A DNA stretch of 64,000 nucleotides from Capsulimonadaceae bacterium (lineage in GTDB: Bacteria; Armatimonadota; Armatimonadia; Armatimonadales; Capsulimonadaceae), in contig OZ244065.1 in assembly GCA_965215505.1 (NCBI GenBank), forward strand, positions 5,152,001 through 5,216,000, written 5' to 3'. Under the pieces are notes generated by a model. It was not told where the DNA came from. It saw nothing but the letters and a program-made list of their open reading frames with translations, and ran no database searches. A program made the position numbers and the translations under genes. Below are positions 1-64,000 of this stretch, piece after piece (within the stretch, counting starts at the first letter, position 1; each line of letters begins with the position of its first letter).

Positions 1-102
1 GGCAAATAAGCCGTGTACCGACTTCCGGCCATGAGACATCGCCGGACGCCGGGGGCGGCCCGCCGCCCCTGGCCCATCTTCAGCCCGCGCTCAGGAGATC
101 CC

Positions 103-1545
103 ATGCGACCCGTCTCCGCCACCACGATCTTGACTGCCTCCCTGCTTTGCGCCGCCCCCCCGGCTCTGTCCCAGACGCCCGGCCCGGCCTCCAACGGCAA
201 TCTGGACCTGCGGGCCGCGCCGCAGGCCGGGTACAGGCTGCTGCGCTCCGACGAAGACTGGAGCTTCCTGCGCGACCCGTCGAAGCACCGCGACCTTTGG
301 GACCCGATCAAATACGTCCCGCTGAACGTCTCGGGAAGCTCCTACGTCTCCTTCGGCGGCGAGTCCCGTGTGCGCTACGAGTATTACAGCAGCGTCGGCT
401 TCGGGCATGGGCCGACGGACCGGGATGGCTACCTTTTGCAGCGTTACCTGCTCCACGCCGATGCCCACTTAGGAACGGGCGCACGCCTCTTCGCGCAGCT
501 CGGCAGCAGCGAAGAGGATGGGCGCGCGGGCGGGCCGCGCCCGTTCGACCGGGACACGCACGATGTCGTGCAGCTCTTCGCCGATGGGCGTCTGAGCCTG
601 TCTGCGCGCGAGTCCCTGACGTTCCGAGTCGGACGCCAGCAGATGTCGTTCGGCTCCGCGCGCCTTGTCGGCACCGGGGAGGGCTTGAACGTCCCGACGC
701 GCTTTGACGGGGCGCGCGCCATCTTGCAAACCGACAGGTGGCGCGTGGACGCCTTCGACACCCGCCCCACTGCCTCCTCCTACGGCGTCGCCGACGGCGC
801 GGGCCGGTACAAACGCCTCCTCTGGGGCGCTTACGCGACGAACCCGACCCAATTCGGCCTGACCAATGGGCTTGACGTCTACTACCTGGATTTCAAGAGC
901 CGGAGCGAGACTTACACCAGCGGGACCGGAGCCGAGGAGCGCCGCACCGGCGGCGTCCGCCTGTTCGGCCAGAACGGCGCGATAGACTACAACAACGAGT
1001 TCCTCTATCAGTGGGGCAGTTTCAACGGCGGGAACATCAACGCCTACTCCATCCAGACCGACAACGGGGTCACGGCGAAGCATTGGCATCTGTCGCCGCG
1101 CCTCGGCCTGCGGCTGGACATGGCGACCGGCGACAAGGACCCGACCGGCCGCAACCTCCAGACTTATAACCCGCTGTTCGTCGCGCCTAACTACTACAAC
1201 CAGTCATCCCTGGCGGGCGTGCGGAACTTCGTGGACGTACACCCCACGCTGGATCTGCACCCGGCGAAGACCGTGGATGTTCTGCTGGATTGGGACTTTT
1301 TCTGGCGGGAGAGCCTGAAGGACGGCCTGTATGGTCCGACCGGGGCGGGCGTCCTGACGGCGGCCAACGGCAGCGAGGCCAAATTCGTCGGCAGCACCCC
1401 GGACGTTCAGGTGTCTTGGAACGTAGACAGACACGTCAGCCTGCTCGCCAACTACTCGCGCTTCTATCCGGGCGGCTTTCTGAGGGACAACCACCTGGAC
1501 AAGACGCTGGACTATGTCACGACCTGGGTGGATTACAAATTCTGA
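103..1545 (+). CDS. Alginate export family outer-membrane beta-barrel protein
   Basis: AGGAGA RBS at 93-98 before ATG 103; signal peptide; motifs YRLLRSDEDWSFL, DPIKYVPL, RVGRQQMSFGSARLVG typical of the family; C-terminal Phe (DYKF). Confidence 0.8.
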   Translation: MRPVSATTILTASLLCAAPPALSQTPGPASNGNLDLRAAPQAGYRLLRSDEDWSFLRDPSKHRDLWDPIKYVPLNVSGSSYVSFGGESRVRYEYYSSVGFGHGPTDRDGYLLQRYLLHADAHLGTGARLFAQLGSSEEDGRAGGPRPFDRDTHDVVQLFADGRLSLSARESLTFRVGRQQMSFGSARLVGTGEGLNVPTRFDGARAILQTDRWRVDAFDTRPTASSYGVADGAGRYKRLLWGAYATNPTQFGLTNGLDVYYLDFKSRSETYTSGTGAEERRTGGVRLFGQNGAIDYNNEFLYQWGSFNGGNINAYSIQTDNGVTAKHWHLSPRLGLRLDMATGDKDPTGRNLQTYNPLFVAPNYYNQSSLAGVRNFVDVHPTLDLHPAKTVDVLLDWDFFWRESLKDGLYGPTGAGVLTAANGSEAKFVGSTPDVQVSWNVDRHVSLLANYSRFYPGGFLRDNHLDKTLDYVTTWVDYKF

Positions 1546-1557
1546 GGAGGAACCCAA

Positions 1558-2250
1558 ATGAACGAGGATCAGACGCATCGAATCGTCATCACCCAGGATG
1601 GCCCCTATGTCGTCACCGGCAACGTGCCACTCTCTGTGCAGACGATCCAGCCGGATGCAAACGGCGAGTCCTGGGAATGGAAGGAGGGGCAGGTATTTGA
1701 GGCCAAGACGCAATACGCGCTCTGCCGGTGCGGCAAGTCCGGCCACGCCCCCTACTGTGACGGCACACATGCCAAGATCGGCTTCGACGGGGCCGAGACG
1801 GCCACCCGGCTGACCTTCGATGCCCAGAAGACGGTCCTAGAAGGGCCGGCGCTGATCCTGGATGACGCGCGCCCGTTCTGCGCGGTGGCCCGCTTCTGCG
1901 ACGCCGTGCGGAACACCTGGGACTCGATCCCGGAGGCTGACGCCCCGGAAGCGCGGGCACGCGTCATCCATCAGGCCACTCGTTGCCCTTCGGGCCGGCT
2001 GGTCGTCCGAGATAAAGCGACGGGGGAGATATTCGAGACGGCATTCCCGCCGTCCATCGGCGTCGTGGAAGACCCCGCCGAGGGGTGCAGCGGCCCACTC
2101 TGGGTGCGCGGCGGCATCCCGATCCAGTCACAGGACGGGACGCCTTACGAGGCGCGCAACCGGGTGACGCTCTGCCGCTGCGGTCAGTCCGGCAACAAGC
2201 CATTCTGCGACGGAAGCCACGTCGGGGCGCGCTATCAGGACGGGATTTGA
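1558..2250 (+). CDS. CDGSH iron-sulfur domain protein (two CDGSH domains flanking a divergent 4Fe-4S/Fer4_19-like domain)
   Basis: CRCGKSGHAPYCDGTH and CRCGQSGNKPFCDGSH; central C..ARFC and CPSGRL; RBS GAGGAGG. Confidence 0.9.
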   Translation: MNEDQTHRIVITQDGPYVVTGNVPLSVQTIQPDANGESWEWKEGQVFEAKTQYALCRCGKSGHAPYCDGTHAKIGFDGAETATRLTFDAQKTVLEGPALILDDARPFCAVARFCDAVRNTWDSIPEADAPEARARVIHQATRCPSGRLVVRDKATGEIFETAFPPSIGVVEDPAEGCSGPLWVRGGIPIQSQDGTPYEARNRVTLCRCGQSGNKPFCDGSHVGARYQDGI

Positions 2251-2289
2251 TGAACTCACGCAGCATACTCAAAGAAGGGAACACAGACA

Positions 2290-2625
2290 ATGCAGACCAC
2301 TACCATCGCTCAAGACCGAGCCATCGTCACCCTCATCAACACCTTCACCGTCGAGCCTGGGAGGCAGCAGGCGGTCGTTGACTCGCTCACTGAGGTGACC
2401 GAAAAGGTCATGCGCTTCCTGCCCGGCTTCATCGCCGCCAGCGTCCACAAGAGTCTGGACGGCACCCACGTCGCGAACTACGCCCAGTGGGACAGCGACG
2501 AGCATTTCCAGGCGATGTTCCAGAACGCGGAAGCGGCTGCGCACATGAGGCAGGTTTCGAGCCTCGCCGTCTCGGTCCTGCCGGTCTTGTACGCGGTGGT
2601 CTATGTGGATGCGGAGGCGGCCTAA
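2290..2625 (+). CDS. Antibiotic biosynthesis monooxygenase (ABM) family protein
   Basis: TLINTFTV.P..Q, PGFI.ASVHKSLDG..V.NYAQW pattern. Confidence 0.85.
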   Translation: MQTTTIAQDRAIVTLINTFTVEPGRQQAVVDSLTEVTEKVMRFLPGFIAASVHKSLDGTHVANYAQWDSDEHFQAMFQNAEAAAHMRQVSSLAVSVLPVLYAVVYVDAEAA

Positions 2626-3203
2626 CGCTTCCGCACCAGACGCAGCGCCGTCTCCGCAATCGCCATGGCATTCGGAGACTCGCCATCCTCAGTCGCCCCC
2701 TCTAGTCTTCCTGCCGTGTCCGGGTACAGGTAGATCATGTCGTGCAGGCCCGCGGTCAGTGTCCGCGCCGTCTCGATGTCGGGGCGGACGTACCGGGCCA
2801 TGACCAGGAGCCCGTCAACGATCTCTGCCGCCGTGGTGGCCTTCCAGACGCGCACGTTCTGGCCGTCCATGTACTGCGCGAGTTGCGAGAGGTAGATCGG
2901 CGGTGTGTAGAGCGGCAGGCCATAAGCCGTCAGAGGTAAGTCGCCGTCAAACAGCAGCCTTCCTTCCCCCGCATCCTCTACCGTCACCCGCGCTTCGAGC
3001 AGGGTGCGGAGAGCGCGCAGGCCCTCGGTCAGCGCGACGACCCCCGGAATAGACAACTCCTTGACGGCGGCTTCAAACGACAGGTTCAGGCGGCGGTCGA
3101 ACAGCAGGTCCGCCGCCTCATCAAAGCGGGTGATGATCGGCCGGAGCGCGTCCTGCACGCCGGGCGGCAGATCGTCCCAGTTGTCCACATAGTCCGAGGT
3201 CAT
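2622..3203 (-). CDS. Hypothetical protein, translationally coupled to proline dehydrogenase
   Basis: ATGA overlap with upstream stop; protein-like composition, 193 aa; no recognised family. Confidence 0.65.
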   Translation of the reverse strand: MTSDYVDNWDDLPPGVQDALRPIITRFDEAADLLFDRRLNLSFEAAVKELSIPGVVALTEGLRALRTLLEARVTVEDAGEGRLLFDGDLPLTAYGLPLYTPPIYLSQLAQYMDGQNVRVWKATTAAEIVDGLLVMARYVRPDIETARTLTAGLHDMIYLYPDTAGRLEGATEDGESPNAMAIAETALRLVRKR

Positions 3204-4123
3204 TTCACCAAGTTCCGCAGGATGAAGGCGACATTAGCGGGCCGCTCGGCCAGCCGCCGCATGAAGTACGGATACCAGGACGCGCCGAACGGGACGTAGG
3301 CGCGGACGTGGTAGCCTTCCGCCGCCAGGCCCTCCTGCAAGTCGCGCCGGATGCCCAGCAGCATTTGGAACTCGTAGCGGTCGTTGTCCACGCCGCTCTC
3401 GCGCACGAATCGCTTGGCCTCGCGCAGGATGGTCTCGTCCTGGCTCGCGATGGCCGGATGTTCCCCGTGTTGCAGCAGCAGCTTCATCTGGCGGACATAG
3501 GCCGCATCCACGTCTGCCTTGTCCGGGAAGGCCACGGCGGCAGACTCGGCATAGGCGCCCTTGACCAACCGGACCGGTATCTTCTCTTCAATAAGCAAAT
3601 CCAGGTCGGCGTCGGTGCGCCGCAGATAGGATTGCAGCACGGTCCCGACATTTGAAAACTCCTGGCGCGCGGCCCGCACGATGTCCAGAGTCCTCTGCGT
3701 GTAGGCCGAGCCTTCCATGTCCACCCGGACAAAAGCGTCCCGGTGCGCCCGCGCCGCCTCTAGAACGCGGAACAGGTTTTGGGCCGCCATGGCGTCGCTC
3801 AGGTCCAGCCCCAGCGCGGTCAGCTTGATGCTGATGTAGGGGGAAGGCAGGCCCGCCTCGGCGACGGCGTTCAGGACCTCGATGTAGGCGTCCGTCGCCG
3901 CCCCCGCCTCCTGCTCGGTGGCGACGTTCTCGCCCAGCAGGTCCAGGGCCGAACCGATCTTTTTCTCCTGGAGCCGACGCGCCGTGGTCAGCGCGTCCTC
4001 CAGCGTCTCGCCCGCGACGAAGCGTTGGACGATGCCTTTGGACATCCCGTTCTGGACCAGAGTCCGCTTGATCGTATCATTGTCGGCCAGCGCCAGCATC
4101 ACGGCGCGGCTGCTAAAAGGCAT
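3200..4123 (-). CDS. putB: Monofunctional proline dehydrogenase
   Basis: RFVAGET, LDLLGE, SIKLTALG, RVDMEGS, RLVKGAY, EFQMLLG, YFMRRLAERPAN. Confidence 0.92.
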   Translation of the reverse strand: MPFSSRAVMLALADNDTIKRTLVQNGMSKGIVQRFVAGETLEDALTTARRLQEKKIGSALDLLGENVATEQEAGAATDAYIEVLNAVAEAGLPSPYISIKLTALGLDLSDAMAAQNLFRVLEAARAHRDAFVRVDMEGSAYTQRTLDIVRAARQEFSNVGTVLQSYLRRTDADLDLLIEEKIPVRLVKGAYAESAAVAFPDKADVDAAYVRQMKLLLQHGEHPAIASQDETILREAKRFVRESGVDNDRYEFQMLLGIRRDLQEGLAAEGYHVRAYVPFGASWYPYFMRRLAERPANVAFILRNLVK

Positions 4124-4216
4124 GGATTCAGTCTTTCTAGTTTCTTCAGCCCGATCTCCTGGGCCGGGTTTCTTACGCCGGGTGCGCGCGAAAGGTTCCT
4201 AACCCGCCTGCCCTGG

Positions 4217-4244
4217 TTGACACGCCCTGCGCGATGCGTATAAT
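4217..4244 (+). promoter_or_regulatory. Sigma70-type promoter for the ThuA remnant
   Basis: TTGACA-16 nt-TATAAT. Confidence 0.65.
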
Positions 4245-4275
4245 GGGGCATCATCCTATGACATGGGAGAACCAA

Positions 4276-4664
4276 ATGATCCAAATACTGCTTCTGACCG
4301 GCGAGAACACCCACGGTTGGCATTGGCCCGCCCCCCTCCTGCGGACGATCTGTACCACCGACTGGCCCCTGTCCCGCCGCCCGGCACTCCCCATCACGTC
4401 CTGGCGACCGCCTACTCGGCCCCCGCAACCGGAGGCACGGGACAGCATGAGTCGATAATGACAGTTCCAACCTACGGCCAAGGCCGCATCTTCCACCAGA
4501 TCCTCGGCCACGTCTGGCCCGGCGACCCGGCCCAGGACCCAGGCTCCGCCATGACTTCGCTTGAAAACGCTGGCTTCCAGGCCACGCTGCTGCGCGGCGC
4601 GGAGTGGGCCGCGCCGGGTGAGGTGACTGATGGTTTGCCGGTCGAGCCGACGGTGCGCCCTTAA
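4276..4664 (+). pseudogene. ThuA-like (trehalose utilisation domain) gene with internal deletion and frameshift
   Basis: N-term MIQILLLTGENTHGW..PLLRTI in one frame joins C-term DDLYH..VLATAYS..GGTGQHE..YGQGRIFHQILGH..FQATLLRGAEWAA in another frame at ~4345. Confidence 0.75.
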
Positions 4665-5137
4665 AACCCGAGAGAAACCCCGTAGTCAGCGTTCACGACT
4701 CGCCAGACCTTGGCCGGGATGACGCCGAGCCGGTTCCTATCCTCGCGCGCCCAGTGGAGCGTCACGTCATGCTCATAGAGGACCCGCTCGTTCGCCGCCG
4801 TCACGATGCGGAGGTGGCTCGTCGAGGTCGCCGTGTCGCCCTGTACGCTGACGACCGGGATGGACTGCGTGACCCGAATCGCCGTGTCGCCCTGCACCTT
4901 GTCCAGCAGGAAGCGGAGCTGGGCCGGGCCGGAGACATTCGAGTCGTGGTACTTCTCCGACACGATCCGCATGACGCCGCCGACATCGTGCGCCTCCCCC
5001 GCCGCGCGAGCGGCTTCGAGCTGGTCCGTGATCTGGACCTGGTCGGGGACGTTCGGCGCGCGCAGGAGGATCACGCCCAGCGCGACCAGGCCGAGTACCA
5101 GCGCGAAGGCGAGCAGGACTTTGGAGGAGGATTTCAT
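4661..5137 (-). CDS. Membrane-anchored NTF2/SnoaL-like protein
   Basis: N-terminal hydrophobic helix; A...D..G.M..VS..Y.D, VSVQGDTA, WRVV pattern; ATGA overlap with upstream gene. Confidence 0.6.
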   Translation of the reverse strand: MKSSSKVLLAFALVLGLVALGVILLRAPNVPDQVQITDQLEAARAAGEAHDVGGVMRIVSEKYHDSNVSGPAQLRFLLDKVQGDTAIRVTQSIPVVSVQGDTATSTSHLRIVTAANERVLYEHDVTLHWAREDRNRLGVIPAKVWRVVNADYGVSLGF

Positions 5138-5895
5138 GGCCGCGTGTCCTTTCGCGACTGGAGCCGCCAGCGGAAGTTGAGTGGTCCGATGCCATAGGTC
5201 AGCGAGACGGGCGGCACATGGTAGACGCTGATCCGGGGCAGGCGCAGGGGCGGGTCGTCCTGGCGGACGCGCCCGAACTCGGTCGTCACCGCCTGGGCAT
5301 ACCCCGCCTCGCCCGCTATGTCCTGCACGGCCTCGCTGACACTGCCATAGGGGTAGCAGAGCGTCGTGATCGGCGTCCCCAATCTTTGCTCCAGGGCGTC
5401 CTTGCTCTCCCCCATCTCCCGCCGCGCCTCAGCGGGGCTGAGTTCTGCCAGCTTCGGGTGCGTCGCCGTATGTGCTTCAAACACCACGCCGCCGTCCGCC
5501 TGCATGGTAGCGATCTCGTCCCACGTCAGCAGCGGCGTCGCCTCGTAGCCGTCTGAGATCACCCAGTCGTTCGTTTTTCCGACCCGCTCAGACACGAGGA
5601 AGACGGTGTAGGAGAAGCCGAGTTCTTGGAGCAGGGGATGGACGTTCGTTCTAAGGTTCGCGTAGCCGTCGTCGAACGTCAGCAGGACGGGCTTGAGGGG
5701 CAGCGTCCCCGCCTCGGCGCGGGCGGCGGCCAGCGCGTCAAAGCTGATCGGCGTGTAGCCCGCCCGCTTCAGCATCCGCATCTGCCCGGCGAACTCGTCG
5801 GCCTGGACGTAAAAGTGTTTGTACTTCGGGGGCCGCAGGCCGTCCTCGACGGCGTGGTACATCAGGATCGGGACGGGCGTCCAGGGTGCTTGCAT
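5134..5895 (-). CDS. Polysaccharide deacetylase (CE4/NodB, IcaB-like)
   Basis: VPILMYH, LTFDDGY, HTATH, CYPYG, LPRI; start reassigned to ATG 5895. Confidence 0.9.
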   Translation of the reverse strand: MQAPWTPVPILMYHAVEDGLRPPKYKHFYVQADEFAGQMRMLKRAGYTPISFDALAAARAEAGTLPLKPVLLTFDDGYANLRTNVHPLLQELGFSYTVFLVSERVGKTNDWVISDGYEATPLLTWDEIATMQADGGVVFEAHTATHPKLAELSPAEARREMGESKDALEQRLGTPITTLCYPYGSVSEAVQDIAGEAGYAQAVTTEFGRVRQDDPPLRLPRISVYHVPPVSLTYGIGPLNFRWRLQSRKDTRP

Positions 5896-5929
5896 ATACC
5901 GACAATGATACCCAAGATTTACCGGCGCT

Positions 5930-6550
5930 TCATCGCGCCCGCAGAGGCCGCGCAAATAGCTCGTCTACAGGCATAGTCCAGCCCGGAACCGCCGGCTCCG
6001 CCTCGGCGGTGTCGCCGCGCCGGTAGACCGTCGGCACGTCCGGTTCGGTCGCACGGTATACCCTCACCACGTCCGCGCCGCGCGTGTCTACGTCCCAGAC
6101 GACCAGCGTCCCGGCGGCGAAGTAGTCCTGGGCCTTCTCCCTGATCTCCCGCTCGGCTTTCGGCCCATAGTCGCCTTTGCTGCGGACCTCGGCGGCGAAG
6201 GCCGGTGCGCCGGGCAGGAAGTCCATCTCATCGTCGCCCGCCGGGCCGGTGTACCAGGCCGCGTCAGGGCTGAATGAGCCTCTGCCCGGCAGGTCCACCA
6301 GAAAACCCACGTTGTCGCTGAAGGCGTAGCCGATGCCTTCCTCCGTCTGACTGCGCCGCTCCTCGTACTGCGACAGGCTGGAAGCGATCTTGAAGGCCAC
6401 GCGGCCCGGCTTGGCTCCCGTCGGGCTCATGCGTACCACCTCTCCGTGGATAATCTCCGCCTTGCCGTTCTCCGGCACGCGGTAGAGTTCTTCAATCGCT
6501 TCCTGCCGCCTCTCGGCCTCGGAGGCTGGTCGCATGATCGTAAGTGACAT
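5930..6550 (-). CDS. Uma2 family (PD-(D/E)xK-like) endonuclease
   Basis: AEIIHGEVVRMSP, SPDAAW, APAFAAEVRS, YFAAG.LVVWDVD, PGW; RBS GAGGA before ATG 6550. Confidence 0.88.
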   Translation of the reverse strand: MSLTIMRPASEAERRQEAIEELYRVPENGKAEIIHGEVVRMSPTGAKPGRVAFKIASSLSQYEERRSQTEEGIGYAFSDNVGFLVDLPGRGSFSPDAAWYTGPAGDDEMDFLPGAPAFAAEVRSKGDYGPKAEREIREKAQDYFAAGTLVVWDVDTRGADVVRVYRATEPDVPTVYRRGDTAEAEPAVPGWTMPVDELFARPLRAR

Positions 6551-6583
6551 GTCTTTCCTCTGCCGCAAGTATAGCACATCCTG

Positions 6584-6773
6584 CGCCACGGGTTGAAACC
6601 CGAGGCTGAGAAAAGCCCAGCGTCCAGGGGACGCAGGAGGGGAAACAGCAAGATCGCGTAGGGGCGGGGTCCCCCGCCCTCCTATCCCCGCCCTCTGCTT
6701 CTTGTCCTCTGTTCTTGTCTTAACGTCCCCTGGACGGCGGGCTTTTCTCAGCCTCGGGTTTCAACCCGTGGCG
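6584..6773. repeat. REPIN-like element: 50-bp inverted arms enclosing a GTAG-type REP hairpin
   Basis: Arm 6584-6633 vs reverse complement of 6724-6773 differ at 2 of 50 positions; internal CGTAGGGGCGGGGTCCCCCGCCCT at 6657-6680. Confidence 0.8.
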
Positions 6774-7266
6774 TCCTCGGGATGCCTTCGCGTACCAGGG
6801 CCACGACTTGCTCGTCGCTCAGTTCCGCCGTTTCCTGAGAGATGACGACGCGGCCTGCCCCCAGCCGCAGCCCAATCTCCGTCAGTGCGCGCTCTTCCAC
6901 GTCCGTCAGGCCGCCCTCCGACTCGTCCGGCAGGTGGATGACCATTCGGAACCGGAGAAGCGGCCTCTTACCTCCGCAGGCCCGTCGCAGAAACTCGCCT
7001 ATGACCAGTTGTGCTGTGTCAATGCTGCTAATCAAGACGCGGGGATGGCAGAAGGCGTCATGTATGGTCACGTCTTGTCCCACCGCCGAGGCACTCACTT
7101 CATCGCCGAATGCGACGACCTGCTCCGCGCCACTGATGGCCTGCCCTATCGCTACCCGCGCCGTTCCTTCGATCTGCGTCGGCTCACCCCGGCGCGGCAG
7201 GGCGCGCACGGAAACCCAGTGGCGACGGATGCGAATGTAGACGACCAGGCCAAAACTCAGCATCAC
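6748..7266 (-). CDS. Short MreB N-terminal-like (YjaA-like) protein
   Basis: AF.HPRVLI, EGGLTDVEERAL.E....GA.RV motifs; RBS GGAGG; stop codon lies inside the REPIN arm. Confidence 0.6.
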   Translation of the reverse strand: MMLSFGLVVYIRIRRHWVSVRALPRRGEPTQIEGTARVAIGQAISGAEQVVAFGDEVSASAVGQDVTIHDAFCHPRVLISSIDTAQLVIGEFLRRACGGKRPLLRFRMVIHLPDESEGGLTDVEERALTEIGLRLGAGRVVISQETAELSDEQVVALVREGIPRTPRVETRG

Positions 7267-7280
7267 TCCTCCCTACCGGA

Positions 7281-7871
7281 TCAGCGTATCTCCGCGATGC
7301 CCGCGCGGCTCTCGCCGACGAACAGCGTCAGCGGCCTGTCGTCCGCCCCGACGACCAGCCACCAGTGGCCGGCGAAGGTGTGTATGTCGCGGGTCCCGCT
7401 GGGCGCAAGCGCCCCATAAGGCTTCCGGGTGCCATCTTCGGTGAACTCGATGGCGTCGAACGGCAGCCGCTCACCCTCGTAGGCGTGTCCCGACGCCGCC
7501 GATAGGGCAGCGGCCAGCCGGGCGTGGTCGAAGGCCGGGGCGCGGACGCCCTTCGCCGCATCCACCAGGAGGAACTCCCGCCGCCCCCGCAGCAGCGCAT
7601 TACGATACCAAAAGCGGGCGTCCCCCCCAAATCAGTGCCGCTCCAGATGCGTCTTGAACACGCGCTGTCGCGTCATCTCCCCGTAGTCCGCTGACCGCCC
7701 GAACGACGCGGCGACCCCGGCCCGGTTGGGCCGGTAGGGGCGCGGCGTTCCCGCATGAGTGTGGACGGTAGGTTTGGCCGCGCCGGTCTGCCCCGCCAGC
7801 AGCGCCGCGCCGCTCGCCAATGTCGCCTGCTTCAAGAACCGCCGCCGCGAGATCGTCTTCTGCACGGTCAC
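7281..7871 (-). pseudogene. Tat-exported S9/DPP-IV-type peptidase remnant (in-frame TGA, internal deletion, VHL-like C-terminal piece)
   Basis: SRRRFLK Tat signal; reading through TGA (7632-7634) gives H*FGGDARFWYRN..RREFLLVDA..G.R.PAFDHARLAAALS, then YGALAP..RDIHTFAGHWWLV. Confidence 0.7.
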
Positions 7872-7884
7872 CTTTTACGCGCCT

Positions 7885-8133
7885 TTACTGCTTCAAGGGC
7901 GGCAACTCCGCCTCACCTTGGTTGAGCCATCGCTTCAGCGCGAAAGCTGCGCCCCAGCACAGAAACGCGCCCAGCAGAGGCAAGAACACTATGTTATCAT
8001 TAGGTTTCGGGGTACTTGGCAGGCTATCTCCGCCGACAAAAACATAAGCCACGAAAAGGCAGAACGCCGTTCCGGAAAAGAATAAGCCTCTCGTCAGCCT
8101 GATCATCATGATGAACCACACCCTACCCCTCAT
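7885..8133 (-). CDS. Small two-TM membrane protein
   Basis: Two hydrophobic segments; lower GC; start uncertain (8133 or nearby ATGs). Confidence 0.45.
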   Translation of the reverse strand: MRGRVWFIMMIRLTRGLFFSGTAFCLFVAYVFVGGDSLPSTPKPNDNIVFLPLLGAFLCWGAAFALKRWLNQGEAELPPLKQ

Positions 8134-8134
8134 G

Positions 8135-8734
8135 TCAGATCCCCTGTTCCTCCTCAAACTCGATCAGCGCATAGATGTCCGCCAGCGGCAGCGTCGTCTC
8201 CACGGAGGGGAGGTACACGCCGCTTCTCAGACCCGTGATGACCCGGAAGTCCCAATGGTCGCCGTTCAGGCTGTAGTGAAGGATGCGGGCCTCATCCTGC
8301 ACCACCAGCAGATAGTCCGCGAGGGTGGGGATGGTCTGGTAGTGGTCGAACTTTTGGCCCCGGTCGTAGTCCCCGGTAGAGTCCGACAGCACTTCGACGA
8401 TCAGCAGAGGGTTCGTAATGACATCCGTCCTGCCACGGTGGTAGCGGCGCGGGCCGCAGACGACCGATACGTCGGGCAGGGTGTTCACGCCGTCGCCGGT
8501 GTGGACCTTCATGTCCGAGCCATAGACGCGGCACCGGCGGGGAATCAGCGCGATGCCGAGTGTTCGGACGATATTACCGGAGATCATGTTGTGGTCATCC
8601 GTGCCGCCGGCCATCGCGCGGATCTCGCCGTTCACATACTCCCAGCGGCCGAAGGCGGTGCGCTCGAACTCGAAGTATTCGTCTTCGGTGTAAGTCTCCT
8701 TTTCGATCTGTTGGTATCGCAGGGGCAGTGCCAT
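8135..8734 (-). CDS. Uma2 family endonuclease
   Basis: EYVNGEIRAMAGG..DHN.I, SDMKV, PDVSVVC, NPLLIVEVLS.ST..YDRG.KF. Confidence 0.92.
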   Translation of the reverse strand: MALPLRYQQIEKETYTEDEYFEFERTAFGRWEYVNGEIRAMAGGTDDHNMISGNIVRTLGIALIPRRCRVYGSDMKVHTGDGVNTLPDVSVVCGPRRYHRGRTDVITNPLLIVEVLSDSTGDYDRGQKFDHYQTIPTLADYLLVVQDEARILHYSLNGDHWDFRVITGLRSGVYLPSVETTLPLADIYALIEFEEEQGI

Positions 8735-8755
8735 CGGGTGTTTCCTTCCAAGCCA

Positions 8756-9967
8756 TCAGGATGCAGGCGCGGGACAGATTTCGGCATAGAGCGCTTGAAG
8801 CAGGTCAAGCTGGCGCTCGCGTGAGAAATCCTTGAAGACGACGCGCCGCCCGGCCTCCCCGAACGCCGCCCGGCGGGCTGCCCCCTCGGCGGAGTCCAGC
8901 AGCCATTCCAGCGCCCCGGACAGGGCAGGCGCGTCACCGGGCGGGACGAGCAGGCCGCTGACTCCGTCCCGGACGACCTCGCGGCAGCCGCCGATGCTGG
9001 TGGCGACGGTGGGCAGGCCCGCCGCCATCGCTTCGGCCAAGGCCAGCCCGAACGATTCGTCGCGCGGCAGGTGAACCAGCACATCCAGGGCGGGGAGTAG
9101 GGCGGGCACGTCCTCGCGCGGGCCGGTGAAGTGCAGGCGGTCCGCAAGACCGGCGGCTTCGGCCTGGGCCGTCAGCCGCGCCTGTTCCCCCGACCTTCCC
9201 TCGCTGCCGATCAGGACTAGATGCAGAGTAGGGTGTGCCCGCGCTAGGGCCGGGGCGACTTCAAGGAGGGCCGCCTGCCCCTTCGCGTCCAGCCGCCCGA
9301 TCATCCCCAGCACGAGCGCGTCCTCGGGGATGCCCCATTGCTGCCGTGCCAGCAGCCGCTGCGCCCGCGCTTGGGGGGTGCAGGGTGCGGCGATCTCATT
9401 GAGGTCAATCCCATTGTAGATCAGGTGAACGAGGGTGGGGGGGAACCGGTGATCGTGGCGCAGGCGGTCGCCGACCGTCCCCGATACGGCGACGACGGCG
9501 TCCGTGCCCCAGCCAAAGAAGATGCCGGCGAGGCGCGGCGGCTCGCCCAGAGGCCGAACCATGTGGGCGTGCAGGACCAGCCGGGCGCATCGGGCGAGCC
9601 TGACGCCGAGGACGGCGACGACGTAATCCCGGCGTGAGTGGGAGTGGACGACGTCTACGCCGTGGAGGCGGATGAGCCGGGCCAGACGCCAGGCCGCCCC
9701 CAGGTCGCCGCTGTTGCGGACCGCGAACGGCAGGGTGGGGATGCCGCGCTCCCGGCACCAGGCGTCGAGGTAGCTGCCGGGCGGGCAGGCGAACGTGAGC
9801 AGGACGCCGCGCGCGCGGAGCGCGGCGGCCAGCTCCACCGAGTGCCGCTCAATTCCCCCCTGGCTGCCCGTACTGGCCAGGAACAGGACGCGCGGGGATG
9901 CTTGCCCATCGGAGCGGATGGTGGGACCGCCGACTGGGCGGGCGATGGGATTACTGACGCTCCGCAT
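8756..9967 (-). CDS. Glycosyltransferase family 4
   Basis: GGIERH, DVVHSH, IYNGID, IGRL..KG, ESFGLALAEAMAAG. Confidence 0.9.
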   Translation of the reverse strand: MRSVSNPIARPVGGPTIRSDGQASPRVLFLASTGSQGGIERHSVELAAALRARGVLLTFACPPGSYLDAWCRERGIPTLPFAVRNSGDLGAAWRLARLIRLHGVDVVHSHSRRDYVVAVLGVRLARCARLVLHAHMVRPLGEPPRLAGIFFGWGTDAVVAVSGTVGDRLRHDHRFPPTLVHLIYNGIDLNEIAAPCTPQARAQRLLARQQWGIPEDALVLGMIGRLDAKGQAALLEVAPALARAHPTLHLVLIGSEGRSGEQARLTAQAEAAGLADRLHFTGPREDVPALLPALDVLVHLPRDESFGLALAEAMAAGLPTVATSIGGCREVVRDGVSGLLVPPGDAPALSGALEWLLDSAEGAARRAAFGEAGRRVVFKDFSRERQLDLLQALYAEICPAPAS

Positions 9968-10961
9968 ACCACTGGCGCATGAATTGCTGATATTCCTGCC
10001 CTTTTTCCTTGATCGCCCGCCACCAGCCCTCGTTGGCCTGATACCAGGCCACTGTCTCCCGCAGCCGCTCCTCGAACAACTCCGGGTGCGGGGTGTACCC
10101 CAGGGCGCGAATCTTCGCGCAGTCCAGCGAATACCGGCGGTCGTGGCCGGGCCGGTCCTTGACGTAGTGGATCAACGACTCGGGCTTGCCCAGGGCGTCC
10201 AGGAGCAGCCTGACGATCTCCATGTTGGGCCGGTCGTTCTCGCCGCCCACGTTGTAGACCTCCCCCGGCGTGCCCAGGTGCAAGGCGGTGTCTATGCCCT
10301 GGCAGTGTTCCAGAACGTACAGCCAGTCCCGCACCTGTTGGCCGTCCCCGTAGACCGGCACCGGCAGGTCGTCCAAGAGGTTCGTGATGAACAGCGGGAT
10401 CAGTTTCTCCGGATAGTGGTATGGCCCGAAGGTGTTCGACCCGCGCGTGACGATGGTGGGCAGCCCGAACGTCTGGTGGTACGCCCGCACCATCAGCTCG
10501 CCGCCCGCCTTGGCCGCCGAGTAGGGCTGGTTCGGCTCCAGTGCGTCCCCCTCGCGGAAGACGCCATCCGTCGTCCCATACGATTCGTCCGTAGAAATCT
10601 GGTGGAACCGCTCGTGCCCGAACTTGCGGGCGGCTTCCAGCAGGACGCAGACGCCGTTGAAGTTGGCCCGGACCGCACTATCCGGGTCCAGGATGGCGCG
10701 GTCGTTGTGGGACTCGGCGGCGAAGTTGACGATGGCCTGGGCGTTCTGCGCCAGGTTCTCTACCAGAGGCGCGTCGTTGATGTCGCCCTGGACGAACAGG
10801 AAGTTCGGGTTCGCCCAGACGTCGGCCAGGTTCGCCCTGTTGCCGGCGTAGGTCAGCGCGTCCAGCACGATGACCCGGTAGTCCGGGTACTTGCCGAGCA
10901 GGAAGCGGACGAAGTGGGAGCCGATGAAGCCCGCGCCGCCCGTGACGATCAGTGTCTGCAT
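9951..10961 (-). CDS. rfbB: dTDP-glucose 4,6-dehydratase
   Basis: TGGAGFIG, DALTYAGN, FAAESH.DR, STDE.YG, YSAAK, EKLIP, DRPGHDRRY. Confidence 0.95.
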   Translation of the reverse strand: MQTLIVTGGAGFIGSHFVRFLLGKYPDYRVIVLDALTYAGNRANLADVWANPNFLFVQGDINDAPLVENLAQNAQAIVNFAAESHNDRAILDPDSAVRANFNGVCVLLEAARKFGHERFHQISTDESYGTTDGVFREGDALEPNQPYSAAKAGGELMVRAYHQTFGLPTIVTRGSNTFGPYHYPEKLIPLFITNLLDDLPVPVYGDGQQVRDWLYVLEHCQGIDTALHLGTPGEVYNVGGENDRPNMEIVRLLLDALGKPESLIHYVKDRPGHDRRYSLDCAKIRALGYTPHPELFEERLRETVAWYQANEGWWRAIKEKGQEYQQFMRQWYAERQ

Positions 10962-10976
10962 GGTTTTTGAAGGCTT

Positions 10977-11360
10977 TTAAAGGCCGAACCGCCCAAGAAG
11001 CCCGCCTAGCATCCCGCCCCCGGCGGCTTCGCCCCCCTGCGCCGCGCTGCCGCCCAGTACCGACCCCAGAAGCCCCTGGGCGGCGGGGAACCGGCTGGCG
11101 ACCATCTGCATCACCTCGGGGTGCGCCCGCGCCAGGGCCAGCGTCGTTGCCACCAGGTCCCCGTGCGACATCTGGCTCGGGTCCGTCGTGCCGACCCCCG
11201 CCTGCCCCAGCAGGCTCTGGACGTTCACGCCCTGGCCGCCGAGGTGCCCCAGGGCCTCACTCAGCATGTCCTTGTGCGCGTCCTGGGCCTCGGGGTCCGC
11301 CTGCGCCACCGCCTGCGCCGCGTCGCCCCGCCCGTCATCGTCCTGATCGTCGTATGCCAT
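10977..11360 (-). CDS. Hypothetical protein, Gly/Ala-rich
   Basis: RBS GAGGAG before ATG 11360; upstream TATAAT; ends GGMLGGLLGRFGL. Confidence 0.65.
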   Translation of the reverse strand: MAYDDQDDDGRGDAAQAVAQADPEAQDAHKDMLSEALGHLGGQGVNVQSLLGQAGVGTTDPSQMSHGDLVATTLALARAHPEVMQMVASRFPAAQGLLGSVLGGSAAQGGEAAGGGMLGGLLGRFGL

Positions 11361-11469
11361 TGGTTTTCTCCTCATCCCGGATGATTGTACGCTTATTATA
11401 TCATATTTTCACCGCCGCGTGTGTCATAAGGCCGACGCCGCCGAGGGGCACCCGCCCGCCCTCATCCGC

Positions 11470-11498
11470 TTGACTTTGCTGCGAACACATGCTAAGAT
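11470..11498 (+). promoter_or_regulatory. Sigma70-type promoter
   Basis: TTGACT-17 nt-TAAGAT with TGn extension. Confidence 0.5.
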
Positions 11499-11527
11499 GC
11501 GTCGCATCCGTGGCAAGGAGCAGCAGC

Positions 11528-12025
11528 ATGACACAAAAGGACCCCACACCGAAAGATTCCACACCGAAAGACTCCAAAGCCGCCTTCACCCTGCAAGGGG
11601 CGCTGACGTTCGCCGTCGCCGTGTTGGTGCTGATCGGCTACGCCGTCTTCGTCGGGTATATGTGGGGTGAGGGGGCGACCACGAACGAAACCGCCTGGAA
11701 CCGCGCCGTGTTCCTCTTCACGGGCGTGGAAACCATCGTGTTCGCCGCCGTCGGGTTCCTGTTCGGCAAGGAAGTACACCGGCAGCAGGCGGTGAACGCG
11801 GAGGACCGCGCCAAAGACGCTGAAGCCGACGCCAAAGACTCTCGGGCGAAAGGGGCAAAAGGGGAGGCGCTTGCGGCGGCGGTGAAAGGGCTGGCCGCCG
11901 GCGCGTCCACTCACCAGGGAACGTCCAAAGCGGCGGTGACGGGTGGGGGCACTTCTGCGGACGCCGCCGACTCGCCGCACCCGCTTACTGCCCTGGCCGC
12001 CATGGCGAATGAGCTGTTCCCGTAA
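11528..12025 (+). CDS. Two-TM membrane protein with C-terminal coiled coil
   Basis: RBS AAGGAG; KDxTP repeats; two TM helices ending AAVGFLFGKEVHRQQA. Confidence 0.7.
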   Translation: MTQKDPTPKDSTPKDSKAAFTLQGALTFAVAVLVLIGYAVFVGYMWGEGATTNETAWNRAVFLFTGVETIVFAAVGFLFGKEVHRQQAVNAEDRAKDAEADAKDSRAKGAKGEALAAAVKGLAAGASTHQGTSKAAVTGGGTSADAADSPHPLTALAAMANELFP

Positions 12026-12054
12026 GCACCTGGAGGCCACTGAGGGCCTCTAGC

Positions 12055-12603
12055 TCATGGCTTCGGCGTCACCCCATGCGCCTGCACGGTCGCGATGAAG
12101 TTCTTGGCGTCGGCGACGTGCTGGCCCTGGGGGAATTTCTGGAGGTACTGCTGCCAGATGGCGATGGCGCGCTTGCTGTCGCCCAGGACGGCGTAGGCGC
12201 TGGCCTCGTTGAACAGACTGTTCTCGTGCTGGGGGTTCTGGCGCTGGGCGATGACGTACTGCTCCAGGGCCTTTTTGGGCTGGGAGGACTTGAAATAAGC
12301 GACGCCCAGGTCGGTGCGGATGTCGGGGTCGTCCAGGCCGCCCGCGATGGCCTCGTTGTAGGCGGTGATGGCCTGCGGCCACTGGCCATGGTCCTCGTAC
12401 CCGTTGCCTAGCTCCCGTGCGGCTTGGGCACTCACGCTGCGGCTCGAAGCGGCCTGCGCCAAGGCGGGCCGCAGGGCCAGGTAAGTCCCCCCCGACCCAA
12501 GCGCCGCGCAGATTATCCCCACAGCGACGGTGACCGGCCATGAGACTCTGGCTCCCCCGGAACTAGGGGCGGGGTGGGCAGCTCTGCGAGTCTTGCGCGC
12601 CAC
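12055..12603 (-). CDS. Membrane-anchored TPR protein
   Basis: N-terminal TM; TPR motifs (LGN.Y..G...AI.AY..A, RTDLGVAY, SLFN); GTG start overlaps dxs stop. Confidence 0.8.
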   Translation of the reverse strand: MARKTRRAAHPAPSSGGARVSWPVTVAVGIICAALGSGGTYLALRPALAQAASSRSVSAQAARELGNGYEDHGQWPQAITAYNEAIAGGLDDPDIRTDLGVAYFKSSQPKKALEQYVIAQRQNPQHENSLFNEASAYAVLGDSKRAIAIWQQYLQKFPQGQHVADAKNFIATVQAHGVTPKP

Positions 12604-14612
12604 TATGACCTCGCCCCCACCGGCATCTTCTCCGTCATCATCTCCGGCATCTTTTCGGGCGCGCCTTTGCCGTTCCCATTGCCCTTCGACCGCGAGGCCG
12701 GGCGAGGCGGCATCTGCGTCAGCGCCCGGTGCGCGACCTCGTCCGCCGTCAGGCCCGCCCCGGCGCGCAGGGTGGGGATGGGGCCGTGTTCGATGAAGTG
12801 GTCGGGCAGGCCGACCAGCGAGACGGGGATCAGGACCGCATTTGCGGCCAGAAGCTCCAGGACGGCGGAGCCGAAGCCGCCGTGCGCGATGCCGTCCTCG
12901 ACCGTCACGACCGAACCGCAGCGGCGGGCGGCGGCGAGGATCGTCTCGGCGTCCAGAGGCTTGCAGAAGCGGGCGTTGAGGACGGTCGCATGCACCCCCT
13001 GGTCGGCCAGCTTGTCGGCGGCGTCCAGGGCGATCTTGACGCCCGCGCCCAGGGCGACGAGGGCCACGTCGCCCCCCTCGCGCAGTGTTTCGGCCCGGCC
13101 CAGCTCGATCTCGCTGGTCTTCCCCACGTCGGGCGGGAGCGGGTCCTGGCCGCCGCGCGGGTAGCGGACGGCGATGGGGCCAGCCTCGTAGGCCAGGGCG
13201 AAGCGGGTCATGGCGCGCATCTCGTCCGTGTCCTTGGGGGACAGGAGGACCAGGTTCGGGACGCAGCGCAGGTAGGCCAGGTCGAAGACTCCGTGGTGCG
13301 TTCCGCCGTCGTCGCCCACCAGCCCTGCCCTATCCAGGAAGAAGCGCACGGGGAGGTGCTGCAAGGCCACGTCGTGGATGATCGGATCGTAAGCCCGCTG
13401 CAAGAAGGTTGAATAGATCGCCGCCACGGGCTTCAGCCCTTCGGCGGCCAGGCCCGCCGCGAAGACGACCGCGTGCTGCTCGGCGATGCCGACATCAAAG
13501 AACCGCTCGGGGTGCAGCTTGGCGAACTTGTTCAGACCGGTCCCGTCCGGCATGGCCGCCGTGATGCCGATGATCTTGTCGTCGGTCTCGGCCAGGTCGT
13601 TCAGGGTCTCAACGAAGGCGTCGGTGAAGGAAACGCCCGGTGCCTTCGGCTCGGTCCGGCCGTCGTCCGGGCTGAACTTGCCTAGGCCGTGGTAGGTGCG
13701 CGAGTTCGCCTCGGCATAGGGAATGCCTTTGCCCTTGACGGTCAGGACATGCACCAGGACCGGGCCTTTAAGCCGCTTGACGTGCTTGAAGACGTTGATC
13801 AGGTTGTCCAGATTGTGGCCGTCGATCGGCCCGATATAAGTGAAGCCCATCTCCTCGAACAGCAGGCCCGTGTGGGCGGGCGTCGCGAAGTGGGTCGCCG
13901 TGTGCTTGGCGGCCTTGGCCGCCTTCTTTATAATCCGGCTGCCGACCGGCATCCCAGCGATCATCCGCTTGGCCGTGTTCTCCCCGGCTTGATACAGCGG
14001 CTCCATCCGCAGCTTGGCGAGGTAGGAGGCCAGCGCGCCGACGTTCTCCGCGATGGACATCTCGTTGTCGTTCAGCACGATGGTGATGTCGGTGCCGTCG
14101 TCGGCGGCATTGTTCAGACCTTCCAAAGCCATCCCGCCGGTCAGCGCGCCGTCGCCGATGAGGGCCAGGACGGAGTTCTTCGCCCCCCGGAAGTCGCGCG
14201 CCTTGGCGAAACCCATCGCCGCCGAGATGGACGTGGAGGCGTGGCCCGCGCCGAACAGGTCATACGGCGACTCGTCTATCCGCAGGAACCCGGACAGCCC
14301 GCCGTGCTGCCGGATCGTCGGCAACTGCTCGCGCCGGCCCGTCAATATCTTGTGAACGTACCCCTGATGCCCCACGTCCCAGATCAGCTTGTCTTTGGGG
14401 ATATCATAGACTTTGTGCAGGGCCAGCGTCAGCTCAACGACGCCCAACGAGGGCGCGAGGTGGCCGCCAGTCTTGGCTACGGTTTCGGTGAGGTAGACGC
14501 GGATCTCCTGCGCCAAGGCGCGCATCTCGTCCGGGGACAGGCGCTTGAGGTCGTCGGGGCTGTTGATGCCGTCGAGCAGGCGGCGTTCGGTCGGCGTGGC
14601 TTGGCTCTCCAT
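12603..14612 (-). CDS. dxs: 1-deoxy-D-xylulose-5-phosphate synthase
   Basis: GGHLAPSLG, WDVGHQ, GAGHASTS, GDGALTGG, NDNEMSI, DVGIAEQHA, DRAGLVG.DG; start reassigned to ATG 14612. Confidence 0.97.
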   Translation of the reverse strand: MESQATPTERRLLDGINSPDDLKRLSPDEMRALAQEIRVYLTETVAKTGGHLAPSLGVVELTLALHKVYDIPKDKLIWDVGHQGYVHKILTGRREQLPTIRQHGGLSGFLRIDESPYDLFGAGHASTSISAAMGFAKARDFRGAKNSVLALIGDGALTGGMALEGLNNAADDGTDITIVLNDNEMSIAENVGALASYLAKLRMEPLYQAGENTAKRMIAGMPVGSRIIKKAAKAAKHTATHFATPAHTGLLFEEMGFTYIGPIDGHNLDNLINVFKHVKRLKGPVLVHVLTVKGKGIPYAEANSRTYHGLGKFSPDDGRTEPKAPGVSFTDAFVETLNDLAETDDKIIGITAAMPDGTGLNKFAKLHPERFFDVGIAEQHAVVFAAGLAAEGLKPVAAIYSTFLQRAYDPIIHDVALQHLPVRFFLDRAGLVGDDGGTHHGVFDLAYLRCVPNLVLLSPKDTDEMRAMTRFALAYEAGPIAVRYPRGGQDPLPPDVGKTSEIELGRAETLREGGDVALVALGAGVKIALDAADKLADQGVHATVLNARFCKPLDAETILAAARRCGSVVTVEDGIAHGGFGSAVLELLAANAVLIPVSLVGLPDHFIEHGPIPTLRAGAGLTADEVAHRALTQMPPRPASRSKGNGNGKGAPEKMPEMMTEKMPVGARS

Positions 14613-14673
14613 GCGGGGGCACTTCTTTCTGAGCGGTTCCGTCCTGGGAACGGGGAAGGCGTGGAATACTGTG

Positions 14674-14702
14674 ATAATACCTAGTCGGGATTTGTCTGTC
14701 AA
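14674..14702 (-). promoter_or_regulatory. Sigma70-type promoter for dxs
   Basis: Minus strand TTGACA-17 nt-TATTAT. Confidence 0.6.
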
Positions 14703-14813
14703 TGTTATACCCGGCTTTGTCGCTTTATTTCACAAAGTAGTTTGCGGATATAAAAATAAATGCCACGTTCTCGCGTGTGCTATACTGTTCCTACCGCTCA
14801 CGGAGAACCCGCC

Positions 14814-16864
14814 ATGCCCCGGCCCCTCATCCTCGCTCTGGCCCTCGCCCTGCTCCTGCCCGTCCTACCGGTCACGGCGGGCGAGAACCGCCTGTGGCTG
14901 GCCTCCCAGTCCGATTTCGGCGCGAGGCGCGGCTTCTACCTCGCATTTGAGAACCATGCGCCGGATGGGACGCCGCCCAAGCTCGCCACTCTGCGGCTCA
15001 TCCTGGGTGTCGCCGACGGCAAGACCTGGAGTTTCCTGGACGACACGCCGGTCTGGGAGTACGGGCACGATTACCACGCTCAAGCGGTCATCGCGCCGGG
15101 ACACGCCGAGCTGTGGGTGGACGGGCAGAAGATCAAGGGAACCGACCAGGCCCTGATGCCTGATCCGAGCGGCACGCTGACGGCGGGGCTGATCCCGGCT
15201 GGGCCGGCGTTCCCGCCGAGTATTTGATGCTCGAAAGGTCTTGTACTCTGACTACTCAGGGCGGCAAGACGCTGGCAGTCCCCCTCCCGGACATGACGGC
15301 CCTGCCGCCCGCCCTGACACTGTTCGAGCCGCAGGCACCCGTCGGGGTGCCGTTCCTGTCGGACCCTGCCAGGACACTGACGGTTGACGTGACCTTCCGT
15401 ATCGTCCCGCGCCCCGCCGACCCCCGCACGCTGGCTCCCTTCGTGGACAAATACGGCCAGCCCGTCGCCGCCCGCTACCCCGGCAAGATCACGAGTGACG
15501 CCCAACTCGCCGCCACCGCGCGCGAAGAGACGCGCCGGATGGCGGCCTGGGGGCGGCCTGCGAAGCGAGACGCTTATGGCGGCGACCTGGGGACGGGCTG
15601 GCAGGAGCCGCCGGCCGGCTACTACCGCACCGTCCAGAAGAACGGCTATTGGTGGCTGCTGACGCCGCTCGGCCACCCCTGCTTCTACACGGGCCTGTGT
15701 ACCGCGCCCGCCCTGGCCTGGGACAAGACGCCGACCACGGGCCGTGAGTGGGTCTGGGAGTCGCTGCCGCTACGCACCGGGGTGTCGGCATCGGCCTGGG
15801 CCAAGAACAGTTGGGGGGAGGCCGGGGACACCGACTATTTCGCCCCGCACGCGGCAAACATGCTCCGCAAGTACGGGCCGGACTGGCAAACGTCGGAGAA
15901 GACGCGCACCGTGCGTCGCCTGCAAACCTGGGGGTTCAGCGGCCTGGGCAAGTGGTGTGACCCCTCGCCGGGCACCCCAGACCTCCCCGTCCTGTCCCTA
16001 GGCGGCGTTCCGAAACTCACCCGCCATGCGGACGTGTTCGATGCCGCCGTCCAGGCCGCATTGCGGGCCGCGCTGGAGAAGCAGATCGCACCGCGCCGGA
16101 CTGATCCGGCCGTCGTCGGCTGGTCCATCGGCAACGAGTATGACGAGATCATCACGCCCCAGGAAATCAAGGACATCCTGGCAAAACCGGACAGCATCCC
16201 CGCCCGCCGCGCGCTGCTGGACGAGGCCCGCGCGCACCTGACCCAGAGTGACCCGGCGAAGTTCACTGAGGCCGACATCGAATACCTGCGCCGCTTCTAT
16301 GCCGACCGCTACTACGATTTTCTATACCGCACGGTCAAGACGATTGACCCGAACCACCTCTACCTCGGCTTCTGGATCTCCATCGGCTGGTGGGTGAACG
16401 AGGAAGACTGGCGGCTGATCGCCCGCCACTGCGATGTCGTCGGCTACGACAACTACAGCCGGCCCTTCGCCGCCCCGGACTTTGCCAGGCTGCTTCGCGA
16501 GGCCGGAAAACCCGCCCTGTGCGGCGAGTTCTCTTTCCCACCCACCTATGGCGGCACGCGCGGCATCGGCGTCTACGACGCCGCCCACTCCATGGATGAC
16601 GCCGACGCGGGTCGCCAGTACGGGCGCCGGGTGGGTGAGGCCGCTCGGAACCCCGCCTGCGTCGGCGTCTGCTGGTTCCAGTACCGCGACGAGCCGGTCA
16701 CGGGCCGCGGGCCGGGTCGCGGTCCTGACCTGGTCTACGGCGAACATTACGCCTTCGGCCTGGTGGACGTGACGGACACGCCGAAATGGGAACTGGTGAC
16801 GCAGATCCGCGCGGAGAATCTGGCGGTGGACGGCCAGCGGCGGGCGGCGATGCAGGCGAAATAG
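14814..16864 (+). pseudogene. Secreted GH50-like (beta-agarase-like, clan A) glycoside hydrolase split by an apparent 1-nt deletion at ~15195 (true frameshift or sequencing error)
   Basis: Signal peptide and beta-rich (LamG-like) N-part 14814-15227; catalytic part 15224-16864 with GYWWLLTP.GH, GWSIGNE, DPNHLYLG, KPALCGEF, WFQYRDE; frame 2 reads GWAGVPAEYLMLERS upstream of its first Met. Confidence 0.7.
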
Positions 16865-16868
16865 ATGC

Positions 16869-16891
16869 GGCCGGCACTGGAAGTGCCGGCC
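16869..16891. terminator. Hairpin between convergent genes
   Basis: GGCCGGCAC-TGGAA-GTGCCGGCC. Confidence 0.4.
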
Positions 16892-16919
16892 TATCACTGA
16901 GTGGAACGCGCTCCCGCCT

Positions 16920-18605
16920 TCACCGGCTCGCCGTGGCGCGCGCTGACGTGGCGGGCAGCAGGCCGTACACCTGAAGCTGGTTTGAGAAGGTGGAAACGTA
17001 AACGCGGCCGTTGATGACGGTCGGCGGGCAGAACTTGGCGAACATGCCGACGTCATCCCGGCCCGCATTCTGCTTGGAGTCCCAGAGCAGGTGCGAGAGG
17101 TCCGAGGCGTCGTAGGCGCGGACGATGCCCGGCACCGTCTCCCAGTTCGCGTTGGCGTCATACGGGGTGCAGGACCAGATAATGCCCGTGCCGGCCTTGC
17201 CGCCGTCGGCGGAGACGGACAGGAAGCCGCCCGGCATGCCGTCGGGCACGGCCACCTCGGACTGCGAGGCGGGCGTCTCGGTCAGCTTGCCGCCGGTCAG
17301 GTTCAGGGCCATCGCCTTCAGATGATCGAACTCGGGCCAGACGTAGACCATCGGGCCTTTAGGCCCGTTCCAGAAGACGGGGGCACCGTGGATGTTCCCC
17401 GGCGTCATCTGGAATGCCTGTGCGATCTGGCTGTCGTCGCCGGCGTGGAGGTGGCCTAGGGCGTCCCGGTGGGTCATGTACATCCAGCCGTTCTTGCCGC
17501 CGCCCAGGATCAGAGTCGTGCCCGGAACCAGGAGCGGGCCGGACGCGCCCAGGTCGGAGTCGTGGACGTTCAATTGGGCCTGGTTGTAGGGGGTGAAGTA
17601 GTCCACGACGGACAGCGTCCCCGGAACGGGACGCAGTTTCAGCATGCTGTTGCCGTAGTCATGCCCGCCCGAATCGGCGTCAAACGTCCCGTTCCCGGTC
17701 ATCGCATAGAGATTGCCCGCGCTGTCGGCGGCCATCCCCATGCCGGCCTGCCAGACCGAGCCTTCGGTCCCGTTGGGCGTGACGTTGAAGACGCAGACGC
17801 GGCTCAGTGTTTTGGCGTCGTAGCCCATGATCCACCCGTGGAAAGGCGGGTCGTCGGCGTGGGAGCCGAAACCGAGGTAGACCACGCCGCTTGCCAGCAA
17901 TAGGCCCGTCCGCTGCAAGTGCTTGACCGGGTCGAACGAGACGCGCCCGTTCACGCTGCCCTCGCCCGTGCCCGCCGCGTTGCCCTGGATGACGACGGGG
18001 CTGCCGGCCCGCTCCTGACCCGTCGTGATATCCAGCGCGTGCAGGCGGTGGACGTAGGTCCCGCCCTCCTTCGTCTTGGCCTCGACATAGATGGCTTTGT
18101 TGGTCAGGTCGATGACCGGCGTACTGGTAATCCCGATCTCCACCCGCATGTCGGTCCAGCGCGTCTTGTAGACCTCGGCGGCGGGAACGGACGGACCCAG
18201 GTTGATCTTCCACAGCGGGTCGGCGGCCTTCGGGTCGTCGGCGTCAAAGGCGTAGACGCTGTTGTGGGCGGTCGCCAGGAAGACGACGTTGTGGACCCCC
18301 TTGCCGGGGATGGGCAGCCGGGGCACATAGAGCGGCTGCGCGTACAGGTAGCCGTCCACGTCCCGCGTCCACAGCTTGCCGAAGGTCTTGACGTTGACGT
18401 TCGACGTGTTCAGGACCGTCTCACGCAGGTTCGCCCCCGTCCGCTGGTTGTCGTTATGCTGCGTCAGCATGGACACCGGCGGTTTCGCTGCGGCATAGGG
18501 AATCGGGGGCGGCCCGGACGGGGCTGCCCCCGCCCCGCCGCTTGCGGGGAGGCCCAAGGCCGCCGCTATCGCCATGTTACGCCACAAAGACAGACTATGT
18601 CCCAC
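16920..18605 (-). CDS. Secreted PQQ-binding-like beta-propeller protein
   Basis: Signal peptide; LTQHNDNQRTGAN..ET.L...NVN...FGKL...VDG..YAQPLY, GITSTPVID, D.DLGASG, KF.PPTV.NG.VYV; start may be 18575. Confidence 0.75.
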   Translation of the reverse strand: MGHSLSLWRNMAIAAALGLPASGGAGAAPSGPPPIPYAAAKPPVSMLTQHNDNQRTGANLRETVLNTSNVNVKTFGKLWTRDVDGYLYAQPLYVPRLPIPGKGVHNVVFLATAHNSVYAFDADDPKAADPLWKINLGPSVPAAEVYKTRWTDMRVEIGITSTPVIDLTNKAIYVEAKTKEGGTYVHRLHALDITTGQERAGSPVVIQGNAAGTGEGSVNGRVSFDPVKHLQRTGLLLASGVVYLGFGSHADDPPFHGWIMGYDAKTLSRVCVFNVTPNGTEGSVWQAGMGMAADSAGNLYAMTGNGTFDADSGGHDYGNSMLKLRPVPGTLSVVDYFTPYNQAQLNVHDSDLGASGPLLVPGTTLILGGGKNGWMYMTHRDALGHLHAGDDSQIAQAFQMTPGNIHGAPVFWNGPKGPMVYVWPEFDHLKAMALNLTGGKLTETPASQSEVAVPDGMPGGFLSVSADGGKAGTGIIWSCTPYDANANWETVPGIVRAYDASDLSHLLWDSKQNAGRDDVGMFAKFCPPTVINGRVYVSTFSNQLQVYGLLPATSARATASR

Positions 18606-18661
18606 GGTCAGCTCCTACTAATGAGTGTCAGGCGTGCCTGACGACGGCTCCGATGGCGGGT

Positions 18662-21600
18662 TCACACCTCCGCCAGTATGTCCTTGCGCCGCGCGTCGTA
18701 CTCCTCGCGCGTGATCAAGTCCTCGTCCAGCAGCTCCTTCAGCGAAGCCAGCCGCTCCTTGAGCGTCTTGGCAGGCGGCGCGGTGGCCGTCGCCGTCTGG
18801 CCGTTTCCATTCCCGCCGCCGATGATCGCGGGCGGCTGGGCCACCGTTTGCAGCGCAGGCCCGGTCGCCATCGTCACCGTCGCCGGGGCGGACGACGTTC
18901 CGGCGTAGTTGATCTCTTCCAAATAGTCGGTCAGCACCTTGTAGTAGGCGTTGTAGAAGCCCGGCGTCCAGGCCGTCTTCTGCCGGTTCGCGTGGGCCAC
19001 CAGCCGGTCGCCCAGGCCCCGCGCGCCCTCCGCCCGCAGCCGCTCGTCAATCGCCGCCGCGATCTGCGCCTCCATCCGGCGGTCATCGCAGAGCCGCTGA
19101 ATGATGTCGCGGGCCTCCAGCGGGGGGCGGTCCGCGCTGCCCGTCTCGGCTTTGAAGCCCGCGATGGGCGTCTCGACCGTGTTGAAGCCGCCCAGGGCGT
19201 CCGACTTGGGCATCCCGAACTTGTCCACATAGCTCGCGACGAAGCGGATCTCGGTCCGCGTCCCGACGCTGGTATACCGCGACTCCTGTTCCTCAGAGAT
19301 CACCGCCGAGGCCCAGCCGACGACGAACGTCCGCCACGCCTCCCGCTGGTCCTCAAACGAGGGCGGCGCGATCCGCACCCAGTCCTTGACGTCCGTGCGG
19401 GTGTGGATCGGGTTCGCCGCCGCGCCCTGCGCCTTCACCTGGTCGTAGGCATAGCGGTAGGAATCCATACCCTGCAAGAGACGCAGCGGAAACGCCGCCC
19501 GCTCCTGCAAGAACAAGACCTGATCCGACTCGTTGGAGTTGGTGATCTGCTGGTCCTTGACGTTCTGGACGCTCTCCGTCAGCATGGACTGGAACCGCTG
19601 CTCGCTTTCGGAGCGCGGGGCCGCGCCGTGCAGGATGCCGACGATGGTCTGCTCCTTGTTCATGTTGTGCGTGTAGTTCGGCGCGTTCTCCTGCAAATGC
19701 AGGAACGGCTGCGAGAGCGACACGACGCGCCGCAAAGTCTGGGTCGTCCGGTCGGTGTCCAGGCCATACTTGGCATAGAACTTGTCCAGTACGCTCTCCT
19801 CGGCGACCGGCTTGAAGACCGCCTGCGCGTGTTCCAGGATGACCTGGCTCAGGCGCAGCAGCTCGTTGTCCTTGACCCCCCATACGTCGTTGCGCGTGCC
19901 TAGGGTCTCCAAGATGTCCGCCGTCAGGTTGTTGACGGCCGGGTTGTTCGGGTCCTGCGCGTTCCCCACATAGAAGCTATATCGGTCGTCAATGTCCCCG
20001 CCAACATACCGATCTATGCCCGTATTCGGGTCCGTCTCACGCCGACCGGGGTTGAACAGCACTTCGCCGTTCACATCCACCGGCTCCTGAACCGCATGGC
20101 GCTCGGCCTTTTCAAACCGGGACCGCAGCGACTCCATCCGCTCGACGTAGCGGTCCATCTCGGCCCGCAGCCCGGCTACCGTCTCGATCAGGCGGCTGTA
20201 GAAGGCGATGGCCGCCCCCGCCGCCTTGCGGTCCAGGGCCTCGGCGTCCAGCCGCCGCTGGGCGGCGATGTAGCCGTCCTTTGCCTCGTCTATCTCGCGC
20301 CGCTTGGCCGTCGCGATCAGGCCGAGCATGAAGTCGCCCGCGTGGCTGTTGATGCGCTGGAGCGAGTCGTCGCGCTGCTTGGTCAGCGGGAACGACCCGC
20401 CCAGCAGCTCATCCCCCTGCTTCTCCATCTGGGTGATGTAGCCCCGGAACCTTTCGGTCATCGTGTCCAGGGCCGCCGCCGCAACCGTGTGCCGGTGGTT
20501 CGGGTCATTGACGCGGGCGGAAACCCAGTCGCGCAGGGCCTTGTCTTTGGCACGGATCGTCGCGCCGAGGTTCTGCTGGATCTGGAAGACCGACTCGCCC
20601 AGGTTCGCCCGCCGCTTCGCCATCAGGTCCGGGTTCGGGTCCGTGTCGGCCATCCGCGCCTCGGCCTCTTTCTGACGCGCCAGCAGGTACTCCACGACCC
20701 GCCCGTGTCCGGGATAGGCCGTCAAGTATTGCCGGTCCACGGCCTGCCAGTAGGCCATCGCGCCGTCGCGCAGCGTCTCGCCCGTCTCGGAGTTGCCCAG
20801 CAAGACCTGACGCTGGACCGCCTCGGGCGTCAGACCCAGCCGCCCCAGCTCCTGGTCGGTGAAGGCCCCCAGATTGACCGTCCGCTCCAGCGGCGTCGTC
20901 CAGCGGCGGACGATGTCGCCCGCCAGCCGGTTCGAGCAGGCCGCCATGACCTTGTCCTTGGGGAACTGGATCGCCGACAGCCCGAAGCCCATGTAGTTCT
21001 GCGGGCAGCCCAATCCGTCCGTCGTGATGAGGAACTGGTCAAAGTTATTCCGGTTGGACTTCTTCTGACGCTGGAATTCGGAGGTCAGGTCCAGGAAGAT
21101 CGAATGCCCGATCATCTCCACTAGGTCTTTGACCGAGTCCAATTGGGCGGCAGGCGACGACGTATCCGCTAGGTAGGTGTACCGGAACGGCGGGTCGGCG
21201 CTCTCCATAACCGGGATGTCCGCCTGATACTGCGCCGTGAACGTCGTCGTCGCGTCCGTATAATGGTTTAGCTCCAAGAGCGCCGCGTAGGCGTTGGGCC
21301 GGTTGTCCACGGCCACCGCCTCGGAGTTCGGCGGGATGGAGAACATGCCGACCGTTTCCAGCATCCTCTGCGTCTTGAACTTGTTGCGGACGGTGTAGGC
21401 CAGGTCCAAGAACATCCCCGAGCCGGTCCCGCCGAGCAGGGACCCGACGATGTAGACCGTGATGCCCTCGCCGACCTGCAAGCCGTTCCGAATCGCCGTC
21501 TCTTTGCTGGAGTCCTTGGTGATCTGGAGCATCTGCTCTTCCAGCCGCCGCGCGATCTGGTTGTAGTTCCAGAAGTAGGCCAGCCGCCCGCGCGCCCGGA

Positions 21601-22030
21601 CCGCGCCCGCGCCCTGGTCAATGTCGCCGGTCAGGACGCGCGGGTCCAGCCACGTCCGCAGGTGGGGATGCTCGCGCAGGTTCTTCCGCAGCGAATCCAC
21701 GCCATGCACGGAGGTGTGTATCTTGTCCGCGTTGTCTAAATTAACCGCGTCGTCATAGTCCGGGTTCTTGGCGAAGATCACCTGGTCGGTGTCCAGCAGC
21801 AAAAACGAGACGATGGGCAGCTTGTCCAGCGACCCGTACTTCTCGGTCAGCCGCTTGCGGACATCCAAAAGAATCTGGTGCCCCGTCCCGCCGACCCCGA
21901 CGATGAGCGACCGCGAGACCCCCCGCAGCCGCCCGTCCTCCGCCTGCGGCCCCGCCGTGGAGGCCGGTGCAGCGGGCGTGTTGATCGCGTTCACGATCGC
22001 ATCTGTGATAGGTTGTGTGTTATCTGCCAT
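18662..22030 (-). CDS. Tubulin/FtsZ-like GTPase (Tubulin_2/FtsZl1-type) with long helical region and C-terminal SHOCT domain
   Basis: LIVGVGGTG, GAGAVRARGR, GSLLGGTGSG, PNAYAALLEL; coiled coils; C-term LKERLASLKELLDEDLITREEYDARRKDIL. Confidence 0.88.
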   Translation of the reverse strand: MADNTQPITDAIVNAINTPAAPASTAGPQAEDGRLRGVSRSLIVGVGGTGHQILLDVRKRLTEKYGSLDKLPIVSFLLLDTDQVIFAKNPDYDDAVNLDNADKIHTSVHGVDSLRKNLREHPHLRTWLDPRVLTGDIDQGAGAVRARGRLAYFWNYNQIARRLEEQMLQITKDSSKETAIRNGLQVGEGITVYIVGSLLGGTGSGMFLDLAYTVRNKFKTQRMLETVGMFSIPPNSEAVAVDNRPNAYAALLELNHYTDATTTFTAQYQADIPVMESADPPFRYTYLADTSSPAAQLDSVKDLVEMIGHSIFLDLTSEFQRQKKSNRNNFDQFLITTDGLGCPQNYMGFGLSAIQFPKDKVMAACSNRLAGDIVRRWTTPLERTVNLGAFTDQELGRLGLTPEAVQRQVLLGNSETGETLRDGAMAYWQAVDRQYLTAYPGHGRVVEYLLARQKEAEARMADTDPNPDLMAKRRANLGESVFQIQQNLGATIRAKDKALRDWVSARVNDPNHRHTVAAAALDTMTERFRGYITQMEKQGDELLGGSFPLTKQRDDSLQRINSHAGDFMLGLIATAKRREIDEAKDGYIAAQRRLDAEALDRKAAGAAIAFYSRLIETVAGLRAEMDRYVERMESLRSRFEKAERHAVQEPVDVNGEVLFNPGRRETDPNTGIDRYVGGDIDDRYSFYVGNAQDPNNPAVNNLTADILETLGTRNDVWGVKDNELLRLSQVILEHAQAVFKPVAEESVLDKFYAKYGLDTDRTTQTLRRVVSLSQPFLHLQENAPNYTHNMNKEQTIVGILHGAAPRSESEQRFQSMLTESVQNVKDQQITNSNESDQVLFLQERAAFPLRLLQGMDSYRYAYDQVKAQGAAANPIHTRTDVKDWVRIAPPSFEDQREAWRTFVVGWASAVISEEQESRYTSVGTRTEIRFVASYVDKFGMPKSDALGGFNTVETPIAGFKAETGSADRPPLEARDIIQRLCDDRRMEAQIAAAIDERLRAEGARGLGDRLVAHANRQKTAWTPGFYNAYYKVLTDYLEEINYAGTSSAPATVTMATGPALQTVAQPPAIIGGGNGNGQTATATAPPAKTLKERLASLKELLDEDLITREEYDARRKDILAEV

Positions 22031-22075
22031 GTGTGTTGTTTACAGGAAACATAGTTCGGTGCTTATGCACCGGGT

Positions 22076-23146
22076 TCATCTCGGCGTCCAGCGCCGTTCT
22101 TCTCTTGCTTTCTCCGCTGCTCTGTTCGAGTAATTACCGACAATTTGGCGCAGCGTCTCATTCTGAGTACGCCATTTCGTCTGCCCGGCGTTCACGGCGT
22201 AAAGGGGGATGATCCGCCGCAGGCGCTCGATGTCGGTCAACGTCGCCACGAAATCCCACTCGCCCCCTGCGGTTACGATAACTGAGCGGAGGCCCTTCTG
22301 GTACAGATCGGTGATCTGATCCCAGGCTATCAGCACACGCTCAGGCCCATTGATGAATGTCAGCCCCTCGGCGTCCACTCGAATCTTCTGCTTTAGCCGC
22401 CGGTGTGTCTCCTGATACGTTGAACGGATCAAGAGCGGCAGGACCTGCTTGCCCACAAAGAACAGTCCCGTTGGGGTCAGCAGCCAGCCCCAGCCGGGCA
22501 GCGTGTGCGTCGTTTCCCAGCGCCACCCGAAGTAGACGACAGCCGCCGCCAGACCGATCTGGTGCCACTGACGCAGCCACGGCAGCGTGTGACGGTTCAG
22601 GATCGTGTCGTAGTGGAACACCAGGGGCCAGTCCGAGGGGCGCTCACCCCGGACGCCCCACGCGCCGCCCCAATAGGCTGGCTTTGCCGCCACCGCGCGC
22701 TGCCGGATAAAAGCCCGCAGTTTGGCCTCGTTCGACCAGCGGCCCGTCCCCATTCGGAGTTGCCCGGCCTGCGTCTCGACATAGCTCCCTTCACTGGCTC
22801 GGTTTCCGTTGGGCGACGGAAGGCGGTCATAATAATCACGGACACCTTCCCAGGGTGTAGACCGCCAGCGCCAGCCGTACCGCCAGCGGAGTCCTGCCTC
22901 GTCCGCGATAATATCTGCCCGCAAGCGGATCAAAAGAATCCCAGACATGAGCAGCAAGAAAAGGCCACTGTGCAGCGCAAACGGGGAGAACGCCGTAAGG
23001 GTGTTAGCACCGGGAGGGACCAAGAAGGACGACAGGCACAGCACACCGCTCAGCAAAAATGAAATCCAGAGGCCCGGCCTTGCCCCAGACCATTCGCACC
23101 GTACCTCGGTTTCACCCGCCCCTGGATTATATGGGGAGATGTCCAT
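22076..23146 (-). CDS. Membrane protein with two (2TM + bacterial PH-like) repeats
   Basis: IIADEAGLRWR...PWEGVRDY and IRVDAEGLTF...IAWDQITDL each follow TM pairs; RBS GAAGG; lower GC than neighbours. Confidence 0.65.
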   Translation of the reverse strand: MDISPYNPGAGETEVRCEWSGARPGLWISFLLSGVLCLSSFLVPPGANTLTAFSPFALHSGLFLLLMSGILLIRLRADIIADEAGLRWRYGWRWRSTPWEGVRDYYDRLPSPNGNRASEGSYVETQAGQLRMGTGRWSNEAKLRAFIRQRAVAAKPAYWGGAWGVRGERPSDWPLVFHYDTILNRHTLPWLRQWHQIGLAAAVVYFGWRWETTHTLPGWGWLLTPTGLFFVGKQVLPLLIRSTYQETHRRLKQKIRVDAEGLTFINGPERVLIAWDQITDLYQKGLRSVIVTAGGEWDFVATLTDIERLRRIIPLYAVNAGQTKWRTQNETLRQIVGNYSNRAAEKAREERRWTPR

Positions 23147-23167
23147 AAATCACCCTTCGATAGTGTT

Positions 23168-23452
23168 TTATCTGTCCCGAAGCGTAAGCATGAAACCCAG
23201 CGCAAACAGCCCGACGATCCCCATCTGTGCCAATAAGATGGTCACATCCACCGGCGCGGGGACGCTCCCCGTCAGGCCGGAGGCCAGCGCCATCAGGCCC
23301 GGCGCATCCTTACTGACCAGGTCCGGCGGCGACAGCAGGGACCGGTACAAGACCGGGTGACTCGTCCCCTGTGTCAGATACGGCGGAAACAGCAGCATCA
23401 GTGCCGCGATAATGATGGCGGCCCACAAGACCGCCAACTGCCTCCCGTTCAT
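23168..23452 (-). CDS. Small two-TM membrane protein (94 aa)
   Basis: C-terminal part of ORF 23168..24316 from MNGRQLAVLW; ATGA overlap with upstream stop; LFPP after TM1. Confidence 0.65.
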   Translation of the reverse strand: MNGRQLAVLWAAIIIAALMLLFPPYLTQGTSHPVLYRSLLSPPDLVSKDAPGLMALASGLTGSVPAPVDVTILLAQMGIVGLFALGFMLTLRDR

Positions 23453-24345
23453 GCCGCCCCTCCCCCGACCCGGCGACGCAGCGTTTGTTCCTCGATCCCT
23501 TCCGCCTGCGCCGGCACGTCCCCGCCAACCGTGGGCCGGCTCAGGATCGTGTCCACCTCGGCCCGCGCGACCGTCACGGCGTTCGCCTCCAGTGCGACCC
23601 GGTGGATGCTGGCGGCCAGCCCGGAGAGTTCTGGTACGGACTGACGCCCGCCCACCTGGAGCGCGGTGAGGCTGGTCTGGAGGGCGCGGACCTGCTCCCC
23701 GACCTCCTCCCGCAAGGCGCCGTTGCGGCGCAGCAGGAGCAGCGTCCGGGCGGTGGTGTCCGAGCGCCGCAGCAGCGACTCGGCGCGGCGTCGCAGGCTG
23801 GCCGCGATGACCGAGTCGGTCTCGGATTGTGCCCGGAGCGCCTGCATCTCGGCCTCGGCCCGCAATGCCGCCGGGTCGTCCGTCATGACCTTCTGCTCGG
23901 GCGGCAGCGCCTCCACCGCCGTTCCCAGGGCCGTGATCGCTTCCCGGACCTCCCTGTCCGCCGTCTCGTCCTTCGTCGCCGGCAGGCTCACGACGGAACA
24001 GGCCAGTTCGAGGTAGCTCTTGACCAGCGCGTCCTGCGCCCGCTGCCGAACGCATTGCAGCTCGTAGGCCGAAACCGGTTTCTGCCCGCCTTCGTCTGTG
24101 CCGCGCGCCCGCAGTGTAAGGAGCCCGTACCAGGCGAAGCAGAGGACGGCGATGATTGCCGGCGTGGCGGCGATCGCCGGGACTTGTATCGCCTCGAAAA
24201 AGCCTGCGACGGCGAGGCAGCCAAGCCCCCACTTGCCCACGGCGCTGGGCTTTGCGCTCTCCTCGGGCTGAAGGGACGCCTGGGAACGCTCCTGCTGTAT
24301 CTCCCGGTCGATCCACTCCCCCAGATTACGCGGGTAAAGGTCCAT
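23449..24345 (-). CDS. Two-TM coiled-coil protein, paralogue B
   Basis: Start MDLYP; shares YLEL, REAI.ALG.A.E.LPP, E.D.V.AASL.RR.E.L, LLRRN.ALREE...Q..AL.TSL, PEL.G.AA.I.RVA.EANAVT.AR.EVDT.LSR with the upstream gene. Confidence 0.8.
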   Translation of the reverse strand: MDLYPRNLGEWIDREIQQERSQASLQPEESAKPSAVGKWGLGCLAVAGFFEAIQVPAIAATPAIIAVLCFAWYGLLTLRARGTDEGGQKPVSAYELQCVRQRAQDALVKSYLELACSVVSLPATKDETADREVREAITALGTAVEALPPEQKVMTDDPAALRAEAEMQALRAQSETDSVIAASLRRRAESLLRRSDTTARTLLLLRRNGALREEVGEQVRALQTSLTALQVGGRQSVPELSGLAASIHRVALEANAVTVARAEVDTILSRPTVGGDVPAQAEGIEEQTLRRRVGGGAA

Positions 24346-24346
24346 G

Positions 24347-25360
24347 TCAGAGCGCATCCCCGTTCAGACCTAGCCGCCGCTGCCGCACTTCTTCCTCCGC
24401 CGCCGGAACGCCCGCGCGGGTCCGGCTCAACAGCGTATCCACCTCGACGCGAGCGGCGGTGACGGCGTTGGCCTCGGAAGCAACGCGGCGGATGCGGGCG
24501 GCGACGCCCGCGAGTTCCGGCCCGCTGTCGTCCCCGTCCAATCCGGCGGCGGCGAGACTCGTCCGCAGTGCGCCGATCTGGTCCGCCAGTTCCTCGCGAA
24601 GTGCCAGGTTGCGCCGCAGGAGGAACCGGACGCGCGCGACCGTTTCGGCCTGCCCCCGCAGGGCCTCGACGCGGCGGCCCAGGCTGGCCGCCACCACGGG
24701 GTCACTCTCCCCCGTCGCCTCCGAGGCCAGGCGGTCGGCGGCGGCTTGCAGCTTAACGTGGCTGTCCGGGACCCCCTCCAGCGTTTGAGGCGGCAGGGAC
24801 TCGATGGCCCCGCCCAGGGCGCGGATCGCCTCCCGCGCGCTCCGCGCGCTGTCCTCCCGGCTCGTCGCCAGCGGGGCGAGGTGCATCGCCGCCCAGACCA
24901 GTTCCAGGTACATCCCCAGCAGCGGGTCGTCCCCGCCTTGCCGCAGCAGGGCGTTCTGGAGCTGCGTGACTTCCGGCTCGGTCAGGCGCGCGTAGGGGCT
25001 GGCCTGCGGTTCGGCAAAGCCGCGCTGCACGGTCGGTATCGCGCGCGTCCATCCGCTCCGCTTCTGCCGCACTATGGCCGCCACGATTAAGCAGAAGAAG
25101 AGCGCCATCAAGAAGGAGCAGTGGAATACGATCTGCGTCGCCCAGGCTGCGAAGACGCTGCCGATGAGGTAGAACCAGGCGGTGGTTGCCCTCTGCTTCA
25201 GCGTCTCGACGCGGCCCGAGGGGGATATGGACGGGCCTGACGCCCACTCAGCCCCGCCTTTGTCGGCGCGCGACTGCCGGTGTTCCAGCACCTGCCGGCA
25301 GTGACGCGGCCCCAAATCCTCCGGGTAGATGTCCACGGCGCACCCTTCCCACAGCGACAT
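24347..25360 (-). CDS. Two-TM coiled-coil protein, paralogue A
   Basis: TGATG overlap at 25360 (alternative GTG 25336, VDIYP); clear paralogy with 23449-24345. Confidence 0.78.
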   Translation of the reverse strand: MSLWEGCAVDIYPEDLGPRHCRQVLEHRQSRADKGGAEWASGPSISPSGRVETLKQRATTAWFYLIGSVFAAWATQIVFHCSFLMALFFCLIVAAIVRQKRSGWTRAIPTVQRGFAEPQASPYARLTEPEVTQLQNALLRQGGDDPLLGMYLELVWAAMHLAPLATSREDSARSAREAIRALGGAIESLPPQTLEGVPDSHVKLQAAADRLASEATGESDPVVAASLGRRVEALRGQAETVARVRFLLRRNLALREELADQIGALRTSLAAAGLDGDDSGPELAGVAARIRRVASEANAVTAARVEVDTLLSRTRAGVPAAEEEVRQRRLGLNGDAL

Positions 25361-26052
25361 CACACCGCCCGGCGGCGGCTGAACAGGCCGACGAGGACGG
25401 CCAGGACCAGGACGCCGCCCAGGGCCACACTCAGCCAGCGCACATAGTCCGCGCTGTTGAGCAGCAGGACGCACAGGACCAGGCCGACATAGGCGACCAG
25501 CCCGATCAGCAGGGCGACCCGCGCCGCTGCCGCCGCGTCGCCGCGCTGGTTCAGGCCGCGCGTCGCCGTGTAGGAGACGAACGGCAGCAGCAGCAGGCAG
25601 ATGAGCAGGCCGACGCCCAGCACGATGTAGCGCGTGACCGGGCTTGCGACGACGAACTGGAAGTCGTTCTCCGGCGTGGCGGGGAAACGGACGCCGCCGA
25701 TGTCTCCGGCCTGCGCCTCGAAATGGTAGCGGTACTCGCCGCTCTCCGTCGGCGAGTAGGGCCAGGTGGCCGCGACGCCCGTCGCCGGGTCGCCCGCCGA
25801 CGCCTTGCCCGGCACGGTGACCGTCTCGCCGTTCGGGGTCAGCACGACCATGGACAGCTTCGTCGGCGGGTCGCCGGTGTATTTCAGGGAGAGCGCCATC
25901 AGCTCATTGAGTTTTACCTCGGTCGGCAGGGAATGGGAGTCGTTCAGCTCCAGCTTCGGCGGGGCGGCGATGGCCCCGGCGGCGAGGAGGCAGAGCAGGC
26001 TGAGGGCCAGGATGATTCGGGTGAAAACGGTTTGACGGAAGACGGGTTTCAA
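25360..26052 (-). CDS. Signal peptide + Ig-like beta domain + three-TM membrane protein
   Basis: RBS GAGGAGG, TTG start; GEYRYHFEA strand; three C-terminal TM helices. Confidence 0.75.
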   Translation of the reverse strand: MKPVFRQTVFTRIILALSLLCLLAAGAIAAPPKLELNDSHSLPTEVKLNELMALSLKYTGDPPTKLSMVVLTPNGETVTVPGKASAGDPATGVAATWPYSPTESGEYRYHFEAQAGDIGGVRFPATPENDFQFVVASPVTRYIVLGVGLLICLLLLPFVSYTATRGLNQRGDAAAAARVALLIGLVAYVGLVLCVLLLNSADYVRWLSVALGGVLVLAVLVGLFSRRRAV

Positions 26053-26224
26053 GGGCGCGTGGCCTCCTCGGCGGGGCAGGTTAGAGACGACACCACGGCA
26101 TTCAGGCGGTGCCCCTTGTCTCTACGGATGCTTCCCGATTATTGTGACACATAACGTGAAAAAAGGTTGCAACGGTTCGCGGGGGCGCAAGCGACCGGCA
26201 TTGGAAATGCCGGTTCCCTTCGGT

Positions 26225-27418
26225 CTAGAACACCCGCCCGTGCGGGTCTTCCACGCGGATGCGGTGTTCGCGCTCACCTTCCGACGTGCTGGCCGGGACG
26301 GCAACCCGCAGATCGTCGCCGACGCGCAGGGGGGCGGGCTGTTTCAGGGCGACGCCATTGTGGAAGAGGGCAGGGGAGGGAACGCCCTCGCTCGGGGGGG
26401 CGGGCGTCAGCGTCGCGCCGCCGCGCTCAGCCTGGATGAAGGCGACGGGGGCGGCGACCCCGGCGAGCGGGAATGTGTCCGCGCTGCCCGACGCCATGCC
26501 GGCCGACCCGCCCAGGGCAAGCCGTGTGCCGGGCAGGAGGCGGAAGTCGCGCGGCAGGCCTCGGTCGCCGAGCTTCAGCCGCAGGGGATACGGCTTGCGG
26601 CGCGTCAGGAACCAGAAGAGCAGGCCGAGCAGCAGGGCGGCGAGGGCCGCGCCGAGGATCAGCGGCAGGAGCGAACCGCGCCCGCCCATGCCGGTGGGGG
26701 CGAGGATGGTGGGCGTCTCGGTCGTCGCGGTCGCGTCGGTGTCGCCCTGTCCCGGCCCGACCGGGAGGCGCTCGATGGGTCGGCCGTCGGGCGCGATGCC
26801 GACCCCGACCCCGTACTGATGCAGGCAGCCCTTCGCCGTCAGGGTCCGCAGCAGGCGCTCATAATCGCGGTTCTCGGGCGTCTTCGGGTAGACGGTCAGG
26901 CCCTTGAGCGTGTAGTAGGCCAGATACTTAGGGTAGTTCGGGTCGGCGAGGTCCGGCCGGTCGTTGAACGAGTCGGTCAGCAGAACGACCACGGCGGGGC
27001 AGGCGTCCTCGCGGGAGATCAGCTTCAAAGCCTCGTGGTGCGGCAGGCGGATGTTGGTGCCGTGGCCGGGCGCGGGTGCGGGCGGGATCTGGTCGATCAG
27101 CGGGTCCACGTCGGCGGCGGACGTCAGGGTTTTGTCGAAGACGGTCTTGTACCCCGTCCCGAAGGGGAGGAGGATGACGCGGTCGCCGACCGAACAGCCC
27201 TGGCGGAGCAGCGTGGCCGTGGCCGCGCGCTCCTCAGTGAAGACGCCGCCGTGCCGTGTGCTTTCGGTCACGTCGAAAACGAAGATGACGGTTTTGGCCT
27301 TCAGCGGCTTGATCCGCGCGGCGATGGCCGCCGGGGAGAGAGGTGCCGTGGCGTCCTGGGCGAGCGCCGGGACGAGCAGGCAGAAGAAGAGGGCAAGAGC
27401 GGGGAGAGATGGTTTCAT
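26225..27418 (-). CDS. Exported vWA domain + TM + cytoplasmic FHA-like domain protein
   Basis: Signal peptide; VIFVFDVTES (MIDAS-like), GTNI, VVLLTD; TM LILGAALAALLLGLLFWF; C-term LFHNGV.L..P.PLRVGD. Confidence 0.8.
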   Translation of the reverse strand: MKPSLPALALFFCLLVPALAQDATAPLSPAAIAARIKPLKAKTVIFVFDVTESTRHGGVFTEERAATATLLRQGCSVGDRVILLPFGTGYKTVFDKTLTSAADVDPLIDQIPPAPAPGHGTNIRLPHHEALKLISREDACPAVVVLLTDSFNDRPDLADPNYPKYLAYYTLKGLTVYPKTPENRDYERLLRTLTAKGCLHQYGVGVGIAPDGRPIERLPVGPGQGDTDATATTETPTILAPTGMGGRGSLLPLILGAALAALLLGLLFWFLTRRKPYPLRLKLGDRGLPRDFRLLPGTRLALGGSAGMASGSADTFPLAGVAAPVAFIQAERGGATLTPAPPSEGVPSPALFHNGVALKQPAPLRVGDDLRVAVPASTSEGEREHRIRVEDPHGRVF

Positions 27419-27453
27419 GGGGCCTCAGAAGTCGGCGTCAGTGGTGTGCGGCG

Positions 27454-29073
27454 TCAGCGGAGTGTCAGCAGCCACGCGCCGAGCAGGCCCAGCGAGGAGG
27501 CCAAGGCCAGCACGGCGGGGATGCAGCCAACCTTGCCGACGCCGCCCGGCAGGGCGTCCCCGCCCGCGCGCACGACGCGGACGCGGACTTCGCAGGTCAT
27601 GTCGCGCCAGACGGGCTTGGGGCCGAGCAAAGTCTCCGTCAGGATGCTGGTCGTGAAGGTCACCTCGGCCCGGTAGTCGCCCCCAGCCAGGCCCACGGCG
27701 TCCACGGCGAAGCCGAGATACTGCGTCTCGCCCGGCTCGATCCAGACCGCGCGCAGGTCGCCGGGGTAGGTCAGCCACTTGGGGCGCGTGTGCAGCCGGT
27801 CCACCCGCAGCCGCGTTGGCCCGATGTTGCGGACGCCCAGGTGCAGGACGCCGTGCTGGCCGTAGCGCACCAGGCCGGGGTCCGGCTCCTGGACGCAGGC
27901 GATGCCGGGGTGGTCGCCGTTCGCCGGCTGGCCCGCCGGTGCCGGCGTCGGCGGCGGGTGGTGCAGGTTCTCCGCCAGCGGGACCGTGCCCGACGCCTCC
28001 TCCGGGTTGATGCCCCGGACCAGGACGGGGACCGCCACCGTCTGCTCCGGCCAGGCCGCGCCGGGCGGCGGCGCGGCGGCCAGCAGGCCGTCGTTCGAGC
28101 GCACCGTCAGGGTCGCCTGGTACGCGCCCGGCTCCAGACGCGCCCCGGACAAGGTCCAGATCAGGTCGCCACCCGTGCCCGGCGCGAGGTCCACCGGGTT
28201 GAAGCGGTTCGGCAGGTTCAGCCAGACCACGTCCGAGGCCACCGATTCGACGTGCAGCGGCGCGTCCCCCTCGTTGTCCAGGGCCAGCGTCACGGTCGTG
28301 CCGCCGCCGGGGGCCAGGGTCGCCGTGGGCGGGGAGAGGCCGCAGACCAGGCGCGCGCCCAGGCGCGTCCGCACCGCGCTGTCTGCCTCCATGTCGGCCG
28401 CGTCGAAGCCCAGCAGGGCGGCCATGCGGGCGATGGCGTCCAGCTTGTACCGCAGCTCCTCGGCGGACTGTGTCGTCTGCTGCATCTCGGTCAGGTTCCG
28501 CAGCAGGCGCGTCCGCGCCTCAGTCCCCGCCTCGTCGTCGGCGGGCCTGGCGGGCAGGAACTCTTTATAAAGCTGGCACAGGCCGACGAAGTCCGCGCGG
28601 GTCGGCGTCCCGTCCGGTCCGGCAAGACCCGGCGCGCGGGCGAAGTCGGAGAGCAGGGCGATGTCCGGGAACCGGCCGTCCACCAGGACGTTTTCCGCCG
28701 TCACCGCCCCGTGCGCCAGCCCCGCGCCGTGGGCATAGTCCAGGGCGTCCAGGAGGGGCAGCAGTCGGGCGTGGAGCCGGTCGAAGGCGCGCAGGGCGAG
28801 GTCGGACAGGGCCAGCCGCAGGTTGCAGCCGCTCACCCAGTCCCGGATGACATAGAAGCCGTCCCCGTCGCGCAGCCAGCGCCGCGTCGGGACGATCCGG
28901 GGGTGACGCAGGGCCAGCGCCTGCGTCGCCCGCGTCTTCGCCTCGTCGCCGGGCAGCCGCTTGATCAGGACGCGCCGCCCCCCCTCCGGCTCCCGCGCCG
29001 TCCAGGCGGCTGCGCCGGACGCGGAGGGGGGGAGGGAAAGCACCTCTTCAAACTGTGACAGGACACGGTCCAT
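27454..29073 (-). CDS. Ser/Thr kinase-like (probable pseudokinase) + two BACON/Ig-like domains + C-terminal TM
   Basis: VLIKRL, LRHPRIV, ALDYAH..GLAHGAVTAENVLV, LSDFA; repeats L.N.G...L.V......WL and L..G.Y.A.(L/V)T; hydrophobic C-terminus after GC. Confidence 0.78.
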   Translation of the reverse strand: MDRVLSQFEEVLSLPPSASGAAAWTAREPEGGRRVLIKRLPGDEAKTRATQALALRHPRIVPTRRWLRDGDGFYVIRDWVSGCNLRLALSDLALRAFDRLHARLLPLLDALDYAHGAGLAHGAVTAENVLVDGRFPDIALLSDFARAPGLAGPDGTPTRADFVGLCQLYKEFLPARPADDEAGTEARTRLLRNLTEMQQTTQSAEELRYKLDAIARMAALLGFDAADMEADSAVRTRLGARLVCGLSPPTATLAPGGGTTVTLALDNEGDAPLHVESVASDVVWLNLPNRFNPVDLAPGTGGDLIWTLSGARLEPGAYQATLTVRSNDGLLAAAPPPGAAWPEQTVAVPVLVRGINPEEASGTVPLAENLHHPPPTPAPAGQPANGDHPGIACVQEPDPGLVRYGQHGVLHLGVRNIGPTRLRVDRLHTRPKWLTYPGDLRAVWIEPGETQYLGFAVDAVGLAGGDYRAEVTFTTSILTETLLGPKPVWRDMTCEVRVRVVRAGGDALPGGVGKVGCIPAVLALASSLGLLGAWLLTLR

Positions 29074-29149
29074 ACCCTATCAGTCTACCGCAAAACGGGC
29101 GAAAAGCGGTGACCGCCCCGCAACAGCGCGAACGGGGTATAAACACGCC

Positions 29150-29503
29150 ATGAAACTGTTTTCCACGCGGACGCACGGCGTCCTTGACTATTCCTCGGTC
29201 GTCCTGCTGCTCGCCCTGCCCCGAGTTCTGGGCTGGAGCAAGCCCGTCACAAACCTGCTGACCGGCTCGGCCCTGGCGACGCTGATTTACAGCCTCCTGA
29301 CCCGCTATGAGCTGGGCGCGGTCAAATGCCTGCCGATGCCCGCCCATCTCGCCCTGGATCGTACAAGTGGAATCGCCCTCTGCGTCGCGGCGGGGGCGAT
29401 GTCGAACGAGCCGGCCCCGGTGCGCGCGGCCCTGCTGGGCCTGGGCCTGTTTGAAGTCACCGCGTCGCTGACGACGGAAACCGCCCCGCGCCCCGAGGCT
29501 TAA
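29150..29503 (+). CDS. Small membrane protein (SPW-repeat-like)
   Basis: STRTHGVLDY, YSLLTRYELG....PM..HL.LD. Confidence 0.75.
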   Translation: MKLFSTRTHGVLDYSSVVLLLALPRVLGWSKPVTNLLTGSALATLIYSLLTRYELGAVKCLPMPAHLALDRTSGIALCVAAGAMSNEPAPVRAALLGLGLFEVTASLTTETAPRPEA

Positions 29504-29547
29504 CGCGCCTCGGCTTGTGGGTACAGAATGGCCGGAGGCCTAATCGC

Positions 29548-30000
29548 ATGACTGTTGGACAGATAATGACGGCGTACCCCGAGGTGCTGGGGCCGGAGGA
29601 CACGATCCAGAAGGCGGCCAAGATGATGCGGGACCACGACTACGGCGTCATCCCGCTCGTTGACGGCGACAGCGCCCTCGTCGGCATCGTCACCGACCGG
29701 GACATCGTGGTCAAGGCCGTCGCCTCCGGTCACGGGCCGGAGACGGCCCTGCGCGAGTGCATGACGCCCGATCCGGATTCGGTCCCGAAAGACATTCCCA
29801 TTGAACACGCCCTGCATGTGATGAACACGCGCCAGATTCGCCGCCTCCCCGTGGTCGAGTATGGCCGGCTGATCGGCATGATCTCCCTTGGCGACATCGC
29901 CAAGAGCCAGACGCCCGGCGCGGAAACGCTGAAGACATTAGAGAGCGTCTCGGCGGGCGGCTCCGAGGTCCGCCCCGGCGCGGGCCTGCCCGAAGCCTAG
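29548..30000 (+). CDS. CBS domain protein
   Basis: [45 protein letters not shown]. Confidence 0.9.
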
Positions 30001-30004
30001 CCAC

Positions 30005-30691
30005 ATGACGCCTTTAGAAATCGCGGAGCGCCTGCGCGGCGGCCTTGTCGTCTCGTGCCAGGCTTTGCCGCGTGAGCCGCTTTTCGGGTCCGACATCATG
30101 GCCCGCCTCGCCGGCGCCGCCCAGGCGGGCGGGGCGGCCGGCATCCGTGCTAACAGCCCCGCCGACATCGCCGCCATCCGCGCCGCCTCCGATCTGCCAC
30201 TCATCGGCCTGTCCAAAGTAGACGTGCCCAACTTCGACGTCTACATCACGCCGACACTGGCCGACGCTTTGGCTGTATCACAGGCGGGCGCGGACGTCAT
30301 CGCCCTCGACGCCACTTCCCGCCCGCACCCGGAAGGGCTGACGGCGGATTTTATCCGCCGCGTCCGCGCCGAAACCGGCAAGCCGGTCCTGGCCGACATC
30401 TCCACCGACGATGAGGCACTGGAAGCGCAGGAGGCCGGGGCCGATTTTATTTCCACCACCATGTCAGGCTATACCCCCTACAGCCCGCAGTCGGAGGAGC
30501 CTGACCTGGACCTCGTCCGCCGCCTCGCTGCCGTCCTGACCGTCCCCCTCATCGCCGAGGGCCGCATCGCGACGCCCGAACAGGCGCGGGCCGCGCTGGA
30601 CGCCGGGGCCTGGGCGGTCATCGTCGGCGGGGCCATCACACGGCCCCAGCAGATCACCGAGCGGTTCCTACGGGCGATCAAGGGCCGATGA
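30005..30691 (+). CDS. nanE: N-acetylmannosamine-6-phosphate 2-epimerase
   Basis: [46 protein letters not shown]. Confidence 0.93.
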
Positions 30692-31581
30692 CGCTCTCCC
30701 TCGGCATCGACATCGGCGGCACGAAGATCGCGGGCGGCATCGTCACAAGCGAGGGCCACGCACTGCTCTCGGACCGCCGCCCGACCCCGCTGACCGGCGG
30801 CGCGGCCATTCTGGAAACGGCCCTCAGCCTTGCTCGCGTACTGCGAGACGCCGCGCCCGAACCTTTGACTACCATCGGCGTCGGCACGGGTGGGCAGGTA
30901 GATGCAAAACGCGGCGTCATCGTCTCCGCCACCGACCTTCTGCCCGGCTGGGCCAGCACGGACGTCAAGGCGGCTCTCGAGCAAGCTTTCGGCCTTCCCT
31001 GCTCCGTGGACAACGACGTCAACGCGCTGGCCGTCGGCGAAGCGCGCTTCGGGGCCGGGCGCGGCCTAGAAACCGTCCTGTACCTCGCCCTTGGAACCGG
31101 CGTCGGCGGCGCGCTGCTTTTGAACGGTAATGTCCATCACGGCGCGACCTGGACCGGGGGTGAGTTCGGCCACCTGCTGCTGACGACCGACGAAGCCGCG
31201 CCGCGCAAGACTTTGGAGGATTGGGCCGGCGGGCCTGGCCTGCTCCGGACGTACCGCGAGCTGACCGGGGCCGGGCTGGAAGTCACCGGCGAAGCCGTCG
31301 CCGCCGAAGCCGCGCAAGACCCTGACGGCCCGGCGGCGCGAGCCGTCACCCGCACCGGCGAATGCCTCGGCTTCGGGCTGGCGGGCCTCGCCAACGCCCT
31401 CGACCCAGACTTGATCGTCATCGGCGGTGGGCTGGTCGCCCTGGGCGACGCCCTGCTGGACCCCGCCCGCCGCATCCTGCGTCGGTATGCCCTGCCCGGC
31501 CCCGCTCGCTGCCCCGTCGTTCCGGCCGCGCTCGGGGCGGACGCGGCGGTCATCGGCGCGGCGGCGCTGGGGATGACCTAG
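30688..31581 (+). CDS. ROK family sugar kinase (NanK-like by context)
   Basis: [32 protein letters not shown]; lacks the CxCGxxGC zinc motif. Confidence 0.88.
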
Positions 31582-31654
31582 CCCTAGCGGAAAGGCGAGA
31601 GAACAGAAGGGCGAGAGAACAGAAGGTTCGCCTCCACGCCGCGCTGGCCTAACC

Positions 31655-31681
31655 CGTAGGGGCGAACCTTGTGTTCGCCCT
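31655..31681 (+). repeat. GTAG-type REP palindrome
   Basis: CGTAGGGGCGAACCTTGTGTTCGCCCT; near-identical inverted copy at 51130-51157. Confidence 0.75.
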
Positions 31682-31709
31682 TCCCATCTGGTCAACCCTC
31701 GCAAAAACC

Positions 31710-33251
31710 ATGTCCACACCACTCACCATCGCCCTCGTCCCTCTGGACGAGCGTCCCGTCAACACGCGCTACCCGCAAATGCTCGGGGCCATCGGCGGCG
31801 CGAACGTCCTGCTGCCGCCGCCCGGAATCCGTGGATTGCAGCGCGCCCCTGCTGACCTGGAGGCCGTTGCCGATTGGCTCCAACAGGCAGCGGCGACGGC
31901 AGACGCGGCCATCGTTTCCGCCGACTACCTCGGTTTCGGCAACCTCATCAATGCCCGCATCTCCCAGGACAGCGCCGCCCGTGTCCTCGCCCGCCTGGAC
32001 CTGCTGGCGACGCTCAACCCGACCTGCCCCGTCCACGCCTTCTCCCTCATCACCCGCGTCTCGAATGCCGACGACGCCGTCGAGGAGCCGGAATATTGGA
32101 CGCAGTGGGGGACGAAGTTTTACCGCTACGCCCGGCTGGCGCATCAGGCCGAGCGCGAAGAACTGGAAGACGCGGACGAGCTGGCGCGGCTCGACGAGAT
32201 GCTGCCGCCCGACCTCAAAGCGGACTGGCTGACGCGCCGCCTGCGGAACCACACGGTCAACCTGGGCCTGCTGGACATGGCCGGGCGCGGGCAGATCACG
32301 TCCCTGCGCCTGACCTCCGACGACACCAGCCCCCTCGGCTTCCCTTCGCGCGAGCGGGACTGGCTGCGCGGCTGGCCCCGGCTGATCGGCCCCGCCCTTG
32401 CCGACCGCGTGATGATGCATCCTGGCGCGGACGAGGTCGGCTCCGCCCTGCTGTCCAAGCTGCTCCTGGAGCGGGCCGGCGGGACGCCGCGCGTCGGCAT
32501 CCTCTACAGCCACCCCGGCGATGATACCCTCGTCGCCCCCTATGAAGACCGCCCCGTGCGCGAGACGGTGGAGGGTCAGATCCGCGCCTGCGGGTGTGAA
32601 GTCGCCGATACGACCGATGGCTGCGACTTCCTCCTCGGCGTCGCCACCCCCTCGCCCCGCCGCACCGACTTCCGCCCGGAGTACGAGGCCGAAGACCGGT
32701 TGCAGCGAACGCCTGTCTATCACGCCTTCCTTGCCCAACTGGCCGCGTGGCAGGAACGCGGCGTCCCCGTCGCCCTCGCCGATGTCGCCTACCCCAACGG
32801 CTCCGACTCGCTCCTGACCGCCCTGCTGCTGGCCCCCGACGCGCCGCTCGCGCCGAGCCGCCTAGCCGCCTACGGTGCCTGGAACACAGCAGGCAACACG
32901 TTAGGCGTCGTCGTCGCCCAGGCCGCCTGCTCCCTCCTGATGGGAGACGACCCCGCCCGCGCCCAGGCCCAGCGCATCTTCCTGGCCCATCGCTTCCTGG
33001 AAGACTGGGGCTACCAGACCGTCACCCGCCGCGAGGCCCGCGCCGAGTCCGAACGCCTGTGGAACCGCCGCGACCCCGACCCGGACGACCCCGCGCACCA
33101 ATCCGCCCTCAGCGCCTTCATCGAAAGCCGCCTCGCCGCCCGCCTCCTCGACCTCCAGGCGCGCGGCATCGGCACGGGCCTGCGCCTGACGCCGGAAAGC
33201 ACCCGCCTCCCCTGGCGACGGACATTCGAGGTGGATTTTCGGCTGGAATGA
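31710..33251 (+). CDS. DUF4127 family protein
   Basis: VPLDERPVN, DDT...G....E, PGADEVG, PYEDRP, ADVAYPNG.D, YGAWNTAGNTLG, EDWGYQ, LPW.RTFEV. Confidence 0.85.
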   Translation: MSTPLTIALVPLDERPVNTRYPQMLGAIGGANVLLPPPGIRGLQRAPADLEAVADWLQQAAATADAAIVSADYLGFGNLINARISQDSAARVLARLDLLATLNPTCPVHAFSLITRVSNADDAVEEPEYWTQWGTKFYRYARLAHQAEREELEDADELARLDEMLPPDLKADWLTRRLRNHTVNLGLLDMAGRGQITSLRLTSDDTSPLGFPSRERDWLRGWPRLIGPALADRVMMHPGADEVGSALLSKLLLERAGGTPRVGILYSHPGDDTLVAPYEDRPVRETVEGQIRACGCEVADTTDGCDFLLGVATPSPRRTDFRPEYEAEDRLQRTPVYHAFLAQLAAWQERGVPVALADVAYPNGSDSLLTALLLAPDAPLAPSRLAAYGAWNTAGNTLGVVVAQAACSLLMGDDPARAQAQRIFLAHRFLEDWGYQTVTRREARAESERLWNRRDPDPDDPAHQSALSAFIESRLAARLLDLQARGIGTGLRLTPESTRLPWRRTFEVDFRLE

Positions 33252-33252
33252 C

Positions 33253-33292
33253 AAAAACGGCTGGCCCTCGCGTTTGCGAGGGTCAGCCATTT
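33253..33292. terminator. Probable bidirectional intrinsic terminator
   Basis: AAAAAC-GGCTGGCCCTCGC-GTTT-GCGAGGGTCAGCC-ATTT. Confidence 0.7.
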
Positions 33293-33355
33293 CAGAATGG
33301 ACGGTTATAGGTAATCGGACGGCACATGCTGGGGGCGGTGATTAAATTCCTAGAG

Positions 33356-35149
33356 CTAAAATCGTATACCGAGAAGGCCACCTTGCTCAGTATCATCTGT
33401 AAGGGTTAAGCGAACGTATTCCTTGAAATCAAAATCAGGTGAAAACTCTCCCCAGGGAACATTATCTGAGTTCAGAGTGCAAATATATTGGAATGATTGG
33501 TCCGATGAGGTACTGGCCGCTAGTTCTAAAGCGTTTTTAACCTGCCGCTCGTCCACACCATCGAAAATGATGCTATCGTGAATGAGGAATCTAGGCGATT
33601 TCGGCTTTGCTGCCCAAAGTTCAGCAAGCATCAGATCGTAGCAAAAAACTTTCATGTTGCCAATGCCGTCGCTACCATCTCGCTTGATGATAACGTCAAA
33701 TTTGAAGCCGACTGCGGTCACATCGATGATCAGAGTGCCTTGTACGTCATAGATCATCTCCGAGTTGGAATTAAATACTGCGATAGCTCGCTGGCGCTGT
33801 GCAAGGCGCTCATCATAGTCGTCTCGCATCCTTTGTTGAAGTTGCTCTAATTCGATCCTGAACTGGCTCTTACGTTGCTCAAGTCCACGGATGGCACTGA
33901 TCTGAACCTCCAAAATGTTTAGGCTTGTCTGCGCGTCGAGAAACAACTTTTGGAGGCGTGTATACTCTTCTAGCGCGCCATGCGTTCTCAGTATTTCCAT
34001 GTTGAACGCGCGGTTCGTACTCTTCGATTCAATCTCGCGCGTTCTGTTTGCGACCTGGCGTTCCAGTCGCTCGATCTCGGCGGCCAAGAAGTTCTTCCTA
34101 TTTCTGACAACCTGCCGATGAAACTCCTGAACGTCCTCGAGCCTACGTTGTACGATCTGCGGGAAGGTAATACCTGCCTCTTCATAAAGACGTGCTAACT
34201 GTGCTATGTCTAGTTCAGCCTCATCATCAGCAGAACGGTAGAGATCAGCAACCTGAGTATCTGCAACGTTGGCATTGATGAGGGAATGAATTTCTTCCGT
34301 GAGCCGATCTACTAGGATGTTGATGTCCCGATAGCGTAGATGAACCTGGAAACTATCAAGTGCCTTCTCTTCCTGAAAAAGCTTCTGTTGGAGTTGGACT
34401 CGATTGGCTTCTAGTTGGCCCAGTAGTCTTCTTGGGTTTCCTTGAAGCTGACTCGCGAGAAGGCGAGTGCGTTGTTCAAGGTCAGCCTTTTCGTCTTTCT
34501 TCTCCTGGAGATCACTCGCATCCTCCCAGGCAAGCTCGAGAAGAAAGGCGTTATTGACTTGTTTGTCCCATTCTAGTTGCTTGCGGTGTTGTTCAAACGG
34601 GATTGTATATGAATCTTTCCCTAGCCTGATAAAATAAGAGATCAGGCTGCGGAAGGTTGGCTGGTAGGTGCGTGAACTATCTGGGTGAAGGCCGAAAAGA
34701 ATCTTCCCTAAGAACTCTCTCCAATCTTCGATAGAGAGAGTGTTTTGGCCTGGGTCTATCCCATTGAGGCTCCCCTGTCCCCCCACGAAATTATCCTCAA
34801 GATCATCAGGCGCAGAGTCAACTTCGGCTGTCTTGTAGTTGAACGGGCTGGTCACGGTCACGGTCTTAGCATCATCTGTACGCCGCGAAACCACAAGAGT
34901 TTCGCCCTGAATAATCATCTCTAATGTGTATGTCCAGCCGAGAACCTTTATTGAAAATATGCCACCGTCTTTTCGGGTAGCTCCGCCTAAACAGAAGTGA
35001 ATGATTTCAATCAGGGTTGATTTCCCCAAGCCGTTGCGTGAGTCTTTTTCTGTAGACGTATCTGCACGCTCGGCAAGAATCACGTTCAGGCCGCTAGTAA
35101 ATTCGACATCCTGGAAGCTTTCCTGGTCGCAACGAACCGCTTTAATCAT
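33356..35149 (-). CDS. SMC/Rad50-like ABC ATPase with DUF2326 (ABC-three-component / Lamassu LmuB-like)
   Basis: GLNVILA, Walker A NGLGKST, PTFRSLISYF.R, long coiled coil, MKVFCYDL, FLIHDSIIFDGVDERQ, FQYICTLN, GGLLGIRF. Confidence 0.9.
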   Translation of the reverse strand: MIKAVRCDQESFQDVEFTSGLNVILAERADTSTEKDSRNGLGKSTLIEIIHFCLGGATRKDGGIFSIKVLGWTYTLEMIIQGETLVVSRRTDDAKTVTVTSPFNYKTAEVDSAPDDLEDNFVGGQGSLNGIDPGQNTLSIEDWREFLGKILFGLHPDSSRTYQPTFRSLISYFIRLGKDSYTIPFEQHRKQLEWDKQVNNAFLLELAWEDASDLQEKKDEKADLEQRTRLLASQLQGNPRRLLGQLEANRVQLQQKLFQEEKALDSFQVHLRYRDINILVDRLTEEIHSLINANVADTQVADLYRSADDEAELDIAQLARLYEEAGITFPQIVQRRLEDVQEFHRQVVRNRKNFLAAEIERLERQVANRTREIESKSTNRAFNMEILRTHGALEEYTRLQKLFLDAQTSLNILEVQISAIRGLEQRKSQFRIELEQLQQRMRDDYDERLAQRQRAIAVFNSNSEMIYDVQGTLIIDVTAVGFKFDVIIKRDGSDGIGNMKVFCYDLMLAELWAAKPKSPRFLIHDSIIFDGVDERQVKNALELAASTSSDQSFQYICTLNSDNVPWGEFSPDFDFKEYVRLTLTDDTEQGGLLGIRF

Positions 35150-35155
35150 TTTGCT

Positions 35156-35386
35156 CTAGCATTGCTGTTGCCTCACCACCAGCCCATCCTCTAGTGTGAT
35201 AGCGTTCATAGTGTAAAGGAAATCAAGGACCAAGACGAAACGCTGGAATGTCCCGATTTCAGGTATGGTACGAACCTCATTCCAAAGACCAACGACAGTT
35301 TTAGGTTTCGCGAGCCTTCTGAGAATCAACGCACCAATTCCAAGAAATGACCGTTCGAGAGGAATATGTTTGGTCGGCAGGATCAA
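35156..35386 (-). CDS. ABC-three-component middle component (LmuC-like small helical protein)
   Basis: MILPTKHI...S.LG.GA.IL..L, T...LW, F..FVL.LD.LY; TTG start overlapping upstream stop. Confidence 0.8.
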   Translation of the reverse strand: MILPTKHIPLERSFLGIGALILRRLAKPKTVVGLWNEVRTIPEIGTFQRFVLVLDFLYTMNAITLEDGLVVRQQQC

Positions 35387-36129
35387 TGCTCAAATACCTC
35401 ACACTTCTGGAACAGATAAGCTAGGATGGACAATGCGGCAGCCTGTTTCATTATATCCACGCTACCCTGGCTGGCGAAAGTTCGGAGAGCGGAAAAGAGG
35501 GCGTCGCCTGTAAAACCATCCGCGCGGAGTTTATTATACTGCTCAACAAACCCGGCCTTCAATCGTTCTGGAAAATCATCATCGATCACAACCATGTGGT
35601 CGATGAATTTCTGAACTTCAGGCTGCTTTCCGTATCCTATTTTGAACTCGTTCAGTATTGCTGAACTCAAATCGTTCTTACTCATCTTAGCCTCGGGCGT
35701 CAGAACCATGAAGTCCTCTGTAGGGTTATGGGGTTTTCCGAGGATGAATCTTGAAACCGTCTCAAGCTCGGTGAAACCGACAGCAAGCATTCCCTTATTA
35801 AGTTCAGCGTGTACCCAGGTTTCGTGGTTAAACTTGATCTCTAGCAGACTTTCAACGGTGTAAGTGCTTTCCTGCTTGTCAATCAAAGGATGGCATCTGC
35901 CGCAGACATACATGAGATTTGGATACAAGTTGCGCTCTGCGGCGGGTTGTAAGGAATCATAGCGGGCTGAATCTGGCTTCTCCCCTTTAATGTGGGCGAT
36001 ATAGCCTAAGTTCTGGACCGCATCAAGAGCAGTGGCATCCTCTGTCAAAGGCGCTCTGCATCTAGCACAGAAACCACCGCTTCTCATTGCTAGGATGTTC
36101 TGTTGCTTGATAGCAATCGTGCTACTCAT
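35383..36129 (-). CDS. HNH endonuclease effector with ABC-3C C-terminal domain (LmuA-like)
   Basis: SGG.CARC, AHI.G....ARYD, NL..VC..CH..ID; C-term K...N.LS, FPERLKAGF, GDALF, YLFQKCEVFE. Confidence 0.85.
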   Translation of the reverse strand: MSSTIAIKQQNILAMRSGGFCARCRAPLTEDATALDAVQNLGYIAHIKGEKPDSARYDSLQPAAERNLYPNLMYVCGRCHPLIDKQESTYTVESLLEIKFNHETWVHAELNKGMLAVGFTELETVSRFILGKPHNPTEDFMVLTPEAKMSKNDLSSAILNEFKIGYGKQPEVQKFIDHMVVIDDDFPERLKAGFVEQYNKLRADGFTGDALFSALRTFASQGSVDIMKQAAALSILAYLFQKCEVFEH

Positions 36130-36501
36130 CAGTTATTCAACGCTATATTTGTGAAGTTGATCTTGTAGATGTGTTCACAAGGCTAATGTTGCGTCGCTCC
36201 TCTATTCTACCGCAGAACTGGACAAAATCAGCGCACAAATATATACCATTTTATTGTTAATCGAACACAAATTTGGTGGAGATTTTCGGGGCCAAATCGC
36301 CAAACACAATCCAACTCAGCAAAGAAGCACAAGATGGTATCACCACTTCTTTAACGGTTTCAATGAGACTGGCGCGGTGCTGCATGTTTGCCTCATGTTT
36401 CTGCCACCTACTGAACAGTAAAGAGATGAAAGGGATGGGGACACAAAAGAGGAAGAAATCAAAGTCGGGAGCAGACTGGGCTACCCTGGTTTGGGGAAGA
36501 A

Positions 36502-36573
<72 letters not shown>

Positions 36574-36589
36574 ATGAGGAGACAGCGTT

Positions 36590-36618
36590 ATTATACTGCC
36601 TCCGTTACGTTCTGTCAA
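36590..36618 (-). promoter_or_regulatory. Consensus sigma70 promoter of tRNA-Val
   Basis: TTGACA-17 nt-TATAAT on minus strand. Confidence 0.85.
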
Positions 36619-36633
36619 GCGCCGGGCCGGAAC

Positions 36634-37140
36634 TCAGAGGGTGTGCGCTTTCGTCGCCGGGGCGGCGGGGCGCGGGGTGCGGTGTAGCCAGCGATGGGGC
36701 GTCGGCGCTGCCGCCGTGTCGGGGGCGGGTCGGAGGACGGGCAGCGGGTCGGACAGGGCCAGAAGGCCGCCGAGCGAGTCTACCGGTTTGCCTTGGACCA
36801 GAAGCTGGACGCGGCTGATGGTGGGGAACTTGCCCAGGGTGCCGAGGATGGCGTTCACGGTGCGCGTCTCGCCGCTGTCGCCGCCGGTGAAGTTGTCGCG
36901 CAGCTCGCGGGAGAAGTTCGCCGTGGCGAGGCCGTCGGCGATGCGGACGGAGAGAAGCTTGGTCCCTGTCGGCAGGGGGCTGTCGGGCCGGGCGGCGAGG
37001 GCGTTCAGGGCGTCCTGCGCCGGGGCGGGCGCGGCGGCGGTCGCCGGGGCGGAAACGGGAGCGGCCCCGGCGGGCACGGTTAGAAGCAGCGGCCCGGTCA
37101 GCAGGGACAGGGCGGCGAGTGACTTGGTCCAGACGTTCAT
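36634..37140 (-). CDS. Secreted GerMN domain protein
   Basis: Signal peptide; SPLPTGTKLLSV.I.DG.A.ANFS, GG...E....AI..TL..F..I.RVQLLV.G. Confidence 0.85.
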   Translation of the reverse strand: MNVWTKSLAALSLLTGPLLLTVPAGAAPVSAPATAAAPAPAQDALNALAARPDSPLPTGTKLLSVRIADGLATANFSRELRDNFTGGDSGETRTVNAILGTLGKFPTISRVQLLVQGKPVDSLGGLLALSDPLPVLRPAPDTAAAPTPHRWLHRTPRPAAPATKAHTL

Positions 37141-37228
37141 CTTGATTTCCTCCCATCGCGAACGAACACGGCGATTGAATCGGAACCGTCAAGCGTATCT
37201 GGTTCAGTGTTACCCCCTGCCCAAGAAA

Positions 37229-37272
37229 CGGAAACGCCCGCCGGTCCTGTGCAGGACCGGCGGGCGTTTCCG
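37229..37272 (-). terminator. Strong hairpin after 37284-37628
   Basis: CGGAAACGCCCGCCGGTCCTG-TG-CAGGACCGGCGGGCGTTTCCG. Confidence 0.65.
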
Positions 37273-37283
37273 GCTGGCGCGTT

Positions 37284-37628
37284 CTACTTGGGCAGGCGCT
37301 TCAGGTCGCCCTTGGGCGTGATGACGGTGTCGTGCCGCTTGGTGCCGTTCTTGCGGCGCTCGACCGAGTTCTGGCCGGTCACGCGGTGGGCGTTCACGCT
37401 CACATTGGCGGCGTTCTTGCGGACGCCGTACTGCGTGTCTTTGGCGGCCTTCTTGATGCTCTTGTTGACGACCTTGGAACTCGGGCCGGCGTTGTGTGCG
37501 ATCTTCTTGAAGGGGTAGGCGATGGCGTTGCCGGCCTTGGCGGCGGCGTTCTGGGCCTGGGCGGCGGGTCCGGCCAGCGTGAGCAGGGCGACGGCAGCGA
37601 TGCCGAGCCGGGCAGTAAAAGTGTTCAT
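37284..37628 (-). CDS. Small basic secreted protein
   Basis: Signal peptide ending AQA; Lys-rich; RBS GAGGAG; start overlaps upstream stop. Confidence 0.7.
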   Translation of the reverse strand: MNTFTARLGIAAVALLTLAGPAAQAQNAAAKAGNAIAYPFKKIAHNAGPSSKVVNKSIKKAAKDTQYGVRKNAANVSVNAHRVTGQNSVERRKNGTKRHDTVITPKGDLKRLPK

Positions 37629-38680
37629 CAGATAGGTTCTCCTCTAGGGCCTCCCGCCGAGGGCGGGGGTGGTTGTATGAGCTGGTCGAGCAGGACGCGC
37701 GGCGGGTGCGGGTGCGGCCAGGCGAAGGCGTGGCGGAACGCGGCATCCTGACAGGCGGCGAGCTGGGTGAAATCGATCACGTCCTGCGTCAGCAGGTTTT
37801 CGAATTCCCAGGGCAGCCGGACGTTATGCAGGCCCGCGTTGTCGGTGCAGATCACCACGTCCACCCCCGCCGCCTCGCAGCGCTCGAACACCGTCCTCAG
37901 CGTTGACAGGTCCGATAAAGTTCCCGTTTTGAGGTAAGTCGTCGGGCAGACCTCCAGGCACTGGCCGCGTGACGCCACCTCGGGCAGCAGGTGGGGGAAT
38001 CGCAGCGCGATCTGGATGCCGTGCCCGATGCGCGACAGGTATGGCAGCAGGGCCGGGTGGCAGCCGTCGGACGTCTCGTACAGGTGCCCCGTCGTGTTGA
38101 TCCCCCGCTCCCGCGCGGACCGGAACAGGCCCACCCACTCCTCCAGCCGGTCGGCGTAGTAGATGTCCGGCCCGGCAAGGTCCACGCCGCAGACATATTG
38201 GGGCAGGCTCTCGGCCAGGTCCAGCGTCGCCCGGTTGACTTCATAGGGAAGCTGCGAGTGCATGCACAGGATCTGGCGCATCAGCAATGGGTAGCGCGGG
38301 TCGTGCCCGGCCTCGCCGACGGCAATCACCACGTCGCGCATCTGCGCGATCTTGTCGGCTTGGGACAGGGCCGCGTCGGTGCGGTAATAGGGGGTGTGGC
38401 GCAGCTCCAGATAGCAGATGCCCTCAAAGACATACGCGCCCCGGACCAGCTTGGAGACGAAGTAGGGCAGCGTCTCCAGTGTCTGGAACGGCTCGACCAG
38501 GGCGTGCAGCTCCAGGTACTCGGCCAGCGAGGCGCGGGGCCGGGTGACGAAAGCCTCGAAGCTTTCATACTCCGGGAACTCGGCGGCCAGCGGGTGCCCG
38601 TTGCGGATGAGGTAGCGCCAGAAGACGCGCGGGACGACCGCGCCGCCCAGGTGTCGGTGGAGTTCGGCGTAGAGTGACAT
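37628..38680 (-). CDS. Adenosine deaminase family protein
   Basis: ELHRHLGG, YLELR, GVDLAG, GHLYE, RIGHG, EVCPT, CTDN; start ATG 38680 has TATACT 6 nt upstream. Confidence 0.88.
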   Translation of the reverse strand: MSLYAELHRHLGGAVVPRVFWRYLIRNGHPLAAEFPEYESFEAFVTRPRASLAEYLELHALVEPFQTLETLPYFVSKLVRGAYVFEGICYLELRHTPYYRTDAALSQADKIAQMRDVVIAVGEAGHDPRYPLLMRQILCMHSQLPYEVNRATLDLAESLPQYVCGVDLAGPDIYYADRLEEWVGLFRSARERGINTTGHLYETSDGCHPALLPYLSRIGHGIQIALRFPHLLPEVASRGQCLEVCPTTYLKTGTLSDLSTLRTVFERCEAAGVDVVICTDNAGLHNVRLPWEFENLLTQDVIDFTQLAACQDAAFRHAFAWPHPHPPRVLLDQLIQPPPPSAGGPRGEPI

Positions 38681-38896
38681 AGAGGGAGTATACCCGCCGC
38701 GCTCAGACAGGGGCGCGCAACGGGAACTTTTAGGCGTCCGCCGCCGCTCCTTGCCTCGGTTGTGGGGCATGAAAAACAATCACGCCGGGCGTGAACAATC
38801 GCGATTTATTTGCGTCAATCGCAGCACAGCAGGGAATTGAGCGCTCGATTACCTGCCTTCGGAAAACACACAAACGACACAGAAAGAACCAGAACC

Positions 38897-39190
38897 ATGA
38901 ACATAGCAAAGATCACGGCGACTTTCGCCGCCGTCGCCGGCCTCGGAGCCGCCGGCTTCGCCTTCTCGCAGCCCAGCCCCGCGCAGACGCCTCCCGCCCC
39001 GCCGACCGCCCCCGCGCCGGCCCGCGAGCGCCACCCGGAACTGCGCCGCGCGCTCGCCACCCTGGAGCGGACCGAAACCCAACTCCGCAAGTCCGCCCGT
39101 GACTTCGGCGGCCACCGCTCGAAGGCGGCTGACCTGTGCCATCAGGCCCAGGGAGAGGTCAAACTGGCCCTGCAATACGACAAGGGCTAG
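38897..39190 (+). CDS. Small secreted helical protein (ERHP...DFGGHR family)
   Basis: Signal peptide; ERHPELRRAL..L......L......DFGGHR.KA motif; followed by terminator. Confidence 0.75.
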   Translation: MNIAKITATFAAVAGLGAAGFAFSQPSPAQTPPAPPTAPAPARERHPELRRALATLERTETQLRKSARDFGGHRSKAADLCHQAQGEVKLALQYDKG

Positions 39191-39203
39191 ATGGGGAACA
39201 AAC

Positions 39204-39246
39204 AAAAGCCGCGCCGGACCCAAAGGTCCGGCGCGGCTTTCTTTTT
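39204..39246. terminator. Bidirectional intrinsic terminator
   Basis: AAAAGCCGCGCCGGACC-CAAA-GGTCCGGCGCGGCTTTCTTTTT between convergent genes. Confidence 0.8.
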
Positions 39247-39248
39247 CT

Positions 39249-39929
39249 CTAGGGGGTTCGTTCTTCGACGCGCCCGTCGGCGTAGCCGATGATGAGGCGT
39301 TGGCACAGCCCGACGAACAGGCCGGACTCGACCACGCCGACGATGGCTCTCAGGCGCGCTTCAAGCGTGTCGGGGGAGGGCAGGGGGGCACCGAAGGCCA
39401 TGTCCAGGATGTACAGGCCGTCGTCGTTCAGGAAAGGTTCACCGGAAGGCAGCGGGCGGCGCAGGGCCGGGACGCCGAAGCCTGACTCAAGCCGCGCCTG
39501 CGTCCACTGCCAGGCGAAGGGGAGGATGGCGACCGGCAGCGGGTGCGCGCCCAAAGCCGCCTTGACCTTGCCCTCGTCCACGATGATGATCTCGGCATCG
39601 GTCGCCGCCGCCACGATCTTCTCGCGGACCAATGCGCCGCCGCCGCCCTTGATCAGCCGGAACTCGGGGTCCACTTCGTCCGCGCCGTCAATGGTGATGT
39701 CGAAGCGCGAGACGCCTGCGGCCTCCACGAACCCCAGCCCATAGGAGCGGCCGAGTTCCTCGGACTCGCGCGAAGTGGCGACGCAGCGCAGGGACAGCGG
39801 CTCCGCCTGGAAGCGTCGGCCCAGGGCGTGGATCGCCAGGGCCGCCGTGCTGCCCGTCCCCAGGCCCACCGTCATGCCGTCCTTGATGTGGGACACGGCC
39901 CGCTCGGCGGCGATCTGTTTAGGATTCAC
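39249..39929 (-). CDS. rpiA: Ribose-5-phosphate isomerase A
   Basis: GLGTGST, IDGADEVD, IKGGGGAL.REK, GVVESGLF. Confidence 0.95.
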   Translation of the reverse strand: MNPKQIAAERAVSHIKDGMTVGLGTGSTAALAIHALGRRFQAEPLSLRCVATSRESEELGRSYGLGFVEAAGVSRFDITIDGADEVDPEFRLIKGGGGALVREKIVAAATDAEIIIVDEGKVKAALGAHPLPVAILPFAWQWTQARLESGFGVPALRRPLPSGEPFLNDDGLYILDMAFGAPLPSPDTLEARLRAIVGVVESGLFVGLCQRLIIGYADGRVEERTP

Positions 39930-39995
39930 AGTGTCTCACTTTGACATAAGAAAAGGCAAGGAACGGATATTCCTTGCCCTCATTTGCTCTTCCAA

Positions 39996-40078
39996 TGCCC
40001 GGAAAGAGACTCGAACTCTTACAGGGTTGCCCCCATAACGACCTCAACGTTACGCGTATACCATTTCGCCACCCGGGC
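39996..40078 (-). tRNA. tRNA-Leu (anticodon GAG)
   Basis: GCCCGGG/TCCGGGC acceptor stem, GGCGAAATGGTATACGC D arm, TAACG-TTGAGGT-CGTTA anticodon arm, long variable arm, GTTCGAGT T loop. Confidence 0.93.
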
Positions 40079-40091
40079 AGTTACGGAGGCT

Positions 40092-40120
40092 ATTATACCG
40101 CCCGGCTCGGGGGATGTCAA
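40092..40120 (-). promoter_or_regulatory. Consensus sigma70 promoter of tRNA-Leu
   Basis: TTGACA-17 nt-TATAAT on minus strand. Confidence 0.85.
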
Positions 40121-40128
40121 GTGAAGTG

Positions 40129-41862
40129 TCACAAATTCAACTGCCCCGCCAGCCAGATCGCCGCCGTGCCGCGCGTCATGTTCGGCTGGGGGAAGCTCGC
40201 CGTCAGCCCCGAGCGGGCGGCCAGAGCCTGCGCGTCCGGGGCCGTCAGGGCCGTGTCCACGTCGAAGGCAAGGTTCCGGCCGTTGCCGTGGAAGACCTGG
40301 GCCACGCCCAGAAGCTGGGTCGCCTCGAAGGCGGGGTGACCGTGGGGGACGTCCGACCACCAGAACAATGGAACGCCTGCCCCCAGCAGCATCTTCTGAT
40401 AGGAGCGCAGAAGGGCGGGGTCAGTCGCGACGGCCTGCGTCGTGACCCCCTGGCCGGAGCAGAACCCCGCCAGGGCACCCGCCGCCTCGCCGACCGCCCA
40501 CTCGGACGGGTGGACGCGGTATGCGCCGTTCGTGATGTGGGTGACGCCGATGTTCTTGCAGGCCGCGATCAGGTTCGTCACCCGGACCGGAAGCAATGCG
40601 CCCAGGGGGATCTGGAACGGCTTGGTCGGCTCCCACAGGCCCGGATCGCCCGTGTCGCCGGCGTGGACATCAATGCCGTAGCTGCCCACGCCGCAGGCGT
40701 CGGGGAACAGGGTCGCGCGCGGTCCCGGATTATACTTGGCGGCGATGTCCGTCTCGCGGACGGTCTTCTGCGCCCGGAGGCGGCGGGACTCGCGGACGTA
40801 GGGCAGGGGGGCGAGGCCGTCCGTCGTCCCGAAGAAGTCGGGGCGCGGCCTGAGTTCCGGGTAGCCCCGGCGAGCGGGGGCGTTGTCGCGCGGGCACTCG
40901 GTCTGGAGCCAGTAGAGGTAGCCCAATGAGGCCAGACGCCCCGCCGCCAATGCCTGCGCGTCCGCGTCGGGCGAGCCGGAGGGGACGACGCCGCCCTCGT
41001 AGTCGTTTGCCCCGGTGTTGATGGTGGCGATGTCGTGCGGGAAGGCCGGGTCGGCGAAGTTGCCCGCCGCGATGACGCGGCGGTAGGTCCACCAGGGGAA
41101 CGCGCCGCCGAAGACCTGCCGAATCGGGCCGTCCTGGATGCCGTAGCGCTGGGCGGCCTTCATCTGCGCGTAGCCCGGCGGCTCGCTGATCGTGTGGTCC
41201 TCCCCGGCGGGCCGCTTTTCTAGAGCGAAGGGGAAGGTGAACGGCTGCACCCACTCCGGGTGGGCCTGCGCGGGCGCGTCTGGCTCGCCGGTGTCCGTCC
41301 GGCTCTCGGCCCCGATGACCCACTCCGCGCCGGACAGCGGCAGCAGGTCGCCCGTGTCGGTGGCGTCCAGGACGAACGGCGCGACGAAGCGCGTCGCCGT
41401 CCCATCCGGGGCCACGGCATTGACGGCGGCGATGGCATCGCCCTCCATCTCGACGCCTACGACGGCCATGCCAAGCGTGACGGAGATGCCTGGGAACTCG
41501 GCCAGCATCTCCCCCAAAATCCGCATCCCGACCAGCGGCTCGACCGAGAAGCCGCCGTTGACCCAGCAGCGGCCCGCGTTGAAGAGCGGCATCGCCGCGC
41601 CCGCCGCCGACAGCCGGTAGGTGCGGCGGTAGAATTCGCGGACGCGCTGCCGGAAGTCCCGGTACGAGGCCGTGCTGCCGACGGTTTCCACATGCTCGTT
41701 CTCGTCGGGCGTGCAGACGCCCTGCCCGGTCATCTGCCCGCCGACCCAGCCGCTCGGCTCGACCAGACAGACGTCGGCCCCGGTCGCGCCCGCCCGCAGG
41801 GCGGCGGCCACGCCGCCCAGGCTCGCGCCGATGATGAGTATGTCGCACTGCATGTCCGTCAT
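40129..41862 (-). CDS. FAD-dependent oxidoreductase (FAD_oxidored family)
   Basis: DILIIGASLGGVAAA, WVGGQ.T.QGV, DAT.TGDL, PYVRESRR, PFQIPLGAL.P, KNIG.THITNG.YR.HP.EW..GEAAG. Confidence 0.88.
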   Translation of the reverse strand: MTDMQCDILIIGASLGGVAAALRAGATGADVCLVEPSGWVGGQMTGQGVCTPDENEHVETVGSTASYRDFRQRVREFYRRTYRLSAAGAAMPLFNAGRCWVNGGFSVEPLVGMRILGEMLAEFPGISVTLGMAVVGVEMEGDAIAAVNAVAPDGTATRFVAPFVLDATDTGDLLPLSGAEWVIGAESRTDTGEPDAPAQAHPEWVQPFTFPFALEKRPAGEDHTISEPPGYAQMKAAQRYGIQDGPIRQVFGGAFPWWTYRRVIAAGNFADPAFPHDIATINTGANDYEGGVVPSGSPDADAQALAAGRLASLGYLYWLQTECPRDNAPARRGYPELRPRPDFFGTTDGLAPLPYVRESRRLRAQKTVRETDIAAKYNPGPRATLFPDACGVGSYGIDVHAGDTGDPGLWEPTKPFQIPLGALLPVRVTNLIAACKNIGVTHITNGAYRVHPSEWAVGEAAGALAGFCSGQGVTTQAVATDPALLRSYQKMLLGAGVPLFWWSDVPHGHPAFEATQLLGVAQVFHGNGRNLAFDVDTALTAPDAQALAARSGLTASFPQPNMTRGTAAIWLAGQLNL

Positions 41863-42077
41863 GGTGTCCCCCTGCTGTCAAGCGAGATGGCCCTGCCGTC
41901 AGCATCTTACCCGAAGCCGGGCTGTCCAGGTGCGTCTGTCCCGCCCCTTGACAAACAGCGGGCCGGTTAGGTAAACTAACTAATCTTTATATAAAGTCTT
42001 GCCCTGAGCCGGGCTGTCTCGTTTGACAGCCGTTTGCACCGTCGCACGAAGTCTCACGCCAGAAAGTCCTACCCGCC

Positions 42078-43226
42078 ATGCCGTCACTCAAGCCGGTCAC
42101 ACTCAAAGATGTGGCCGAGCGGGCCAAAGTCTCGCAGTCCGTCGTTTCCACCGTGCTGAACGACCGCCAGAACGGCATCTTCGTCTCCGAAGGCACCCGC
42201 CTGAACGTGCTGGCCGCCGCCGCCCACCTCGGCTACACGGCCAAGCCCCGCACCAACCCGCTCGTCCGCAAGCCGGGGGCCGCGCCGCGCCGGTATGGTC
42301 ACGCCGCCGAGCCGCACCTGGTCGGGGTCCTGCTAGGACGCCGGTTCGGCGGCAGCCTGTTCCGGGACACCTTCTACGGCATCAACGAGACTCTGGCCGC
42401 GCAGGGATACCACCCGCTCGTCCTGGACACCTACGCCGAGACGTACCAGGCCGCCGCTGAGAAGGAGGCGGAGGGCCTGCGCTATGCCCGCGAGAACGGC
42501 TTCGCGGGTGTGGTCCTGTGGCACGAGGGTGGGCACGCCAATGTGGACCTGATCCAGTCCTTGCAGGCCGAGATGCCGGTCGTCGCCATTGACCGCCGCG
42601 TTCCCGAAGTCGCCCTCGACTTCGTGGGCACCGACAACCTGCAAGGGGCCTACGAGGCGACCCACCACCTGATCGCGCAGGGGCATACCCGGATTGCCCA
42701 CCTGACCGGCATGGAGACGACCGAGGCCGCCGCCGACCGGCTGCGCGGCTACCAGCAGGCCCTGCGCGATGCGGGCCTGGAGTTCAACCCGCGTGACCTG
42801 ATCCTGCTGCATGGCGGCGGGCGGCGGCTGGACCCGAGCCAGGTGCGCGCGCTCTTCGCCGAGAGCGACGCCCCCACTGCCGTGTTCCTGCTGGCCGACT
42901 TCTGGGCACCGCCGCTCATCGCCGAGCTGCGCCGCCTGGGCCTGCGCGTGCCCGAAGACGTCGCCTTGGTCGGCTTCGACGACGTCGTCCCCCCTGGCAT
43001 GGACGATCTGGGCCTGACCACGATGGCGCAGGACTTTGACGACATCGGCAAGACGGCCGGGGCGCTGATCCTGCGCCGCCTGGCCGACCCGTCCGCCGCC
43101 TTCGTCTCGGAGGTCTTTCCCGCGCGCCTGATTGTCCGGCACTCCTCGCTGGGCTATGCGCCGCCGGCCCCCGCCCCGATGCCCGCGCCGCGCCCCCTGC
43201 GGATGCTGGCCTCGGTCTCGCCGTAA
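42078..43226 (+). CDS. LacI family transcriptional regulator
   Basis: TLKDVAERAKVS...VS.VLN; DN..GA..AT.HL...GH.RIA; VPEDVALVGFDD. Confidence 0.93.
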   Translation: MPSLKPVTLKDVAERAKVSQSVVSTVLNDRQNGIFVSEGTRLNVLAAAAHLGYTAKPRTNPLVRKPGAAPRRYGHAAEPHLVGVLLGRRFGGSLFRDTFYGINETLAAQGYHPLVLDTYAETYQAAAEKEAEGLRYARENGFAGVVLWHEGGHANVDLIQSLQAEMPVVAIDRRVPEVALDFVGTDNLQGAYEATHHLIAQGHTRIAHLTGMETTEAAADRLRGYQQALRDAGLEFNPRDLILLHGGGRRLDPSQVRALFAESDAPTAVFLLADFWAPPLIAELRRLGLRVPEDVALVGFDDVVPPGMDDLGLTTMAQDFDDIGKTAGALILRRLADPSAAFVSEVFPARLIVRHSSLGYAPPAPAPMPAPRPLRMLASVSP

Positions 43227-43434
43227 TCGGTTTCGACGTGACCGGGGGCCTGGGACCAAAAATCCCACGCCCCAAAACCCGGCGATCTTACCGCCTCTTC
43301 CCCGCCCTTGATCCCCCCGACAATCAGGCTTAACCGGACTCTTCCCGTATTTCTTTCAGCCCGTGTATCTTCCGGGCTGTACGTCTTCCAGGCTGGGTGT
43401 CCTTCGGCCAGTCTGTCTTCCAAGGGGTTAAGCC

Positions 43435-43713
43435 ATGTCCTCCCGCCGTTTCGCCGCCTACTTCTTTGCCATCGCCGCCGGCTCGACTTTCGCGTTCGCG
43501 TCCACGCTGCGGGGCCAGCCCGCCGAGCCGGGGGCTAACCCGGATACGGCCGTGCGCCGCGCCGCCATGGATGCGGACTTGAGAGGGGCGGGGATGACTC
43601 CGACGGACGCCGACGCCGGCACCGATGCCCTGTCGCCGGAGACGGTCCGGCTGCTCCGGCAGAGCTGGCACCGGCGTTACCACAGGGCCGCCCGGACCGC
43701 GCGGGCGAAGTAG
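43435..43713 (+). CDS. Small secreted hypothetical protein
   Basis: RBS AAGGGG; N-terminal signal/TM. Confidence 0.5.
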   Translation: MSSRRFAAYFFAIAAGSTFAFASTLRGQPAEPGANPDTAVRRAAMDADLRGAGMTPTDADAGTDALSPETVRLLRQSWHRRYHRAARTARAK

Positions 43714-43823
43714 CTTGCTGAAACAATCCTCGCGTTTCGCTGTCTATGGGGGTATAATGGGAAGTCGCACGGCTTCCCCCAAGATTCCCGCCGGCGAAAA
43801 GCCGCAGAGCGCGAGGATGTTTT

Positions 43824-44780
43824 ATGCCCCCGGACGGATGGTTTCGTCGTAAATCCAAGTTTGCCCCCGCCCCCGCCGCCGAGTCGGCGGCGCAGGTGCC
43901 CGACGGAGTCGCCACCAAGTGCGTCGGCTGCGGCGAGATCCTGTTCACCAAGGACTTCGAGAAGAACCTGAAGGTCTGCACGGTCTGCGGCTTCCACCAC
44001 AAGCTGACTGCCCCGGAGCGCATCGCCTGCACGGCGGACGAAGGTTCCTGGCGCGAGCTGTTCGCCGATCTGCGCTCGACCAACCCCCTCCCCTTTGATG
44101 ACTACGAGGCCAAACTCGCCAAGGCGGTCGCGGCGACCGAGGGCAACGACAGCTTCCGCGTCGGTCTGGCCGAGATCTCCGGCATGCCGGTCGTCCTGGG
44201 CGTTGCCGACTTCCACTTCATGGCCGGCTCCATGGGGTCCGTGCATGGCGAGAAGGTCGCGCGGGCGATGGAAGAGGGCGTGTCCCGCCGCCTCCCCGTG
44301 GTCATCTTCACCGCCACCGGCGGCGGCGCGCGGATGCAGGAGGGGCTGCTGTCCCTGATGCAGATGGCGAAGACGGCCGCCGCCGCCGCCCGGCTCGCCG
44401 AAGCCAAGCTCCCTTACCTCGTCGTCCTCACCGACTCGACCATGGCCGGCGTCCTGGCCTCTTATGCCTCGCTGGGCGACGTCCACCTGGCGGAGCCCGG
44501 CGCGACCATCGGCTTCGCCGGCGCGCGGGTCGTCGCCCAGGCGACCGTCCAGAAGCCCCCCGAGGACTACCAGACGGCGGAATGGCAGCTCGCACACGGG
44601 CACGTCGACGCCGTCGTCGCCCGCCGAGACCTGCCCCAGACGCTCGCCACGCTGCTGACGCTGCTGGCGGGCCGCCCCACCGTCATACCCGCCCATGCCC
44701 CGGCCCCCGCCCGCAACGGGACTAACGGCACGGCGCATACGTCCCTGGTGCTGTCGGGCGTGGAGGACCCCCATGGCTAG
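43824..44780 (+). CDS. accD: Acetyl-CoA carboxylase carboxyltransferase beta subunit
   Basis: C..C..C..C zinc ribbon, FMAGSMG...GEK, GGARMQEG..SLMQMAKT, AEPGA.IGFAG.RV. Confidence 0.95.
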   Translation: MPPDGWFRRKSKFAPAPAAESAAQVPDGVATKCVGCGEILFTKDFEKNLKVCTVCGFHHKLTAPERIACTADEGSWRELFADLRSTNPLPFDDYEAKLAKAVAATEGNDSFRVGLAEISGMPVVLGVADFHFMAGSMGSVHGEKVARAMEEGVSRRLPVVIFTATGGGARMQEGLLSLMQMAKTAAAAARLAEAKLPYLVVLTDSTMAGVLASYASLGDVHLAEPGATIGFAGARVVAQATVQKPPEDYQTAEWQLAHGHVDAVVARRDLPQTLATLLTLLAGRPTVIPAHAPAPARNGTNGTAHTSLVLSGVEDPHG

Positions 44781-45765
44781 TCCGAACGTCCTCGAATTTG
44801 AAAAGTCCATCGCCGAGCTGGACGAGAACCTGTCCAAGCTCCATCAGGTCGTCGCCGACCGGGCGAACCCGCAGAACACCCCGGACCTGCCCGACCGGAT
44901 CGCCGACCTGGAGGAACACAAGTCGGCCGTCCTGTCCGCGTTCTTCTCCCACCTCTCGCCCTGGGACAAGGTCCTGCTGGCCCGCCACGTCAAGCGCCCG
45001 TACACGCTGGACTACGTCGGCGCGATCTTCGAAGACTGGACCGAGCTGCACGGCGACCGCCTGTTCGGCGATGACGGCGCGATCGTCGCCGGCCTGGCCA
45101 AGCTCGACGGCCTGCCGGTCGCCGTCATCGGCCACCAGAAGGGGCGCGACCTGAAGCAGCGCCAGCACCGAAACTTCGGCTCCGCCCGGCCCGAGGGATT
45201 CCGCAAGGCGGGCCGTGTCATGTCCCTGGCCGCCAAGTTCGGCCTGCCGGTCGTGACCCTGGTGGACACCGCCGCCGCCGCCGCCGACATCGCCGCCGAC
45301 GAGCGCGGCATCTCGGAGGCCATCGCGCGCTCCATGTTTGAAATGGCGACCCTGCCCGTCCCCATCGTCTCGGTCGTCATTGGCGAGGGCGGCAGCGGCG
45401 GCGCTCTGGGCATCGCCGTCGCCGACCGCGTCCTGATGCTGGAACACGCCGTCTACTCGGTCATCCCGCCCGAGGGCTTCGCCGCCATCCTGTGGCGCGA
45501 CCCGGAGCGCAAAGATGAGGCCGCCAAGGTGCTGAACCTCACCGCACAGCGCGCCCTGGAACTCGGCGTCGTGGACAGCATCATCGACGAGCCTCTGGGC
45601 GGCGCGCACCGCAACCACGCCGAGGCCGCCGCCGCCGTCAAGGCCGCCCTCCTGTTCCACCTGATGCCCCTGCTGGATGTCCCGGTCCCGGCCCTGGTCG
45701 CGCGGCGCTACGAGAAGTTCCGCCGCATGGGCCGGTTTGACGAAGGCATGGGTGAGGCGGCCTGA
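44773..45765 (+). CDS. accA: Acetyl-CoA carboxylase carboxyltransferase alpha subunit
   Basis: LEFEK, LARH..RP..LDY, ELHGDR..GDD, GHQKG, RNFG...PEG.RKA, GEGGSGGAL; RBS GGAGG. Confidence 0.93.
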   Translation: MASPNVLEFEKSIAELDENLSKLHQVVADRANPQNTPDLPDRIADLEEHKSAVLSAFFSHLSPWDKVLLARHVKRPYTLDYVGAIFEDWTELHGDRLFGDDGAIVAGLAKLDGLPVAVIGHQKGRDLKQRQHRNFGSARPEGFRKAGRVMSLAAKFGLPVVTLVDTAAAAADIAADERGISEAIARSMFEMATLPVPIVSVVIGEGGSGGALGIAVADRVLMLEHAVYSVIPPEGFAAILWRDPERKDEAAKVLNLTAQRALELGVVDSIIDEPLGGAHRNHAEAAAAVKAALLFHLMPLLDVPVPALVARRYEKFRRMGRFDEGMGEAA

Positions 45766-45768
45766 GCC

Positions 45769-47070
45769 ATGCCCCTGAAGTATCAGCGTCCCAAGGGGAC
45801 ACACGACTTCGTCCCGGATGCGCCCAAGTGGGTGAACGACAGCGCGCGCTGCTTGTACCTGGAAGACCAGTTCCGCTCCTTGTGCCGCCTCTACGGTTAC
45901 AGCGAGGTCCGTACCCCCGTCTTTGAAGCCACCGATTTGTTCAAGCGGTCGGTCGGTGAAGGCACGGACATCGTTTCCAAGGAGATGTACACGTTCGAGA
46001 CGAAGGGCGGCGACTCGCTCACCCTGCGCCCCGAGAGTACGGCCGCCGTCCTGCGCGCCTATGTCGAGAATTCTTTGTATGCGCGCGGCGGCATCACGAA
46101 GCTCTACTACTGCGCGTCCCACTTTCGCTATGAGCGCTCCCAGGAAGGCCGCTACCGGCAGCATGAGCAGCTTGGCGTCGAGGCACTGGGCGCGGACGAC
46201 CCGGCCCTGGATGCCGAAGTCATCGGGCTTGCCCTGGCTTTCTTCCGCAGTGTCGGCGTCCGCAACCTCACCCTCAAACTCAATTCCGTTGGCTCCATCG
46301 AGTCCCGCGCCGCTTACCTTGTCGCCCTGAAAGCCTACGTCGAGCCGTTCCTGCCCGAGTTCAGCGGCGAAGGACAGGCACGGTTTCAGACGAACCCCCT
46401 GCGGCTCCTGGACACGAAAAACGCCCGCGAACTGGAGATCCTGTCCGCCGCGCCCACCCTTGATGCCTTCCTCGCCGATGATGAGCGGGCACACCACGAG
46501 GCCCTGATCGGCTATTTGGACGACGCCCAGGTTCCCTACGAGCCGGACCCGTTCCTGGTGCGCGGCTTCGACTATTACACCAAGACCGCCTTCGAGATAC
46601 AGTCGCCCGACCTCGGCGCGCAGAACGCGCTCGGGGGTGGGGGACGTTACAACAAGTTGGTCGAGCAGATCGGCGGGCCGCCGACGCCCGGCATCGGCTT
46701 CGGGCTGGGCGTCGAGCGCGCCCTGATCGCCTTGCAGTCGCTGGCCGTCGAGATGCCCTCCGCCCCCGTCCCGACCGCCTTCATCGTCATCCAGGGCGCC
46801 GTCGCCCGGCCCGTCGGGATGAAGCTGCTGGCCGACCTGCGGGCGGCGGGCATCTCCGCCCAGACGGAGTATGGAGGCCGCAGCATGAAGGCCCAGATGA
46901 AGGCCGCCGACCGCGCTCACGCCCGCTACGCCCTGATCTTGGGCGACGACGAGGTCGCGGCGGGCACCATCCAGCTTAAGAGCCTCTACGACGGCTGGCA
47001 GCACCACGTCCCGCTGGCCGAGGCCGTCGAGTGGCTGGAAGGCGGCGGCAGCCGCCGCCCGTCGGCATGA
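45769..47070 (+). CDS. hisS: Histidine--tRNA ligase
   Basis: PKGT.D, TPVFE..LF.R..G..TDIV.KEMY, LRPE.TA, FRYER.Q.GRYR, LVRG.DYY, GGGRY, GFG.G.ER. Confidence 0.97.
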   Translation: MPLKYQRPKGTHDFVPDAPKWVNDSARCLYLEDQFRSLCRLYGYSEVRTPVFEATDLFKRSVGEGTDIVSKEMYTFETKGGDSLTLRPESTAAVLRAYVENSLYARGGITKLYYCASHFRYERSQEGRYRQHEQLGVEALGADDPALDAEVIGLALAFFRSVGVRNLTLKLNSVGSIESRAAYLVALKAYVEPFLPEFSGEGQARFQTNPLRLLDTKNARELEILSAAPTLDAFLADDERAHHEALIGYLDDAQVPYEPDPFLVRGFDYYTKTAFEIQSPDLGAQNALGGGGRYNKLVEQIGGPPTPGIGFGLGVERALIALQSLAVEMPSAPVPTAFIVIQGAVARPVGMKLLADLRAAGISAQTEYGGRSMKAQMKAADRAHARYALILGDDEVAAGTIQLKSLYDGWQHHVPLAEAVEWLEGGGSRRPSA

Positions 47071-47609
47071 CGTTCGCCACGCGCGCCTCCATCCCCACTG
47101 CTTCGGTCCCGGTCCTCGCCCGCACGCTCCACGCCGTCGCCCTGTCCCTCTGGCTCGGCGGGCTGGTCTCCATCGGCGCGCTGGTCGCGCCCACGGCCTT
47201 CCACGTCACCCGGACCGCCCCCGCCTTCGCCGGAAACCTGCCCTTGCAGAACGCCGTCGCCGGCGGGATCGTCGGCGGCAGCCTCCACCTCTTTACTTTC
47301 CTCTGCTACGCCTGCGGCGTTCTTCTGCTGCTGGCGAACGGCCTGCTCCTGTCCCAACCCTCCCGCCGCTGGGCGCTGGCCGGGCTGGTCGTCACCGGCC
47401 TGCTGCTGTGTACGGCCCTCACCCTCGGCCTCTCCCTGACGCCCGCCATGGATGCCGCCCAGGCGCGCGGCGACCTCGCGACCTTTGACCGCCTGCACCA
47501 CCTCTACGAACAAATCTCCTCACTCGTGCAGATGCCCCTGCTTCTCCTGCTCGCACTGTTCGGCGCGCTCCGGGACACCCCGTTGCGGCCGGAGCAGTCT
47601 TGCCCCTGA
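47067..47609 (+). CDS. DUF4149 (TMEM205-like) membrane protein
   Basis: LWLGG....ALVAP.AF, P.M, F..LH; four TM; ATGA overlap with hisS. Confidence 0.75.
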   Translation: MTFATRASIPTASVPVLARTLHAVALSLWLGGLVSIGALVAPTAFHVTRTAPAFAGNLPLQNAVAGGIVGGSLHLFTFLCYACGVLLLLANGLLLSQPSRRWALAGLVVTGLLLCTALTLGLSLTPAMDAAQARGDLATFDRLHHLYEQISSLVQMPLLLLLALFGALRDTPLRPEQSCP

Positions 47610-47613
47610 AAGG

Positions 47614-48042
47614 TCAGGCGAGGCTGCCGTTGCCGCGTGTCAGTCTTCGTCTTTCTTTATCTTCCGCCCCCAGCAATTTCGCGCCGTTCAACCCCAGCAC
47701 CGCCCCGAAGAGGGTGCCAATAACGCCTGCCAGGGCCGTGATGGCGTTCTTCCTCAGCTCCAAGTCTCTGTCGAAGAGCGCGATGTAGCCGCAGGCACCA
47801 GTCACGAGGAGCGCGATCACGATAGTGACACCCAAAACGATCAGCACCAGCCGCTGCCGGAACTTCTCTTTGCTCGTCGCCATCTCCCGCTTGTGGGCGG
47901 CCTCCAGAGGGTCATTGGGAGGTTTGTAGGAAAAGCCGACGTGTTCCAGGATCTGGCCGGGCAGCTCCGCCGGGACCCGGAAGAAGCCAGGCAGCGCGGG
48001 GCTTGCGGGCGAAGAACTCTGGTCGTCATGACTCGCATCCAT
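47614..48042 (-). CDS. Two-TM membrane protein
   Basis: RBS AAGGAG; two hydrophobic helices; 12 nt after the RHH gene. Confidence 0.6.
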   Translation of the reverse strand: MDASHDDQSSSPASPALPGFFRVPAELPGQILEHVGFSYKPPNDPLEAAHKREMATSKEKFRQRLVLIVLGVTIVIALLVTGACGYIALFDRDLELRKNAITALAGVIGTLFGAVLGLNGAKLLGAEDKERRRLTRGNGSLA

Positions 48043-48054
48043 GCGCCGGCTCCT

Positions 48055-48258
48055 TTATGGCAGTATGACTTCCTGCACCGTCTTGGCCTGCTCACCTATG
48101 AGGTTGATCTTCTTGCCGGCCTCGCGCGCGTCGCTCAGATAGGCGTAACTTGCGACCGCGCGGCGGATGATCTCGGACTTCGGTATCTCCTTGGAATTGG
48201 CGAGGTCCGTCAGCACTTTATCGAACTTCGGCCCCAAGTCCATAGTAAAGCGTCGCAT
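48055..48258 (-). CDS. Ribbon-helix-helix (CopG-like) protein
   Basis: RBS GGAGGA; MRRFTMDL strand, L.DLA, KSEIIRRAV. Confidence 0.75.
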   Translation of the reverse strand: MRRFTMDLGPKFDKVLTDLANSKEIPKSEIIRRAVASYAYLSDAREAGKKINLIGEQAKTVQEVILP

Positions 48259-48472
48259 CTTTTGTCCTCCTACCGGCATCATTATTGCTGCACTGTACCA
48301 GAGATTCCTGTGATTTGCCCTGGTGCCGCCCGAATCCGCCTGCCCCTTGCGTTTTCCCGTCCGCCCGGCTATAATAACCGCGTACCACTCGTGTTACACG
48401 CCGCGCCCTCACCCGGCGCGCGCTCCCTCGGCCTTGTGTTCGGCTCGTCGTGTCTTAGAAGGAGAAACGATC

Positions 48473-49660
48473 ATGTCTCAGGTCTTATCGAAGGTTGCGC
48501 GCGCCGGCCTGGCGGGCGTCGTCGGGCTGGCGGCCGTCGTCGGGGCGGCGCAGCTCGCCGGCCACCACCGGGCCGCGCCCGACGCCCAATCGGCGCAGGA
48601 CGGGACGCTCTTGCAGAACGGCTTCGGCCACCTGCACCTCGCCCCCGCCGTCTCCTATGCCAACCTGACCGTGTACCCGGTCTACGGCGACGCGCCCGCG
48701 CCGGCCCGCCCCGTCCCCGCCGAGTACGTGACTCTGGCCGAGGGCATGGACAAGGGCAGCGTGACCGGGCGTGAGTCGGACCCCGGCTGCGTCGGCGGCG
48801 ACAGCTCCGCGCCCGCCGGGGCGGCGGGCCTGACGGTCCCGGATGACAGCGTCACCAACGCCGACCAGGGCCGGGAACACCGGGACGCGAACCTGCTCCT
48901 GGTGACGAACACCGCCCCCCAACCGACCTATGTGCCCGACGGGCAGGTCGTTCCGGGCGGCGGGCAGGATCGGGGCACGGCCTCGGATACCCTCGTCCCG
49001 GCCCGCAGCGCCCAGGTCGGCGTGGCCGCCTACTGCGTGGAACACCACCGGTCCAGCGGGCCGTCGGCGGACTTCCGCAAGGACGTCGCCATCGCCATCC
49101 CCTCGGTCCGCTACGCCATGCAGGTCGTCGGCGAGCAGCAGCCAGTCTGGGACGCCGTCGGCGTCGCCACCCGCCGCTTCGGGGCGACAACCCCGACGGG
49201 CACCTACGCCGCCCTGATCCGCAACCGCGCCGCCGAGTCGGCCGCCATGCCTTACGCAGACGCTCTGACGGTGCCGATCCAGGCCGCAACGCCCGGCCGC
49301 GTCGTCGGCGTGGTCGCGGTCATCAACGGCCGGATCGTCTGCACCGACCTGTACAAGAACCCGACCCTCTTCAACCAGATGTGGCCCTCCCTGCTCCGCT
49401 CCTACGCCTTGCAGGCCGCCATGCAGCCCGGCAGCCGCAAGCCCGCCGCGGCGGACGCGGCGGCGACGGGCCGCTGGCTCGCCTCCCTGGACAGCGCGCC
49501 CGGCACGCCCGCGCGTGAGGCGGACCTGACCCGCGTGGCCCGCGTCACCCTCCCGACCGGGGCGGGCATCCGGACGGCGGCGATGACCGAAACCGGCGGC
49601 CACCACATGGCCCTGCTGCACGAGGCGTTCTGGACCTCCGATGCCCAGATGACGAACTGA
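48473..49660 (+). CDS. Exported DUF6569/ARPP-1-like protein
   Basis: RBS AAGGAG; NLTVYPV, YVTL.EG, L.V.N, GG.QDR...D.LVP, YCVE..R, Q..VW..V, GV...ING, D.Y....LF...W..LL.SYA; TTGCGT-17-TATAAT at 48347-48375. Confidence 0.7.
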   Translation: MSQVLSKVARAGLAGVVGLAAVVGAAQLAGHHRAAPDAQSAQDGTLLQNGFGHLHLAPAVSYANLTVYPVYGDAPAPARPVPAEYVTLAEGMDKGSVTGRESDPGCVGGDSSAPAGAAGLTVPDDSVTNADQGREHRDANLLLVTNTAPQPTYVPDGQVVPGGGQDRGTASDTLVPARSAQVGVAAYCVEHHRSSGPSADFRKDVAIAIPSVRYAMQVVGEQQPVWDAVGVATRRFGATTPTGTYAALIRNRAAESAAMPYADALTVPIQAATPGRVVGVVAVINGRIVCTDLYKNPTLFNQMWPSLLRSYALQAAMQPGSRKPAAADAAATGRWLASLDSAPGTPAREADLTRVARVTLPTGAGIRTAAMTETGGHHMALLHEAFWTSDAQMTN

Positions 49661-49688
49661 GGCCGACGATCTGATTAATGATCTGACC

Positions 49689-50219
49689 ATGAACACCGTA
49701 TCCGAACCCGCATCCGAATCCATGCCCTTGCCCCGTGCCGCGCCCGCCCGCCAGGCGTGGGTCGTGGTCGAGGCGGCGCTCTCGTTCATCGGCGCGGGCA
49801 TCGCCGGCACGCTCTGGTGGAAGGACCGTCTCCACCAGGACGTGCCGTGCAGCGCGGATGGCGGATGCGAGATCGTCGCGGCCAGCCACTGGTCCCATGT
49901 TGATCTGCTCGTCTTCCACCAGGTCCCGGTCGCCCTGCTCGGGCTGATTGGCTACCTCGTCCTGCTGACTCTCGCCATGCTGCGGCTCGGGTCGGAAAGC
50001 GAAGTCTGGGGCCGTCGTCTGCACCGCCTGGTCTGGCTGATGGCGGCGGGCGGGGCGGCGTATTCCTGGTATTTGCAATGGGTCGCGCACTTCAAAATCG
50101 GGGCGTACTGCCCCTGGTGCCGCTCCTCCGCGTTCGTGATGACTTTCCTGCTGCTGGCGGCGACATGGGAGTGGTGGGCGGCGCGGCCCCGGATTGGGGA
50201 GGAAAGACTGCATGGCTGA
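49689..50219 (+). CDS. Vitamin K epoxide reductase (VKOR) family protein
   Basis: C.....C..V..S.WS, PVALLG...Y, CPWC. Confidence 0.88.
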   Translation: MNTVSEPASESMPLPRAAPARQAWVVVEAALSFIGAGIAGTLWWKDRLHQDVPCSADGGCEIVAASHWSHVDLLVFHQVPVALLGLIGYLVLLTLAMLRLGSESEVWGRRLHRLVWLMAAGGAAYSWYLQWVAHFKIGAYCPWCRSSAFVMTFLLLAATWEWWAARPRIGEERLHG

Positions 50220-51084
50220 GATGTACAAACCGGTGGCGGAGGACCCCCCCGCCCATGATCCTGGGGCGCTGGAGGCTGACTCAAACCTCCCCGCTGCTCC
50301 GGAGGTAGGGGCGCGGGCACCTGCTGGTGCCGTTTCATCGCGCGCCAAGGGGAAAACAAAAGGGGCTGTGCTGCTTGGCATCTGGCTCGCCCTGCTCGCG
50401 GGCCTGATCGTCGGGATCAACCTGATGAACCAGCCGCCCGTCATCCCCCCGAAGGTTGTGACGCCTCCATCAAACCCCATGCCGAAACTCACCGCGGCGA
50501 GGATGGAGGCGGACTGGCCGCAGATCGTCGCCCACGCTGCCGCCCCGCCGCTCGGTAAGGTGGGGGCGCGCTACACCCTGGCCGAGTTCGGCGACTTCCA
50601 GTGCCCGCAGTGCGGGAAGGCACGACCTATCCTGGAGAAGATGCTGGCGCAATATCCCGATCAGGTCAACCTGATCTTCGTCCACCGGCCCATCCCCGGC
50701 CTCCACGAGTTCGCGATGCCCTCCGGGCAGGCTTCGGAGATCGCCGCCGCGTCGGGCAAGTTCTGGCCGATGTACGACCTGCTGTACGGGAACCAGGATA
50801 ACCTGGAACCCGGCTTCTACGGCACCTATGCCGCCAAAATCGGTCTGGACAAAGCGCAGTTCCAGAAGGCGTTCGACGCCGGACAGGGCTTGGACAGGCT
50901 GAAGGAGACGGCTAAGTTCTCTGAGGCCGAGAACATTGACGAGACGCCGACGGTCCTGGTCCACGACAGCGTCACCAAGAACGTCACGATCTACATCGGA
51001 TTGATCGGTGCCAAAAACGCCGAGATCGGCGTCCCCTTCCCCGGCCTGGACAAACTCACCGCTACCCCTCCGTGGGCGAAGTAG
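50212..51084 (+). CDS. Membrane-anchored DsbA family thioredoxin-fold protein
   Basis: TM; EFGDFQCPQC, GKFW.MYD.L, TPT cis-Pro; overlaps VKOR. Confidence 0.88.
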   Translation: MAEMYKPVAEDPPAHDPGALEADSNLPAAPEVGARAPAGAVSSRAKGKTKGAVLLGIWLALLAGLIVGINLMNQPPVIPPKVVTPPSNPMPKLTAARMEADWPQIVAHAAAPPLGKVGARYTLAEFGDFQCPQCGKARPILEKMLAQYPDQVNLIFVHRPIPGLHEFAMPSGQASEIAAASGKFWPMYDLLYGNQDNLEPGFYGTYAAKIGLDKAQFQKAFDAGQGLDRLKETAKFSEAENIDETPTVLVHDSVTKNVTIYIGLIGAKNAEIGVPFPGLDKLTATPPWAK

Positions 51085-51129
51085 GGGAGGAGAACACGGA
51101 GAAAGAGACACGGAGAGGGATACGGCAAG

Positions 51130-51157
51130 AGGGGCGAACACAAGGTTCGCCCCTGCG
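51130..51157 (-). repeat. REP palindrome, copy of 31655-31681
   Basis: Reverse complement CGCAGGGGCGAACCTTGTGTTCGCCCCT. Confidence 0.75.
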
Positions 51158-51184
51158 AGTATTTCCGGCCCCCTCCGCCGCCCG

Positions 51185-51997
51185 TCACGCTTCCGGGACT
51201 TCCTGCGTCACCACCGTGAACTTTTCCAGCGTGTTCGAGCCGAAAGCCGTCGTCATCGCGACGTCGGTCGCGTCCCGCCCGCGCGTCAGCAGGACGCGCC
51301 CGATGCGCGGCTCGTTGTGTCGGGCATCAAAGGTATGCCAGCGGCCACCCAGGTAGACCTCGAACCAGGCATTGAAGTCGTCCGGGTTTACGTCCGGGGG
51401 GACGCCGATGTCCCCCAGATAGCCGTTGCAGTAGCGGGCCGGGATGTTCATGCAGCGGCAGAAGGTGACCGCCAGGTGCGTGAAGTCGCGGCAGACGCCG
51501 CGCCGCTCCGTGAACACGTCCAGCGACGTCTTGGACGGCCGCGCGTACCGGTAGCCGAATTCCACATGCTCGCACACCCAGTCGCAGATCGCCTGCACCC
51601 GCGCCCCGCCCGTCGGCGTCTGCCCGAACAGGTCCCAGGCGATGGACAGCATCTCGGCCACCTCGCAGTACCTGCTCCCCAGAAGGAACATCAGGCACTC
51701 GTCCGGCAGGTCCTCAATCGGGTGCTGCGGTGCATCCACCGCGATGACCTCGTGCAGCCCGCTGTCCTCGGCCACGGCCTCGGAATACAGGCGCAAGTGG
51801 CCTGCCGGGGCGAGCAGACGGTTACAGCGGTTGCCGAAGCCGTCAATAAACTCGGTGATCGGCAATTCCGGCTCGGACCGGGGCCGGTCCTCGCCGCGCA
51901 GCCGGTGCGCCTCCGAGGGGTGTGTGTTCAGCATCAGCAGCATGGCGGTCGGGGCGGGAAAATTGAAAGTGATGTCGTAGCCAAGGCGAATAAGCAT
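51185..51997 (-). CDS. Transglutaminase-like family protein
   Basis: DGFGN.C.R, FL..SRYC, GVCRDF.HL, IPARY..GYLGD, DF.AWFEVYL, GRDA.DV; DFNAW has Asn at the usual His/Ser position. Confidence 0.9.
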   Translation of the reverse strand: MLIRLGYDITFNFPAPTAMLLMLNTHPSEAHRLRGEDRPRSEPELPITEFIDGFGNRCNRLLAPAGHLRLYSEAVAEDSGLHEVIAVDAPQHPIEDLPDECLMFLLGSRYCEVAEMLSIAWDLFGQTPTGGARVQAICDWVCEHVEFGYRYARPSKTSLDVFTERRGVCRDFTHLAVTFCRCMNIPARYCNGYLGDIGVPPDVNPDDFNAWFEVYLGGRWHTFDARHNEPRIGRVLLTRGRDATDVAMTTAFGSNTLEKFTVVTQEVPEA

Positions 51998-52116
51998 AAA
52001 CGGGTACACGGGGTAACATGAGGGGGAGCGGCGGCATTGCCCGCAAGAGCGCGTACCTTCAGTGTACCCCAAGAGGGCGGCGAACGCGCCGGGGCTACCG
52101 TTGACGAGGAGAACAC

Positions 52117-53805
52117 ATGCCGACAGACCTGACCTTTGACCGCTACTACACCCACGAGGAGATCACGCGGCTCCTGCACGAGTTCGCCGCCGAGCGCCCC
52201 GACCTGGTCCACGTCCACAGCATCGGCCAGTCCTACGAGGGCCGCGACATCTGGCTCGCGACCGTGACGCGCTTCTCCACCGGCCCCGCCGACGAGAAGC
52301 CCGCCTTCTGGGTGGACGCCAACATCCACGCGACCGAGCTGTCCCCCTCCAGCGCCGCCCTCTACCTGCTGCACCGGCTGACGAGCGGCGATGGGGCCGA
52401 CGCCGACGTGACGCGCGCCCTGGACACCCGCGCCTTTTACATCGTCCCGCGCGTCAACCCCGACGGGGCCGAACTCGCCATGCAGACGCCCCCGCGCTGG
52501 CTCCGCTCCTCCGCCCGGCCCTACCCGTTCGACGAGGAACCCATCGAGGGGCTGCGGCGCGAGGACGTGGACGGCAACGGCAAGCTGCTCTCCATGCGTA
52601 TCCTGGACCCCAACGGGGCCTGGAAAGCGCACCCGGACGAACCCCGCCTGCTGGTCCGCCGAGGCCCCGCCGAGACCGGCGGCACCTACTACCGTCAGTT
52701 GCCGGAAGGCCGCCTGACCAATTTCGACGGCGTCCAGATCCGCCTGCAAAAGACCAAAGAGGGCCTGGACCTGAACCGCAACTTCCCCTCCGAGTGGCGG
52801 CCCGAGGGCGACCAGGGCGGCGCGGGCGAGTTCCCGGCTTCAGAACCCGAGGTGCGCGCCCTCGTGGAGTTCATCGTCAAGCACCCCAACATCTGCGGCG
52901 CGGTGACCTTCCATACCCTCAGCGGCGTCATCCTGCGCCCCTACGGCGTCAAGGCCGACTCCGAAATGATCCCCGAAGACCTGTGGACCTTCGGCAAGAT
53001 CGGCGACAAGGGCACTGAACTGACCGGCTACCCGAACGTCTCCGTCTTCCACGACTTCAAATACCACCCCAAGGAGGTCATCACGGGCGTCTTTGACGAC
53101 TGGATGTACGATCACCTTGGGGTTTACGCCTGGACGACCGAACTCTGGTCCCCGCAGCGCCAGGCGGGCATCACGGACTACAAGTTCATCGAGTGGTTCC
53201 GCGAGCACCCCGTCGAGGACGACCTGAAGCTCATCCGGTGGAACGACGAGAAGCTGGACGGAAAAGGCTTTATCCCCTGGCAGCCTTTCGAGCATCCCGA
53301 CCTCGGGCCGGTCGAGATCGGCGGCTGGGACTATGCCTACTGCTTCCGCAACCCGCCCCCGCACCTGCTGGAAGCCGAGATCGCCCCCCATTCCGACTGG
53401 CTGGTCTGGCAGGCCCTCATCACGCCCAAGCTGGAACTCCTCTCCGCCGAAGCGAAGCCCCTGGGCGACGGCGTCTACCGCGTCCGCCTGGTCGTCCAGA
53501 ACACGGGTTGGCTGCCCACCTACGTCTCCAAGCGCGCCCTGGAGCGCAAGAGCGTCCGCCCCGTACTGGCCGAGATTACCCTCCCCGAAGGCGCGACCCT
53601 CCATGTGGGCCGCGTCCGTGAGGAGATGGGCCAGCTCGAAGGCCGCCACCTCAAAGCCGCGAGTGGATTCAGCCCCGTGGCCGACCCCACCGACGACCGC
53701 GCCCACTTCGACTGGATCGTCCACGCTCCGTCGGGCGGCACGGTGAAGTTGATCGCGCGGCACCAGCGCGCGGGCGTGGTGCGGGCGGAGGTGGAGCTAG
53801 TCTGA
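52117..53805 (+). CDS. M14 family zinc carboxypeptidase
   Basis: IG.SYEGR, NIHA.E, NPDG, DLNRNFP, SEPE, TFHT; RBS GAGGAG. Confidence 0.9.
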   Translation: MPTDLTFDRYYTHEEITRLLHEFAAERPDLVHVHSIGQSYEGRDIWLATVTRFSTGPADEKPAFWVDANIHATELSPSSAALYLLHRLTSGDGADADVTRALDTRAFYIVPRVNPDGAELAMQTPPRWLRSSARPYPFDEEPIEGLRREDVDGNGKLLSMRILDPNGAWKAHPDEPRLLVRRGPAETGGTYYRQLPEGRLTNFDGVQIRLQKTKEGLDLNRNFPSEWRPEGDQGGAGEFPASEPEVRALVEFIVKHPNICGAVTFHTLSGVILRPYGVKADSEMIPEDLWTFGKIGDKGTELTGYPNVSVFHDFKYHPKEVITGVFDDWMYDHLGVYAWTTELWSPQRQAGITDYKFIEWFREHPVEDDLKLIRWNDEKLDGKGFIPWQPFEHPDLGPVEIGGWDYAYCFRNPPPHLLEAEIAPHSDWLVWQALITPKLELLSAEAKPLGDGVYRVRLVVQNTGWLPTYVSKRALERKSVRPVLAEITLPEGATLHVGRVREEMGQLEGRHLKAASGFSPVADPTDDRAHFDWIVHAPSGGTVKLIARHQRAGVVRAEVELV

Positions 53806-54293
53806 TGGACGCTGCTGAACACGATCAAGTCGCTGAGGTCGCCGAGAAACTGGCCGCTCGTGTGGATGCGGTCGGAATAAACGGTCTGTCGCCATCAGAA
53901 CAAGTCATCGTGCGGGCGTGGTCCGCTGCCGGTGTTATCAGCAACGCAGGCTTCCGGTACTTCTACGAAGGTGCAACCACATCGCGGCTGTTGCTGACGC
54001 CTTTGAGGCATTAGACCTGCCCGAAGCTGCTCAAGCCTGCCGCAAATCCATGACTCGCTTTCCGGCATGGGTTCTCGCGGCAGGATATGAGCAATCGCGC
54101 GCGTGGATGGCGCAACTTGATGAAGCCGAACTCGATGCTTATTTTGATCCCCTCAACGACATTCTCTGGGGCTTGCACGACAACAACCGATTGGCTCATG
54201 CGCTTGCGCGATACATCCGTGAGAGAATCGGGCGGGATGGTAAAGTTAATTGCCCGGCATCAAAGGGCAGGCTTGGTGCGGGTGGAGGTATGA
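53805..54293 (+). pseudogene. DUF4375/DMP19-like protein, frameshifted near 53978; 3' end uncertain
   Basis: LS..EQ, V.N.GF..FY in first frame, continues IAAVADAFEAL.L..AA in next frame; TGATG overlap with M14 stop. Confidence 0.6.
54228..54290 (+). repeat. Diverged copy of the M14 gene 3' end (53731-53793)
   Basis: SGGMVKLIARHQRAGLVRVEV vs SGGTVKLIARHQRAGVVRAEV; 14 of 63 nt differ, mostly synonymous. Confidence 0.9.
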
Positions 54294-54574
54294 CTGCCTT
54301 GACCCCGGTGCTGCACAGGGTCATACAAATCATAGCAGAGCAGTTCGGGGAGGATATCGGCAGCCTGACGCCCGAAACCCGTTTCGTGGAGGACTTGGCT
54401 GAGTCCCTTGAGTTCACAGAGACGATAATGGCGTGCGAAGAGGCGTTTACTCTCTCCATATCGAACGGGGATGCCACCGGGCTTGTCAATATCGGTCTCC
54501 TCGCCGACTACATCGAGAAACGCTTGGGACCTGATCCTGGGGTGTGGCCTCCCGCACCCAGAGAGGCGGGATAA
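54290..54574 (+). CDS. Acyl carrier protein-like
   Basis: RV..IIAEQ, TPE.RF.EDL.ESLE..E.IMA.EE.F...I...DA; RBS GGAGG within the repeat; VWPPAP tail. Confidence 0.75.
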   Translation: MTALTPVLHRVIQIIAEQFGEDIGSLTPETRFVEDLAESLEFTETIMACEEAFTLSISNGDATGLVNIGLLADYIEKRLGPDPGVWPPAPREAG

Positions 54575-54606
54575 ACACCAATGTCACGCGCCAATTGCGG
54601 CGAGCG

Positions 54607-54737
54607 AGGACGAGTGGTTAAAATCACTCGCTGACATAGGATTTGTCCAAGGGACAAGGGATAGGATGATACCGAACTTCCGCCTTCTGTCCCCTGGACA
54701 GGTCGGTCGGTAGCGAGTGATTTCAATCACTCGTCCT
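54607..54737. repeat. REPIN-like inverted-repeat element
   Basis: AGGACGAGTGGTTAAAATCACTCGCT..TGTCCAAGGGACA versus TGTCCCCTGGACA..AGCGAGTGATTTCAATCACTCGTCCT. Confidence 0.7.
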
Positions 54738-54830
54738 GCTCTGCTCGTCCTCGCTCTGCTCAGGTGCCGATACAAACCTGCACAACACCAATTCAGTGGA
54801 TCACGCGATGAATGGGCGGTATAAGCTGCT

Positions 54831-55517
54831 GTGACACCGACAGTAATCAACTCTGAAGCCTCACCGGAAGTTGGGCTGACTTATAAAGAGCGTCTGGACG
54901 CCGACATGAACTGGGCGCTTCGGGAGGGCGGCATGTTCTTTCAGAACGAAAGCGAAGTGCAGAAGTCCCTGCGTCGCATCACCGCCCGCCTCAACGACCT
55001 GGGCATAGACTATGCCGTCGTCGGCGGCATGGCCCTGTTCCTGCATGGCTTCCGGCGCTTTACGGAGGACGTGGACATTTTGGTAACGCGCGAGGGCCTG
55101 CAAAGGCTGCATGAGGCTCTGGAAGGCAGCGGCTACCGGCCACCGTTCGCGAACAGCAAGAACTTACGGGACACAGACAATGGCGTTCGCATCGAGTTCC
55201 TTGTCGCCGGCGAGTATCCGGGCGACGGCAAGGCAAAGCCGGTGGCGTTTCCTGAACCCGCCGCCGTCGCAACCGAGCAAGAGGGCGTCCGCCTCCTGAA
55301 CCTGACCGCACTCATCGAGCTCAAGCTGGCGTCCGGCATGACAGGTCTGGCCCGCCTCAAGGACCTTGCAGATGTGCAGGAAGTGATTAAAATGCTTCGA
55401 TTGCCGGAGACGCTGGTGGAGCAACTGGACCCCTACGTTCAAGAGCGCTACAGGGAACTCTGGCAGGGGGCCGAGGCGGAGCGGCGACAAAAGCAGGACG
55501 ACGAGCCTCAAGGATAA
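54831..55517 (+). CDS. Nucleotidyltransferase-like protein (DUF6036/AbiEii-like)
   Basis: YAVVGGMAL..HG..RFTEDVDILV, LIELKL.S, R.KDLADV. Confidence 0.75.
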   Translation: MTPTVINSEASPEVGLTYKERLDADMNWALREGGMFFQNESEVQKSLRRITARLNDLGIDYAVVGGMALFLHGFRRFTEDVDILVTREGLQRLHEALEGSGYRPPFANSKNLRDTDNGVRIEFLVAGEYPGDGKAKPVAFPEPAAVATEQEGVRLLNLTALIELKLASGMTGLARLKDLADVQEVIKMLRLPETLVEQLDPYVQERYRELWQGAEAERRQKQDDEPQG

Positions 55518-55523
55518 CCATAA

Positions 55524-57080
55524 ATGGCACAAAGCGAAGTAGACACCGAACTGGAAACTCTGATCCGGGCGCGCTACCCGATCATCTACGTCGTCTCCTG
55601 GGAGGAGAAGCGCGTCGAGGAGGCTCTGCGCGCCATCACCAAGGCCCGCAACAAAAAGATGTACCAGTGGACCGTCACGCAGGGGATGGTGCTGAACCCG
55701 CTCAACCGCGACGAGGCCACGCGCGACCCGCTGGCCGCCCTGGACTTCGTGATGGAGTCGCGCGACCAGGCCGTCTTCCTGCTGAAAGACTTCCACCCGT
55801 TCCTCAACGACACCTCCCTGGTTCGCCGCCTGCGCGACCTGACGTATGCGCTGAAGACCTCTTATAAGACGCTCATCCTGCTGTCTCCCGTCCTGAAGCT
55901 GCCGCCGGAGCTTGAGAAGGAGATCACGGTCGTAGATTACGCCCTGCCGTCACTGGAAGACTTGGGCAGACTGCTGGACAGCATCATCGAGTCCGTCCGG
56001 GCCAACCCGCAGGTGCAGACGCAGATGACGACCGAGGAGCGCGAGCAGGTCTTGCAGGCCGCCCTGGGGCTGACGGCGACCGAGGCCGAGAACGTCTTCG
56101 CCAAGTCGCTGGTCGAGCGCCGCAAGTTCGACACGGACGTGATTCTGTCCGAGAAAGAGCAGATCATCCGTAAGTCGGCTATCTTAGAATATTACCGTAC
56201 CTCAGAAGCCTTTGCGGATGTCGGCGGGCTGGACCTGCTCAAAGACTGGATGGACAAGCGCACCGTCGCCTTCACCGAAAAGGCCCGCGACTACGGCCTG
56301 CCCGCCCCCAAGGGCATCCTGATCTTGGGAGTTCAGGGGTGCGGCAAGTCTCTTTCCAGCAAGGCCATCGCCTCGCTCTGGAAGCTGCCGCTCCTCCGCA
56401 TGGACGTGGGCAAGATCTTCGGCGGCATCGTCGGCCAGAGCGAGGAGAACATCCGCAAGGCCATCCGGGTGGCCGAAAGCACCGCGCCCAACATCGTCTG
56501 GATAGACGAACTGGAAAAGGGCTTTTCGGGGACGCAGTCGTCGGGCATCAGCGACGGCGGGACCACGGCGCGCGTCTTCGGCACCTTCCTGGCCTGGCTC
56601 CAGGACAAGACCGCGCCGTGCTTCGTCGTGGCGACGGCCAATGACGTGTCCGCCCTGCCCCCGGAACTGCTCCGGAAAGGCCGCTTCGACGAGATATTCT
56701 TCGTGGATCTGCCGGACGAGCCGGAGCGCATAGACATCTTTTCCATTCACCTCAAAAAGCGGCGGCGCGACCCGGCCTTGTTCGACCTCAGAGTCTTGGC
56801 GAAGGCGACCAATGGTTATTCGGGGGCGGAGATCGAGCAGGCCATCATCGCGGCCATGTACGACGCCTTCAACCAGGACCGCGACATCCTGACCGACGAC
56901 ATCCTGAAGGCCGCCGGGCAGTCCATTCCGCTGTCCGAAACCATGAAGGAAAAAATAGACATCCTGCGCTTCTGGGCCGAGACCCGCGCCCGCCCTGCCT
57001 CCTCCGCCCCCGCCGTCGAGACGCAGGAGGCGGGCTTGCAGGAGGACGACGACCGCATCGCGCCGACGGAAGTAGCCTAG
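55524..57080 (+). CDS. Ycf46-like AAA+ ATPase
   Basis: [49 protein letters not shown]. Confidence 0.9.
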
Positions 57081-57988
57081 TGGAAGGCAAAGCGGACGCC
57101 GCGCTTCTGATGGAGGCGTTCCTGGCGAACATGTCCGCGGAGCGCGGCCTGTCGGCTAACACGCTGGAAGCTTATCGCTATGACCTGACGCAGTTCCTCG
57201 CCTCGCTGGCCGCCCAGGACATCGTCCAGGTCAAGGCCATCACGCCCGGCCACGTCTACGGCTTCCTCGCCGGGCTGCGCCGGGCGGGCCTGCGCCCGGC
57301 CTCCATCGCGCGCAAGACGATCTCGGTAAAGCTGTGGATGCAGTTCCTCTGCCGGGACGGGCATCTTGCCGCCGATCCGACCCTCGCGGTCGAAACCAGC
57401 AAACTCGCGCAGCGCCTCCCGACGACGCTCTCCCTGCCCGAGATCGAGTGCCTGCTGACGGTTCCCTCGGCGGCGACACCGGCGGGCCTGCGTGACCGGG
57501 CGATGCTCGAAACCATGTACGGCTGTGGCCTGCGCGTCTCGGAACTCGTCGCCTTGAAGTCCGAAGACGTGGACCTGCGCGCCCGGCTGGTCCGCCCCTT
57601 CGGCAAGAGCGGCAAGGAGCGGCAGGTCCCCCTCGGCGACGGCGTCCACGACACCCTCACGGCTTACCTTGCTACTTCCCGCCCAGCCCTGCTGGCAAAG
57701 AAGCCGCCCACGCCTTACCTCTTCGTGACCCGCCAGGGCGGACCCATGACCCGGCGGCACTTCCTCGTTCTGGTCAAAGCCTATGCCCGACAGGCCGGAA
57801 TCGCCCGCACCATCTCGCCTCATGTCCTGCGTCACTCCTTCGCCACACACCTGCTCTCCGGCGGAGCCGACCTGCGCGCCATCCAGGAGATGCTCGGCCA
57901 TGCCAGCGTCCAGACCACCCAGCGTTACACCCGCGTAGACGTGGCCCGCCTGCGCGAGGTCTACGACCGGACGCACCCACGCGCCTGA
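57080..57988 (+). CDS. xerD: Tyrosine recombinase XerD-like
   Basis: ERGLS.NT..AY..DL, RDRAMLE.MY.CGLRVSEL, K..KER.VP, SPHVLRHSFATHLL.GGADLR.IQE.LGH, TTQ.YT. Confidence 0.88.
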   Translation: MEGKADAALLMEAFLANMSAERGLSANTLEAYRYDLTQFLASLAAQDIVQVKAITPGHVYGFLAGLRRAGLRPASIARKTISVKLWMQFLCRDGHLAADPTLAVETSKLAQRLPTTLSLPEIECLLTVPSAATPAGLRDRAMLETMYGCGLRVSELVALKSEDVDLRARLVRPFGKSGKERQVPLGDGVHDTLTAYLATSRPALLAKKPPTPYLFVTRQGGPMTRRHFLVLVKAYARQAGIARTISPHVLRHSFATHLLSGGADLRAIQEMLGHASVQTTQRYTRVDVARLREVYDRTHPRA

Positions 57989-58008
57989 TCGGGTATGATG
58001 AGAGCATC

Positions 58009-58593
58009 ATGGACGAATTAGAGACACAAATTCGGGCCGAACTCGCCGCCATCACGGACATACTTGAAAACATCCTGGGCCGCTGGTCGCGCTGGAACGG
58101 CGAGGTGGAGTTGTTGGATGAGGCTGCCGCGTATGGCAAGGCACGTTGGAGTGGCGGCATTGTTCTCAATAGGGGAGTGGCAGCGAGTGAAGCACGTTGG
58201 CGGACCGAAATCCACGAACTGCTGCATACATTCTCGCCGGAACTGACTGCGAGCAGCTATCTTAGCCTGCCGGGATGGAAAGAGGGAATTGTCGAGCAAT
58301 CACAGCGCTCATTGCGCGCCGACATACTCACTCGGCTGTCTGTCACTGTGCCGGATGGAGTGTTTGGCGCCGTGGAAGCTGGGCACGAATACAACCGCTA
58401 CATTTCTGCTTTGGATAAACTCGTCACTATCCTGAATGAGTCGGGCGAAGTGTTCTGTCGGGAGTTGCTGGCAGTTCCTTTAAAGGATCACCCGGCGGCA
58501 GTCATTCAACGAGGACGACAACTACCGTCTGATCAATTTCGGGTGTTTCAACGAGAGTTCGCACTGGCTTTCTCGACTCTGAGGGGAGACTAA
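58009..58593 (+). CDS. Hypothetical protein with HExxH zincin-like motif
   Basis: IHELLH followed by EGIVE; lower GC. Confidence 0.6.
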   Translation: MDELETQIRAELAAITDILENILGRWSRWNGEVELLDEAAAYGKARWSGGIVLNRGVAASEARWRTEIHELLHTFSPELTASSYLSLPGWKEGIVEQSQRSLRADILTRLSVTVPDGVFGAVEAGHEYNRYISALDKLVTILNESGEVFCRELLAVPLKDHPAAVIQRGRQLPSDQFRVFQREFALAFSTLRGD

Positions 58594-58597
58594 CACG

Positions 58598-58822
58598 ATG
58601 CAAGATGAAGCCTCCAAGAAGCAGCTTTGGCTGTCGATCCGTCAGTTGAAGCGTCAGAAGACGTTGCCTGCGATTCGGCAAGCGCAGCAGATGCTCCGCG
58701 ACTGGATGAAGGAACACCCGGACGATTACTCCAGCCAAGATGCCGGTGGGGAACTTTGGATGATGGAGGAAGCGCTGGAAATCATCGAAGCCGAAAAAGC
58801 TGCTGAACTCGCCGCCGTCTGA
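58598..58822 (+). CDS. Small helical hypothetical protein
   Basis: RBS GGGGAG; 4 nt after upstream stop; 74 aa. Confidence 0.6.
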   Translation: MQDEASKKQLWLSIRQLKRQKTLPAIRQAQQMLRDWMKEHPDDYSSQDAGGELWMMEEALEIIEAEKAAELAAV

Positions 58823-58832
58823 GAACCTGCCC

Positions 58833-59996
58833 ATGCGCCGCGTCATCATCATCGTCCTGGACGGCTGCGGGGTGGGGGCCATGCCCGATGCTGCCACCTA
58901 TGGACCGACGGACCCCGCCTCCGCAACACTGCCCCATGTGGCCGAAGCGGTCGGCGTTCTGCACCTGCCCACGCTGGGCTGGCTTGGGCTGGGCAACGTC
59001 GCGGCCATTCAAGGCGTGTCGCCTGTCCAGGCCATCGGCGGCTTCGGGCGCATGGCGGAGGCGTCGGCGGGCAAGGACAGCGTAACCGGCCATTGGGAGC
59101 TGATGGGGATCGTGACGGAGACGCCGTTCCCGACGTATCCAAACGGCTTCCCGCGCGATCTGCTGGCGGAGTTTGAGGCGCGCATCGGGCGCGGGACCTT
59201 GGGGAACGTGGCATCGTCCGGGACGGAGATCATCCGGCGCTTCGGGGCGGAGCATCTGGCGACGGGGAAGCCCATCGTCTACACCTCGGCGGACAGCGTG
59301 TTCCAACTGGCGGCCCATGAGGATGTCGTGCCGCTGGCAGAACTCTATGCCATGTGCGGGGCGGCGCGCGGGTTGCTGACACCGCCGAACAACGTCCAGC
59401 GCGTCATCGCGCGTCCCTTCGTCGGCACGACGCCGGACGACTTCAAGCGGACGGAACACCGGCGCGACTATCCTCTGACGCCGCCCGTCCCGAACTTCCT
59501 GACGGTTCTCCGAGATGCGGGCAAAACGGCGCAGGCTATCGGCGTCGTCGCCGACCTCTTCCCGCGCTCGTACTTCGCCCGTGCCGAGCGGACCCAGAGC
59601 AACCCGGCCCACCTGACGGCGATTTTGGTGGCGGTCCAGACGGGGCGGGAGGATTTGGTCTTCGCCAACTGCGAGGACTTCGACATGCTGTACGGCCACC
59701 GCAATGACCCGGTTGGATTCGCGCGGTCACTGGAAGCGTTCGACGCCGCGCTTGACGGCATCGTCGCCGCACTGCGGCCCGATGACCTGCTGATATTGAC
59801 TGCCGACCACGGCAACGACCCGACGACGGCCTCGACGGACCATTCGCGCGAGTATGTGCCGCTGCTGGTCTGCGGCGGCGGGGTAGGGGGCGACCTGGGA
59901 ACGCGGGCGACGTTCGCGGACGTTGCCGCCACGGCGGCGAAATGGCTGGGGGTCCGGTGGGACGGCCTGGGCAAGACGGCGGCCCCGGTCGGATGA
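58833..59996 (+). CDS. deoB: Phosphopentomutase
   Basis: IVLDG.GVG..PDA, GKD..TGHWE, YTSADSVFQ.AAHE, RVIARPF, DFDM.YGHR.D, TADHGNDP, TDHSREYVP. Confidence 0.95.
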   Translation: MRRVIIIVLDGCGVGAMPDAATYGPTDPASATLPHVAEAVGVLHLPTLGWLGLGNVAAIQGVSPVQAIGGFGRMAEASAGKDSVTGHWELMGIVTETPFPTYPNGFPRDLLAEFEARIGRGTLGNVASSGTEIIRRFGAEHLATGKPIVYTSADSVFQLAAHEDVVPLAELYAMCGAARGLLTPPNNVQRVIARPFVGTTPDDFKRTEHRRDYPLTPPVPNFLTVLRDAGKTAQAIGVVADLFPRSYFARAERTQSNPAHLTAILVAVQTGREDLVFANCEDFDMLYGHRNDPVGFARSLEAFDAALDGIVAALRPDDLLILTADHGNDPTTASTDHSREYVPLLVCGGGVGGDLGTRATFADVAATAAKWLGVRWDGLGKTAAPVG

Positions 59997-60024
59997 CCAG
60001 GGCCGCTTTTGTGTCCGAGGCTGT

Positions 60025-63000
60025 CTAATCGGGTGAGGTCGTCGCCTCATTCCCCGCCGGTGCTGAGGGGGCGACGGGCTGCTGAACCGTCCCCTTGCGC
60101 TCGAACTTGCCCCAGCCGACCAGCGACCCGCGCACGGCGGAGACGAGCGACTTGACGATGACGTAGTACATGAGCTGCCGGTAGACGAAGCGCTGGAAGA
60201 GCAGCCAGACCAGCAGTTTCTTGTCCTCCCGGTCCAGCCGGAAGGCGACCCACGCGCCCAGCAGCTCGATGGCCGAGAACAAGGCCCAGTAGCCCAGCAG
60301 CATGGAGGCGTTCTGATGGCCCGTGTTCGGCGCGATGAAGTGGCTGTAGATCAAGGACCACACGATGGTCAGGTCCACGACCGGCGCGATAGCCTGGAAC
60401 CCGATCTGGTACACCCAGAGTGAAGGCATCGCGACCGTCCCGAATGCGCCGTAGCGCGGGTTGAACATCGCCGACCGGTGCTTCCACAAACACTGCAAGG
60501 TGCCGAAGGCCCAGCGAAACCGCTGCTTGGCGAGGTCGCGCAGCGTGTCCGGTGCCTCGGTGTAGGCCAGGGCCGCGTTGTCGGTGACGATCCGGTAGCC
60601 CAGCTTGCGGATCTTGAAGGTCAGGTCCGTGTCTTCCGCCAGGGTCTGCGACGAGTACATGCCCGCGAGGATTACGGCGTCCTTGCGCCACGCGCCGACC
60701 GCGCCCGGCACGACCGTGATGCAGTTCAGCAGGTCGAAGGCCCGCCGGTCGAAGTTCTGGCTCGTGATGTACTCGACGGCCTGCCAGATGGTCAGCGGGT
60801 TGTTCCGGTTGCCCACCTTGACGTTGCCCGACACCGCGCCGATGGCCGGGTCGGCGAAATGGCGCACCAACTTGTTCACTGTATCGGGCGCGAAGACCGT
60901 ATCGGCGTCGAGCGCGACGATGATCTCGCCCCGGCACTGCTTGATGCCCAGGTTCAGGGCCGACGCCTTGCCGCCGTTCGACTTGCGGATGACCGTCACG
61001 CGCGGGTCTGCGCCATAAGCTGCCGCCACGACGCCGGCCGTGTCGTCTTTGGAGCCATCGTCCACGACCAGGATGTCCAGGTTAGGATACTCGGACGACA
61101 GCAGGGTCGCGATGGTCTTGTTAATGACCTTCGCCTCGTTGTAGGCCGCGATGATGACGCTGACAGTCGGCGCATAGGCCGTGTCAAATACCCTGGCCCG
61201 CTCGCGCCGCGCCTGGACCGTCGCGAGGACGCCCATGAACACCATCCGGCTGATGCCAAGCCCGATCGCCAGCAGGAACAGGACCGTGAAGCCCGTCCCG
61301 ATCCAGTAGCTCAGGTCGAAGATCGCCCGGTCCACCGTCACGCCCCACGAACTCACGGCGGGGAACAGCACGGACTTCGGCTTGCCCACCAGGGCCGAGA
61401 CCGGCACGAACGTGTAGCCGCGCGCCTTCAGGCCCTCGATGATGAGCGGTAGCGCCTTGACCGTCTCGGCCCGCGTGTCGCCGCCCGCGTCATGCAGCAG
61501 AACGGCGTTGCCGTTGTTGGCGTTTGCCAGGACGTTGCTGACGATCTGGTCCGCCTTGATGCCGACCTTCCAGTCGGTCGGGTCAATCTTCTCGCCGATG
61601 AACAGGTAGCCGAGCTGGTCGCCCTGATAGACCGGGTCGAAGTCGGCCGCCGTAGAAGGCTCCGAGTCGGCCCGGTTCGGTGCGCGCCACAGCGTGGTCA
61701 TGTGGCCCGTGATGGCCTCGATGACGCGCTGGGTGGCGTCCAGTTCCAGCCGAGTCTGGAGCGGCGAGACGTTGTCCATCTCGGGGTGCGTGTACGAGTG
61801 GTTGCCGATCTCCATGCCCTCGTTCCACTCGCGCGAGATCAGGCCCGGATGCGCCTCGGCGTTCTGGCCGACCACGAAGAACGTGGCCGGGACGTGTTCG
61901 CGGTGCAGGATGTCCAATATCTGCGGCGTCCACTGCGGGTCAGGGCCGTCGTCGAAGGTCAGCGCGATCTTCTTGGACGTGTTCGCGCCCGTCGCCTGGT
62001 CCACCAGGCCCGTCCTGCGGATGACCCACTGCGAGGGGTACTTGGTGAACGTCTCGCCCGTGATCAGGCCCGACTTGGTGGTCGTGATCGTCCGCGTACC
62101 CTCCGTCGGTGCCTGGGCCACGTCCAGCACGTCTCCCTCCCCGATGAACGTGGTCGCGAACTCCTTGCCGTAACTCAGCAGCGAGAGCCGCTGCGGGTCG
62201 AAGGTCGCCAGCGTCCCGGCCTGCTGCCGGCCGAAGAAGCCCCACAGGCTGGGGTCCTCCTTGCCCAGCTCCCAGATGGCCGCGCCCAGCGTGTGGTAGG
62301 GCAGGGCGGCGCGCATCTGGTTCCAGTTCGTGGTCGCGTCCTGGAGCCAGACCGTGTGCGAAACCTCCCGGCTGCCCGCCCCCTGCGCCTCGTCGCTGTA
62401 GGTGAAATAGGGGCTGAGGCTGACCGGGTCGATGTGGATGACGCCGTCCTCGCCATACCGGTTCTGCTGGGCGACCTGGGCCGCCTGCTGGAACGACATG
62501 TCGGCGGCCTGCGTCGTGCCGTCCTGCCAGTCGTAGCCGTAAGCGCCCAGGCCCAGCACGACCTTGCTTGCGGGGACCTGCGCCATCACGCCCGCAAGTT
62601 CGGACTTGAACCAGTCCTGGCCGGAGATCGCCCCGGCCGCAGTGCCGTCGGAGTGCTGGTCGTAAAGCATCGGGACCAGGAAGTCGTTGGCGCGGGCCAG
62701 CGCGGGCAGGTCGTAGGCGTCGCTGTCGGTCTGCACATCCTGTGTCACCAGCAGGCCGAGTGGGTGGAAGGCCGCCGCGAGCTGGGCCGTGAAGGCCGTC
62801 ATGCCCGCCCTGTCGGTGTCCTGGTCCGTCTCGAAGTCGATGTTGACGCCCTGGTAGTGGCCCGCGACGATGTAATCCTTGAGCTGGCCGATGACGGCAG
62901 TGCGCCGCGCCGGGTCTGCCAGCAGGCTGCGGAGCCAGTCGGTGCGGAACTTGTCGCCGTCGTAGTTCTGGATGACCGGCAGGATGGCGACGCCGTGCAA

Positions 63001-63603
63001 CCGGGCCAGGTCCCGCGCGATGTCGTCATTGCTCTGCTCGTAGCTGGCGGCGTTTGCCGCCGTCTTGACGGTGAACTGGGCGATGGATTTGATCCCCTTG
63101 CCGCCCGGCGACAGCAGGAGCCAGACCGGCAGCAGGTGCGTCGTCTGCCCGACGTGCTGGGTCAGCGAGTCCACGGCGCTCTTGTCGTTGCCCTCGAAGA
63201 AGGCCGCGCGGACCGGACCGGCGACATGGCCGGGTAGGGCGGCGGGGACGGCCTGCGGGCGATGCTCGCGGTTGATCGTCTCCGACAGGTCGCGCTTGGC
63301 TTCCTGCACGGACTGGTTGCGGTTCAGGACGTAATGCAGCTTGGCGCGGGTCCTCGGGTCCACGACGGGCCGCGCCGGCTGCCCCAGCGTTTTGGGGCGC
63401 GCTTCGAGCAGGGCGGGCGCGAGGCCCAGCCGGGCCGCCGTCAACGAGATCGAGGGCAGCTTAGGGCTGAAGACGATGCTGACGGCGAACACGAGGCTTG
63501 CCACCAGCCCGATCAGGCCGGCGGTGATGAAGAAATATGAGACGATGCCCCAACGCCGGTTCGTCTCGTCAAAAAAGATTGGTCTCTGGCCTGAATCGTT
63601 CAC
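60025..63603 (-). CDS. Trimodular GH18-like + polysaccharide deacetylase + GT2 (PgaC/IcaA-like) membrane protein
   Basis: PIFFD...RRW + TM; GVNIDFE, MLYDQH; LTFDDGP, GNHSYTH, LLHDAGG; VDDGS.D, GGKA.ALN, DAD, AEDTD, QRFRW; start GTG 63603 with GGAG RBS. Confidence 0.9.
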   Translation of the reverse strand: MNDSGQRPIFFDETNRRWGIVSYFFITAGLIGLVASLVFAVSIVFSPKLPSISLTAARLGLAPALLEARPKTLGQPARPVVDPRTRAKLHYVLNRNQSVQEAKRDLSETINREHRPQAVPAALPGHVAGPVRAAFFEGNDKSAVDSLTQHVGQTTHLLPVWLLLSPGGKGIKSIAQFTVKTAANAASYEQSNDDIARDLARLHGVAILPVIQNYDGDKFRTDWLRSLLADPARRTAVIGQLKDYIVAGHYQGVNIDFETDQDTDRAGMTAFTAQLAAAFHPLGLLVTQDVQTDSDAYDLPALARANDFLVPMLYDQHSDGTAAGAISGQDWFKSELAGVMAQVPASKVVLGLGAYGYDWQDGTTQAADMSFQQAAQVAQQNRYGEDGVIHIDPVSLSPYFTYSDEAQGAGSREVSHTVWLQDATTNWNQMRAALPYHTLGAAIWELGKEDPSLWGFFGRQQAGTLATFDPQRLSLLSYGKEFATTFIGEGDVLDVAQAPTEGTRTITTTKSGLITGETFTKYPSQWVIRRTGLVDQATGANTSKKIALTFDDGPDPQWTPQILDILHREHVPATFFVVGQNAEAHPGLISREWNEGMEIGNHSYTHPEMDNVSPLQTRLELDATQRVIEAITGHMTTLWRAPNRADSEPSTAADFDPVYQGDQLGYLFIGEKIDPTDWKVGIKADQIVSNVLANANNGNAVLLHDAGGDTRAETVKALPLIIEGLKARGYTFVPVSALVGKPKSVLFPAVSSWGVTVDRAIFDLSYWIGTGFTVLFLLAIGLGISRMVFMGVLATVQARRERARVFDTAYAPTVSVIIAAYNEAKVINKTIATLLSSEYPNLDILVVDDGSKDDTAGVVAAAYGADPRVTVIRKSNGGKASALNLGIKQCRGEIIVALDADTVFAPDTVNKLVRHFADPAIGAVSGNVKVGNRNNPLTIWQAVEYITSQNFDRRAFDLLNCITVVPGAVGAWRKDAVILAGMYSSQTLAEDTDLTFKIRKLGYRIVTDNAALAYTEAPDTLRDLAKQRFRWAFGTLQCLWKHRSAMFNPRYGAFGTVAMPSLWVYQIGFQAIAPVVDLTIVWSLIYSHFIAPNTGHQNASMLLGYWALFSAIELLGAWVAFRLDREDKKLLVWLLFQRFVYRQLMYYVIVKSLVSAVRGSLVGWGKFERKGTVQQPVAPSAPAGNEATTSPD

Positions 63604-63755
63604 GGTGTTCGCTCCCCAAGCGTGCGGCCCCGATGCCGCCCCCTCGTCACTATCACTTCCGTCGGCACTGTACGCCGTCGTCCTCTTTAGAGCGCCGTCC
63701 GGGTGGTAAAAGTTCCACTCAGCGGCCCCGATTTGTGAAAAAGGGCGCAAACTAG

Positions 63756-63785
63756 TTGACTTGCCGGGCGCTTGTGTGTTATACT
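63756..63785 (+). promoter_or_regulatory. Sigma70-type promoter
   Basis: TTGACT-18 nt-TATACT with TGn extension. Confidence 0.5.
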
Positions 63786-63855
63786 CAACCCCGGAAAAAC
63801 ATTGGAAACGCCGTAAAGCGCGTTCAGGGAACCGCCCGCGCTGAAGGGGGCTGCG

Positions 63856-64000
63856 ATGGCCGAGGACGACACGCCGAAACCGGCCCAAGATGACGAAGAG
63901 ACGCCGTATATCGCCGTCCCTTCCCATAGCCCATTGCCCCCCCCGCCTGAGATTCAGTTCACGCGCCCGACACTCGACCGCCGCCCGTCCGCCCCCCGCG
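63856..64000 (+). CDS. N-terminus of a CDS running off the window
   Basis: RBS AAGGGGG, ATG 63856, open to the end (MAEDDTPKPAQDDEETP...). Confidence 0.55.
   Translation, partial: MAEDDTPKPAQDDEETPYIAVPSHSPLPPPPEIQFTRPTLDRRPSAPR

Follow-up and report, generated by a model that had tools for sequence, protein, structure and literature searches.

An FtsZl1/Tubulin_2 operon of an Armatimonadota order, a lineage-specific variant of the FtsZl1/vWA gene clusters

Tubulin-like proteins of the FtsZl1 (Tubulin_2) family have been described in several kinds of gene neighbourhood. According to excerpts of Makarova and Koonin (2010; PMC2875224), a giant Tubulin_2 protein whose GTPase domain is followed by a helical region is encoded in the FtsZl1/vWA clusters next to a vWA gene that retains its MIDAS, along with a kinase-type gene and numerous partners associated with membranes; the clusters coexist with canonical FtsZ and are vertically inherited within a lineage. 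Likewise in excerpts, Kaur, Burroughs, Iyer and Aravind (2020; PMC7159879) describe, for Firmicutes and Actinobacteria, GAP1-N2 DO-GTPase systems in which helical regions are fused C-terminally to a tubulin homologue, a membrane protein exposes an extracellular vWA domain, other components are TM-rich and variable, and action is proposed to take place near the membrane. Finally, an Hsp70-vWA FtsZl1 operon of other Armatimonadota (locus L083, genome G041) encodes a SHOCT-tailed Tubulin_2 protein, a vWA protein directly 5', a cytoplasmic ASH/HYDIN-type Ig protein and two Hsp70-family proteins.

The operon analysed here lies in a 64,000-nt stretch of a Capsulimonadaceae genome (the window) and shares the features listed above with all three, apart from the Hsp70-family genes, of which the window holds none and whose place is taken by a pseudokinase, the protein G3 and a helical cassette. 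It is a lineage-specific variant of the already known FtsZl1/vWA clusters. Unlike those clusters as excerpted, it lacks a diverged P-loop GTPase or OmpA-like gene, its kinase is a conserved pseudokinase and its vWA protein bears a degenerate FHA-like tail; moreover, G3, the 2TM helical family and an Ig/zinc-ribbon/beta-propeller protein fall outside the partner families of the 2010 paper when compared with their one-line descriptions there. From the GAP1-N2 systems, as far as the excerpts define them, it differs in its order-wide core with mostly one match per genome and in the absence of their defining DO-GTPase/GAP1 pair: searches for DO-GTPase2, GAP1-N2 and GAP1-M found none in the complete genome and did detect the Corynebacterium glutamicum positive control, in agreement with a preceding sequence-only reading that had seen no companion TRAFAC GTPase or GAP1 gene. 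We interpret the operon, with a probability of roughly one half, as a vertically inherited, membrane-bound, trans-envelope FtsZl1 module of this Armatimonadota order, an FtsZl1/vWA variant without a DO-GTPase/GAP1 partner.

Operon layout and domain content

The sequence-only reading had proposed a full run of eight co-directional genes. All eight ORFs are present where it had placed them, tightly packed on the minus strand (Table 1), with two gene starts corrected: G6 starts at 23452, and G4 most likely at 25363 rather than 25474. Several junctions overlap, as it had noted: G3/G4 by 4 nt (GTGA), G4/G5 by 11 nt and G5/G6 by 4 nt (ATGA, the G6 start lying in the G5 stop); the remaining intergenic gaps measure 21–172 nt. 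The run does not end at G8, since a ninth gene on the same strand starts 56 nt past it. This gene has no Pfam or PDB sequence matches and is syntenic 3' of G8 at loci of genus g1 only. A terminator consensus scan returned 5 sites versus 6.6 expected by chance, so that the hairpin behind the ninth gene, the only strong one, is a hint only; gene and hairpin together probably mark the operon end. RNA contigs from relatives (~90% alike; one library) cover G8 and the G1/G2 junction. Housekeeping genes flank the cluster.

Table 1. Features of the FtsZl1/Tubulin_2 operon, with positions in the window.
Feature	Position	Strand	Description
G1	27454..29073	-	cytoplasmic pseudokinase + two Ig-like (HYDIN/ASH-type, weak) domains + C-terminal TM tail
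G2	26225..27418	-	signal peptide, extracytoplasmic vWA with intact MIDAS, TM helix, cytoplasmic FHA-like tail
G3	25360..26052	-	signal peptide, ~110-aa beta-rich ectodomain, three TM helices, conserved loop motif
G4	24347..25363	-	helical 2TM protein, G5 paralogue
G5	23449..24357	-	helical 2TM protein, G4 paralogue
G6	23168..23452	-	small 94-aa protein, two hydrophobic segments
G7	22076..23146	-	two units of 2TM + bacterial-PH-like domain
G8	18662..22030	-	1122-aa FtsZl1/Tubulin_2 GTPase (predicted)
Ninth gene	16920..18605	-	561-aa protein, hydrophobic N-terminus
Terminator-like hairpin	16869..16891	-	10 pairs, 8 G-C; 3' of ninth gene

A Kyte-Doolittle scan showed every product from G1 to G7 to contain hydrophobic segments, with G8 free of them, bearing out the view that seven of the eight products are membrane-bound. 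All eight products were scanned against Pfam and judged by family cut-offs. Two of the domains that had been expected exceeded these, Tubulin_2 (PF13809) at residues 42–374 of G8 (236.7 bits, E 5.9e-70) and VWA_2 in G2 (30.5 bits, cut-off 27), while a third, SHOCT in G8, fell short (23.1 bits, cut-off 27). Matches to the Pkinase N-lobe in G1 (20.6 bits, E 3.3e-4, cut-off 31.7 bits) and to bPH_6 in G7 (18.7 bits, E 0.0018, cut-off 22 bits) were weak, and for G3, G4, G5 and G6 every family stayed under its cut-off. PADLOC kinase models match G1 (best 6.2e-11), and PADLOC holds no family matching G2 to G8. A mobile defence island was considered and is disfavoured by the housekeeping neighbours together with this lack of PADLOC families.

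The genes were rightly assigned to an FtsZl1/Tubulin_2 cluster in which vWA, FHA-like and kinase-like parts occur, and the impression that the phospho-signalling parts look inactive is likewise upheld. In G1 (TM segment 520–538), Lys38, Asn128 and Asp143 are retained (alignment A1), the Gly-loop is missing and 'HRD' has become HG[AG], with the catalytic Asp gone in 16/16 orthologues. In G2 (TM segment 250–268), the MIDAS residues D49, S53, T121 and D149 are invariant (n = 17 sequences); its tail aligns with FHA domains by hhalign (probability 91.9%, E 6.8e-7; 20 shuffled controls ≤ 1.4%) and lacks the phosphothreonine-binding residues. In every examined orthologue, judged by residues, catalytic positions are gone from the kinase part and phosphopeptide-binding positions from the FHA-like part.

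The middle genes are less familiar. G3 carries the conserved loop motif ARSxNKRGDPSxAAR (alignment A6) and lies directly 3' of the vWA gene at all examined loci with both genes; it occurs as two deeply diverged types inside one genus, and its ectodomain also matches tandem repeats within giant ORFs of other Armatimonadota. G4 and G5 are indeed paralogues (38% identity over 331 columns by tblastn; alignment A5). Described earlier as coiled-coil proteins, they are duplicated and helical, and what the confident G5 model presents is long helices: the AF2 model is all-helical (pLDDT 85.1, pTM 0.72), found nothing in the PDB at E ≤ 1e-3 with Foldseek and reached a best VIA Z of 8.2, to generic helices. 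The 64 homologues of G5 are unnamed or 'hypothetical protein' and have no Pfam domain; G4, which has a conserved N-terminal peptide (M-x-[IL]-x-P-x-D-L-G), matches no Pfam, PADLOC or NCBIfam family. For G6, counterparts were seen in few related loci (L035, L041, L065). G7 has the two 2TM-PH units reported before, versus three in most relatives (alignment A7); the same genome also encodes a three-unit paralogue at another site.

The tubulin-like protein G8

G8 consists of a disordered N-terminus, a tubulin fold, a flexible linker (1046–1087) and a SHOCT-like two-helix tail. Its T1 'GGTG' and T4 'GGTGSG' motifs are invariant across 34 homologues. The sequence profile alone found no tubulin or FtsZ chains in the PDB. 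The AF2 model (pLDDT 84.1), searched with Foldseek, gave at least 484 PDB matches at E ≤ 1e-3, headed by CetZ, gamma- and beta-tubulin, TubZ and FtsZ. In VIA alignments with tubulin chains, Z was 20.9–22.2, with 323–360 of 379–439 residues aligned at an rmsd of 3.6–5.8 Å, covering model residues 38 to ~890 and tubulin-chain residues 1 to 417–441. The model thereby shows G8 to have a tubulin fold that is close to complete, something that the sequence analysis of 2010, in its excerpted form, could not establish (PMC2875224); the nucleotide-binding loops are conserved. Long helices, ~250 residues in all, appear to break up the fold in the same model, and further domains come after. Between two helices, at the expected T7 position, lies a conserved acidic motif, FLD314-LTSE318-F, a candidate T7 catalytic loop on the basis of its conservation and of an alternative hhalign alignment of 1.3% probability.

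In FtsZ with its tethers (FtsA, ZipA, SepF), a globular core of tubulin fold is followed by a disordered linker and a short conserved element at the C-terminus, and membrane proteins are encoded nearby. By analogy, G8 resembles FtsZ in its core, disordered linker (1046–1087) and C-terminal element and in its neighbouring membrane-protein genes; no homology of its partners to FtsA, ZipA or SepF was found or is claimed. A role of G8 as the division protein itself was rejected because a canonical FtsZ is encoded elsewhere in this genome and is also present in 31/31 sampled genomes of the phylum. As to the tail, SHOCT is predicted to be a membrane-proximal anchor in the excerpts of PMC11237479.

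It seems unlikely that G8 is instead non-polymerising, a large scaffolded, nucleotide-regulated GTP switch linking a membrane receptor complex to a cytoplasmic output. The excerpts of Makarova and Koonin (2010; PMC2875224) do report that T6-H7 is not identifiable in FtsZl1 and leave non-filament forms possible, the modelled ~250-residue interruption and trailing domains might block longitudinal contacts, and TM-scores against solved tubulins are moderate (0.32–0.50, target-normalised, Foldseek). Yet near-whole tubulin chains align (VIA Z ~21–22), an acidic motif is conserved at the expected T7 site and, as the reply to reviewers in the same paper has it, all characterised superfamily members form filaments.

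Co-conserved core and recombining cassette

Within the order, G8 is matched in 41/41 genomes, G2 and G1 in 40/41 each, and the gene for a cytoplasmic Ig/zinc-ribbon/beta-propeller protein in 41/41, with 53–97% identity and mostly one match per genome. When 151 genomes sampled across the phylum were searched, 17 matched the G2 profile, exactly those with a G8 match of > 900 residues. One genome of the same family (G089, 96% complete) has no matches for G8, G2, G3 or the helical family, and its kinase and propeller matches are generic only. The pseudokinase gene adjoins the vWA gene in most genomes, and the vWA gene adjoins the tubulin-like gene in three outgroup genomes too; the propeller gene, although encoded away from the operon in the present genome, adjoins the pseudokinase gene in sister family f2 and, in a single outgroup genome (G051), the vWA gene. 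G8, G2, G3, G1 and the propeller protein thus form a co-conserved core, and the supposition of co-conserved genes stands for this core. The eight-gene unit as first drawn does not: the propeller protein belongs to the core from elsewhere in the genome, and helical paralogues, G6 and G7 are gained and lost between species within one genus.

Given this variability, one could argue that there is no single system: cooperation would be confined to the tubulin-like gene plus the vWA-G3 pair, or to fewer genes still, and the rest of the run (pseudokinase, helical proteins, G6, G7, ninth gene) would simply lie alongside. The restriction of the ninth gene's synteny to a single genus, the variable presence of cassette genes, the three sub-clusters unlinked in genera g3 and g4 (core at three loci) and the extra helical and G7-like paralogues that stand alone elsewhere in the genome would all fit. 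We regard this as very unlikely, however, as start/stop overlaps join G3, G4, G5 and G6, almost every genus of the order, split clusters included, keeps helical paralogues 3' of vWA-G3 or 5' of the tubulin-like gene, G089 has matches to none of G8, G2, G3 and the helical family, and in most genomes the pseudokinase gene neighbours the vWA gene.

Close relatives differ by exchange of one segment, which begins with mature G3 and ends just short of the G8 start. In one pair, G8 is 97.2% identical and G3 only 44.8%, with two helical genes enclosing G7 and G6 (CC-G7-G6-CC) in one genome and the cassette absent in the other. Swapping by recombination points to selection on outward-facing or adaptor parts. 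Such exchange, together with the two deep G3 types, also fits a recognition or conflict role, and does so no less well than a housekeeping one; we counted this against our preferred interpretation.

The sequence-only reading had likewise entertained a conflict system. In its chromosomally fixed form, the ectodomains of the vWA protein and G3 would sense an invader or neighbouring cell, the cassette would provide specificity, and G8 would be the effector, altering the membrane or halting growth. Tubulin and vWA neighbourhoods are placed among GAP1-N2 GTPase conflict systems in the excerpts of Kaur et al. (2020; PMC7159879). Replacement between genomes with near-identical G8 is what this account would expect, as are the helical paralogue counts, which vary from 0 to 4 among loci, the GYF-type or zinc-ribbon C-terminal tails that replace SHOCT in G8 homologues of other lineages, and the scatter of G3 types across the G8 tree (AU p 1.7e-5, for groups named after the trees had been inspected). 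We nonetheless hold it to be possible but doubtful. The core is inherited vertically across the order (40–41/41 genomes), mostly as a single match and in some genera at three separate loci, its neighbours are housekeeping genes, and a DO-GTPase/GAP1 pair, a recognisable effector enzyme and a PADLOC family were not found.

A proposed trans-envelope module

In the vertically inherited, membrane-bound module that we favour, the vWA domain of G2, with its intact MIDAS, and the G3 ectodomain would bind a target lying beyond the cytoplasmic membrane. Fixed docking, rather than phospho-switching, would be the task of the FHA-like G2 tail, the conserved cytoplasmic G3 loop and the scaffold of pseudokinase and Ig domains; through presumed contacts, these parts would keep G8 on the cytoplasmic side of the membrane or nucleate it there. 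There G8 may assemble in a GTP-dependent manner, with putative polymerisation and GTP hydrolysis, tethered by its flexible linker and SHOCT tail. Further tethers would be the exchangeable 2TM helical (G4, G5) and 2TM-PH (G7) adaptors; these must be dispensable or replaceable, as the helical 2TM proteins were not found in the same-genus genomes G006 and G013 and G7 adjoins the tubulin-like gene in family f1 loci only. Assembled in this way, the module would organise or remodel the envelope locally.

Gene content and setting of the operon

The locus belongs firmly to the FtsZl1/vWA kind. Its eight co-directional minus-strand ORFs, already proposed in the sequence-only reading, were told from spurious ones by family matches and by conservation among relatives, as the window's G+C content of 66% produces many spurious overlapping ORFs. 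That reading had also described overlapping junctions and seven membrane-bound products, and both descriptions hold. G3 and G4 have a GTGA in common and G5 and G6 an ATGA, G4 and G5 overlap by 11 nt, and the remaining intergenic gaps measure 21–172 nt; in a hydropathy scan, hydrophobic segments were present in G1 to G7 and absent from G8.

Features of the window and of the loci compared with it (window positions unless a locus or contig C1 is named)
Feature	Position	Strand	Content
Eight-gene run	29073-18662	-	G1 to G8
G1	27454-29073	-	pseudokinase-Ig-TM; weak protein-kinase N-lobe (Pfam)
C-terminus of G1	27454-27560		Gly-Cys dipeptide before hydrophobic tail
G2	26225-27418	-	vWA-TM-FHA-like tail; VWA_2 over its cut-off (Pfam)
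G3		-	beta-rich ectodomain, three TM helices
G4, G5		-	paralogous helical 2TM proteins
G6		-	small protein, 94 aa
G7	22076-23146	-	2TM-PH units; weak bacterial PH domain (Pfam)
G8	18662-22030	-	1122 aa; Tubulin_2, sub-threshold SHOCT at extreme C-terminus (Pfam)
Ninth gene	16920-18605	-	561 aa
Uma2-family genes	5930-6589; 8135-8734	-; -	putative restriction-endonuclease-like
Low-G+C stretch	34001-36000		G+C 0.48
Stretch with zero called genes	33251-36641		coding filter
Solitary helical-family copies and G7-like gene	C1:4098604-4103048 (L089); C1:5377429-5378439 (L090)		G7-like gene of three units
Insert between vWA and pseudokinase genes	L035 11293-12245		~950 bp, 213-aa ORF
Tubulin-like gene in pieces	L065 10001-12831		genome G015
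Tubulin-like gene in pieces	L053 1178-4491		
Outgroup FtsZl1 operon	L083 5941-16032		genome G041

Pfam scans found no family passing its cut-off in G3, G4, G5 or G6, and neither NCBIfam nor PADLOC-DB 2.0 matched any family in G2 to G8; in PADLOC-DB 2.0 the G1 N-lobe was matched solely by kinase-domain models (MkoA, PD-T4-6, mad6). A ninth gene, without family, begins 56 nt beyond G8. Behind it lies the sole strong terminator-like hairpin, from a scan that overall did not exceed chance, and a promoter scan returned no sites. Contigs from one metatranscriptome, ~90% alike and derived from a relative, span G8 and the G1/G2 junction, which is no proof of transcription or of an operon; regions uncovered in that library carry no meaning.

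The flanking genes are of the housekeeping type (Dxs, a TPR protein, sugar-nucleotide enzymes, RpiA, NanE, ROK, DUF4127), and no defence-island setting was seen in the operon flanks; the surrounding genome is a single contig of 6.18 Mb. Elsewhere in the window, two Uma2-family genes lie by polysaccharide genes, and a low-G+C stretch (~0.66 being the value elsewhere in the window), located where the coding filter called no genes, may be foreign or non-coding DNA.

Two published descriptions bear on the class of the locus. The operon partner with a vWA domain that Makarova and Koonin report in their passage on FtsZl1 (PMC2875224) is also present here. In contrast, the DO-GTPase/GAP1 (N2, M) proteins of the GAP1-N2 DO-GTPase conflict systems, as set out in the relevant passages of Kaur et al. 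2020 (PMC7159879), are absent. In agreement with the earlier impression that companion TRAFAC GTPase and GAP1 genes are lacking, PF19993, PF20013 and PF20014 gave no matches in the complete genome, while the positive control, Corynebacterium glutamicum, was matched. This excludes the GAP1/DO-GTPase form of the system; the search for DO-GTPase1 (PF19975) matched no control genome and so carries no weight. FNIII, another component of those systems, was not among the families found in Pfam scans of the operon. The FtsZl1 operon of one outgroup genome (L083) encodes an Hsp70-vWA fusion, a second Hsp70-family protein and an ASH/HYDIN Ig protein passing Pfam cut-offs.

The tubulin-like GTPase and its phospho-signalling partners

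G8 is the one Tubulin_2 gene of the complete genome and matches the family (PF13809) with 236.7 bits, against a cut-off of 27 bits, over residues 42–374. It is not the division FtsZ, since a separate canonical FtsZ is encoded in the same genome, as it is in 31/31 phylum genomes sampled. Among 34 homologues, T1 (GGTG: G47, G48, T49, G50), T4 (GGTGSG: G200, G201, T202, S204, G205), a GAGA-type T3 and D314 are invariant. The last belongs to a conserved motif, FLD314-LTSE318-F, that sits between two helices of the AlphaFold model; because only a low-probability alternative alignment from hhalign places it on the T7 loop of FtsZ, we treat it as a hypothetical T7 catalytic loop.

The G8 model (AF2, input alignment of 34 sequences, pLDDT 84.1) consists of a disordered N-terminus (1–35), an alpha/beta GTPase region (38 to about 400), three very long helices (479–648), a second alpha/beta region (655–950), further helices (971–1039), a disordered linker (1046–1087) and a tail of two helices (1090–1121). 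Foldseek found at least 484 PDB matches to it at E <= 1e-3, led by CetZ (6.1e-6) and followed by gamma-/beta-tubulin, TubZ and FtsZ. A second structural aligner, VIA, placed it on tubulin chains with Z 20.9–22.2 and rmsd 3.6–5.8 A, aligning 323–360 of 379–439 residues, from model residue 38 to about 890 and from chain residue 1 to 417–441. From these ranges and aligned lengths, which are not residue-by-residue correspondences, we infer that G8 holds the whole tubulin fold, with the long helices as an insertion inside it. At the sequence level, the G8 profile did not find tubulin among PDB chains, and hhalign gave its N-terminus a probability of <=3% against an FtsZ alignment. The near-complete fold of the predicted model bears on a doubt voiced in 2010, in the passage on FtsZl1 of PMC2875224, where T6-H7 and the C-terminal domain were unidentifiable.

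Homologues of ~1100 aa, 25–29% identical over 77–97% of their length, occur in Cyanobacteria and Eremiobacterota. Past the linker, the small C-terminal domain of G8 homologues (P0058–P0092) varies by lineage, being SHOCT, PF14237 (which we take to be GYF_2) or zinc ribbons, and looks like an exchangeable docking element. SHOCT (PF09851) scores 23.1 bits in G8 itself, against a 27-bit cut-off, and 48.1 and 43.8 bits in outgroup orthologues. The relevant passages of two papers predict SHOCT to be a membrane-proximal anchor (PMC11237479) and report experiments that gave no support for a role in oligomerisation (PMC3581485). At two loci, L065 and L053, stops or frame changes break up the reading of the tubulin-like gene; these may be pseudogenes or assembly errors (G015, the genome of L065, is 76% complete).

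The phospho-signalling parts had been suspected of being inactive, and the alignments bear this out. G1 scores under the cut-off of Pfam Pkinase. As HRD has become HG[AG] in 16/16 orthologues and the Gly-rich loop is absent, while beta-3 Lys38, catalytic-loop Asn128 and DFG-type Asp143 are kept in these 16, G1 is, judged by its motifs, a conserved pseudokinase and may retain nucleotide binding. The kinase part is followed by weak HYDIN/ASH-type Ig-like domains, two in the window's own family and one in the sister family, and by a C-terminal TM tail that is optional across relatives. Tail-bearing orthologues have a conserved Gly-Cys dipeptide just before the hydrophobic tail, resembling C-terminal sorting signals, yet G1 is without a signal peptide.

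The N-terminus of G2 resembles a signal peptide, and a single TM helix leads to its cytoplasmic tail of 123 aa. The vWA MIDAS retains D49, S53, T121 and D149 invariantly in 17 sequences, with S/T at position 51. The tail alignment (A3) matched an FHA alignment from related genomes with an hhalign probability of 91.9% (E 6.8e-7), against a maximum of 1.4% for 20 column-shuffled control alignments. Pfam FHA matched 1/17 tails (E 0.05), the tail profile did not find FHA among PDB sequences, and an Atlas language-model look-up (FHA/Yop-YscD_cpl, 0.85) is a lead only. In the extended hhalign alignment, the residues with which FHA domains bind phosphothreonine (Gly-Arg, Ser-x-x-His, Asn) are lost: GR is replaced by G29-G30 and SxxH by A-P-V-A, and the Ser/Asn loop is missing. 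Both phospho-signalling parts are thus degenerate, uniformly over the order.

Order-wide core and variable cassette

Across the order (41 genomes, two families, 11 genera), G8 (53–97% identity) and a propeller protein (Ig/zinc-ribbon/PQQ-like, without signal peptide) have matches in 41/41 genomes, and G2 and G1 in 40/41 each, each miss falling in a 75%-complete genome. G8, G2, G1 and the propeller, each matched in 40–41 of the 41 genomes, are thus co-conserved. Core matches are mostly single per genome. As to linkage, vWA and G3 genes are adjacent in all examined loci holding both, and pseudokinase and vWA genes are mostly neighbours. In the sister family f2 the propeller gene adjoins that of the pseudokinase; in the window's genome it is ~1 Mb off. 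In two genera (g3, g4) the set is spread over three loci, namely propeller-pseudokinase, vWA-G3-helical paralogues and the tubulin-like gene alone. Outgroup genomes keep vWA-G3-Tub or vWA-Tub adjacency, and one has propeller, vWA and G3 consecutively.

In a sample of 151 genomes from the phylum, which are related and so not independent counts, 56 had some Tubulin_2-type match and 17 a match of >900 residues, and the G2 profile matched precisely these 17 (17/17). One genome of the same family (G089, 96% complete) had no matches for G8, G2, G3 or the helical family and only generic matches for the kinase and propeller.

The interval between G3 and G8 is variable. Besides its signal peptide, G3 carries a beta-rich ectodomain, which also matches tandem repeats of giant ORFs in other Armatimonadota, and three TM helices; its loop ARSxNKRGDPSxAAR is strongly conserved. 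The helical family of G4 and G5 combines a TM hairpin with a helical domain in the cytoplasm and has a conserved N-terminal peptide (M-x-[IL]-x-P-x-D-L-G). None of its 64 homologues found has a Pfam domain, the few named ones being 'hypothetical protein', and its profile matched no PDB chain under E 0.19. The all-helical G5 model (pLDDT 85.1) had no Foldseek match at E <= 1e-3, and a wide VIA search gave generic helices at best (Z 8.2). Likeness to ESCRT-III/Snf7 hairpins (VIA Z 7.2–7.6) is within the noise of helical models, and a possible kinship with Rv2743c/PspM suggested by Atlas (0.89, 40% of members) is without Pfam support; we rejected both. Of four helical-family copies in the genome two are solitary; both are remote from the operon, as is a G7-like gene of three units. 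G7 itself has two (2TM-PH) units against three in most relatives.

The contents of the G3–G8 interval differ between species of one genus: one helical gene, two, G7 only, G7 plus a helical gene, CC-G7-G6-CC (CC, helical-family gene) or nothing. A genome profile search gave no helical-family match in two genomes of the genus. G3 occurs as two types of ~40% identity. Sequences of the window's type are monophyletic (SH-aLRT 100) and dispersed over the G8 tree. AU tests rejected concordance of the G3 and G8 trees both ways (p about 1.7e-5) for groups named after the trees had been seen. In one genome pair, identity is 97.2% for G8, 93.5% for the pseudokinase and 88.9% for vWA, against 44.8% for G3. 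Upstream of G8, DNA similarity in this pair ends 9 nt before the start codon and returns within the signal-peptide part of G3. The stretch from there to the G8 start, mature G3 included, was therefore swapped as one block.

Outside this interval, one relative (L035) carries an insert between its vWA and pseudokinase genes whose 213-aa ORF is absent in a close relative (L037). The ninth gene lies behind G8 in genus g1 only. Its product had no Pfam and no PDB sequence matches, and two paralogues (36–38% identity) are encoded elsewhere in the genome; the gene was dismissed as a counterpart of the f2 propeller gene, to which it has no similarity.

What the operon may do

Topology, conservation and analogy suggest that an external receptor pair would couple to G8 through scaffolds formed by the dead FHA and the dead kinase, and that G8 would be membrane-tethered and probably polymerising. 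The sequence-only reading had also raised a conflict system, and here the evidence divides. On the one hand, conservation that is order-wide, mostly single-match and vertical, together with the housekeeping neighbours and the spread over three loci seen in some genera, favours a core cellular module over mobile defence. On the other hand, the recombining cassette, the unexpected feature of this locus, leaves a role in recognition or conflict at about one chance in four, in our estimate. Somewhat less probable again is a specific version that joins both sides, in which a core recognition machine spanning the envelope would have a tubulin-superfamily polymer as its cytoplasmic arm. In this machine the vWA receptor, the dead FHA and kinase, the propeller and the tubulin-like GTPase would be fixed and vertically inherited, and an exchanged, allelic cassette of G3 ectodomain and 2TM adaptors would set the target, be it phage, kin or a surface.

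Within the tubulin/FtsZ superfamily no branch has diverged further than FtsZl1, which has been without experimental function since its 2010 description; literature searches on FtsZl1, on Tubulin_2 (PF13809) and on tubulin-like proteins in connection with anti-phage systems and vWA did not find a later functional study. With mostly a single match per genome, this locus offers a clean entry point. Its partner set, made up of the vWA receptor, G3, the pseudokinase and the propeller, is defined by co-conservation. According to the structure model, the tubulin fold is probably near-complete and includes a candidate catalytic motif, and a kinase/FHA pair appears to have been retained as dead scaffolds throughout an order. 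Natural variants without the adaptor cassette, or with a swapped one, are ready-made controls. If the recognition machine were true, it would give FtsZl1 its first function and would constitute a tubulin-based analogue of polymorphic recognition loci.
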